A stretch of DNA of 32,000 nt from an archaeon (GTDB lineage: Archaea > Iainarchaeota > Iainarchaeia > Iainarchaeales > CSSED10-239). The notes under the pieces were generated by a model, which was not told the origin of the DNA, searched no databases, and worked only from the letters and a program-made list of their open reading frames with translations. Of this stretch, positions 1 to 32,000 are shown piece by piece (within the stretch, counting starts at the first letter, position 1; each line of letters opens with the position of its first letter). The translations under genes and the position numbers were made by a program. The stretch is taken from NCBI GenBank assembly GCA_035400625.1, contig DAOMZT010000002.1, positions 30,001 through 62,000 of the forward strand. Direction: 5' to 3'.

Positions 1-1
1 A

Positions 2-1003
2 GGATCTAATTTTGATGTTGCAACAATTTATGAGCTTGATCAGTTGTTAAGATTAAAGATTTCACCAAAAAGAATATCTTTTGGCAACACAATCAAAAAA
101 GAAGAAGATATAGCTTATGCTTACAAGAAAGGCATTAGGTTATTTGCAACAGATTCAATAAGCGACATTAAAAAACTTGCAAAAGCAGCACCAGGCTCTA
201 AAGTTTTCTTTAGAATAATTATGGAAGGAGGCTCTGCTGACTGGCCATTATCAAGAAAATTTGGTGCACACCCTGACATGATTTATCATCTCATATTTGA
301 AGCAAAGAAGTTAGGATTAATACCTTATGGCGTGTCTTTCCATGTCGGATCACAACAAAGAGATATAGGGCAATGGGATCAAGCAATTTCACAATGTAAA
401 TATTTATTTGATGCTGTTAAAGAAGAAGGAATAGAATTAAAACTAATAAATATGGGTGGTGGATTTCCAGCAAACTATATAAGCCCAACACACAATCTAG
501 AAACTTACTCTAAAGAAATAACTAGATTTTTAGAAGATGACTTTGGAGAAAATTTTACTAAGAAATTAGAAATCATAATTGAGCCAGGTCGTTCAATTGC
601 AGCAGATGCAGGAGTTATTGTTACAGAAGTTGTAATGATTTCTAAAAAATCCTTGTCTAATCAGTTTGATTGGGTGTATCTTGATGTTGGTAAATTTGGA
701 GGGCTTATTGAAACACTTGATGAATCCATAAAGTATCCAATCTTTACAGAAAACTACAGAAAGCCACCAAAAGAAAAAGAATGCAGAGAAGTAATACTTG
801 CAGGACCTACTTGTGACTCTACAGACACACTTTATGAAAAACACAAGTACTTTTTGCCTAAAAGTCTAAAAGAAGGGGATAGACTGTATATTCTTTCAAC
901 TGGAGCATATACTAGAAGTTATAGCTCTATATATTTCAATGGATTTCCGCCACTTGAAGTTTATATTGTAAAAAATGGAACAAAAAATAAAAAAGAAGAA
1001 TAA
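2..1003 (+). CDS. PLP-dependent ornithine/lysine decarboxylase-like enzyme (alanine-racemase-fold group IV decarboxylase); 5' end lies outside the window
   Basis: The frame is open from nt 2 (GSNFDVATIYELDQL...), so the TTG at 44 in the ORF track is internal. Motifs seen: FHVGSQQ, MGGGFP, EPGRS, AGPTCDSTD. These fit eukaryotic-type ODC better than LysA. Confidence 0.85.
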   Translation, partial: GSNFDVATIYELDQLLRLKISPKRISFGNTIKKEEDIAYAYKKGIRLFATDSISDIKKLAKAAPGSKVFFRIIMEGGSADWPLSRKFGAHPDMIYHLIFEAKKLGLIPYGVSFHVGSQQRDIGQWDQAISQCKYLFDAVKEEGIELKLINMGGGFPANYISPTHNLETYSKEITRFLEDDFGENFTKKLEIIIEPGRSIAADAGVIVTEVVMISKKSLSNQFDWVYLDVGKFGGLIETLDESIKYPIFTENYRKPPKEKECREVILAGPTCDSTDTLYEKHKYFLPKSLKEGDRLYILSTGAYTRSYSSIYFNGFPPLEVYIVKNGTKNKKEE

Positions 1004-1004
1004 T

Positions 1005-1619
1005 ATGAAAAAGAAATTACAAACAAAAAATAGTAAAAAAGGAGGAGGAAAAAACAAGTTCTTTTCTAAAGAGAATAGGGTCAAGGTAATCATCTTGATA
1101 TTAGCAATGCTATGTTTTCTTTTAATAATTACTTTTTCTTTAAAATATCTAAATAATAATAAAACTGAAAAGACTCAAGAATCAATGCCAGAACTTGGAA
1201 TTAATGAACAAACAGATAATCCAAATTTAGAAACTACGCCAGTAATAATATCTGGAGAAATAACAGAAAGCTCAAAGCTTGAAGATTTCTATGCAACAGG
1301 CAAACCAAGTTTTATAGTGTTTGCAGGAACTTATTGTGGGCACTGTCAAAGGCTTATACCAGAACTAGAAAAAGAGATCTGGAAAAATTATTCAAATAAA
1401 GCAAACATATGGATAGAAGTTATTGGCAATGGCGATTTTCCAACATCTATGCCACAAGGAGCAAATGAAAATATCATATATGAAGATATTATGGGCGAAT
1501 GCAGTTATGTTCCAGCATATGTAGTTTTAGACAAAGAAGGTAATCAGATATTAAGATCTTGCGGTTCAGAAAAAACAATTGCAGAAATCAAGTCTGCACT
1601 TGATAGTCAATTAAATTAA
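1005..1619 (+). CDS. membrane-anchored/exported thioredoxin-fold thiol-disulfide oxidoreductase (TlpA/ResA-like), CGHC active site
   Basis: Basic N-terminus plus one hydrophobic helix (VIILILAMLCFLLIITFSL), then FIVFAGTYCGHCQRL (CXXC) and a cis-Pro-like YVPAYVVLDKEGN. The ATG at 1005 starts 1 nt after the upstream stop. The ATG at 975 is an alternative start. Confidence 0.75.
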   Translation: MKKKLQTKNSKKGGGKNKFFSKENRVKVIILILAMLCFLLIITFSLKYLNNNKTEKTQESMPELGINEQTDNPNLETTPVIISGEITESSKLEDFYATGKPSFIVFAGTYCGHCQRLIPELEKEIWKNYSNKANIWIEVIGNGDFPTSMPQGANENIIYEDIMGECSYVPAYVVLDKEGNQILRSCGSEKTIAEIKSALDSQLN

Positions 1620-1624
1620 CACAC

Positions 1625-1708
1625 AATTTCTTGGACAACCAAATTACATACCAAGAAATTCCCTTTCTTTTTTCTTGAGAAAAGAGAAAAGCCATAACCT
1701 TTGGCTTT
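1625..1708. terminator. two hairpins between convergent genes (candidate bidirectional terminator)
   Basis: Perfect 10-bp inverted repeat AATTTCTTGG (1625-1634) / CCAAGAAATT (1651-1660). A second stem AAAGCC (1688-1693) / GGCTTT (1703-1708) is followed by a T-rich tract. Confidence 0.4.
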
Positions 1709-1713
1709 CCATT

Positions 1714-1935
1714 TTATTTTTTAGAAGCAGGTTTTTTTGCGTATCTATTTTGTCTTGCTTTTAATGCATCTTTAGTTTCTTTTAAATTCATTCTTTCAAA
1801 GAAATCAGCACTCCTATAGACCTCTTCAAATTTCTCTCTTTTTTTTAATTTTCTTTCAAGATCCTCTTGACACTTTGGGCAATATATTCCATAATTGCCA
1901 ATTGATCTTCCGCAAATAATACATTTTTGACTCAT
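1714..1935 (-). CDS. small zinc-ribbon protein with basic C-terminal tail, function unknown
   Basis: CIICGRS...YCPKCQ gives a CxxC-x13-CxxC motif within the first 25 aa. AGGGGA lies about 9 nt upstream of the ATG on the minus strand. Confidence 0.6.
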   Translation of the reverse strand: MSQKCIICGRSIGNYGIYCPKCQEDLERKLKKREKFEEVYRSADFFERMNLKETKDALKARQNRYAKKPASKK

Positions 1936-2006
1936 TTTCTCTATCCCCTTTAATTTTAATTAAATATTGTAAGTAATAATATGGTTATCTAATACATTTA
2001 AATACT

Positions 2007-3500
2007 TTACTTTTTGTCTTTATTTTCTTCACTATCCCCCTCTTCTTTCATCATTGGGAATAATATGACTTCTCTGATGTTTGTAGAGTTTGTAAATATC
2101 ATAACAAGTCTATCAATACCAAGACCTATGCCATAAGCAGGAGGCATACCATATTTTAAAGATTCAATGAAGTCTATGTCAATTGGGTGGTTCTCGCCTT
2201 TACCTCTTCCCTGGTCTGCTTGCTCAAACATTAGCTTTTCTTGAAGCATTGGATCATTTAACTCACTATACATATTTCCTGCTTCAGAACAATTAACATA
2301 TGGCTCATTTCTTTCAATCAGTTCTGGATTTTTCCTGTGAAGCTTACAAAGAGGAGTGGTCTCCTTAGGGTGATCAATGATGTGTATTGGACCAAGAAGT
2401 TGGCTTTCGCAGAAATGTTCAAAAAGCTCAGCAATAGCTAGCCCCCTTTTGAAAATCTCTAGTTCTAGCTTGTTTTCTTTAAGCAGATTCTTTAAGTCAT
2501 CATCACTTAATTTATCAACATCAATATTTGCATATTCTTTAAGGGCACCAGCCATGGTTAATTTCTTCCATGGTCTCTTAAAATCAAAGGTTTGTTCAAG
2601 ATAGTTGACCTTTGTGCTGCCATTTAGCTTTAAAGCAATAGTTTCATAAATTTCTTCTATCAAGTCCATAGCAGAATTATAATCTTTATAACACTCATAA
2701 CATTCAAGCATTGTAAACTCAGGATTATGAGATTTATCTACCCCTTCATTTCTAAAGTTCTTACAGATCGTATATACCTTGTCAAAACCACCAACTAAAA
2801 GCCTTTTAAGATAAAGTTCAGGAGAAATTGAAAGATAAAGCTTTCTTTTCCACACATAGCTTTCAGTTATAAACGGTCTGGCATTCGCCCCACCATAAAG
2901 AGGTTGAAGCAAAGGCGTTTCCACTTCCAAGAAGCCCTTATTGTCAAGTATTTCTCTAATAATCTTAATTATTTGTGCTCTTTTCATAAAGATTTCTCTT
3001 GATTCCAAATTAGTCATTAAATCAAGATATCTTTGTCTATATTTTAGTTCTGTATCTTGAATACCATGGAACTTCTCAGGAAGAGGCAAAAAGGCCTTAG
3101 CTAAAAACACAATATCTTGAGCATCAATTGAAAGCTCTCCTCTTTTTGTCTTAAATATCTTTCCCTTGACACCGATAATGTCGCCATCATCTATCTTTTT
3201 TAAAAGCTCAAGATTTTCAGGAGTTGTGGTTTCATCTTTAACAACTATCTGAATCTTACCATAAGTATCATGCAGATCAATAAAAGAAATCTTACCTAGA
3301 GATCTTAAAGAAAGAACTCTTCCAGCAACACTAGCAATCTCTGTGGTATATTTGTCGTTCTCTAAGTCCTTGTATTTTTCTTTTATTTCCTTAGAAATAT
3401 GTGTTCTATCATAAGTATAAGGATATGGTTCAATACCCATATTTACTATATAATTAAAATTATTTTTCCTGTTTTCCTGATATTCTTCTAATCTTCCCAT
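2007..3500 (-). CDS. lysS: lysyl-tRNA synthetase, class II
   Basis: N-terminal OB anticodon-binding region (VAGRVLSLRSLGKISFIDLHDTYGKIQIV). Class II motifs FRNEG, MLECYECY and GIGLGIDRLVMIFT. Length 497 aa. Confidence 0.95.
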   Translation of the reverse strand: MGRLEEYQENRKNNFNYIVNMGIEPYPYTYDRTHISKEIKEKYKDLENDKYTTEIASVAGRVLSLRSLGKISFIDLHDTYGKIQIVVKDETTTPENLELLKKIDDGDIIGVKGKIFKTKRGELSIDAQDIVFLAKAFLPLPEKFHGIQDTELKYRQRYLDLMTNLESREIFMKRAQIIKIIREILDNKGFLEVETPLLQPLYGGANARPFITESYVWKRKLYLSISPELYLKRLLVGGFDKVYTICKNFRNEGVDKSHNPEFTMLECYECYKDYNSAMDLIEEIYETIALKLNGSTKVNYLEQTFDFKRPWKKLTMAGALKEYANIDVDKLSDDDLKNLLKENKLELEIFKRGLAIAELFEHFCESQLLGPIHIIDHPKETTPLCKLHRKNPELIERNEPYVNCSEAGNMYSELNDPMLQEKLMFEQADQGRGKGENHPIDIDFIESLKYGMPPAYGIGLGIDRLVMIFTNSTNIREVILFPMMKEEGDSEENKDKK

Positions 3501-3552
3501 ATTTAATCACATCTAAATATATATTTATGAAAAAGAATAAATATAAATGGAT

Positions 3553-6500
3553 TTATTTTCTTTTTCTCCTGTCTGTATAAATTAAAACAAATCCACTTAA
3601 TATTATTGTCATGTAAAGAATTGCCATGACTGTTGATTCTGGAGTTAAAGGAATATTAAAGCCACTACCGCCTTTTCCTGAACCGCCAGAACCAATATTA
3701 AACACATTAGTTCCAGGAGTTCCTACGACTTTGCCATTGCCATCAACCCCGAAAGAAACACCATCTTTAAATGCATCATTTAATGGGATAAGATTGCCAT
3801 TTGTTGTATACCAATTACCTGTCTCAGGATCATACCAAAAAGACCCGTTCTTTCCTTGAGCTGACATTAATGTTTCTTTATCTCCATTATAGGTAAGTCT
3901 AGGAACACCATCTTCTGCACTAAACTCTAGATTATGTGTTTTGCCATCATCTGTTTTTACTGAAATGCCATTTGGTGTTTGTTCAAAAGAGGATATTTTT
4001 GCATCATATATCTCACCAGTTTCTTTATCTATTATCTTTAGCCTTTGCTCACATTCTGGCGGATCACTTAGATAAAAGATAAAAGTTTTTGTCTTTGTAT
4101 CAAACATTTGGAAAGGTCCAACCTTTTCTAAAGCCTTGTTTAGCTTTTCTGTGTTTGCTGCTGCTTGGTCACTATCCTTTATTGGGGTTGTAGAAAAGTT
4201 AATACCTAGCTCTTCATTGTCACAACCATTTATTGCCTTGCTTTTTGTGACTTCTGCTTTAAGGCTTTTAATATCATTTCCACTTGTTTCTGTTGTTGTT
4301 TCTACCCACATGATATATGCCTTTGCTTCTTCACTATAAATTAGCTGACCAAACTCAAATTGTACACTTATATTTTTACCAATTGTATTGTCCTTACCAT
4401 CAATAGGCCCTATCGTTGTAGATCTATTTCCTAATACTGTTAATTTAGATCTATTGCCATTAGCAATCAATCTAGGAAGACCAGCACCTTGAGCAATAAT
4501 CGAGTTTCCTAAAAAACTAGTGGTGTATGCTCCTGCTGGATTAATATTATTTGTTACTTTTGTGGTTCCTAGATATGGAGTTAAATTCTTGCTTGTAGAA
4601 CTCATGGAAAGACCTGTTTGAGCCTCATAGCCAGCCCTTAGACAATCAAAAAATTCTGCATTTTTAACTGTTAGATTGCCATGAGCATCAATTTCAAATA
4701 ATGGGTCTGTGTTATTTGGTAATGGTATATAACTTAAACTACGAGGTATAACTTTAGCAGGGATACCCAAATTATCTCCTATTAGTCTTACAAAGTCTTT
4801 ACTCTTTTCGCCAATTACTGTTCTTGTTCCATTTTCATCAGTAACTGTTAAGATTCCTTTTTCTTTATCAATTGTAACATCTATGTTGGTGTCTTTGTCT
4901 TTTAGAATCTCAACACCTTTGTCATTATAACCGCTTGCCAAACATTTTGTTCTTGGACCAATTTCTATAAAGAAAAGTCTACCTTCTACTGATGTGTTAG
5001 ATATACCACCAGTTGTGAATGTTGCTTGAACTATTGGGTCTTCAATAATTTGTTCTTCAACATATTCTTTTACTTTTTCTGAACCTGCCTTTACTCCTTT
5101 TTCAAGTTCTGTTCCTGAAGTTATTTTGGAAATTGTATTTTCAACTTTGTTTGTTCCATCAATTATGGCTTCTCCTACTTTATTTTTTGAATCTTTAGAT
5201 TGTCTTTCTTCTTCTTGTGCAGAAACAAAGAAATGTGCATATAATCCTTCTTCATCATCGATACAGCCATGTATTTCTGGCATAATCATCGTTTGCATAG
5301 GGATATCACTTACAATTGCTGGACCAATAAATGAAATTAAATAACCCGAACCTGGGAAAACAATATATGCAAATTTTTGTGCAACTATAGAACCAGTAAC
5401 AAATCTGTGGTTTCTAAATGATTTAGGAATAACTTTGCCTATTGGCATACCTAACAAATTTAGGTTTGTAACTTTTTGCCCACAAGTTTCTCCTTTTTCT
5501 CTAGCTTCAATAAGATCTATTGCCTTATCTGTAGATTGTTTAGAGATTGTACCATCATAATCTGTATGATGGGAGAAAGATATAAGGGTTTGTCCTACTT
5601 TTCGATTTTTTTCAGAAGTGTTTTCTAATAAATAATTATTAGTTTTTATTCCGTCTGCAGTACTAGTAACAATACTTATTGATTTATAATCAACTTGACT
5701 TTTAAGTTTTGGCGTGCTTTCTTTTTTCTTTATAAAGTCTAATAAGCCTTTATCTTCTTCAATTTCCTTGTCTTTGTTCTTTTCTGCTGTTTCTTCATTT
5801 TCTTTATCTTCTGTTTCTTCCTTATTTTCTTTAGTTTCTTCCTTGTCTTCAGTAGTTTCTTTATCTTTATTTTTTTCATTTTCATTGTTTTTTTCTTTAG
5901 TTTCTTCTTTGTCTTCAGTAGTTTCTTTTTCTTTGTTTTTTTGAGCCTCTTCTGCGGCCTCTAGTTCCATAGCAGACAAAGAAGCATCCTTTGTTTTTTG
6001 ATCAATATAATTAGAACCGATATTAAATGTACAAGATCGATTATCACAACCCGAAGAAATATTGTTTGTAATCAATACGATATCATCAGTTTCTGATCTT
6101 CTTATTTGACCTTGGAATCTGTCTTTCAAAAAATCAACTGTTGCATCAGACCAGTCAGCCCCTATTTCTTCTGTTACTTTCATAGATACTGTAGTAAACC
6201 AAAATAGCACAGAGTTAAGATATTTCATAAAAAGATCTCCTTGATCTGAACCTGTATTTGCAAAGAAATCAACATATGCATCTTTATATATCTCTTCTGT
6301 TTCTTTGTGTTTGATATGTAGAGCCGTATATGTTTCTGGTAACTGATACATTGACCATCTAGTTAATCCAATGGTGTCTCCAAATAATGTGGCGCCACCT
6401 GTCTTTATTTCCCAATATGCAAAGTTTAATCCAAAAACCATGGGGTTTTTAGTAAAAAATCTTTGATAAGATGCTCCATTATAATTCTTCATCCATTGAT

Positions 6501-8844
6501 TAATTATATCTCTTCCTCTTCCAGAAACCCACTCTTGATGACTCATGGTTTCTAGAACCTTATTTAAACGATTTGCAGTGTCCCCTATTTTTTTTACAGC
6601 ACTTACTCCATCTGCTGGAGACATTAAAATAGGAGTTGCAACTTCTAAAGGGTCTAAATCAAAATAACCTTTGCCATAAATTTCAGCAACAGTTTTGTTA
6701 TTTACTCTATCAATAATCACATCATCAATAAACATTTCTTTTCTAGAAGGGAAAATTTTCACATCTGTAACCGCAACACTTGCAAAGTATGATGGATCTA
6801 TATTTCCCAAAATTTCACTGTGTAAAACAGGACTGCCACTTACATATTCTATGAATTCAATCTGAGCATTAGGAACTACAGATATATAATGTTTAATTTC
6901 ATCTAAATTCATTATATTTATAATTTTTGTTCTATCTATTTCTTGAACAATAGGTCTTAATCTTTGTCTAGTTATTTCTATTCCATCTGTTGTCACTAAA
7001 TCTATATTATTTACTACTGCTGTTTTTTGTGCACCCTTAATTTTTAAACCGGTTTTGCCATTTCCAAACTCCCCTTTTTCAAATTCAAATAATTTCATTT
7101 CTTTACTAAAAGGGTCTGTAATTTTTTCTTTTCCATCTATCACATCAACTACATGTAATCTAGAAGTTCTGCCATCTGCGGTTCTATAGCGTGACAAATC
7201 AAATTCCTTTACACCTTTATTTCCTAATTCATCAATTATTTCAATACTTCTAGTTCTATTGTTTATTGGCCCAGAGTTATATAGTGCCTCTTTCCACTTA
7301 TATTTTGCATTTATATTTTCAAATGTAGTGCTTAACCTCGTAGTTGAGTATATTAAATCTTCTAATGCATCATATTCTTGTTTACTTAAGGTTCTAAGAA
7401 AATCATTAACATTTTCACCAGCAGTTATTGAAGCTAAATATTTATCTGTAACTTTTTTTGTTACAGGATCTGAAGCCTTTGATTGCAAAAATGCATGTGC
7501 TGCCTGATATTTGTCTGATAAAATTTGTGTAACATCTGTTGCTGCTCTTTTTTTTGGAGCAGATAGTTTTGCACCACTATCTGTTATCATTTCTTTAGAA
7601 AATTTACTTGTTGCCCCCGCACCACTTTGTGTTGCATCGATCATGCCATCAGTAAATTCTTCAATATCATATTTGTTTATGTTTCTTTGCAAAATTTCAT
7701 CGTGTGCTAAATTAAATTCTATAAATTTATCTACATCGTTTCTGTAATTTAATTTTGCCTTATATGCCTTACTTATTCTTCCGAAAGGGTCTCTAACTAA
7801 TAATTCTGGATCTTTTGTTAAGATATCTACAAAACCACCCTCTTTAATCCAACCTTTCTTTTTTAGAGTATTAATTGGTTTTAAGAATGCATTTTTAACG
7901 CCAGGTACATGAAATATTCTTGATGCAGCATTAAACAAAAAAGGAGATACAGAACTATACACCATATCTGCAGAAAAATATTGATTAAACATCTTATCAA
8001 ATAAAGAATAAGTATTAATATAACAATTTTCACCACTACATGTTGTTTGCATAGATACAGCAAAATTACTTGTTAAAGAAGTGTTACTTATAACTTTATC
8101 GCTAACTGATTGCCAAGTTTCAGTATCCATTGAATTTAGTTCATTATTTTGCATAGCCCCTTCTATTTTTTCTAGCTCGTAAGAAGACATATCTGAGAAC
8201 ATACCCAAATCTTCTTTACCAGGAATATCAGCATCATCATTTATTATTGTTTCTTTCATTCCTGCAATTAAATCTTTACCAACAACCGTTACTTCTTTAA
8301 AGAAACCGCCTACATTTGAAGCACTTAAGTCATTTTTTCTATATTGCCCAGGCATAGTAAGATAACAATCGCTATTGTTATTATCAAGATCACACCTGCC
8401 AATCCTTAGTGTTTCATTAAGATTAAGTCCGAAATCATAAGAGCCATAGCAAGTTTTGCCTATAAGCATAGGAACCTCAATAGCGTCCATTTGTTTAGAT
8501 GGAACTTGTAATTTTGCACCAACATCTCCTGATTTTGCATCAGTGTCTGCAACAATCAAATTGTTTTTATCTAATGTGTCTCTTTTTGTATTTTCTTCTT
8601 GATCTGAAGTAAGGGTGTCTGCAGAAAATCCCTTTGTTAATATTTCTCCCCATAAAGCATTAACTTCTTCCTTTGATAGCTCTTTAGTCATACAGCCATT
8701 GCCCCTGTCAAAGATAATGCCATCAGAACTAATTTCCTTTTCTGCAAAATAATAGTTATCAGGACTATACCCATATGCAAATATGCTATTACAGAAAAGC
8801 ATTAAAAAGAAAAAAATCCAAATTCTTTTGATTGTTTCATTCAT
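3553..8844 (-). CDS. giant (1763 aa) secreted/cell-surface protein with N-terminal signal peptide and C-terminal membrane anchor; no recognisable domains
   Basis: Uninterrupted 5.3-kb ORF. N-terminus KRIWIFFFLMLFCNSIFA-YG is signal-like. C-terminus is GSGGSGKGGSGFNIPLTPES + TVMAILYMTIILSGFVLIY + TDRRKRK. There is an internal E/K/T-rich linker. Confidence 0.8.
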   Translation of the reverse strand: MNETIKRIWIFFFLMLFCNSIFAYGYSPDNYYFAEKEISSDGIIFDRGNGCMTKELSKEEVNALWGEILTKGFSADTLTSDQEENTKRDTLDKNNLIVADTDAKSGDVGAKLQVPSKQMDAIEVPMLIGKTCYGSYDFGLNLNETLRIGRCDLDNNNSDCYLTMPGQYRKNDLSASNVGGFFKEVTVVGKDLIAGMKETIINDDADIPGKEDLGMFSDMSSYELEKIEGAMQNNELNSMDTETWQSVSDKVISNTSLTSNFAVSMQTTCSGENCYINTYSLFDKMFNQYFSADMVYSSVSPFLFNAASRIFHVPGVKNAFLKPINTLKKKGWIKEGGFVDILTKDPELLVRDPFGRISKAYKAKLNYRNDVDKFIEFNLAHDEILQRNINKYDIEEFTDGMIDATQSGAGATSKFSKEMITDSGAKLSAPKKRAATDVTQILSDKYQAAHAFLQSKASDPVTKKVTDKYLASITAGENVNDFLRTLSKQEYDALEDLIYSTTRLSTTFENINAKYKWKEALYNSGPINNRTRSIEIIDELGNKGVKEFDLSRYRTADGRTSRLHVVDVIDGKEKITDPFSKEMKLFEFEKGEFGNGKTGLKIKGAQKTAVVNNIDLVTTDGIEITRQRLRPIVQEIDRTKIINIMNLDEIKHYISVVPNAQIEFIEYVSGSPVLHSEILGNIDPSYFASVAVTDVKIFPSRKEMFIDDVIIDRVNNKTVAEIYGKGYFDLDPLEVATPILMSPADGVSAVKKIGDTANRLNKVLETMSHQEWVSGRGRDIINQWMKNYNGASYQRFFTKNPMVFGLNFAYWEIKTGGATLFGDTIGLTRWSMYQLPETYTALHIKHKETEEIYKDAYVDFFANTGSDQGDLFMKYLNSVLFWFTTVSMKVTEEIGADWSDATVDFLKDRFQGQIRRSETDDIVLITNNISSGCDNRSCTFNIGSNYIDQKTKDASLSAMELEAAEEAQKNKEKETTEDKEETKEKNNENEKNKDKETTEDKEETKENKEETEDKENEETAEKNKDKEIEEDKGLLDFIKKKESTPKLKSQVDYKSISIVTSTADGIKTNNYLLENTSEKNRKVGQTLISFSHHTDYDGTISKQSTDKAIDLIEAREKGETCGQKVTNLNLLGMPIGKVIPKSFRNHRFVTGSIVAQKFAYIVFPGSGYLISFIGPAIVSDIPMQTMIMPEIHGCIDDEEGLYAHFFVSAQEEERQSKDSKNKVGEAIIDGTNKVENTISKITSGTELEKGVKAGSEKVKEYVEEQIIEDPIVQATFTTGGISNTSVEGRLFFIEIGPRTKCLASGYNDKGVEILKDKDTNIDVTIDKEKGILTVTDENGTRTVIGEKSKDFVRLIGDNLGIPAKVIPRSLSYIPLPNNTDPLFEIDAHGNLTVKNAEFFDCLRAGYEAQTGLSMSSTSKNLTPYLGTTKVTNNINPAGAYTTSFLGNSIIAQGAGLPRLIANGNRSKLTVLGNRSTTIGPIDGKDNTIGKNISVQFEFGQLIYSEEAKAYIMWVETTTETSGNDIKSLKAEVTKSKAINGCDNEELGINFSTTPIKDSDQAAANTEKLNKALEKVGPFQMFDTKTKTFIFYLSDPPECEQRLKIIDKETGEIYDAKISSFEQTPNGISVKTDDGKTHNLEFSAEDGVPRLTYNGDKETLMSAQGKNGSFWYDPETGNWYTTNGNLIPLNDAFKDGVSFGVDGNGKVVGTPGTNVFNIGSGGSGKGGSGFNIPLTPESTVMAILYMTIILSGFVLIYTDRRKRK
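5745..5945 (-). repeat. low-complexity E/K/T/N-rich coding repeat inside the giant protein
   Basis: Encodes KEKETTEDKEETKEKNNENEKNKDKETTEDKEETKENKEETEDKENEETAEKNKDKEIEEDK. A 35-nt unit TTCTTTAGTTTCTTC(C/T)TTGTCTTCAGTAGTTTCTT occurs at 5827-5861 and 5893-5927, a 66-nt period with 1 mismatch. Confidence 0.85.
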
Positions 8845-8856
8845 TTCAATAACACC

Positions 8857-9393
8857 TTACATAAATATCAAATATATAATCATTGCAATCAATGATGGAA
8901 AAATAATCATTAAAAATAACAAAATAACAAACAAAACCATAGCAAAGCTCTTCCATAGCTCTATAAAAGACAGCTTTTCTGATTTTTGCTTTCTAGTTTT
9001 TTTCTTTTTTTCTTTTTTCTCCATAAAGGAATCATATAACATTGATATGAACATTGCAACAATAAATAACATGCCTGTAAATAAAAGATTTACTAGCAGT
9101 AACCTGCCTAATTGTATTAAAACAAACAATACTCCTTCAAAGAAAGTAAATGTTGAAAACTTATCTAGTATTGGTATAAAATAAATTAAAATAAGAACAA
9201 TATAAGTTATAATAAAAATAATAATAAACAAAGACTTTGCAAAACTTAGCTTTTTATCTTTCCTTAGCCAATTAAATTTTTTTTGGAAAAGATAGGTTAA
9301 GCCAATAAAGGGCAAAGATAATAAAGCACTAAATAATAATAACTTAATAAAAACCCACAAGTAATTTAATAAACTTAATAATATTTTGCTCAT
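8857..9393 (-). CDS. polytopic membrane protein (about 5 TM helices, Lys-rich cytoplasmic loop), unknown function
   Basis: Five long hydrophobic segments and a KKEKKKKTRKQKSEK loop. Its stop lies 12 nt upstream of the giant-protein start, so co-transcription is likely. Confidence 0.6.
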   Translation of the reverse strand: MSKILLSLLNYLWVFIKLLLFSALLSLPFIGLTYLFQKKFNWLRKDKKLSFAKSLFIIIFIITYIVLILIYFIPILDKFSTFTFFEGVLFVLIQLGRLLLVNLLFTGMLFIVAMFISMLYDSFMEKKEKKKKTRKQKSEKLSFIELWKSFAMVLFVILLFLMIIFPSLIAMIIYLIFM

Positions 9394-9491
9394 TATGTAC
9401 CCATTTATATATATTTTAGTTAAATATATATTAGCATAATAGTTTTTAAATATTATATACTATTATGTTTATAGGCAAAAGAGGAATAAAT

Positions 9492-10271
9492 ATGGATATT
9501 AAAAAAATAAAGAGAAGAGAACGTAGATTTTATAGGAAAATTGTAGATGGTAAAATAGTTTATAGTGATATACCTATAACTAAACCTAAAAAAGAAACAA
9601 AAGATGTAATTATTGAAAAAAAAGAAACAAAAATAAAAGTAACAAGAGAAATACCTGAAAAAACATTAAAATCTATAAAAGATAATAAGAAATTGAGTGC
9701 TACAGAAAAGCAACAAATTATAGATAAAATACTTATAGAATTAAAAAATGCAATAAATCCAGATATTGACGAAATTGCTGAAATGATTTATGCTCAATTA
9801 TCTGTAAGAGATGTCAATGTTACTCAAGAAAGCGTAAAACATGTTGTTCAAAATAATGCACACCATAGGAGTTCTAGAAAAAAAACTAAGAAAAACACAT
9901 CTTCACAAGATACAGACAAAACTAAAGAAAATTATGATTTCTTAAATGACAGAAAAGAACTAGAAAAAGTATTAGATGATGTTGTTGAAGAAAATAAAAA
10001 AGAAGACATTAGAGCAAAAACTAGAAAAGATAAATTAATTCAAAAAGTAATTCAAAAAGCAAAAGACAATCAAAAAGCAAAAGACAAGAAAAAAAAAGAA
10101 ACTATAAAAAAAACAGAAGAAGTAACAATTAAAAAAACAGAAGAAATCTCAAAAGAAAAACCCATAAAGAAGAAAGAGCCACCAAAACCTAAAAAAGAAG
10201 AATTTAAACTAGATTTTGGAGATATTGAAATAGATGAGACAGATACTGATGAATTGGGATTGAAGTTTTAA
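9492..10271 (+). CDS. Lys/Glu-rich highly charged protein, unknown function
   Basis: GAGG lies about 9 nt upstream of the ATG at 9492; the ORF-track start at 9465 is an alternative. Short tandem coding repeats: CAAAAAGCAAAAGACAA at 10053-10069 and 10071-10087, and KKTEEVTIKKTEEIS. Confidence 0.5.
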   Translation: MDIKKIKRRERRFYRKIVDGKIVYSDIPITKPKKETKDVIIEKKETKIKVTREIPEKTLKSIKDNKKLSATEKQQIIDKILIELKNAINPDIDEIAEMIYAQLSVRDVNVTQESVKHVVQNNAHHRSSRKKTKKNTSSQDTDKTKENYDFLNDRKELEKVLDDVVEENKKEDIRAKTRKDKLIQKVIQKAKDNQKAKDKKKKETIKKTEEVTIKKTEEISKEKPIKKKEPPKPKKEEFKLDFGDIEIDETDTDELGLKF

Positions 10272-11123
10272 TTAAGTTTGGTTGTTTTCTATTCCATTTA
10301 GAGAAGTAGAAGCAACTACTTCTTTACAATTTAATTTGATTAATGATTCACTATTTATATCAACAGTTGCAGGCCACATTGCAAAAGTAGAAGTAATAAC
10401 AATGTCTTCCTCTATACTCAATTCCTCATATGTGCTTTTATTGTGTGTAAAGGCTAATGGAATTGAAGAAGAGAAGATTTTTGAAGATTTAGAAACAACA
10501 GATCTTACATCTTCATAGCTTTCAGGAGCACAAAGATAATAATGATAAGGATTCTCTGCTAACCTATAATCTTTAACGCCTCTAACAGCATCTACCCTGC
10601 TTTGTCTATCAGTGTTTGATCCTTCTTGTTCTTGTATTACAAACTCTGTATTTTTTATTGTGAAATATACAAATCCTTCAGGAGATTTGTTTCTATAAAG
10701 ATAAAATAAATAATCTTGCGATTCTAATGGACGCATTGTTGCTTTAATTGTATGGAACAAATTGTATTTTGCAATATCTAAATAATTATCTGCATCTAAA
10801 TCATTCATATCTGAAAAACCAAGTTTTCCATGTGCATAATAGTCTTGTTTTACAAGAGCCATCAAATAATCGTTTTGTTTAGTTTTTTCCAAATTTAAAT
10901 CAAAATCTAAAGGCGCAGAAACATAAAAAATGGTTTTAAGAACAGAGTTTGTGTATTCTTTATAATATAGATCAGAACTTGCTTGTTCTATTCTGCTTCC
11001 ATATGTAGAAGAATACCTAAACATCAATACTGAAAGAGTTACAATTATAACTAAGAAAAATAAAGCATCTGTTATTGCTGCTTGACCTTTTCTTGTTTTT
11101 ATTCTTGTTATTTTCATTATCAT
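10272..11123 (-). CDS. class III signal-peptide (type IV pilin-like) protein, 283 aa, last gene of the pilus-like operon
   Basis: N-terminus MIMKITRIKTRKG-QAAITDALFFLVIIVTLSVLMF has a basic region, a [KR]G site and a hydrophobic helix. The start abuts the stop of the upstream gene (11123/11124). Confidence 0.6.
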   Translation of the reverse strand: MIMKITRIKTRKGQAAITDALFFLVIIVTLSVLMFRYSSTYGSRIEQASSDLYYKEYTNSVLKTIFYVSAPLDFDLNLEKTKQNDYLMALVKQDYYAHGKLGFSDMNDLDADNYLDIAKYNLFHTIKATMRPLESQDYLFYLYRNKSPEGFVYFTIKNTEFVIQEQEGSNTDRQSRVDAVRGVKDYRLAENPYHYYLCAPESYEDVRSVVSKSSKIFSSSIPLAFTHNKSTYEELSIEEDIVITSTFAMWPATVDINSESLIKLNCKEVVASTSLNGIENNQT

Positions 11124-11636
11124 CTATTTCCAAACTAAAATATATAACCATGCGGGCTCTACATAAAATTGTTGCTGAACAGTAATTGGGTATTTATAGA
11201 CAGTAACATCTTTTGTTAGTAGTGCATTTTTTAATTCTTCTAATCCCTCTGAATTACATATTAGTTTTCTAGGGTTGGTTCCGGTTTCTGCCCAATGTTT
11301 CATAATGTTTTCATCATCTAAATCTCCAACTGTTAATCCTTTATAATTATGACTATTTAGATCTAATGGAGTTACAAAAGCGTTCCAATTGTATTTTGTT
11401 TTTACTCTTTGACAGGTTTTTATAAATTGATTTTGATCTGAGATAATTGGGTTTTCTTTAATTATTCCTGAAATATTAATGGCATCGTTTCTTAAGGAAT
11501 AAAGGTCTGTGTTATTTCTGTAAACATTATATGTGTTTAAGAAAACAGCAAAGAAGATAGTTAGACCTACAAATATAGGTATTAAACTTGGGAGATCATC
11601 TCCAATTGCACCAATATATCCTTTTTTATTTTTCAT
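11124..11636 (-). CDS. class III signal-peptide-like (pilin-like) protein, 170 aa
   Basis: MKNKKG-YIGAIGDDLPSLIPIFVGLTIFFAVFL. 4-nt overlap with the upstream gene (11633-11636). Confidence 0.5.
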   Translation of the reverse strand: MKNKKGYIGAIGDDLPSLIPIFVGLTIFFAVFLNTYNVYRNNTDLYSLRNDAINISGIIKENPIISDQNQFIKTCQRVKTKYNWNAFVTPLDLNSHNYKGLTVGDLDDENIMKHWAETGTNPRKLICNSEGLEELKNALLTKDVTVYKYPITVQQQFYVEPAWLYILVWK

Positions 11637-12349
11637 GTCGTACCCTGTGTACTATTATTTGATGTTGATGTTGTAGCAGAATCTGTATAGTTTACTAAAT
11701 CATGAACAATATTCAAACAAGGAATTAATGTTTTTAAAGGGACCTGATCAGTTGATCCTGTTTCGTTTAAAAAATTTCTGCAAGTATATATGCCTTTTTT
11801 TTCAAGACAAGGGATTAAGAAAACTAAAGGTTTTCCATTTGAGATAATCTTTGCAAAAAGTATTTGTGAATCTATTGAATCTCTTCTAGAAGGATCAAAA
11901 TTAACTGAATAATTTGTTGCAGGCTTTATTTCACAATCTGGAAAATTAGCACAGCCTTCTGATTCATATAAAGCAATTGAGCCATTGTAATCTATATCGT
12001 AGGCAGCATAGATTTTTGGTTTTTCTTTTCTGTCCATTACAGTAAGCACTAATTTTTTTGCATCGCCACCTAGAGAATACGAAGAAACATTTAGTTTATA
12101 TCTCATATTGAAAGCATCAGAAGTGCCAGAATTTGTTTGTATTGTCTTTGGTATTGTTATGAATTTTACTGTACAATAGCTTTCGTTTTCTATTCCGGTC
12201 TTTATTTCTTTTCCTACTTTATAAACAAGTTCATAGCTTTGTCTTGTTTTCAGACTAGAATTAAATGTGCCAATAAAGAAAATTACTATTGCTGCAATTG
12301 CTGTAACAAAAATTAATAAATTTAATTTTGATAAAGAAAATTCAATCAT
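11633..12349 (-). CDS. N-terminally anchored extracytoplasmic protein of the pilus-like operon (no clear class III cleavage motif), 238 aa
   Basis: MIEFSLSKLNLLIFVTAIAAIVIFFIG helix, then a Cys-containing globular part and a Ser/Thr-rich tail. 2-nt gap to the upstream gene. Confidence 0.4.
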   Translation of the reverse strand: MIEFSLSKLNLLIFVTAIAAIVIFFIGTFNSSLKTRQSYELVYKVGKEIKTGIENESYCTVKFITIPKTIQTNSGTSDAFNMRYKLNVSSYSLGGDAKKLVLTVMDRKEKPKIYAAYDIDYNGSIALYESEGCANFPDCEIKPATNYSVNFDPSRRDSIDSQILFAKIISNGKPLVFLIPCLEKKGIYTCRNFLNETGSTDQVPLKTLIPCLNIVHDLVNYTDSATTSTSNNSTQGTT

Positions 12350-12351
12350 TT

Positions 12352-12951
12352 TTAATCAATCTTTTTTAAAAAACACAATTGTCTTGCAGAATCTGTTCCT
12401 ACTTGGCTTCTCATAAATATTCTATAATGTCCACTAGTTAATATAGCGTTTGGGTTATTGCCTCCAAAATTTAAAGCATCCCATTCCTCATCATTATATT
12501 CATTACCACAGTCTCCTAAATTAGCATAATTTATAGCGGTAGGGAGATTAAGACACATTGGAGCTATTGGTCGCTTTGTTGTTTTTTTATCTTCATAGAC
12601 ATATTCCATTAAGGTGCAAGTATCTCCTGCATTACAATAGGAATTACAAAGTGTTTCGTTATGATAGGTCTTTAAGGTAATTTTTTCAAACCTCTCGTTA
12701 AAGCAAGGCTGTATATCAAATTTTACATTTTTTTCTGCAAGTTCTGAACCCATAATAATATCTTCAATTACTCCTTTCATTTCGCTCATGCTTTGTCGTT
12801 TATTACCAATACACACACTTTGGTTAAGATTTATTAATGCCCAGGTACCTGCCATAATTACAAAGCCCATAAGAATGACAGCTACAAGAACTTCAAAAGG
12901 TGCGCTTGCTTGAGCCTTATTACTTCTAATCAAAGATATATTTTTATTCAT
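12352..12951 (-). CDS. Cys-rich class III signal-peptide (pilin-like) protein, 199 aa
   Basis: MNKNISLIRSNKA-QASAPFEVLVAVILMGFVIMAG. Eight cysteines in the predicted external domain. Confidence 0.6.
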   Translation of the reverse strand: MNKNISLIRSNKAQASAPFEVLVAVILMGFVIMAGTWALINLNQSVCIGNKRQSMSEMKGVIEDIIMGSELAEKNVKFDIQPCFNERFEKITLKTYHNETLCNSYCNAGDTCTLMEYVYEDKKTTKRPIAPMCLNLPTAINYANLGDCGNEYNDEEWDALNFGGNNPNAILTSGHYRIFMRSQVGTDSARQLCFLKKID

Positions 12952-12991
12952 CTTAGAAATAGATATAGAAAAAGAATTTAAAAAGCTTTGT

Positions 12992-13222
12992 TTATTTTGT
13001 TGCAGGAGGGGAATTGACTGTTGGTGTAGAAGAGGTTCCTTGGTTTGGCAAATCTGCTACATTAACTGAAGTTTTCATACTGCTATTAAACATAGGTTTA
13101 ATGACAGCAATTAGGACAAGAGCAACTATAGCTATGATAATAAGCATATAGAGGGTTGAAGCACCATCTCCCTGTGCCCTTTTATCAAGCCATAATCTCT
13201 TAAGCTCTTGTTTAAAGTTCAT
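12992..13222 (-). CDS. small class III signal-peptide protein (PF04021-like short pilin), 76 aa
   Basis: LDKRA-QGDGASTLYMLIIIAIVALVLIAVI followed by a short Ser/Thr/Pro tail. Its size and layout match the small archaeal class III signal peptide family as I recall it. Confidence 0.6.
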   Translation of the reverse strand: MNFKQELKRLWLDKRAQGDGASTLYMLIIIAIVALVLIAVIKPMFNSSMKTSVNVADLPNQGTSSTPTVNSPPATK

Positions 13223-13232
13223 TTATATCACT

Positions 13233-13796
13233 TTATGCTGTTTTCTTTGGATAAATTACACAACCTGTTTCTCCACTTTCAGGAAAACCATTTCTTCCAT
13301 CAGTAGGTTGGCTTGGCCACTCTGCATCTGAAAGAGAAGTATTTGAACTTCCCATTAATTCATTAGCTTTAATTGCTTCATCCAATCCAGCTTTTCCATT
13401 ACTGGAACACAAAACACAAAGAACTACTCTTTTAGAAGATGTTCCTGTATATTTTAAGATTGCTTTTGCATTGCCTGTAGCATTAAAATTGCTTATGTTA
13501 TCTATTTCATTTGTAAAGAAAACTTGTTCAGGATCTAATCCTGTGTCTTTAGTTACTCCTTCTGCAGCAAGGGTGTTGGCCTTTTTAAATGTTACAGCAT
13601 CAGTACAATCTACTGAACCTGGATTTTGCATTTGGGTTTTTAATTTTTGTGTTGCTGCTGTTTTTGCATCCCCAGAAACCGTATTTATTCCGCCTATAAC
13701 AGAAATCAAAACACCAAGTATTGCAAGCGCAACAATTGCAGCAATAAGCAACTGGAATGTTGAAGATGCTTGTCCTTTCTTTGTTAATTTAAACAT
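13233..13796 (-). CDS. type IV pilin-like protein, candidate major subunit, 187 aa
   Basis: MFKLTKKG-QASSTFQLLIAAIVALAILGVLISVI. AAGGTGA lies about 10 nt upstream of the ATG, and an AT-box sits in the 90-nt upstream gap. Paralogous to the C-terminal domain of 13887-14654. Confidence 0.7.
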   Translation of the reverse strand: MFKLTKKGQASSTFQLLIAAIVALAILGVLISVIGGINTVSGDAKTAATQKLKTQMQNPGSVDCTDAVTFKKANTLAAEGVTKDTGLDPEQVFFTNEIDNISNFNATGNAKAILKYTGTSSKRVVLCVLCSSNGKAGLDEAIKANELMGSSNTSLSDAEWPSQPTDGRNGFPESGETGCVIYPKKTA

Positions 13797-13886
13797 GATT
13801 TATTTTCACCTTTTTTCTTTTTTTATAAAATATAAATATATTAATGAAATAATATTAACAAAATCTTTTTAAAGCTTGTTATGTAT
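13797..13886 (-). promoter_or_regulatory. candidate internal promoter and RBS for the major pilin gene
   Basis: This is the largest gap in the operon (90 nt). Read on the minus strand it contains ATATATTTATATTTTATAAAAAAAG (TATA-like), followed by AAGGTGA and then the ATG. Confidence 0.35.
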
Positions 13887-14654
13887 TTAGTTTGTACTTG
13901 TTTTTCTAGGATAAACTGCACAAAGGATTTTTTCATCTGTTGTTGAATTTATTGTGGTGTTTATGTCATGTGCCTGAAGAGCTTTTTCTAACCCTGTTTT
14001 GCCATTATCGCAAAGAACACACATCATTACTCTCTTTGAGCTACTCGCTCCATATTTTAAAATATTGTCTTTTGTATCAAAATTAGGTATATTTTCTGGA
14101 TTAATAAAATAAACTTGTTCTGGGCCTAAACCTGTAGTTATGGTTATGCCTTCTTCTATAAGTGTAGATCTAGATTTTGTAAATAGAATAGGATCCGTAC
14201 AGCCCTCTGCACCTAGATTGTTAATTTGATCTTTTATAAGCATTCTTGTGGCCTTTGTAGGGGTGCTTCTACAAGCTATTACAGTCATCATATTTGTAAT
14301 TATTATTGCTAAAATAATTGAGATTACTAATTTTGCAATAAAATTAAATTTATAGTTTCTAATTTTTTTAAAAAATAAACCAACTACCCAAAATAATAAA
14401 TAAAAGACAATATATGATACTGCAAAAATAAATGTTGCAGTAAAAATAAAATTAATTACGTGATTGTTAAAAACACCAGCAATAGGAAACAAAAAAACAG
14501 TTATAACATATAATACAGATACAAATAAACTACCAATTAAAAAAGAACTATCTAGTTTTTTATAAAAATCTGTATTGTGTTTTGTAGATACATTTTCTTT
14601 TTCTAATACAGAATCAATATATTCTTGATCTTCTTTTTTTTTGATATTTTCCAT
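13887..14654 (-). CDS. pilin-domain paralogue fused to an N-terminal polytopic membrane extension, 255 aa
   Basis: The C-terminal 130 aa align with 13233-13796 (CTD..F.K....EG.T..TGL.PEQV.F.N...I.NF......ILKY...SSKRV..CVLC..GK.GL..A......C..YP.KT). The N-terminal 125 aa contain 3-4 hydrophobic helices and no [KR]G-Q site. Confidence 0.55.
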   Translation of the reverse strand: MENIKKKEDQEYIDSVLEKENVSTKHNTDFYKKLDSSFLIGSLFVSVLYVITVFLFPIAGVFNNHVINFIFTATFIFAVSYIVFYLLFWVVGLFFKKIRNYKFNFIAKLVISIILAIIITNMMTVIACRSTPTKATRMLIKDQINNLGAEGCTDPILFTKSRSTLIEEGITITTGLGPEQVYFINPENIPNFDTKDNILKYGASSSKRVMMCVLCDNGKTGLEKALQAHDINTTINSTTDEKILCAVYPRKTSTN

Positions 14655-14698
14655 TTATGAAAACCCTCATAAACTATATAATTTTTCTTAATTTGAAA

Positions 14699-15205
14699 CT
14701 ATATTATAGCATGAGCTAAATTAAATATATAGACTAATATTGATGGCAACACAGCCATTAAAAGAACATCCCAGCCATTTAATTTATCTGGAGTGCTTTT
14801 ATAATCGTCCCAAAGATATCTGTGTTGCTTTGTGTGTTTCTTTATGTGTAATAGATACCATAATATGCCAAAGATTAAAACAGTAACAACCCAAACAACA
14901 CTAAAAGCCACAGTTTTATTTATCTGTAATAAAAATTTACCAAAAAACAACCATAAAAGACTAATTATACCATATGTTGCAGCCATAGAAAACACTGACT
15001 TAAAGATAAGCTTTGCTGTATTACTTTTAAACAAACTTACAAGATTATTAAATAACCAGATGATTACAAACAACAAAGTCATCAAAACTAATAATACAAA
15101 TATAATTGTCAAGATAAAGGTTCCAACAACAAAGCCAAGTATAAGTATAATGATTGCTAAAAAAATAAATAAAATTTTAGTGAAGATGTTCATATGTTTT
15201 TTCAC
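14699..15205 (-). CDS. polytopic membrane protein (4-5 TM), unknown role in the pilus-like operon
   Basis: Almost entirely hydrophobic helices. Same strand as, and flanked by, operon genes. An overlapping plus-strand ORF (14832-15221) looks like a shadow ORF. Confidence 0.45.
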   Translation of the reverse strand: MKKHMNIFTKILFIFLAIIILILGFVVGTFILTIIFVLLVLMTLLFVIIWLFNNLVSLFKSNTAKLIFKSVFSMAATYGIISLLWLFFGKFLLQINKTVAFSVVWVVTVLIFGILWYLLHIKKHTKQHRYLWDDYKSTPDKLNGWDVLLMAVLPSILVYIFNLAHAII

Positions 15206-15261
15206 ATTTTCATGTATTTAATTACTATATTAATAGTTGGAATTGTTTATAAACATTAATC

Positions 15262-15804
15262 TTATGGATTGGAAGTGTAAAGACCCTCTGGTGGTTTAAT
15301 ATTAAAGAAAAACACACAATATGTTGGACAAACACTTGTATCTTGAGTAAGCTGGCTTTGTGTGGTAGAATCTAATTCATCTAGTAGTGATCCTTCCCCA
15401 GATGGCATAAAATTACAATATGCCCAAACATTCATTTTCAGATGCCTTGTTTTTATTCTTAAAACATTATAGTCGTTTACTGAAAAAAGCTTTGGGCCAG
15501 CAACAAAAGCCATGCATTCTTCTGGCAAACCTGTATAATTTGTAATTGTTGTCTTTGAAATATTCCCTTTAAGCATTAAGTCCTCAATAACAAAAGGAGT
15601 TTTCGCGCTTGTCCCTGTGCTTTTAACGGCAGAGATAAGACCTTCTTTTAGTTTCTGGTTGCTTACTATTATTAATTGATTTTGGGTGCTATTAATCATA
15701 TTCATAATAATAACAAGAATTGCTGCACCAAGAATAAACCCGATAAGTAGCCTATAGGCTTCAGAAGCTGAATCATCTCCTTTTTGATTTAATTTTAAAT
15801 TCAT
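15262..15804 (-). CDS. class III signal-peptide (pilin-like) protein, distant paralogue of the 13233 and 13887 pilin domains, 180 aa
   Basis: MNLKLNQKG-DDSASEAYRLLIGFILGAAILVII. Shares NQKLK and TGLPEEC.AF with the TQKLK and TGLDPEQVFF of the major pilin candidate. ATGA start/stop overlap with the platform gene. Confidence 0.55.
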   Translation of the reverse strand: MNLKLNQKGDDSASEAYRLLIGFILGAAILVIIMNMINSTQNQLIIVSNQKLKEGLISAVKSTGTSAKTPFVIEDLMLKGNISKTTITNYTGLPEECMAFVAGPKLFSVNDYNVLRIKTRHLKMNVWAYCNFMPSGEGSLLDELDSTTQSQLTQDTSVCPTYCVFFFNIKPPEGLYTSNP

Positions 15805-18023
15805 AATACCAAATTTGCTATTATTATAGTTAATATAAACAAAACAACTGCAACTGGAAGAGTTTGCGATATCCTGTATTTTACTAATGTCATATTTTCT
15901 TGTTCAATCATTGTTGTAAAATAAGTCATTATTAGAACAATCTCAATCAAATAAATTGCAACAATAATAGTAAAAGAAGTTGCACTTGCAAGCTTGCCAA
16001 TAACATCAACATTAATGGCCGTGCCAAAAGAAGATACAGCACTTAAATCCATTCCTAATTCTGCAAGATTTGTACTTTCTAAAGATTTTGCCATATCTTG
16101 TATCGCCCCAGAACTTGCAACAGAAGCCAGAGTAGAAATAACAACTTTATGAAGAGTTGTTGTTACACCAAGAATAATCGGACCAATAAACTTAGCCATA
16201 CTATTTAATGTTGCAGTAATCTCAGCAATGAGAACAGAAAGCAAACGATTAATCTCATCAGTATTTCTTAGTTGCATAGAATATGAGATTAAGGTTTTTG
16301 CAGCAACATTAACACCCATCTGCACAGAATCAACAACAAGTTGCATAGCACTATTAATTATTGTTGAAGGATTATTCTTTAATGCACCATAATTTCTATC
16401 AAAGACAGCAGATTGTAAAGTTAAACCAAGTATTCTGATATTATCAACAGTTTTGCCAAAAATATCCTTTGCTACAGTAGACTTTGGCAAAAACCTTCTA
16501 GTATGATCAAAAGCATCTTCAATTGGCTTGTTTTCTCCAAGTCTGCTTGCAATAATATAGAGTGAGTCTTTAAATTCTTTTTCTTGAGTTTCGGTTGCAA
16601 GTTGTATTTTTCTCTTATAGACACTTGTAGTGTACGCCCATAAAGAAATTGAAGCAGCAACTGCCAATAATATGGAAAAAATCAGATAATAAGGAGTTAT
16701 TGAATTTTTAGGGTCTTGCCAAAACCTTACTTCATCAGCACACATAAATGTAGGGTCTGCTAATTGTTGTTGCCTTTCTTCTCTTGTACAGTCCCAGTTT
16801 GGGGTGGCTGTGCCATGTTCCCTTTCTAGAATCTTTTCTTTGGTCATACCATAAGATTTTTGTAAAGTAAAGCCAATCGCAGTAAAACCTACTAGAAGTA
16901 TTGCAATAATTATAAAAACATTAATTTGAGTATTTTTAATTCTTAAATGATTCTTTTTTGGAAGTCCAGGAAAATCAGAAGGAATATTTGGTGGTTGGTA
17001 GGTTGGTGGCCTTTTTTTAATAACATTTCGAGCATATAAAAAACAAGCAAGTGGTATAAAAATATTATAAATTAAAATCAAATAAATTGGTTGAGCAAGA
17101 GCAGAACCAGAAAATGCTGAGCCGACAGGTAAAACAATAATCAATAATAATGGTAATAATATACCTAGATAAAACATAATTGTTGCTGGCTGATTTAAAG
17201 TTCTGGCATAGTCTTCAAGTTTGCCTTTTACAGAATCTAGAGTTTCAGACATAGTCTGATCAAGAAGCTGATATCTTTTGCTTTCTGAAGATTCAATAAT
17301 TGATGCTCTAATCTTCATTAATCCTTTCTTTAATTCTATAGAAATATCTCCCCAACGATAAGCCAAATCATCTAAACCTTCAGCAACACTGTTTTTTATT
17401 CCAACCTTTACTTCCCACAATAATTTTTTAAGATCTTCTGCAATCTTTCCATGTCCATGTTCTGAAGCAAACTCTATTGCTTTTTCTAGATTAGGAACTA
17501 GTTTCATAGACATTATCATATAACCTAATATCTCAGGAACAAAAGTTAGTGCCTTAATCTTCTCATCAGAAACTTTCTTTAAAGGATATCTTTGAACAGA
17601 AATAAAAGCAAAAATAAAAAGACCAAAAGGTATTCCAAAAATCAAGAATAAAGCCATCATTGAACTACCAAAGGCTTCAGATAATATACTATATAGAAAA
17701 AAATAAGATAAACCAGAAATTAACAAAGCAAGAAACAACCCTGCAAACAAAACAAACTTTGTTGTTGCTGTATATTCTTCTGCTGTTAAATCCCAATCAA
17801 GAAAATCAATTGCCTTTTGATATTCTTCATTGTATTTCCCATTAACTCCAAGGCTTGGAAACTTTTGATGAACCTTTTTACATAAAGTTACATATTTATT
17901 AGATGTTCTTTTTGTAAGCTTATCTGATGGTTTAGAAAAATCCCTGGAATCTACTGATATGGAACTATAAATTTCGCCAGGGTTCTCTACAGAAGCCTTG
18001 AATTTTTTATATTTATCAGACAT
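15801..18023 (-). CDS. FlaJ/TadC/PilC-like type IV filament platform protein (two T2SSF-like repeats), about 740 aa
   Basis: Polytopic protein with two helical cytoplasmic modules, each followed by TM helices: IKALTFVPEILGYMIMSMKLVPNLEKAIEFASEHGHGKIAEDLKKLLWEVKVG... and KDSLYIIASRLGENKPIEDAFDHTRRF...VFDRNYGALKNNPS.... The start is placed at ATG 18023 (MSDKYKKF). The ORF-track start at 18131 would run through the AT-rich promoter region. Confidence 0.7.
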   Translation of the reverse strand: MSDKYKKFKASVENPGEIYSSISVDSRDFSKPSDKLTKRTSNKYVTLCKKVHQKFPSLGVNGKYNEEYQKAIDFLDWDLTAEEYTATTKFVLFAGLFLALLISGLSYFFLYSILSEAFGSSMMALFLIFGIPFGLFIFAFISVQRYPLKKVSDEKIKALTFVPEILGYMIMSMKLVPNLEKAIEFASEHGHGKIAEDLKKLLWEVKVGIKNSVAEGLDDLAYRWGDISIELKKGLMKIRASIIESSESKRYQLLDQTMSETLDSVKGKLEDYARTLNQPATIMFYLGILLPLLLIIVLPVGSAFSGSALAQPIYLILIYNIFIPLACFLYARNVIKKRPPTYQPPNIPSDFPGLPKKNHLRIKNTQINVFIIIAILLVGFTAIGFTLQKSYGMTKEKILEREHGTATPNWDCTREERQQQLADPTFMCADEVRFWQDPKNSITPYYLIFSILLAVAASISLWAYTTSVYKRKIQLATETQEKEFKDSLYIIASRLGENKPIEDAFDHTRRFLPKSTVAKDIFGKTVDNIRILGLTLQSAVFDRNYGALKNNPSTIINSAMQLVVDSVQMGVNVAAKTLISYSMQLRNTDEINRLLSVLIAEITATLNSMAKFIGPIILGVTTTLHKVVISTLASVASSGAIQDMAKSLESTNLAELGMDLSAVSSFGTAINVDVIGKLASATSFTIIVAIYLIEIVLIMTYFTTMIEQENMTLVKYRISQTLPVAVVLFILTIIIANLVL

Positions 18024-18130
18024 TATACATCTATTTTTTAATAATAAAATATATTTATAGAGGAAAGAAACATTTAAATACATGTTTATTTTATATTTTA
18101 TTAATGTAATAAAAATTAAGGAGCGATTCA
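18024..18130. promoter_or_regulatory. divergent promoter region (pilus-like operon versus ferredoxin operon)
   Basis: 107-nt AT-rich gap with several TATA-like boxes (TTTAAATA, ATATATTTATA). TAAGGAG lies 7 nt upstream of the ferredoxin ATG. Confidence 0.4.
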
Positions 18131-18322
18131 ATGGGATTTAAAATCATACAAGATAAAAACAAATGTGTGGGTTGTGGAGCTTGTGTTGCTGTTTGCCCAG
18201 ATAATTGGGTACACCAAGGCGATAAACCCGTACCAAAAAAAGTAAAAATTACAGAAATAGGCTGTAACCAGGTTGCTGCAGATAGTTGCCCGGTTTCTTG
18301 TATAAAGATTGAAAAAGAATGA
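18131..18322 (+). CDS. small single-cluster 4Fe-4S (or 3Fe-4S) ferredoxin
   Basis: 63 aa with CVGCGACVAVCP plus a distal SCPVSC. Strong SD upstream. Confidence 0.85.
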   Translation: MGFKIIQDKNKCVGCGACVAVCPDNWVHQGDKPVPKKVKITEIGCNQVAADSCPVSCIKIEKE

Positions 18323-19191
18323 ATAAGTTATATTTTGGAACTGCGGGAATTCCAGGTATATCAAATGGAGTAATACCAAAGGTAAAAGATCAAACCACCA
18401 AAGGAATATTAGAAGTTGCTTCTTTTGATCTTGATGCTTTAGAGATTGAGTTTGTTAGAGGAGTTTATCTTAAGCTTAATAACAAAGAAAAACTACAAGA
18501 GATAAGAAAGACCGCAGAAGAAAAAAACATTCTTCTTAGTATTCATTGTCCTTATTATATCAACCTTAGTTCTTTTGATCCAGAGATTATTAGAAATAGC
18601 ATAGGTTATATTACAAACTCACTATTAGTTGGACAAGAAATCGGTTCCAAAATCGCATTGTTTCACCCTGGCTATTTTCAAAACCAAGAAAGGGCAATTG
18701 TTCTTGAAAAAATATCTCTTGGCCTAGAGAAGATAATCTCAGAACTTGACAAGCGTGGAAATAAAGAAAAAATAAATATTGGCTTAGAGCTTACAGGAAA
18801 AGAAACGCAAGTCGGTTCTCTTGAAGACATCTTTTATTTCTATGATAAATACAAAGAAGAAAGGGTTTTACCAGTAATTGACTTTTCTCACCAGCACGCC
18901 AGAAAAAACGGATATTTTAAAGAGCAAAAAAATATAAACTCTTTTTTTGAAAAACTAAATAGTTATCCAGATTATGTTAAGCAAATGCATTGCCATATGT
19001 CAGGAATTGAATATTCACCAAAAGGCGAGAGAAACCATGTTATGCTTGAAGATAAAGTAAATGATTTTCCTTACAAAAAGATCCTTGAAAAATTGGTAGA
19101 GAGTAAAGCAAACGGTGTTATAATTTCAGAAAGCCCAATACCTCACAAAGATGCCCTACTTCTAAAAAAAGAATATGAAAAGATAAAATAA
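18319..19191 (+). CDS. AP endonuclease family 2 / endonuclease IV-like TIM-barrel protein
   Basis: Ordered metal-ligand-like motifs IHCPY, FHPGY, LELTG, IDFSHQHA, CHMSG, NHVMLED and ISESP match the Endo IV ligand order as I recall it. ATGA overlap with the ferredoxin gene. Confidence 0.6.
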   Translation: MNKLYFGTAGIPGISNGVIPKVKDQTTKGILEVASFDLDALEIEFVRGVYLKLNNKEKLQEIRKTAEEKNILLSIHCPYYINLSSFDPEIIRNSIGYITNSLLVGQEIGSKIALFHPGYFQNQERAIVLEKISLGLEKIISELDKRGNKEKINIGLELTGKETQVGSLEDIFYFYDKYKEERVLPVIDFSHQHARKNGYFKEQKNINSFFEKLNSYPDYVKQMHCHMSGIEYSPKGERNHVMLEDKVNDFPYKKILEKLVESKANGVIISESPIPHKDALLLKKEYEKIK

Positions 19192-19193
19192 AA

Positions 19194-19664
19194 TTATAAT
19201 AAATCCCAATCTTTTCCATCACTCTTTCCTTTTAATCTTTCTTTTGCTGAAAGAGTATTTTTTGGAGAAATACCGTGTCTTTGTGGAATTGGTTGCTGAG
19301 CAGATCTTTTCATAATATTTGATTGTCTTGCTTCTAAATCATCAATGTCTTTATCATTTTCTTCAGCCACATATTCTTTTTCTGCAACCTCTATCTTTTC
19401 AATATCGTCATTATAAGGGTCATCTTTTCTAATAACCTCACAATCACTTTCTGGGCCTGCTGCTTTTAAAGTTGGTTTTGCACTGCTTGTTGCTGCTGCA
19501 TATCTTTGACTATCTTTTGATTTCTTCATAACATTTATTTTATCTATGCTGTCTTGAGACATAGCCCCAATATAACCACATTGCCTACATTTTTGGCTAC
19601 CACTTGCATAATCTAATCCTACATTCAAAGAATAACATTTTGGACAATATTTATATAATACCAT
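19194..19664 (-). CDS. zinc-ribbon protein with acidic disordered C-terminal region, unknown function
   Basis: CPKCYS...CRQCGY at the N-terminus; the remainder is low complexity. Confidence 0.5.
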   Translation of the reverse strand: MVLYKYCPKCYSLNVGLDYASGSQKCRQCGYIGAMSQDSIDKINVMKKSKDSQRYAAATSSAKPTLKAAGPESDCEVIRKDDPYNDDIEKIEVAEKEYVAEENDKDIDDLEARQSNIMKRSAQQPIPQRHGISPKNTLSAKERLKGKSDGKDWDLL

Positions 19665-19774
19665 TTTAAATTCACCTTTTTATTTTTTTAATTAATATGA
19701 TAAATACAAATGTTTAAAAGCATATTTTTTATTTAATCTATAATATAACATAACAGAAAGGAGTGTAAAACAAA

Positions 19775-20959
19775 ATGATCAATAACAAAAATACAGGCGT
19801 AATCGCATATGGAGTAAAGACAGGGATCATTACCCCAAAAGATAAAATTGTAGAAATTATAAAAACAACATTTAAGAAAAACCCAGAACTTTTAAAAAAT
19901 GAAGATATTTTGTGTGTAAAAGAAGCTGTTGTTGCAATCACACAAAACAATTTCGTAAATCTTTCAGATATAAGTAAAGACATTAATAACAAATTAAAAC
20001 TCAAAAAAAATTCAAAAATAGGAGTGTTGTTTCCAATAACTTCAAGAAACAGATTTTCTTTAATACTTCAAGCAATTGCAAGTTCAGTACCTAATGGAAA
20101 AGTAATAGTGCAATTGTCTTTTCCTGCTGATGAACAAGGAAATCAAATAATTTCTGAAGATTTCTTAAGAAAGAAAAAATTAAAATCAGAAGATAAGATT
20201 ACTTTACAAATGATTGGAAAAAACAGATTTTTACATCCAGAAACTGGAATGGACTATATAAAATTCTATGAGGATATTATTAAGGAAAAAGGGGCAAAAG
20301 CAGAAATTTTTCTGTCTAATAACCCAGAAGATATTATTAAATCAAAAATTGATGGGTTAATAATTTCAAATGTACATGATAGAAATAATTTGCTTAAAAA
20401 AATAAAACCGAAATTTAAAAACACAATCACACTTCAGGACATCTGCTCTGACAAAAATGAAAAGGCACACTCTGAATATGGGCTTTTAGGTTCAAACATA
20501 CTTGATCCTGACAAAGGGCTATTAAAATTGCCACCAAGAGATGCAGACAAGGTTTGTCTTGAAATTCAAAAAATGGTCAAAAAAGAATTTAAAAAAAATA
20601 TAGAAGTTATGGTGTATGGCGATGGGGCATATAAAGATCCAGATACTGGAATTTATGAACTTGCAGACCCTGTATGTGCATTTGGAGTAACACAAGGAAT
20701 TCAAAATACAAGAAGAGTGGGTGTAAAAACCAAATATCTAATGCAAAAACTCTATAGCGAAGGCAAAAGCAAAGAAGAAATAATAAAAGCAATAGAAAGA
20801 GAAAAGAAAAGAATAATGAGTGGAACAGACAAAGGGGAAATTGCTTGTGAAGGAACTACACCAAGAAAAGTTAAAAACCTTGTAGCAAGTCTTGCTGATT
20901 TAGTTTCTGGTAGTGCAGATGCAAACACACCTGTTGTTATTGTAAGAGGTTTTATATAG
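19775..20959 (+). CDS. CofE-like (F420-0:gamma-glutamyl ligase family) protein, elongated (394 aa)
   Basis: DILCVKEAVVAITQNNF, GLLGSNILDP, MVYGDGAYKDPDTG and the C-terminal LADLVSGSADANTPVVIVRGF resemble CofE-family signatures. AAGGAG lies upstream. Confidence 0.5.
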   Translation: MINNKNTGVIAYGVKTGIITPKDKIVEIIKTTFKKNPELLKNEDILCVKEAVVAITQNNFVNLSDISKDINNKLKLKKNSKIGVLFPITSRNRFSLILQAIASSVPNGKVIVQLSFPADEQGNQIISEDFLRKKKLKSEDKITLQMIGKNRFLHPETGMDYIKFYEDIIKEKGAKAEIFLSNNPEDIIKSKIDGLIISNVHDRNNLLKKIKPKFKNTITLQDICSDKNEKAHSEYGLLGSNILDPDKGLLKLPPRDADKVCLEIQKMVKKEFKKNIEVMVYGDGAYKDPDTGIYELADPVCAFGVTQGIQNTRRVGVKTKYLMQKLYSEGKSKEEIIKAIEREKKRIMSGTDKGEIACEGTTPRKVKNLVASLADLVSGSADANTPVVIVRGFI

Positions 20960-22337
20960 AATAATTAGAAATTAATTTTTGCTTTTCTTTATCTATAATT
21001 CCTTGAGCTGCGATAATTCCGGTTATTGCTGCACCAACAATGTTACCAGAAACTCCTGCACCGTCTCCAACCATAAATAAATTTTTAATTTGTGTTTCAA
21101 GATATTTATTTGTTTTTATCTTTGTAGATCTGAATTTTACTTCTGGAGCATAAAGAAAAGTGGAATCTCCTTTTAAGCCAGGAAGAATCTTATCAAGCAT
21201 TTCTATTCCTTCAATTAGATTTTTTGTAATTCTGTAAGGTAAAGCTAACCCAATATCTCCAGGTATTGCCTCCTTTAAAGATGGAGAAATATGAGCATGT
21301 TGTAATCTTCTATATGTGCTTCTTCTGCCAGCCTGTAAATCTTTAAATCTTTGAACAATTGGCTTTCCTCCACCAACTAATGTCGCACCTTGTGCTACAA
21401 AGTTTGCATAAAGTCTTGTGTTTTCAAGTGGCTCTGTTAACTTGACTTCTGTGACTAATGCAAAGTTAGAGTTTTTACCATCTAGGTTATGATTACTATA
21501 GCCATTAACGCAAACAAAATCATCATACTCTTCAGTAGCTACATAGCCATTAGGACACGGACAAAAAGTTCTAACCACATCATCATATGTTTTAGAATAC
21601 ATTAGGTATACTGTTTCATACATTAATTCTGCGTGCTTTGCAATCAGTGCAGCAGGGAATTCTACTCTTACTCCAACTTCTATCTTATCATAGAGCTTTT
21701 CAAGATTATATTTTTGTGAGAGTTTTTCAACCCAAGAAGAATTGTATCTGCCTGGTGCACAAATTACATATTTTGCATTAAGTTCAGTGCCATCAATTAA
21801 TTTTACTCCATAAATCACATTATCCTTAACAAGCAAATCAACAACTTCTGTGTTTGGCAATAACTCTATGTTATGTTTCTTAAGGTGATTTTCTATATTT
21901 TGAATAACAGCAGGAAGTCTATCTGTTCCAACATGTATTGTTTTACGAATAAATAGTTTAATATTATTTTTTTGAGCAATATCAACAATTTCCTGTGTTT
22001 TCTTTAAATCTTTAGGATAATATTCTGGAGGCACTCCAAAATCAATAAATAGTTTTTCAACATAATCTAGATATTCTTGATATTCAGATATAGAATAAAG
22101 ATGAAACATCTTTTCGTGGCTTAAGACAGGAGTAAAATGAAGCTTACCATCAGAAAAAGTCCCAGAACCACCAAAGCCAGTCATAACATCTGTTTTTTGC
22201 CTGTTTTCTACCAATTGCCCTTTATCTATCAATAATATTTTAAGATCTTTAGTAGAAACTGATTTTGTTAATTCGTATGCTGAAAAAATACCAGCAGGTC
22301 CTGCACCTATAATAATAATGTCGTAATTGTTTGTCAT
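20952..22337 (-). CDS. FAD-dependent oxidoreductase (COG2509-like uncharacterised dehydrogenase)
   Basis: YDIIIIGAGPAGIFSAYEL dinucleotide-binding motif, GFGGSGTFSDGKL, and the C-terminal MVGDGAGVSGNIVGAAITG. Confidence 0.8.
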   Translation of the reverse strand: MTNNYDIIIIGAGPAGIFSAYELTKSVSTKDLKILLIDKGQLVENRQKTDVMTGFGGSGTFSDGKLHFTPVLSHEKMFHLYSISEYQEYLDYVEKLFIDFGVPPEYYPKDLKKTQEIVDIAQKNNIKLFIRKTIHVGTDRLPAVIQNIENHLKKHNIELLPNTEVVDLLVKDNVIYGVKLIDGTELNAKYVICAPGRYNSSWVEKLSQKYNLEKLYDKIEVGVRVEFPAALIAKHAELMYETVYLMYSKTYDDVVRTFCPCPNGYVATEEYDDFVCVNGYSNHNLDGKNSNFALVTEVKLTEPLENTRLYANFVAQGATLVGGGKPIVQRFKDLQAGRRSTYRRLQHAHISPSLKEAIPGDIGLALPYRITKNLIEGIEMLDKILPGLKGDSTFLYAPEVKFRSTKIKTNKYLETQIKNLFMVGDGAGVSGNIVGAAITGIIAAQGIIDKEKQKLISNYSI

Positions 22338-22424
22338 TAAATAATTATAAACCTAAAATAATTTAAATATAATTGTATATCAAATTGTTTGTGTAGGTAA
22401 AAATGACAAAACTAAAAGAAATCT

Positions 22425-23378
22425 CTATTGTATGATATCATCTATATCAGAAATAACAAAACCACTTGCTTTAGGGTGGCCATTGCCACCATATTTTCTT
22501 GCAATTTCGGAACAATCAATTGATTTAGATCTTAAACTTACTTTATCAAAATTTTGTTTTTCTCCTGATTTTGCATAACTCTTATACCAAACAATAACCA
22601 ACTCAATATCATCGTAATCTTTATTATTAAAAATATAATCAGAAACAAAACCAGGCTTAAACTGAGAATTTAAAACAAAAGCATTATATCCTTCAAAGGT
22701 TGTTTTCTTGCCTTTATTTATGTCATCTTTTACTTTTGTTTTTATATAAACATCTATTAGTTTTCCTTGATTAGCGATTTCTGCTATTTGAGAATTAAAA
22801 TATTCATCATTGAAATATTTCAAGAAAAGATTTATAATTTCAAATTCTTTTTCTGGATTGTCTTTGTCATTAATTTGCATATATAAAAAATCTACATATT
22901 GTAATATTTCATTAGAATTTGGCAATTCCCATTTCCAGATATCCATATCCTCAACATATCTTGAAAAAAGACAAGGCTTTTTATCAAAATATCTCCAAAC
23001 GATTGTTGATGTTGCCATCAAATCGTGTCTCATGCCAGGTATATCATATTTAGAAAGCTCATCTATTGTGTTTTTGTGATGATCAAACCATATGAAGTTT
23101 TCTTTATATTTCTCTAAAAGCTGAAGCATAATGTTTTTATTAAAACAGAAATCTAAAACAACAACCCTATCAAATCTATCCCAATCAAAACCACAATCAG
23201 AGAAATATTCAAAAATATTCTTTATACCATAATGCACTTCAAAAAAGAAATAATCTTTTCTAAGATCTTCATAGCTTGGAATTTTGTTGTCGTGATTTTG
23301 CATATAATCGTTATAAGTAAAACCTAAAGCAGAAGTTAACCCATCAACATCATTATGATAAAAAATTAGTGTTTTCAT
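22425..23378 (-). CDS. DHH/DHHA1 family phosphoesterase (NrnA/RecJ-like)
   Basis: Motifs YHNDVDGLTSA, VVVLDF, FDHHKNT and GGNGHPKASGF. Confidence 0.8.
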   Translation of the reverse strand: MKTLIFYHNDVDGLTSALGFTYNDYMQNHDNKIPSYEDLRKDYFFFEVHYGIKNIFEYFSDCGFDWDRFDRVVVLDFCFNKNIMLQLLEKYKENFIWFDHHKNTIDELSKYDIPGMRHDLMATSTIVWRYFDKKPCLFSRYVEDMDIWKWELPNSNEILQYVDFLYMQINDKDNPEKEFEIINLFLKYFNDEYFNSQIAEIANQGKLIDVYIKTKVKDDINKGKKTTFEGYNAFVLNSQFKPGFVSDYIFNNKDYDDIELVIVWYKSYAKSGEKQNFDKVSLRSKSIDCSEIARKYGGNGHPKASGFVISDIDDIIQ

Positions 23379-23438
23379 ATTTATTTCGCTTTATTATTTA
23401 TAAATAAATAAAATATAAAAAGATTAAAAAGAGGTAGG

Positions 23439-24044
23439 TTATTTATATTTCTGTTTTTCATTTATAAACCATACAAAAACCAAAAATATTATCAAAATCA
23501 ATATAGTTAATATAAGATAATTTGAATTGAATAATGGTTTCTTAATTGGTTTTGTAATATTTTGATCAGTCATGCCGGTTACTACTACTGCTTCTGTTGT
23601 TACATTTGTAGAATCTCTTGCAACCAATGTGGAGTTCTCTGCAGATGTTGTCATCATGTCTACTGAATTTAGCTGAGTTGAACCTTTCCCTGTTGCAGAA
23701 CCCAAATTCATAAACAACCCTAACATAACAAGTAAACCTAGACCAACAACAACACAGATTAACAAGGTTAAGAAAAGCTTAGTTTCGTTAGGCCTTAATA
23801 TTCCTTTTCCTTTTAAAGTTAAAGAATAATATTTCCATTTTCTTAAAGAAGCTTCTTTTCTAACTAGGCCTGCCTTTGAAAGAACATCTAGATGTTCCTT
23901 GATTGTTGGGCCACTAAGTTTTAAGGATTTTGAAAGATCAGAAAGAGTGTGTTTTTTCTTATCTAATTGTTTAAGTATATTTAAACGGGTATCTGAAGCT
24001 ATTGCTTTTAAAGTATCTTTGTCAATAGTGATCTTCTCATCCAT
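23439..24044 (-). CDS. ArsR-type winged-helix transcription regulator with two C-terminal TM helices
   Basis: LKAIASDTRLNILKQLDKKKHTLSDLSKSLKLSGPTIKEHLDVLSKAGLV (HTH), then LFLTLLICVVVGLGLLVMLGLFM, a Ser/Thr-rich linker and YLILTILILIIFLVFVWFI. Confidence 0.75.
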   Translation of the reverse strand: MDEKITIDKDTLKAIASDTRLNILKQLDKKKHTLSDLSKSLKLSGPTIKEHLDVLSKAGLVRKEASLRKWKYYSLTLKGKGILRPNETKLFLTLLICVVVGLGLLVMLGLFMNLGSATGKGSTQLNSVDMMTTSAENSTLVARDSTNVTTEAVVVTGMTDQNITKPIKKPLFNSNYLILTILILIIFLVFVWFINEKQKYK

Positions 24045-24052
24045 ATAAACAA

Positions 24053-24105
24053 TTTAGGTTCTTTGTGTTTTTAAATATTAGTATTTACTTAGGACAAAAC
24101 CTAAA
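24053..24105. promoter_or_regulatory. inverted repeat in the divergent ArsR/MFS promoter region (candidate operator)
   Basis: TTTAGGTT (24053-24060) and AACCTAAA (24098-24105) are perfect reverse complements. They flank a TTTTTAAATATTA box, and a third TTAGG lies between them. Confidence 0.35.
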
Positions 24106-24152
24106 AGCATAATTTAAATTGATTTTTGTTATATTATTATATTGATCTTCAT

Positions 24153-25652
24153 ATGAGTTTAAACTTTAAACAAACACCATCGCAACAAAAGCGAGACTTT
24201 AAGTATTCTGTACTGGATGGAATTTTCTGGGCAATAATGTATTATCTTACGGCAGTTTTCTTAACGCCTTATCTTTTAGAACTTGGGGCTAACAGTTTTG
24301 AGGTTGGATTATTATCTTATGCTCCATTATTAATAGCAGCAATTGTTTGCTTTTTTTCATACGATATCTTAAAACTATTTAATTCCAAAAAACAAATGGT
24401 TTTTTTCTTTGTAATGGTGCATGCGGCCTTATGGATACCAATAGGCTTTTCGCATGTTTTGTTTGATGGTAAAACACAAGTTTGGTTTGTGTTAATTATA
24501 GCAACAATAATTACAATCATTAGCCAATTTACTGGACCTGTTTATACCGACTGGATAGGAAAGTTATTTGACATAAATAAGATTGGAAACTATAATGCTC
24601 GAAAAAGTGTAATTCTACAATTGATTTCAATCATACCTTTAATTCTAGCAGGATATCTATTACAAGCAATAAACAACAAAAATAGTTTGCTTGGATTTAC
24701 AATAATCTTTATATTTGCAGGATTTTGTAGATTTATTTCTGGATTATTTATTAACACAATGAGTCAAACAGAAGACAAAGAAGAGATAATAAAAGAAACT
24801 GTACACAAAAAAAAGCCAATGTTTTCTGTATTTAAAGAAGAGATGATAAAAGACAAGACCTATCTTTACTTTATGATTGTTATTCTTATTTACTATTTTA
24901 GTATTTACATTACTATTCCATACAATAAGTTCTATTTACTTGAAATCATAAAACTAAGCTACACAAAATATCTAACTTTAGAAATAATTGCAATAATAGG
25001 CGTTGTATTAAGCCTTTTCTATTGGGGAAAAGCCTGTGATAGGTTTGGGGCAACAAGAGTACTTAAGGCAACAATGATTTTCATACCTCTTTATCCATTA
25101 GCATTAATTTCTGTTCCAAATAACCTTGCGATATTAGGATTTCTAATATTTATTGATGCCTTTATTACTGCTGGTCTTGGGTTATCAATAACAACTTATA
25201 TCTATCAAAATCTTCAAAAAAACCTAATAACCCACTATACTTTTTTTATGGTATTTCAAGCAGCTGCATTAACTGTTGGTGCCCTCTTTGGTACCTTAAT
25301 AAATAAAATTGCAACAAACTATTATGGCACAGAAGCACACGGACTTTTAATTGTTTTTGCAATTGGTGTTTTCTTTAGAATAATTACTGCGATATTTACA
25401 AGCAAAATAAAAGATAAGAGGCCATCATCAAAAAGTGAAAAAAATATAGTTATGGAAATAATTACCTTTAGACCTGTGCGTTATGGCATAATTGCATTAA
25501 CAAAAAGATTTGAAGTAAATCAAAAGAAGATTACACAAAAAGTTGGACAGACAACTGCACACCTCCAAAAAAACCTTCACAAAACTGCTAAAAAAATAGT
25601 TAAGACAACAAAAAAAGCAATAAAAGAAACAAAAAAAATATTAGAAAAATAA
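24153..25652 (+). CDS. MFS-type transporter
   Basis: About 12 hydrophobic helices split 6+6 by a charged loop (SQTEDKEEIIKETVHKKK). WGKACDRFGATRVLK resembles MFS motif A. ATG at 24153 is preferred over the TTG at 24126. Confidence 0.7.
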   Translation: MSLNFKQTPSQQKRDFKYSVLDGIFWAIMYYLTAVFLTPYLLELGANSFEVGLLSYAPLLIAAIVCFFSYDILKLFNSKKQMVFFFVMVHAALWIPIGFSHVLFDGKTQVWFVLIIATIITIISQFTGPVYTDWIGKLFDINKIGNYNARKSVILQLISIIPLILAGYLLQAINNKNSLLGFTIIFIFAGFCRFISGLFINTMSQTEDKEEIIKETVHKKKPMFSVFKEEMIKDKTYLYFMIVILIYYFSIYITIPYNKFYLLEIIKLSYTKYLTLEIIAIIGVVLSLFYWGKACDRFGATRVLKATMIFIPLYPLALISVPNNLAILGFLIFIDAFITAGLGLSITTYIYQNLQKNLITHYTFFMVFQAAALTVGALFGTLINKIATNYYGTEAHGLLIVFAIGVFFRIITAIFTSKIKDKRPSSKSEKNIVMEIITFRPVRYGIIALTKRFEVNQKKITQKVGQTTAHLQKNLHKTAKKIVKTTKKAIKETKKILEK

Positions 25653-25653
25653 A

Positions 25654-26574
25654 TCAGATCTCAAAAACAATTGGCTTTTTTATATCTCCACCAATTTTAT
25701 TAAGTAAAAGAATATTTTTTTTCTTTTTCCTTGCCATAGTAATTGCCAAATCTTGATATGTTCTGCCAATGTGAGTGATTTTGTTTTTGCCATAGTAGGC
25801 TTCTAATGTCATTGGTCTTGTTGGAGTTATTAATCCATTTCTTCTGTTTCCTCTGCCTGTTGCACCACTATCTCCCATTTCTAGAGATGTGCCTGTCTTT
25901 GTTAAAAATTGCAGTTCTTTTGTGTCTCCAATATTTATTTGTATGTTCTTTATTTTAAATTTGGCTTTTAATTTCTCTTCTAATTGTTTTTTATATTTAA
26001 AATATTCTTCTTTAGACTTAAAGTTGTTAATAAATGCTAGAGCAATATATATGTGCTTTTCTTTACCATCAAAAACAAACATTACTTTGTTATCTCTTCC
26101 TATGTTCTTGTCTGTTTTATGAAGATTATCAATATAGTTTCCAATTTCCTTTACTAATTTTTCATTTTTGCTTTCTGGAAGACCAACAGCAAAGCTTGTG
26201 TCGTTTGCCTTTTGACATGCAAAGATATCGTTAAGATCAGGACTGCCTTGATTTAAGAAATTATAAACCTCATATTTCATGCCTTTCTTTATTTCAAAAG
26301 ACAAAATGTCTTTTACGGTTTTTTCTAAAATGCCATCAATGTTTTTTAACTTAGTGTATTGCCCTGCAAAAACTATCTTTACTGGATTTGTAAATTTGTT
26401 ATTTTGGATTTCTCCTGCACAAACCATTGTTTTATCAACATTATAATGTTTTGGACTTCCATAGACCTTATTGTATTCTCTGAACAACTCTTCAGATAAC
26501 CTTTCAGAAAGATCATCTGCTATTGTGTCAGGATGACCAATTCCTTTTCTCTCAATTACTTCTATATTTTTCAT
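25654..26574 (-). CDS. mat: archaeal-type S-adenosylmethionine synthetase (methionine adenosyltransferase), compact form
   Basis: IERKGIGHPDTIADDLSE, ANDTSFAVG and TKTGTSLEMGDSGATGRGNRRNGLITPTRPMTLEAYYGKNKITHIGR closely match the archaeal MAT family (Methanocaldococcus-type) as I recall it. ATG at 26574 is preceded by GGTGA; GTG at 26583 is an alternative start. Confidence 0.85.
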   Translation of the reverse strand: MKNIEVIERKGIGHPDTIADDLSERLSEELFREYNKVYGSPKHYNVDKTMVCAGEIQNNKFTNPVKIVFAGQYTKLKNIDGILEKTVKDILSFEIKKGMKYEVYNFLNQGSPDLNDIFACQKANDTSFAVGLPESKNEKLVKEIGNYIDNLHKTDKNIGRDNKVMFVFDGKEKHIYIALAFINNFKSKEEYFKYKKQLEEKLKAKFKIKNIQINIGDTKELQFLTKTGTSLEMGDSGATGRGNRRNGLITPTRPMTLEAYYGKNKITHIGRTYQDLAITMARKKKKNILLLNKIGGDIKKPIVFEI

Positions 26575-26602
26575 AGTTCTCACCTTTTTTCTTTGTTGCT
26601 TA

Positions 26603-26680
26603 TTAGTAACTGATTAGTGCAAGCAATTTATAAATGTTTTGTGCCATTAGTTACTATTGTAAAGCTCTAAGAGTTACTAA
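26603..26680. promoter_or_regulatory. repeated TTAGTAAC/GTTACTAA motifs in the divergent MAT/RHH intergenic region (candidate operator)
   Basis: TTAGTAAC (26603-26610) and its exact reverse complement GTTACTAA (26673-26680), plus GTTACTA at 26650-26656. ATTAGT occurs three times. A TATA-like ATTTATAAATG sits at about 26627-26637. Confidence 0.35.
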
Positions 26681-26699
26681 AAAATAAAATGGTGAAAAA

Positions 26700-26864
26700 A
26701 TGGTTTCTGAATACAGGGTTAGCCCATATTTTTCTAAAGAGCAAATAAAGTTGATTGATGATCTTGTAAATAAAATAGGGTGTTCAAGAGCAGATGTTGT
26801 TAAACAGCTTGTCCTTATAAAACTCACAGAAATGGGGTATTTTAATAAAGAAAAAATAAAATAG
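26700..26864 (+). CDS. small ribbon-helix-helix (CopG/MetJ/Arc-like) DNA-binding protein, 54 aa (not in the ORF track)
   Basis: ATG 26700 to TAG 26864: MVSEYRVSPYFSKEQIKLIDDLVNKIGCSRADVVKQLVLIKLTEMGYFNKEKIK. This shows a beta-strand, helix, G-x-S/T-R, helix pattern typical of RHH. Confidence 0.5.
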   Translation: MVSEYRVSPYFSKEQIKLIDDLVNKIGCSRADVVKQLVLIKLTEMGYFNKEKIK

Positions 26865-26921
26865 CTATATAAACATATTCAAACAAAATATATAGAGTGA
26901 TTTGAAAATAGGAAGAAGAAT

Positions 26922-27809
26922 ATGAATAATTCAAAGATACAAAAAATACGAAAAAAATGGTTCCACAAATCAGAACATGCAATAAACAAATTAATAATTT
27001 ATTTAGGTATGTTCTTATTAACTATTACTGCAATAGTTATGGCACATGATAAAGGATGGATTTCTATAAATTTAGGAGTAATCGCCGCCTTAAAAACAGC
27101 ATCTATTATACTTTGGACTTATTTTATAGCGACCATTTTTATTAGATTAACTCAAACACAAGTATTCAAGATTTTTGATGAAAGTGTTGAACCTGAACAA
27201 AAATTGTTATTAAGTAAATTTTATATTTCATTTATTTATCTTTTATCAACCGCCTTTGTGCTTTGGAAAATGGGTGTTACTCAAGAAAATATCGCTTTAG
27301 TTTTAGGATTTTTAGCAACAGGTATTGCATTTGCTGTCAGAGATGTTATTCAATCTTTTTTTGTTTGGTATGTGCTCCTTACAAAAAAACTATTTAGGAT
27401 TGGAGACTATATAAAAATAGATGATGAAGAAGGCATTGTTAGGCATATTGGAACTTTCTTTGTTTTTATTGAACGTATTAATACTGATTTAAAAGGTGTA
27501 GTAAAAATACCAAATAAAATTTTCTTAGAAAAAAAAGTAATAACATATAGTGGGGGCGTCAATGTTCCTGTGATAATAAAAGCGCCAATCAATTCTGTGG
27601 ATCTTAAAGATGTTGATGGGAAAATAAAGGAAATAAAGAATAATTTATTAAAGAAATACCCTGATTATAAAATTGACCCTAAGCTTATTTCAAGCAAAGA
27701 ATTTATTTACCTACATTATGACTTTACTGTGCCAAAGTCGCAAAATCTTGCAGAAATAAAACATAACTGTTTTGAAGAAACATATAAGTATTTCAAGGGG
27801 ATAAAATAA
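26922..27809 (+). CDS. small-conductance mechanosensitive channel (MscS family)
   Basis: Three to four N-terminal TM helices, then GIAFAVRDVIQSFFVWYVLLTKKLFRIGDYIKIDDEEGIVRHIG, the MscS pore-helix and beta-domain signature. Confidence 0.8.
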   Translation: MNNSKIQKIRKKWFHKSEHAINKLIIYLGMFLLTITAIVMAHDKGWISINLGVIAALKTASIILWTYFIATIFIRLTQTQVFKIFDESVEPEQKLLLSKFYISFIYLLSTAFVLWKMGVTQENIALVLGFLATGIAFAVRDVIQSFFVWYVLLTKKLFRIGDYIKIDDEEGIVRHIGTFFVFIERINTDLKGVVKIPNKIFLEKKVITYSGGVNVPVIIKAPINSVDLKDVDGKIKEIKNNLLKKYPDYKIDPKLISSKEFIYLHYDFTVPKSQNLAEIKHNCFEETYKYFKGIK

Positions 27810-27900
27810 ATCAAAAATATAAAACATTTTATTTCTCGGTAGTTCTTACATATAGTTGGACAAAACACTATTTTTAAACTTTCTGCATCTTGAGATTATT

Positions 27901-28458
27901 ATGTCAAAATATCCTTTTCTTGCAAGTCCGATTGAAACAGAAAGATTAATACTTGTAAAGCCAGAGATGAAATACACTGGTCGCATGCTAGAAATTTGGA
28001 AAAACCCCAAAATGACTAAATTAAATTCTGTAAATCAAATAACACTTACAGAAGCCAAAAATAATATGAAAAAAAGAATAAAAAACCAAGGAGATACCCA
28101 AATTTCTTTCTATGCTCTTTTGAAAGAAAATAAATATCTGATTGGATCAGCAGGTCTAAATATCTCAGAACACAACAACTCTGCAGAACTTGGCTACGGA
28201 ATTGATGCCAAATACTGGAAAAATGGCTATTGCACAGAGCTTGTAAAAGCAGTGCTTAATTTTGCATTTACAAAAACTAACCTACATAGAATATGGGCTA
28301 CACCTGCTGTTAAAAACAAAGCATCTTGTAAAATCCTTGAAAATTGTGGATTTAAAAGAGAAGCCATACTTAAGGATTCAGCATATTATTTTGGGAAATA
28401 TTATGATGAAGCATACTATACCCTTTTTAGAAAAGACTATCTTAAGAAAAAGAATTAA
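27901..28458 (+). CDS. GNAT N-acetyltransferase (RimJ/RimL-like)
   Basis: ETERLILVKP, LGYGIDAKYWKNGYCTELVKAVLNFAF and LHRIWATPAVKNKASCKILENCGFKREAILKD. ATG at 27901 is preferred over the TTG at 27856. Confidence 0.8.
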   Translation: MSKYPFLASPIETERLILVKPEMKYTGRMLEIWKNPKMTKLNSVNQITLTEAKNNMKKRIKNQGDTQISFYALLKENKYLIGSAGLNISEHNNSAELGYGIDAKYWKNGYCTELVKAVLNFAFTKTNLHRIWATPAVKNKASCKILENCGFKREAILKDSAYYFGKYYDEAYYTLFRKDYLKKKN

Positions 28459-28460
28459 CT

Positions 28461-29243
28461 TCATCTTTTGTTTGTATATTCAATTGCTTTTCTTACAAGC
28501 TTGTTTGTCATAACCTTTGAAAGCTCAAGATAAAACATATATTCCCCTATTGTTGTAGGAGTGGTTTCTAAAGTATATTCAATTGGCCTTAGTTTTGAAA
28601 TTTTATAAAATAAAGCAATCTTTTCTTTTAGTTTGGGGTCTCTTTTATCAAAGAAAGAAGTTCTACTAAGTTCCTCTAAGGAAAAAGGAGATTTCTCGTT
28701 TTTTAAATTTCTTTTAATTTTATTAACGATATCAATATATTCTTTTTTCGTTAAAGATACATCGAATAACTTGACATCAGCAAAAAATCGATTTTTATCT
28801 AAATTGCTTTCTTTAAATGTTTTCCTTTTTCTTCCGTGAACATTCCCTTCTTCGTAAACCTCTCTATGTTGATTAAATTCTTGATTAAATCTTGTATCTT
28901 TAGATGTTATCCCTGCTCTTGTTCTAAAAACTTGAATAATTGGAAGATTATTTGGGTTTTCTTTCTCTGGGTTATTTAATCTTATTTGTAATCCATTTCT
29001 TATAGACCTAAAAATTGCTGCATGAACTGTAGAATGCGTTCTTTCAATCCATTCTTTTGATGTCATTTTGTATTTTGGTTGAATAAGATATGCAGGGATA
29101 TCTATGTTTTCAACAAAAGCAGGTTTGTTTGTCTTAAATCTGTTCTTTTTAACATCTCCTCTTAAACGAAACTGTGTGCCTATTTTTCTAGCCACGTCTT
29201 GTCTAAAAGAGGTTACTTGTCTTCTCATTCTCATTGGTCTCAT
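28461..29243 (-). CDS. orphan basic protein with Arg-rich N-terminal arm, unknown function
   Basis: 260-aa ORF starting MRPMRMRRQVTSFRQDVARKIGTQFRLRGDVKKNRFK. I recognise no family motif. Confidence 0.4.
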   Translation of the reverse strand: MRPMRMRRQVTSFRQDVARKIGTQFRLRGDVKKNRFKTNKPAFVENIDIPAYLIQPKYKMTSKEWIERTHSTVHAAIFRSIRNGLQIRLNNPEKENPNNLPIIQVFRTRAGITSKDTRFNQEFNQHREVYEEGNVHGRKRKTFKESNLDKNRFFADVKLFDVSLTKKEYIDIVNKIKRNLKNEKSPFSLEELSRTSFFDKRDPKLKEKIALFYKISKLRPIEYTLETTPTTIGEYMFYLELSKVMTNKLVRKAIEYTNKR

Positions 29244-29434
29244 ATTTTTTCTGAATTTTTAGGTTATATTTATAATAATGTATTTTACCATTATTTATAT
29301 AAATGTTTTTTTATAGTTATATAAATTATTAACACAAATAGTTGGACATAATGCAAAGCATCTTTTTAAAAAGATATCGCAGATAATGTATTTTATATAT
29401 TATATTATTTGTTATAATTATAAGGAGGGATTAA

Positions 29435-29797
29435 ATGAAGAAAAAGAATGCTACCAGTACTAGAACAAAAAGCACTAGATCAAAAAGATATTCTGAAAAG
29501 TTATATGTTATTGCAATAGCCGCTTTAATTATTGGTGTGCTAATAGGTGCAGTTATTAGCAATTTAAAAACCTTAGGAAAATCCACAGCTACTTTAACTG
29601 ATTCATCTCCAATTTCAGAATGTTGTTACGGATTAAATTCTAATGGATCAACTTACACATACGGCATCTCTTCTGCTTGTTGTATTTTAATGGATGAAAA
29701 ATACACAGGATATATAACAAATAAATGTACAGAAGATGCATATAATCAAGAAGAATGTAATGCTGATTTTAAAAGAATAATGTCAGAAACTAACTAA
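29435..29797 (+). CDS. small membrane-anchored Cys-rich protein (CCY motif), paralogue A
   Basis: AAGGAGGG lies 6 nt upstream. Basic N-terminus, helix LYVIAIAALIIGVLIGAVI, then SECCYGLN...SSACCIL...KC...EEC (6 Cys). Confidence 0.6.
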   Translation: MKKKNATSTRTKSTRSKRYSEKLYVIAIAALIIGVLIGAVISNLKTLGKSTATLTDSSPISECCYGLNSNGSTYTYGISSACCILMDEKYTGYITNKCTEDAYNQEECNADFKRIMSETN

Positions 29798-29911
29798 ATA
29801 GCTTTTAGCTATTTCTTTTTTTATTTTTTAAAGAAAACACATAATTATCTCATTTTCTCTATTTTTTGTGCAAATCCAACTTATTTTATTTCATATTTCG
29901 CACTGGACACC

Positions 29912-29934
29912 TACCCCCCCGAAAATACCCCCCG
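29912..29934. repeat. tandem poly-C direct repeat TAC7G-AAAA-TAC6G
   Basis: TACCCCCCCG at 29912-29921 and TACCCCCCG at 29926-29934. These are the only long C/G homopolymers I see in this AT-rich window. Confidence 0.8.
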
Positions 29935-30294
29935 TTTTAAGGAGCATATATATCTGGTGATGTAATATGTTTAGGAATAGAAATAGATACAAGGACAACA
30001 TCTGCGTTATGTATAAATCTGTTGATGATCTTATACAAAGAAATAGAAGTTTGATAGGAAGAACTAAAATTTCCAATTACGCAGACACAAAAAGGAGATA
30101 CTTTACTAGATATTGATTTTTTGCCAAAGCGCACTTCTACATAACATTTTCTTTCCCCTTAAAAGAAATCTGAAGATAGAAGAAAACCTTTGCCAAATGA
30201 TCTACCCCTAAATGTAAAGAAAAGTCTAAAGAAAAAAAGGAGGCGATAACAAAACATCAAAAAGCGATAAAAAACACAAAAAATAGAAAATTTC

Positions 30295-30337
30295 TGGTTT
30301 TTGGCAAGTTTTAACTAGCCAAAACACCCAAAAACCA
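30295..30337. repeat. nested inverted repeat in non-coding DNA
   Basis: TGGTTTTTGG (30295-30304) pairs with CCAAAAACCA (30328-30337). The inner TTGGC (30301-30305) pairs with GCCAA (30318-30322). Confidence 0.7.
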
Positions 30338-30461
30338 AATAAAATAACGGAAAAAAGCACTTTTCTCTAACTATCGGTCGGCTTAATAGCTCTTATACGG
30401 AAGATAAGAAAGTTATTAACAAGGAACGCGCCTTTATGTATAAGGTTTTCTTTTATGATAT

Positions 30462-31082
30462 TTACCTTTGCCTATTAAAATAAATATCTAATATATTTTT
30501 ATTTAGTTGCTCTATAAATTGGCCCCCATTAGAATACCCGTAATTTACACGTACTAATTTTCCATTTCTATAATATAAAATAGCAGGAATGCCTTTTAAT
30601 GAATTTGGCAAGTCTCTTTTCATAAGATTATATTCGATAAATTCATTAAAATTCGCCTCCCCAAAATATAGATTGTATGTATGCGTATTTTTAATTTTTT
30701 GATTTTTAATAAGGTCTAGCCAATTATTAATTGTTTTCTTTGACTGTAAACAAGGAGCACACACTTCTGAACCCACAACAATAATTGAATTAGGATAATC
30801 AGTTAAAAATTGGTTTATGTGATCAGATAAAAGCAATTTGTTAATTTTTAGTTTTTTAATATTTTTTTTATTATATTTTTTATCAACTAATTGCACACGT
30901 TCTATTTTTGGTTTGGTTTTAGTAATGCGTGCATTAACTTTGCGTTCTGCTTTTGCTTGTAATCCTGAAAATGCAAGGGTTCCACCCAAAACTAAAAGAC
31001 CTGCTTTTTTTGCTATACTTGTTTTTGCTACTCTTGCTTTTTTTGCAACATTAATATTTATTCTGGCCTTCATAACACTCAC
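30462..31082 (-). CDS. membrane-anchored/exported thioredoxin (CAPC active site)
   Basis: N-terminal basic region and helix GLLVLGGTLAFSGL, then IIVVGSEVCAPCLQ (CXXC) and the cis-Pro loop LKGIPAILYYRNGKLV typical of thioredoxin. Confidence 0.75.
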   Translation of the reverse strand: MSVMKARININVAKKARVAKTSIAKKAGLLVLGGTLAFSGLQAKAERKVNARITKTKPKIERVQLVDKKYNKKNIKKLKINKLLLSDHINQFLTDYPNSIIVVGSEVCAPCLQSKKTINNWLDLIKNQKIKNTHTYNLYFGEANFNEFIEYNLMKRDLPNSLKGIPAILYYRNGKLVRVNYGYSNGGQFIEQLNKNILDIYFNRQR

Positions 31083-31118
31083 AAATTAAATAAAATAATA
31101 ATTTAAATAGGCCTATTT

Positions 31119-31152
31119 TTAAAAAAATAAAAAGCGCCTATTTTCAGGCACT
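31119..31152 (-). terminator. hairpin plus T-run downstream of the Cys-rich paralogue B gene
   Basis: The minus-strand RNA reads AGUGCCU-GAAAAU-AGGCGCU (7-bp stem with one G-U pair) followed by UUUUUAUUUUUUU. A perfect 14-nt palindrome AAATAGGCCTATTT lies at 31105-31118. Confidence 0.5.
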
Positions 31153-31183
31153 ATTTTTAGAAATAATTAAATATCAAAGCAAC

Positions 31184-31543
31184 CTATTTTTCTGCAGAAC
31201 ACTTTGGACCTGCACACTCCCAATATTCATAAGGGTCACCGTCTGGATCTACTCCTGATGCGTGATTGCTTGTTTTTACCCCAAAATAACAACAATCGTC
31301 TAGTTGTGGCATCACACCACTTTCGTTGACAACTTTTTCTTTTATTACATGTATTGTTGATTCCCCAAATTCATTTGTCACTTTGAATATTTTTGTTTTT
31401 GTAACTGCCTTATCATTTATTGAAGATAGTGCTCTTTTTGCATTTCCTGAAGTCATTGGGCTAACTAAGAAAGTGCCTATTAACACACCAACCACTAAAG
31501 CCACAAGACCCCAAATAATTAATTTTGTTTGATCTTTTTTCAT
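31184..31543 (-). CDS. small membrane-anchored Cys-rich protein (CCY motif), paralogue B
   Basis: AAGGAGAG lies upstream. Helix LIIWGLVALVVGVLIGTFLV, then DDCCYFGV...WECAGPKC. The TM-coding DNA is about 85% identical to paralogue A (TTGGTGTG-TAATAGG). Confidence 0.6.
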   Translation of the reverse strand: MKKDQTKLIIWGLVALVVGVLIGTFLVSPMTSGNAKRALSSINDKAVTKTKIFKVTNEFGESTIHVIKEKVVNESGVMPQLDDCCYFGVKTSNHASGVDPDGDPYEYWECAGPKCSAEK

Positions 31544-31737
31544 GTTTTCATCTCTCCTTTATATGTAAACTTTTTTAAGTTAAACAAATATTTCTATTAA
31601 AAAAAGAAGAAGGAAATGTTTATAAATATACATTACATAAAACAAAAAACACCTGTCCAAGTATTTGTGCTAAAATCTTTTTTCAATATCATAATTGGCA
31701 AGAACACACATTGACAAAACACAATTACAGATGTTTG

Positions 31738-31986
31738 TTACTTGCCAGTATATTTGCGTTTAACCTTTAAACCAGCCAAAGGTCTAAGATTAAATGAATA
31801 AACAACAAATAAGTTATTTTCCTTCATTATTTCTACAAGCAATGCCTCATTATAAGCTATTTTTTTGTTTATCATCAAAGAAATAGCCCCCACTATTGCA
31901 TTAGTTGAAGGCACAAGTATTTTGTACACTAATTGAATATCTTCCACTAGGCATTTTAACTCATTAGCTGGTTTTTTCTTAGCCAT
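31738..31986 (-). CDS. hypothetical 82-aa protein
   Basis: ATG-initiated ORF with no recognisable motif; the only ORF in this interval. Confidence 0.3.
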   Translation of the reverse strand: MAKKKPANELKCLVEDIQLVYKILVPSTNAIVGAISLMINKKIAYNEALLVEIMKENNLFVVYSFNLRPLAGLKVKRKYTGK

Positions 31987-32000
31987 GTGTGAAATAAAGG

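Follow-up and report, generated by a model that had tools for sequence, protein, structure and literature searches.

A giant surface protein of the Iainarchaeota, probably linked to type IV pilus genes

What is encoded by a gene that occupies 5.3 kb of a small archaeal genome, follows directly on a gene for a small membrane protein, and lies close to a set of pilin-like genes? This question is raised by a 32,000-nt stretch of archaeal DNA (the window), whose ORF listing and translation contain one ORF of 1763 aa on the minus strand (3553–8844). The original prediction described this protein as an orphan on the cell surface, starting 12 nt downstream of a 178-aa polytopic gene on the same strand, and reanalysis placed both ORFs (3553–8844 and 8857–9393) and the gap exactly so. 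The biological setting remains poorly charted, as envelope building and cell contact are largely obscure in DPANN archaea. The Iainarchaeota, from which the relatives of this protein come, are uncultured and have complete genomes of about 0.8–1.2 Mb. Whether they live freely or as symbionts is disputed (PMC5905446).

The ORF is a real gene and not an artefact, because the same ORF is present on 24 contigs of the sequence collection (three places shown come from different samples), its homologues are full length, and dN/dS is 0.18. This settles the possibility of misassembly or frameshifting that accompanied the original prediction. The label of orphan has to be dropped. Full-length homologues, found in search sets of 27 plus 36, occur in 52 GTDB species of Iainarchaeota (Diapherotrites, DPANN), with one locus detected per species genome, and the family profile matched 130 among 1.84 billion representatives at 50% identity. 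The ten weakest long profile matches displayed the same architecture on inspection, and the three named ones are labelled Diapherotrites. All record titles that name an organism refer to Iainarchaeota or Diapherotrites, while many read just 'archaeon'. A tblastn search of plasmids returned no match. As far as sampled, the family appears restricted to this phylum. It includes the complete genomes of AR10 and Ca. Forterrea, each with one detected locus, and the single-cell assembly of Ca. Iainarchaeum andersonii; the Forterrea homologue (locus L024) measures 1629 aa. The giant is a core gene of Iainarchaeota under purifying selection. Against a close relative, the overall dN/dS value stands at a dS of 0.40, and regional values range from 0.02 (residues 1561–1729) and 0.02–0.17 (conserved regions) to 0.33–0.34 in a central module.

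Both termini carry the signals that had been read from the translation and hydropathy at the outset, namely a signal-like N-terminus and a Gly-rich spacer, TM helix, and RRKRK tail. The N-terminus reads MNETIKRIWIFFFLMLFCNSIFA-YG (hyphens here mark cleavage-like sites), and its hydrophobic 19-mer peak spans residues 4–26. A Sec-type signal peptide is predicted at residues 1–23 (8776–8844, minus strand) from a K/R n-region, a hydrophobic core, and the site NSIFA-Y; the motif N(S/P)xFA-Y is kept in N-termini across the family. At the other end (3553–3729, minus strand), the Gly/Ser-rich spacer and an N-[IL]-P-x-x-P-E motif lead into the TM helix, the basic tail, and the stop codon, in the order GSGGSGKGGSGFNIPLTPE, helix 1737–1758 (Kyte-Doolittle 2.18), and RRKRK. 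A Sec-type signal peptide combined with a C-terminal anchor and basic tail places about 1700 residues outside the cell, as expected of a type I membrane protein; the computed mass and pI are 196 kDa and 5.1. An identity as a type IV pilin was also considered. It was ruled out because the N-terminus lacks a class III (prepilin) signal, which neighbouring genes do have, and displays n-h-c regions of the Sec type instead.

The tripartite C-terminus also raised the question of a sorting domain. NCBIfam models of C-terminal sorting domains (PGF-, PEF-, PIP-, VPXXXP-, and PEP-CTERM) did not match the giant at E ≤ 1, and its small polytopic partner has no conserved Cys/Arg/His triad. The N[IL]PxxPE motif is kept in nearly all Iainarchaeota loci recovered and is degenerate in the deepest relatives. 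Since it precedes a TM helix in the giants only, among all ORFs of 58 fetched loci, a role as a general sorting signal, though conceivable, is unsupported.

The partner (178 aa; 8857–9393, minus strand; from translation) had been proposed as a five-helix membrane protein tightly coupled to the giant. The coupling held in all 11 loci examined, where a small TM gene precedes the giant. The helix count did not: about four TM helices are more likely than five, because the two strongly basic loops (37–52 and 122–145) must both be cytoplasmic. Positional orthologues of 163–187 aa in nine other loci align end to end at 16–49% identity, and the deepest family member, L059, also has the gene (9420–10082). 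The 12-nt spacer (8845–8856, minus strand) holds a Shine-Dalgarno-like GGTG 8 nt before the ATG of the giant, and in further loci the spacing is 12–25 nt. Ahead of the pair, an AT-rich divergent intergenic region (9394–9464, minus strand) is the likely candidate promoter of a bicistronic unit. Its TATA-like strings (9421–9430 and 9404–9413) are weak evidence for this, because GC content there is about 23% and such strings are common. A scan for bacterial promoters and terminators gave fewer matches than in shuffled sequences, and no tRNA or Rfam element was found within the 32,000 nt.

Beyond this region lies a K/R/E-rich gene on the opposite strand (268 aa; 9465–10271, plus strand), conserved in position, with an N-terminal (P)RRxRRFYR-like motif common to its relatives and C-terminal zinc ribbons in the AR10 orthologue. 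It is followed by the pilin-like operon (10272–15804, minus strand), whose genes encode class III, prepilin-type N-termini (KG-Q..., KA-Q..., and KG-Y..., each before a hydrophobic helix). The operon contains a 76-aa Flp-like short pilin (12992–13222) and one 168-aa polytopic gene; Pfam gave no match for the pilin-like genes of the window. At its head stands a putative FlaJ/TadC/PilC-like platform protein of 776 aa and 9–10 TM helices (15801–18131, minus strand), a designation drawn from relatives. Pfam T2SSF matches four of eight members of its family (best E = 2.2e-5), with the window copy below significance and the L059 copy carrying the precomputed annotation 'T2SSF (faint)'. From the gene layout, the pilin operon is read as a transcription unit separate from the giant and its partner, because the conserved opposite-strand gene intervenes.

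With that qualification, the link to the pilin-like genes proved stronger than originally claimed. In every one of the 37 loci whose upstream flank reaches 4 kb or more, pilin-like homologues lie 1.3–3.9 kb upstream of the giant on the same strand, in orthologous sets that keep the same gene order, and a T2SSF-like platform gene heads the operon. On the other side, AR10 and L059 encode a T2SSE ATPase and two T2SSF genes, so that the giant sits between these and the pilin operon; the genes downstream of the giant in I. andersonii match them by position. In distant members generally, the giant lies between the pilin operon and Tad-like ATPase genes. By its conserved co-location with pilins, T2SSF, and T2SSE in divergent genomes, the giant is counted among the accessory components of a type IV filament (Tad/Epd-like) gene cluster. 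The pilus link, which is drawn from gene neighbourhood, is a probable one.

Some of this linkage may be historical and without function, because synteny in Iainarchaeota is generally conservative and unrelated genes stay nearby too. AP endonuclease-like (AP_endonuc_2), ferredoxin (Fer4), and PAC2 genes remain close over part of the phylum, and LysRS is adjacent only within the clade of the window. Taken to its limit, this argument would make the giant an unrelated conserved surface protein whose position reflects inherited synteny alone. We give this explanation little credence, since those adjacencies break between clades and downstream neighbours differ, whereas pilins, opposite-strand gene, small TM gene, and giant stay together as a block throughout the sampled breadth of the phylum. 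In addition, both neighbours of the giant are envelope components. Because the giant always lies just downstream of pilus genes, a joint role with the pilus, in attachment or in the cell envelope, is probable.

The ectodomain falls into several regions. AF2 models were built as an N-part and a C-part, split at residues 955/1036. Behind the signal peptide, a Cys-rich conserved region (residues ~45–320; 7885–8712, minus strand; alignments and conservation profile) contains invariant C51, C151, C160, C269, and C274 and the motif CYINTYSLFDKMFNQ, and is modelled with low confidence. The central module (321–760; 6565–7884, minus strand) is the least conserved and fast-evolving stretch, according to the conservation profile and dN/dS. 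AF2 predicts a helical bundle there, followed by a beta-rich domain at ~530–715, with pLDDT mostly 83–96. As the modelled helices span ~281–511, the bundle starts inside the preceding conserved region. A second conserved region (761–945; 6010–6564, minus strand; alignments and conservation profile) carries WVSGRGRD, YQLPETY, YVDFFANxGSDQGDLF, and C933/C938. It also anchors the most distant homologues, and AF2 confidence is low there.

A third conserved region (1041–1210; 5215–5724, minus strand; alignments and family hydropathy) holds GQTLISFSHHTDYDG, a hydrophobic segment at 1148–1190, and C1194-V/I-D-x-E/x-E-G-x-Y-x-H. Next come a helical hairpin (~1211–1268; 5041–5214, minus strand), predicted with moderate confidence from DSSP of the AF2 model, and one or more large all-beta membrane-proximal domains (~1269–1705; 3730–5040, minus strand; AF2 and conservation profile). 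The latter, which no other part of the family exceeds in conservation, reach pLDDT >90 for ~1295–1695, and family conservation peaks at 1561–1720. The mature protein has 14 Cys residues, of which 11 do not vary in the alignment of the closer clade, and 19 N-glycosylation sequons against about 18 expected, with no enrichment.

Our preferred interpretation, held with somewhat more confidence than doubt, is that the giant, exported by Sec and anchored at its C-terminus, is an accessory of the type IV pilus of Iainarchaeota and serves as an adhesin or envelope module with its ~4-TM partner. It would be the large cell-surface component of a Tad/Epd-like pilus module found so far in Iainarchaeota only, and not itself a pilus subunit. 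The gene would be transcribed as the second cistron of the bicistronic unit; Sec would export its product, which the C-terminal helix would keep in the membrane. The membrane-proximal beta domain and the juxtamembrane N(I/L)PxxPE would engage invariant partners, either the ~4-TM protein, the pilus machinery, or both. The central helical and beta module would face outward, exposed to ligands or the environment. The giant may then work with the pilus in attachment, in cell-cell or surface contact; alternatively, it may be the part of the envelope through which, or at which, the pilus works. A role in host interaction, suggested at first for small-genome symbionts, stays an analogy.

The strong conservation of the His/Asp/Glu/Cys motifs is more suggestive of an enzyme or machine than of a typical adhesin. 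If the giant were an enzyme tethered to the outside of the membrane, for instance a metal-dependent hydrolase of polymers or envelope components, its active site could lie in SHHTDYDG, C-V-D-x-E-E-G-x-Y-x-H, and FFANxGSDQGDLF. These three motifs contain invariant His, Asp, Glu, and Cys, most of which are kept in homologues at E = 1e-4 to 1e-28, and the regions around them are under strong purifying selection. However, no catalytic family was matched by sequence, profile, or fold, and the geometry of such a site cannot be assessed because the motif regions are poorly modelled. An enzymatic function would also leave the size of the giant and its conserved pilus linkage unexplained, and we regard it as rather improbable.

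A related set of readings concerns the hydrophobic segment. A TM hairpin was rejected for this G/A/S-rich stretch of ~35 aa, because its family-averaged hydropathy (1.1–1.4) falls below that of a typical TM helix. Its composition (Gly/Ala/Ser/Thr plus aromatics) is conserved in 29 of 29 aligned members; it directly precedes an invariant Cys, and the predicted hairpin and C-terminal anchor come after. Intimate contacts between cells are known from DPANN archaea (PMC11329633). A device for contact-dependent membrane insertion or fusion could be imagined from these features, in which residues 1148–1190 and the hairpin insert after pilus-mediated approach and open a bridge. Yet this draws on composition and architecture, the segment may simply be a buried core element, and a free-living lifestyle has been argued for Iainarchaeota (cited in PMC5905446). 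Foldseek searches of PDB and BFVD returned no class I, II, or III fusogen or fusexin, a test that is weak around the hydrophobic segment because that region is poorly modelled. Such a device seems highly improbable to us. Nearly as doubtful is the wider proposal that giant, ~4-TM partner, and pilus constitute a previously unrecognised archaeal cell-contact apparatus, in which the pilus would draw a partner cell or surface near, and the segment and hairpin would act on its membrane, so that the giant inserts into or bridges to it. If true, the giant would represent a class of contact or fusion protein that is new in structure and peculiar to one DPANN phylum.

Returning to the accessory of the pilus, the failure to recognise any domain in the original analysis was borne out by wider searches. 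Scans of Pfam, NCBIfam, and PHROGs with the giant, its partner, and their neighbours gave no significant match, and no weak Pfam match recurred consistently in 29 family members at E ≤ 1. Neither the single protein nor the family profile matched PDB sequences. Foldseek of the N-part against PDB gave a best E of 0.5, with no credible match even for confidently modelled portions. The C-part met weak local beta-propeller-like matches in PDB (TM ≤ 0.15, rmsd ~20 Å), and BFVD behaved alike; a propeller was rejected on these values and because profile self-comparison revealed no repeated blades. Periodic repeats are likewise absent by self-BLAST of the whole protein and by profile self-comparison of the C-terminal beta region. 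Pfam and Foldseek found no adhesin, lectin, Ig, vWA, S-layer, or other fold of known function. Homology to an S-layer or adhesin family, which had been named as grounds for abandoning the original prediction, was thus not found by sequence, profile, or Foldseek.

The S-layer deserves separate consideration, since an unlikely alternative is that the giant is the main lattice protein of Iainarchaeota. Pilus adjacency would then reflect the clustering of envelope genes without a joint mechanism. The protein is large, acidic, Sec-exported, and TM-anchored behind a Gly/Ser spacer. Each species genome recovered, both complete genomes included, has one detected locus, and the membrane-proximal part is conserved while the distal part varies, as in many S-layer proteins. 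Makarova et al. indeed call such proteins of T4P loci 'S-layer-like' (PMC4858521). On the other hand, Pfam and NCBIfam found no S-layer family profile or array of Ig-like or beta-sandwich domains in the giant, and Foldseek no S-layer chain. The unenriched sequons, 14 Cys, helical bundle of ~230 residues, and invariant His/Asp/Glu motifs are atypical, and motifs invariant across a phylum are unusual in lattice proteins. Moreover, the gene would be a second cistron, preceded by that of a small membrane protein, and not a strong monocistronic unit. The C-terminally anchored S-layer glycoproteins of Haloferax (PGF-CTERM) and the S-layer proteins of Methanococcales share with it a signal peptide, large acidic ectodomain, flexible spacer, C-terminal helix, and basic tail. 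Unlike these glycoproteins, the Cys-rich giant has no PGF motif, sequon enrichment, or Ig-like repeats, and neither NCBIfam nor Pfam matched a sorting signal in it.

Among known systems, the pilus-accessory interpretation finds its closest counterparts in archaeal T4P loci, where genes for large 'S-layer-like' proteins or adhesins with a C-terminal anchor are common (PMC4858521); earlier work also noted surface proteins in T4P islands of DPANN archaea (PMC6393860). Like the giant, these proteins are large, Sec-exported, and anchored by a C-terminal TM helix, with conserved cysteines, and they lie beside pilin sets and FlaJ/TadC-like genes, their function being derived from context alone (PMC4858521, PMC6393860). 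In contrast, the giant has no sequence or fold kinship to any described arCOG, Pfam, or PDB family tested. It is also far larger, apparently confined to one phylum, always accompanied by a small polytopic gene, and marked by invariant His/Asp/Glu/Cys motifs. A new example of this known theme is the best reading of the giant. Bacterial Tad loci encode TadG, which has an N-terminal anchor, unlike the giant. Together with the PilY1/DUF2341 adhesins, it shares with the giant the character of a big non-pilin protein tied genetically to a type IV filament and proposed to act in adhesion or anchoring. The giant differs in its C-terminal TM anchor, where PilY1 associates with the pilus tip, and in lacking vWA, DUF2341, and the PilY1 beta-propeller (Pfam, Foldseek, and profile self-comparison).

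A further comparison is offered by the SPEARE proteins, which combine serine protease, adhesion, and restriction-endonuclease domains in one giant protein. Pfam detected no SPEARE-type protease, nuclease, or adhesion domain in the protein studied here. Nanohaloarchaeal SPEARE proteins and the >1800-aa proteins of Ca. Forterrea (PMC5905446) are likewise very large, membrane-anchored DPANN proteins suspected of cell-cell interaction. The present family differs as a core one with a single detected locus per genome, neither variable nor multi-copy, and its Forterrea member is not among the five >1800-aa proteins described in that genome (PMC5905446).

Neither sequence searches nor fold comparison with solved and viral structures detected any relative of the family. 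As a core protein without relatives that is pilus-linked in every locus examined, the giant is the most obvious candidate for a surface structure working with the pilus. It is useful as a marker gene of Iainarchaeota and as a structural target that could reveal new folds. Should it prove to be only the S-layer protein or an adhesin with an accessory role, a gap in models of archaeal T4P loci would nevertheless be filled.

A minor feature of the ORF is the E/K/T-rich low-complexity linker at residues 946–1040 (5725–6009, minus strand; TRF and family alignment). The original prediction singled it out as the only internal repeat, and it is indeed the sole repetitive stretch, with degenerate units of ~35 nt at 5748–5938 in TRF. 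It is no feature of the family, as 74–93% gaps at its columns in the 29-sequence alignment point to an insertion specific to the clade of the window. Locus L013 has an N-run at the position of this linker.

The giant gene (1763 aa; 3553-8844, minus strand) is real, conserved, and constrained. Its product has a mass of 196 kDa and a pI of 5.1. Translation and hydropathy bear out the termini described in the original prediction: a hydrophobic signal ends at NSIFA/YG, and the C-terminus carries a Gly/Ser spacer, NIPLTPE, a strong TM helix (1737-1758), and an RRKRK tail. These sequence features point to an exported type I membrane protein. Outside the signal peptide lie 14 cysteines, and N-glycosylation sequons show no excess (19 observed versus ~18 expected). 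Misassembly and frameshifts are excluded, since the identical ORF was read on 24 contigs of the collection, the three places shown belonging to different samples.

The 178-aa polytopic membrane gene (8857-9393, minus strand) ends 12 nt before the giant, the gap originally noted, and GGTG lies in the spacer, 8 nt 5' of the giant's ATG. A divergent, AT-rich intergenic stretch with TATA-like strings lies 5' of the small gene, and a T-run and a further TATA-like string separate the giant stop codon from a class II lysyl-tRNA synthetase (LysRS) gene (2007-3500, minus strand). The simplest reading of this arrangement would therefore be a bicistronic unit, a reading whose weight is limited because TATA-like strings and T-runs are cheap in AT-rich DNA (window GC ~30%).

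The protein is not the orphan it was taken for. Using a word-indexed search, we recovered 27 full-length relatives (1617-1772 aa, 37-100% identity); the few with an organism name are called "archaeon", "Candidatus Diapherotrites", or "Candidatus ainarchaeum". Scanning a single genome for each GTDB species with a sequence pattern gave 52 loci. Many titles read just "archaeon", and the organism names given are all Iainarchaeota/Diapherotrites; among the sources are two complete genomes, AR10 and Ca. Forterrea multitransposorum, and a single-cell assembly, Ca. Iainarchaeum andersonii. A further 36 members, more distant and 1389-1609 aa long, came from a search seeded with the AR10 homolog, and a HMMER profile of the family's N-terminal 1200 residues matched 130 proteins at E <= 0.001 among 1.84 billion cluster representatives. 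Motif order and termini are unchanged even in the weakest long matches (1076-1355 aa, GC-richer lineages), the named ones of which are "Candidatus Diapherotrites archaeon". Judging from the names returned, the family is taxonomically narrow yet conserved over the sampled breadth of its phylum, Candidatus Iainarchaeota (kingdom Nanobdellati, alias DPANN).

Family alignments and a conservation profile delimit the regions of the giant. A conserved Cys-rich N-terminal region (residues ~45-320) is followed by a poorly conserved central module (321-760) and a conserved stretch (761-945) with YQLPETY, YVDFFANxGSDQGDLF, and a Cys pair. The degenerate E/K/T linker (946-1040) is indeed the sole internal repeat, as first reported; its significance did not hold up, as the region is missing in most members (74-93% gaps). 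Residues 1041-1210 are again conserved, with GQTLISFSHHTDYDG, a G/A/S-rich hydrophobic segment of ~35 aa, and C-V-D-x-E-E-G-x-Y-x-H. Conservation is highest in the C-terminal domain or domains (~1270-1720), which are followed by an N[IL]P[SL]xPE juxtamembrane motif and the anchor. Measured against one relative (dS = 0.40), dN/dS is 0.18 for the whole gene, 0.02 for residues 1561-1729, and 0.03-0.17 for the remaining conserved parts. The central module, at 0.33-0.34, is under relaxed constraint and not positively selected overall. In a MAG with an 88%-identical homolog, an N-run (~12900-13100 of locus L013) falls exactly at the linker (window 5725-6009 equivalent), and the giant's C-terminal part recurs on a second contig (L009). 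The linker hence seems hard to assemble and is probably variable in length.

The hydrophobic segment (residues 1148-1190, window 5275-5403) is kept in 29/29 aligned members. It combines Gly/Ala/Ser/Thr with aromatics at a moderate hydropathy below TM level, resembles fusion peptides in composition, and just precedes the invariant Cys-x-Asp and a predicted helical hairpin. A contact or fusion device acting through this segment is very improbable, the case for it being purely architectural.

AlphaFold2 was run on two pieces split at residues 955/1036, each with a 63-sequence alignment. A central helical bundle plus beta domain (~373-763) and a C-terminal all-beta region (~1295-1695, pLDDT above 90) are confidently predicted. 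Confidence is low exactly in the most conserved motif regions, which suggests that these may fold together or with partners, uncaptured by the split. As originally stated, no domain was recognizable: Pfam, NCBIfam, and PHROGs scans and PDB sequence and profile searches gave no match, and no weak Pfam match recurred in 29 family members at E <= 1. Foldseek with the N-terminal piece against PDB reached a best E-value of 0.5. For the C-terminal piece it gave merely local Kelch, WD40, and YWTD propeller matches (TM <= 0.15, rmsd ~20 A) and comparably poor ones in BFVD. Given these values, and because profile self-comparison revealed no repeated blades, we do not assign a propeller fold. The conserved motifs hint at a tethered enzyme, which neither fold nor family supports and which we regard as quite improbable.

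In each of the 11 loci examined, a gene for a small membrane protein sits directly 5' of the giant, a pairing that extends to L059, the deepest member examined, whose giant matched at E = 1e-12 only. Copies of the partner (163-187 aa) can be aligned over their full length, with 16-49% identity, and share a hydrophobic and basic pattern. Given two very basic loops, the positive-inside rule favors 4 TM helices with both termini outside rather than the 5 proposed. Next comes an opposite-strand gene (9465-10271, plus strand; orthologs L042 6825-7733 and L050 7845-8603, both minus), found in the examined loci of both main clades. Its highly charged, K/R/E-rich product shares an N-terminal (P)RRxRRFYR-like motif, ends in zinc-ribbon motifs in AR10, and might serve the module as a regulator or component in the cytoplasm.

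These two genes always separate the giant from the pilin operon (10272-15804, minus strand), whose products bear prepilin-type N-termini (KG/QASSTFQLLIAAIVA..., KA/QASAPFEVLVAV..., RKG/QAAITDALFFLVIIV..., KKG/YIGAIGDDLPSLIPIF...). The gene at its head (15801-18131, minus strand) encodes 776 aa and 9-10 TM helices, and 4/8 members of its family match Pfam T2SSF. A 76-aa protein (12992-13222, minus strand) consists of hardly anything beyond a prepilin-like N-terminal helix (KRAQG/DGASTLYMLIIIAIVALVLIAVI) followed by a short tail of Ser, Thr, and Pro, and in this it is like the short Flp pilins found in Tad systems. Because of this likeness and its conservation in most recovered loci, the 76-aa protein may form the bulk of the filament as its major subunit. 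The operon also contains a 255-aa gene (13887-14654, minus strand) whose globular C-terminal half is paralogous to that of the neighboring 187-aa pilin-like protein (13233-13796, minus strand), a long polytopic N-terminal extension replacing the prepilin signal. Embedded in it as well is a 168-aa polytopic membrane gene (14699-15205, minus strand), with BLAST conservation limited to the window's wider clade.

In all 37 species-level loci (37/37) whose upstream flank spans 4 kb or more, BLAST mapping placed pilin-like orthologs in unchanged order at a distance of 1.3-3.9 kb upstream of the giant, which substantially strengthens the combined pilus and surface-protein module first proposed. LysRS neighbors the giant only in the window's clade. 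Downstream of the giant, AR10 and I. andersonii have, on the opposite strand, PAC2, a pair of TadB/C-like T2SSF genes, and a gene for a T2SSE ATPase, identities drawn from a Pfam scan of the AR10 genes alone. L059 shares this layout and reads T2SSF-like gene, five pilin-like genes, opposite-strand gene, small polytopic ORF (ending FPWW..LWYYIP, as in the family consensus), giant, DUF473, PAC2, T2SSF, T2SSF, and ferredoxin-fused T2SSE. By gene order, the giant is invariably tied to the genes of a Tad/Epd-like type IV filament. In part of the phylum, synteny also extends to a few unrelated genes (AP endonuclease-like, ferredoxin, PAC2), so neighborhood alone does not prove a pilus link. That the adjacency is mere inherited synteny is nevertheless quite improbable. 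The pilin-giant block persists through rearrangements that alter its surroundings, which is the main evidence that operon, intervening genes, and giant probably form a functional module.

We infer that the giant acts as a surface component alongside the filament; its lack of a class III signal argues against a pilin. Its invariant domain near the membrane, together with the juxtamembrane motif, would touch conserved partners, and the variable central module would be exposed. This fits a pattern noted in T4P loci of other archaea, which encode "S-layer-like" proteins or adhesins that are large and anchored at the C-terminus (PMC4858521); T4P "dark matter" islands have been described in DPANN (PMC6393860). 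Topology and occurrence in all recovered species genomes would suit a bulk S-layer protein; composition, cysteines, helical bundle, invariant motifs, and second-cistron position do not fit, making this reading unlikely. We found no published description of the family, and the Forterrea genome paper reports five other membrane-anchored proteins >1800 aa without mentioning the homolog (PMC5905446). The family is new and structurally uncharacterized, with a role that would be of an already known general kind.

Between the giant and the Tad-like T2SSF/T2SSE genes, the distant clades examined carry a gene for PAC2, a proteasome assembly chaperone-like protein (L042 16358-17104; L059 14083-14820; also L037, L026, L041, and L050). 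Several distant loci encode a T2SSE ATPase with an N-terminal 4Fe-4S ferredoxin-like Cys-rich domain, identified by Pfam in L059 (16278-17825) and by reading the N-terminal sequence in L026 (18261-20006) and L041 (19733-21526). To our knowledge, it is unusual for the ATPase of a type IV filament to carry an Fe-S domain. The window's clade has a free-standing 63-aa ferredoxin-like ORF (18131-18322, plus strand), divergent beside the T2SSF-like gene.

Follow-up and report, generated by a model that had tools for sequence, protein, structure and literature searches.

Organization of the locus

The window (the whole 32,000-nucleotide stretch of DNA analysed here) comes from a low-GC genome of the Iainarchaeia (Diapherotrites, DPANN), in line with the earlier note's reading of it as DNA of a reduced-genome archaeon. 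The ten closely spaced minus-strand ORFs at 10272–18023 (g1–g10, Table 1) are real and conserved in relatives. Their coordinates are as previously described, except for the start of g3, for which orthologues and JGI gene calls favour the ATG at 15193 (164 aa) over the GTG at 15205. Direct reading of the sequence also reproduces the junctions: ATGA overlaps at 15801–15804 (g2/g1, 4 nt) and 11633–11636 (g9/g8), a 0-nt junction at 11123/11124 (g10/g9), and a 2-nt gap at 12350–12351. Across members of the window's clade with 54–100% platform identity, none of the ten ORFs is disrupted and their order is kept. Compared with the closest strain, the machinery is 100% identical, while DNA identity falls to 78–97% in the pilin genes and in the gene for the giant protein, as expected of exposed filament subunits.

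Table 1. Genes of the operon and of its flanks, with the basis of assignment where given.
Feature	Coordinates	Strand	Description	Basis
g1	15801–18023	−	Polytopic platform protein, 740 aa, T2SSF/TadC/FlaJ class	Family homology
g2	15262–15804	−	Pilin-like, 180 aa; class III signal NQKG-DDSASEAYRLLIGF...; paralogue of g5	
g3	14699–15193	−	Polytopic membrane protein, 4–5 TM, 164 aa	TM profile
g4	13887–14654	−	255 aa; N-terminus cytoplasmic, then 3 TM helices; C-terminal domain is a paralogue of the globular domain of g5	
g5	13233–13796	−	Candidate major pilin, 187 aa; TKKG-QASSTFQLLIAAIVALAIL...	
g6	12992–13222	−	Mini-pilin, 76 aa; DKRA-QGDGASTLYMLIIIAIVALVLIAVIKPMF...; essentially helix only	
g7	12352–12951	−	Pilin-like, 199 aa; SNKA-QASAPFEVLVAVILMGF...	
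g8	11633–12349	−	238 aa; N-terminal hydrophobic helix; class III site degenerate in the window's clade (MIEFSLSKLNLLIF)	
g9	11124–11636	−	Pilin-like, 170 aa; NKKG-YIGAIGDDLPSLIPIF...	
g10	10272–11123	−	Pilin-like, 283 aa; TRKG-QAAITDALFFLVIIV...; final operon gene	
Ferredoxin and AP_endonuc_2 pair	18131–19191	+	Divergent from the operon	Pfam
Conserved neighbours (span)	3553–9393	−		Synteny, termini, TM segments
Polytopic membrane protein	8857–9393	−	178 aa	
Giant secreted protein	3553–8844	−	1763 aa	

The divergent ferredoxin gene seen earlier upstream of the platform gene is confirmed by Pfam, and the ferredoxin/AP_endonuc_2 arrangement is present in every clade member examined (L003, L004, L005, L049–L053, L057, and L058). 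On the other side, the order of operon, opposite-strand gene (~270 aa), polytopic protein gene (~178 aa), and giant protein gene is found in L001, L004, L005, and L006. The proposed tie between the operon and the giant surface protein extends, as synteny, across the whole class, with the giant secreted protein as a conserved partner. This protein carries a Sec signal and, at the C-terminus, a Gly/Ser linker, a TM segment, and an RRKRK tail.

Platform and pilin-like products

By sequence homology, g1 belongs to the T2SSF class, in a TadC-like family whose members span 740–790 aa; the assignment comes through its homologues rather than through the score of the window copy. The latter matches Pfam T2SSF weakly (E = 0.022, 15.1 bits, residues 169–299) and below the gathering threshold (25.2), with a score lower than those in sister lineages; PF00482 is nevertheless matched by 19 of 25 aligned family members (best 1e-6), and P0059 and P0066 of this family exceed the gathering threshold. 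The homologues (n = 359, 725–810 aa) occur in Diapherotrites/Iainarchaeia, and some are named T2SS F family. Of the two T2SSF-like repeats previously proposed for g1, the N-terminal domain has this family support, whereas the C-terminal half shows neither a T2SSF match nor hhalign similarity to the N-terminal half. The AF2 model of g1 is all-helical (pLDDT 77.6); Foldseek with this model gives probabilities above 0.5 solely for PilC (3jc8_Ca) and the OutF cytoplasmic domain (5nbg_B), and neither match is significant.

Six products (g2, g5, g6, g7, g9, and g10) combine a basic leader, a [KR][GA] site, and a hydrophobic stretch (KD14 2.6–3.8). These class III motifs, reported earlier for six proteins, can be read directly and are kept in orthologues from loci at 25–80% identity. 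Orthologues of g2 at all loci share KGQ(E/A/G)...F(R/N)LLI, those of g7 share KGQE.APFELLVAV, and those of g10 share KGQAA(I/L/V)TDALFFL; the g9 motif KG(F/Y)(L/I)G(P/A)IGDDLPSLIP is invariant across loci. Also conserved across all loci is (R/K)AQ(S/G)E(W)..LYML...VKPMF of g6, a gene separated from g5 by 10 nt, with oligo-T tracts downstream. A seventh product, g8, has a degenerate class III signal: its orthologues outside the clade begin with MLG-F(T/S)LSK(L/M)NLLIL, which resembles the bacterial G-FTLxE site, and in the window's clade the Gly of the site is replaced by Glu.

Orthologues of g5 have invariant Q+1, S+4, F+6, LLI, and two Cys residues (C130 and C179); in a wider alignment of 45 sequences the same positions, S+4 excepted, are invariant. 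The g5 family comprises 306 clusters (50% identity, E ≤ 1e-3), and [KR][GAS]Q is found near the N-terminus in 134 of the 150 best cluster representatives. No gene of the set evolves faster: between the window and L049, g5 is 48% identical and the platform 90%. The 90-nt spacer upstream of g5 contains a TATA-like tract and an AAGGTGA Shine–Dalgarno sequence. No sequence match to g5 is seen in Pfam or PDB; the same holds for the subunits generally, whose globular domains the earlier note had not recognised; no sequence family of Pfam, NCBIfam, or PDB matches them. An AF2 attempt on the pilin reached a pLDDT of 39.5; hence, the pilin fold is assigned from N-terminal sequence features alone.

TGL.PE and Cys motifs are common to g2, g5, and g4, and g4 is 38–42% identical to g5 orthologues over about 150 aa (BLAST). 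The architecture of g4, with three TM helices and a pilin domain, recurs in 8 of the 150 best g5-family cluster representatives, and these eight share the N-terminus KKEDxEY(I/L)DS. Orthologues of g3 are found only in L003, L049, L052, L004, and L005, i.e., in the clade without an adjacent ATPase gene, and ATPase-adjacent loci whose downstream sequence is long enough (L001, L006, L017, L036, and L048) lack g3. The protein matches nothing in Pfam or NCBIfam, lacks a GxGD motif, and has a single invariant Asp. The g3 slot of L006 is occupied by an unrelated 308-aa protein with five TM segments.

The locus remains a type IV filament operon, as first proposed: its platform is of the TadC/FlaJ class, and six of its other products carry class III signal peptides. 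Archaeal type IV pilus-like machinery also serves non-pilus surface assemblies (discussed in PMC4858521), and the filament might be a short pseudopilus or endopilus (similar to T2SS or to the Sulfolobus bindosome) that exports or displays the adjacent giant surface protein, not a long adhesive pilus. Strict synteny of the giant protein and the 178-aa polytopic protein with the operon across the class agrees with this, as does the excess of minor-pilin-like genes (g2, g7–g10) over one clear major pilin candidate. However, the giant protein, having its own Sec signal and C-terminal TM/basic-tail anchor, needs no pseudopilus for export, and the fast diversification, promoter-like region, and strong Shine–Dalgarno sequence of g5 fit an abundant exposed filament subunit. 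We consider the pseudopilus unlikely, and prefer a pilus.

The ATPase, the prepilin peptidase, and the rearrangement

Neither an ATPase nor an A24 peptidase had been noticed in the 32 kb, and the searches agree: there are no Pfam T2SSE or Peptidase_A24 matches among window ORFs of at least 110 aa, with four family ATPases as tblastn queries the best E in the window is 0.87, and no plausible ATPase ORF of the window contains a Walker A motif. In sister lineages, a T2SSE ATPase gene (~760 aa) lies directly upstream of the platform gene; this adjacency, and the order ATPase–platform–g2–g5–g6–g7–g8–g9–g10, is seen in L001, L002, L006, and about 20 GTDB Iainarchaeia loci. An ATPase gene immediately upstream of g1 is the ancestral state, and its separation from g1 in the window's clade is a lineage-specific rearrangement, whose breakpoint is the ferredoxin/AP_endonuc_2 pair in the slot of the ATPase gene.

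Platforms at least 54% identical to that of the window always have ferredoxin upstream. The matching ATPases form a discrete clade, whose members share at least 72% identity and are set off by a gap down to 60%, and are always stand-alone, beside RPA and MCM; the stand-alone ATPase has its full length, and both its Walker A (GSRGAGKTS) and its QEDTLE motif are intact. Presence of platform and ATPase in the same genome was judged by proximity of NCBI protein accessions and, for one pair, by a shared contig listing. HPV66274.1, 100% identical to g1, pairs with the ATPase HPV66024.1, 250 accession numbers apart, and an 813,239-bp contig is listed for the clusters of both, with the ATPase at about 190 kb. 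Further platform/ATPase pairs come from five MAGs (HOZ35624.1/HOZ35988.1, HRS42927.1/HRS42342.1, HOW29756.1/HOW29074.1, HRT02794.1/HRT02505.1, and MFA7708515.1/MFA7709077.1). Judged by accession numbers and the 813-kb contig listing, the ATPase of the window's clade is ~250 genes away on the same chromosome.

Thus, the ATPase is not missing; its gene was moved by the rearrangement, and from its place beside RPA and MCM it acts in trans. The platform, earlier taken for an orphan, is not one, since an ATPase of the same family is retained elsewhere: the appearance is a quirk of gene order. At none of the loci examined, whether split or unsplit, does a prepilin peptidase gene lie in cis, and none was located elsewhere; its absence from the window is therefore usual in this group.

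The platform and pilins might still be a decaying remnant, non-functional after the rearrangement removed the ATPase. Absence of ATPase and peptidase in cis, loss of the g8 cleavage-site Gly, and the reduced T2SSF score of the platform could be taken as signs of decay, but the ten ORFs persist intact and in order over the whole range of platform identity, the same genomes retain an ATPase with intact motifs, and the clade gained g3 and g4 rather than losing genes. Decay is, hence, highly improbable compared with a working pilus.

A probable type IV pilus of Iainarchaeia

The region is most probably an operon for the platform and pilins of a type IV pilus that is archaeal and conserved throughout Iainarchaeia, with the ATPase in trans. 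By analogy with characterised type IV pilus systems, a prepilin peptidase encoded elsewhere would remove the short basic leaders of g2, g5, g6, g7, g9, g10, and possibly g8; the TadC/FlaJ-like g1, powered by the 768-aa hexameric ATPase of the FlaI/TadA family, would pull the processed subunits out of the membrane for polymerisation. The major subunit would most likely be g5, with g6 as an alternative or co-subunit, and g2 and g7–g10 may be minor, tip, or priming pilins. Two clade-specific proteins, g3 and g4 (the latter with a 3-TM anchor carrying a pilin domain), are putative membrane accessories.

The core of archaeal type IV pili is an ATPase/TadC module; their pilins evolve fast and are encoded in cis or in trans, and the archaeal adhesion pili, e.g., Haloferax PilB/PilC with PilA, Methanococcus Epd pili, and Sulfolobus Aap/Ups, are built on a FlaI/VirB11-family ATPase and a TadC/FlaJ module (Makarova, Koonin & Albers 2016, PMC4858521). 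Here, in contrast, ~250 genes separate the ATPase gene from the TadC gene, a pair usually taken as a single module; the platform is long (740 aa) with one recognisable T2SSF domain only; the ATPase (~768 aa) has a Cys/His-rich N-terminal extension; the pilins have no Pfam or NCBIfam match; and the 3-TM-anchored pilin paralogue g4 and polytopic g3 are additional. The locus also resembles the DPANN "dark-matter" type IV pilus islands, which contain FlaI, TadC, and surface proteins, with flanking unrecognisable signal-peptide proteins interpreted as pilins (Makarova, Wolf & Koonin 2019, PMC6393860, Fig. 2A). Divergent pilin sets beside FlaI/TadC in DPANN genomes have, accordingly, been noted before; the text of that paper gives examples only and does not describe a split of ATPase and platform. 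Similar to the bacterial Tad/Flp pilus are the TadC-like platform, the helix-only g6 (76 aa), which recalls Flp, the several pseudopilin-like genes downstream, and the likely role in adhesion; however, a single fused platform replaces TadB and TadC, secretin, TadZ, and TadV are absent in cis, and g6 has neither the Flp G-xxxxEY motif nor a PF04964 match.

A motility locus is hardly credible: the ATPase and platform superfamilies are homologous to those of the archaellum (FlaI/FlaJ with archaellins), the platform is FlaJ-like, and some JGI annotations name the family ATPase "archaeal flagellar protein FlaI", but the subunits are small, diverse pilin-like proteins, and no Pfam match to archaellin (PF01917), FlaH, FlaF/G, FlaC/D/E, or FlaX is found among the window products and the called genes of the related loci examined.

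The pilus would be Tad/Epd-like, non-archaellar, and probably adhesive, and the giant secreted protein, as a probable adhesin, would belong to the same surface-attachment module. Although uncharacterised, the locus is best regarded as an ordinary type IV pilus of archaea.

Operon layout and the platform protein

The ten consecutive genes (g1–g10) assigned earlier to one operon are seen as minus-strand ORFs in the ORF listing, between positions 10272 and 18023, and the junctions reported between them are confirmed to the nucleotide, with ATGA overlaps at 15801-15804 and 11633-11636, genes abutting without a gap at 11123/11124, and a 2-nt gap between g7 and g8. The other intergenic gaps are 10-90 nt. 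The start of g3 is most likely the ATG at 15193 (164 aa), matching the orthologues and the JGI gene calls. None of the ten proteins reaches a Pfam or NCBIfam threshold. The window, with a GC content of about 30%, also carries an archaeal-type AdoMet synthetase (PF01941) and other housekeeping genes. A 394-aa homologue of F420-0:gamma-glutamyl ligase (PF01996) matches the full 218-position profile across aa 13-392, which implies an insertion of about 170 aa; a weak PBECR4 nuclease-like match is found at aa 156-237.

The platform protein g1 matches T2SSF (PF00482) below the threshold (15.1 bits, E = 0.022, aa 169-299; gathering score 25.2). Full-length orthologues at 44-45% identity pass the gathering score (P0059, 25.4 bits; P0066, 27.0 bits), and 19 of the 25 aligned family members match T2SSF at E <= 0.01, the best at 1e-6. 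There are 359 homologues of similar size, several bearing PF00482 or the name "type II secretion system F family protein"; the taxon-named ones are nearly all Candidatus Diapherotrites, Iainarchaeum, or "archaeon". Hence g1 is accepted as a predicted member of the TadC/FlaJ class by transitive homology, not from the window sequence alone. The AF2 model of g1 (25-sequence alignment, pLDDT 77.6) is all-helical and polytopic. Foldseek of the whole model against PDB yields nothing at E <= 0.001; only two entries have a probability > 0.5, neither of them significant, namely, the PilC model 3jc8_Ca (E = 0.5) and the OutF/GspF cytoplasmic domain I 5nbg_B (TM 0.56 over 112 columns, E = 5). The g1-family profile has no match in PDB at E <= 1.

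The earlier note had proposed two T2SSF repeats in g1. No member is matched over more than one stretch; the second repeat is unproven, since the C-terminal halves of five family members have no T2SSF match at E <= 1, and hhalign of the N- against the C-terminal half detects no internal duplication (0.5% probability). In the model, the predicted helix pattern of the second half (a long helix, four short ones, and a long one) resembles that of the first half, as a pattern only.

Coordinates of features in the window and in the loci of its relatives (L-numbers)
Locus	Feature	Coordinates	Remark
Window	Platform g1	15801-18023	
Window	g8	11633-12349	
Window	178-aa polytopic protein	8857-9393	
Window	Giant protein	3553-8844	1763 aa
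Window	F420-0:gamma-glutamyl ligase homologue	19775-20959	
L054	PF06550 gene	2218-3069	Gene order SPP, MCM, RPA, ATPase
L056	PF06550 gene	1-116	Gene order SPP, MCM, RPA, ATPase
L059	PF06550 gene	1476-2324	Gene order SPP, MCM, RPA, ATPase
L006	ATPase with intein	6186-10004	
L059	Downstream of stand-alone ATPase	10771-16610	PKD/Big-domain surface protein and 739-760 aa protein
L060	Downstream of stand-alone ATPase	10771-17447	PKD/Big-domain surface protein and 739-760 aa protein

Location of the ATPase gene

The absence of an ATPase and an A24 peptidase in cis holds: T2SSE and Peptidase_A24 are matched by none of the ORFs of at least 110 aa in the 32-kb window, tblastn of four ATPases of the relevant family against the window gives a best E = 0.87, and no Walker A motif is found there in a plausible ATPase ORF. 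Sister lineages with a platform 44-47% identical to g1, namely, L001/L002 (contigs of 1.19 and 0.83 Mb) and L006, have a T2SSE ATPase gene directly in front of the platform gene, its end only a few bases away; this ATPase is 764 aa long in L001 and 1272 aa in L006, the latter because of an intein. These neighbourhoods are syntenic with the window and share with it the pilins, a gene of about 270 aa on the opposite strand, the polytopic protein of about 178 aa, and the giant protein. The ATPase gene that adjoins the platform in these orthologous loci does not lie beside it in the window and its clade, with ferredoxin in the upstream position; at platform identity of at least 54%, the upstream genes are always a divergent ferredoxin and AP_endonuc_2 (all loci examined: L003-L005, L049-L053, L057, and L058).

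A motif specific to the ATPase family, encoded with AT-rich codons, was used to scan GTDB genomes and hit 42 loci, about 20 with ATPase–platform adjacency and nine, in low-GC genomes, with an ATPase and no platform downstream. The ATPase of the window's clade was not listed by a search seeded with a distant ATPase; it was reached by the motif scan and by a seed from a split locus, i.e., one lacking the adjacency. The search from the split locus reveals a discrete ATPase clade, at least 72% identical within and followed by a gap to 60%, which mirrors the gap in the platform family. The split-clade ATPase gene stands alone, in the vicinity of RPA and MCM, with a presenilin/SPP-family gene beyond MCM.

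HPV66274.1 (locus tag PK655_02365) is 100% identical to the window platform; the clade ATPase P0497 corresponds to HPV66024.1, which precedes it by 250 accession numbers. For both proteins, the longest contig given in the cluster is one of 813,239 bp (JGI Ga0116249_10000002), with the ATPase at about 190 kb. Five more MAGs show the platform/ATPase pairing within 289-682 accession numbers (HOZ35624/HOZ35988, HRS42927/HRS42342, HOW29756/HOW29074, HRT02794/HRT02505, and MFA7708515/MFA7709077). From the proximity of NCBI accessions and the common contig listing, we infer that ATPase and platform reside in the same genome. The platform, regarded in the earlier note as an orphan, is therefore an orphan in gene order only, as the stand-alone ATPase of the same genomes is full-length, with intact Walker A and B motifs; the main interest of that note is explained away by an ATPase kept in trans after a mere rearrangement of gene order.

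The aligned ATPase family is about 760 aa long and has an invariant N-terminal C-x2-C...C-x2-H motif (C26, C29, C41, and H44) that looks zinc-binding; an intein containing a LAGLIDADG endonuclease extends several members to about 1270 aa. In L059 and L060, the stand-alone ATPase is followed by a surface protein of 1056-1314 aa and a 739-760 aa protein with no Pfam match; the 739-aa gene of L059, considered as a second platform, is unrelated to the platform. A PemK/VapB toxin–antitoxin pair lies upstream. ATPases of Iainarchaeia, at 71-74% identity, also occur on a 1-kb "Spirochaetia bacterium" MAG contig (SABI01000790.1) and a "Thaumarchaeota" MAG contig, probably due to binning contamination, and Methanocellales MAG contigs (L023, L034, and L037) carry a more distant ATPase–platform pair (39-46% and 26-27% identity).

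An A24 peptidase was found neither in the window nor within 10 kb on either side of the related loci examined, split or unsplit, so its absence in the window follows the rule for the group. PibD is often encoded elsewhere in archaea, and absence in cis is common (PMC4858521). Two candidates for a cryptic prepilin peptidase were rejected, g3 (no A24 match, one invariant Asp, no GxGD motif) and, with the same negative outcome, the L006 protein of 308 aa and 5 TM helices that occupies the corresponding position. At a distance of 5-6 kb, the stand-alone ATPase has a conserved neighbour that encodes a presenilin/SPP-family GxGD aspartyl protease (PF06550); that this protease might stand in for the prepilin peptidase is pure speculation.

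Pilin-like proteins and accessory genes

A short basic leader, a [KR]-[GA(S)] site, and a hydrophobic helix of about 20 residues are present in g2, g5, g6, g7, g9, and g10, and the class III sites proposed earlier for these six products are recovered by a FlaFind-style check ([KR][GA] followed by a strongly hydrophobic stretch). The predicted mature N-termini are kept in orthologues from loci with a platform only 38-47% identical to that of the window, and this conservation excludes chance occurrence of the motifs. The conserved forms, with a hyphen at the predicted cleavage site, are KG-QAFSTFKLLIAAIVA in g5, (K/R)A-Q(S/G)E..LYML...VKPMF in g6, KG-QE.APFELLVAV in g7, KG-F(L/I)G(P/A)IGDDLPSLIP in g9, and KG-QAA(I/L)TDALFFL in g10. 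In g8, the class III pattern is seen only in orthologues outside the window's clade: other lineages have a bacterial-like MLG-FTLSK, and the window's clade has MIEFSLSK. Since Gly at the cleavage site is replaced by Glu, processing of g8 may have been lost in this clade.

The nine downstream products do not match PF04021, PF07790, PF01917, or the NCBIfam pilin/class III models at E <= 0.1, none of 45 g5-family members matches pilin or class III models, and the pilin-like products have no PDB sequence match. The g5 family, comprising 306 clusters at 50% identity, has invariant Q+1, F+6, and two Cys, and no relative in Pfam or among PDB sequences; its profiles against PDB retrieve only TM-helix noise. 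The AF2 model of g5 from a 3-sequence, window-only alignment (helix 12-57, then strands) is unreliable (pLDDT 39.5).

Orthology mapping gives a core set across the class (platform, g2, g5, g6, g7, g8, g9, and g10), with g3 confined to the window's clade and g4 to a subclade of it. The proteins g2, g4, and g5 are paralogues sharing TGL.PE and Cys motifs; in place of a class III signal, g4 has a cytoplasmic N-terminus and three TM helices, an architecture that recurs, together with the pilin domain, in eight of the 150 top-ranking cluster representatives of the g5 family. No catalytic motif is recognisable in g3, a protein with 4-5 TM segments.

Of the whole set, g5 evolves fastest (48% identity between the window and the related locus L049, compared to 90% for the platform). 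The 90-nt spacer in front of it contains a TATA-like tract and a strong ribosome-binding site, AAGGTGA, and oligo-T tracts follow g6. These features point to g5, perhaps along with g6, as the likely major subunit.

By homology with characterised type IV pili (T4P), prepilins would enter the membrane and lose their leaders to a class III signal peptidase; a FlaI-family hexamer would dock on the cytoplasmic domain of the TadC-like platform and drive polymerisation, with g5, possibly with g6, as the polymerised subunit, and the minor pilins g2 and g7-g10 priming or capping the filament.

Possible surface role and relation to known pili

The giant protein is Sec-secreted; its C-terminus, a Gly/Ser-rich linker followed by a TM helix and an RRKRK tail, resembles the sorting signals of sortases or archaeosortases. 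The 178-aa polytopic protein directly upstream is conserved in all relatives; as an archaeosortase candidate it is rejected, showing no similarity to the PF09721 protein of distant loci. In those loci, the PF09721 exosortase-like gene occurs together with another giant protein, encoded upstream of the ATPase. The conserved link between the operon and a giant, C-terminally anchored protein suggests a surface-attachment module. Compared to the closest strain, L003, DNA identity is 100% in the platform, g2, g3, and distal housekeeping genes (22000-28500), or 97-100% with the housekeeping flanks taken in, 89-97% in g4-g10, and 78-89% in the giant protein. This divergence is mosaic (window 5500-14500), suggesting, at the level of sequence, diversifying selection or recombination on exposed parts, and supports surface exposure of the pilins and the giant protein.

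The operon could instead be a pseudopilus or a display machine for the giant protein, which is possible, but less likely, as the giant protein has its own Sec signal and anchor. Decay of the operon after ATPase loss is contradicted by ORFs that stay intact and syntenic over the whole range of 54-100% identity, by an ATPase that has been kept, and by the gain of genes. An archaellum is excluded, as PF01917, FlaH, FlaF/G, FlaC/D/E, and FlaX have no Pfam match in the window or the relatives' loci.

The system belongs with the archaeal T4P built on an ATPase/TadC module and would work like them (PMC4858521). DPANN loci with unrecognisable pilins beside FlaI and TadC have been noted before (Makarova et al., PMC6393860). 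The present system stands out in that the ATPase and platform genes are uncoupled in one clade, the long platform has a single recognisable T2SSF domain, the pilin families are missing from Pfam, NCBIfam, and PDB sequences, and a 3-TM-anchored pilin paralogue recurs.

A more far-reaching reading, which we consider improbable as a whole, unites the pilus operon, the 178-aa protein, and the giant adhesin in a host- or surface-attachment apparatus of Iainarchaeia, re-engineered in the window's clade. In this unlikely scheme, the ATPase would have been uncoupled, with g3 and the paralogue g4 in its place; g4 would be an "anchor pilin" fixed in the membrane, serving as base or terminator of the filament; and the globular domains of the pilins would be new folds. 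To our knowledge, such an anchor pilin has been described for no T4P.

DPANN archaea are believed to rely on contact with other cells, with pili as leading candidates for establishing it. The analysis defines a complete class-wide pilus gene set of Iainarchaeia (ATPase, platform, and seven core pilin-like genes), a set whose pilin-like genes are all missed by current domain databases. A platform operon that lacks an ATPase can be an artefact of rearrangement and not new biology, a caution for automated T4P detection rules that demand an ATPase gene next to TadC. Between near-identical strains, the pilins and the putative giant adhesin show a mosaic hypervariability, which suggests that selection at the cell surface acts on them.
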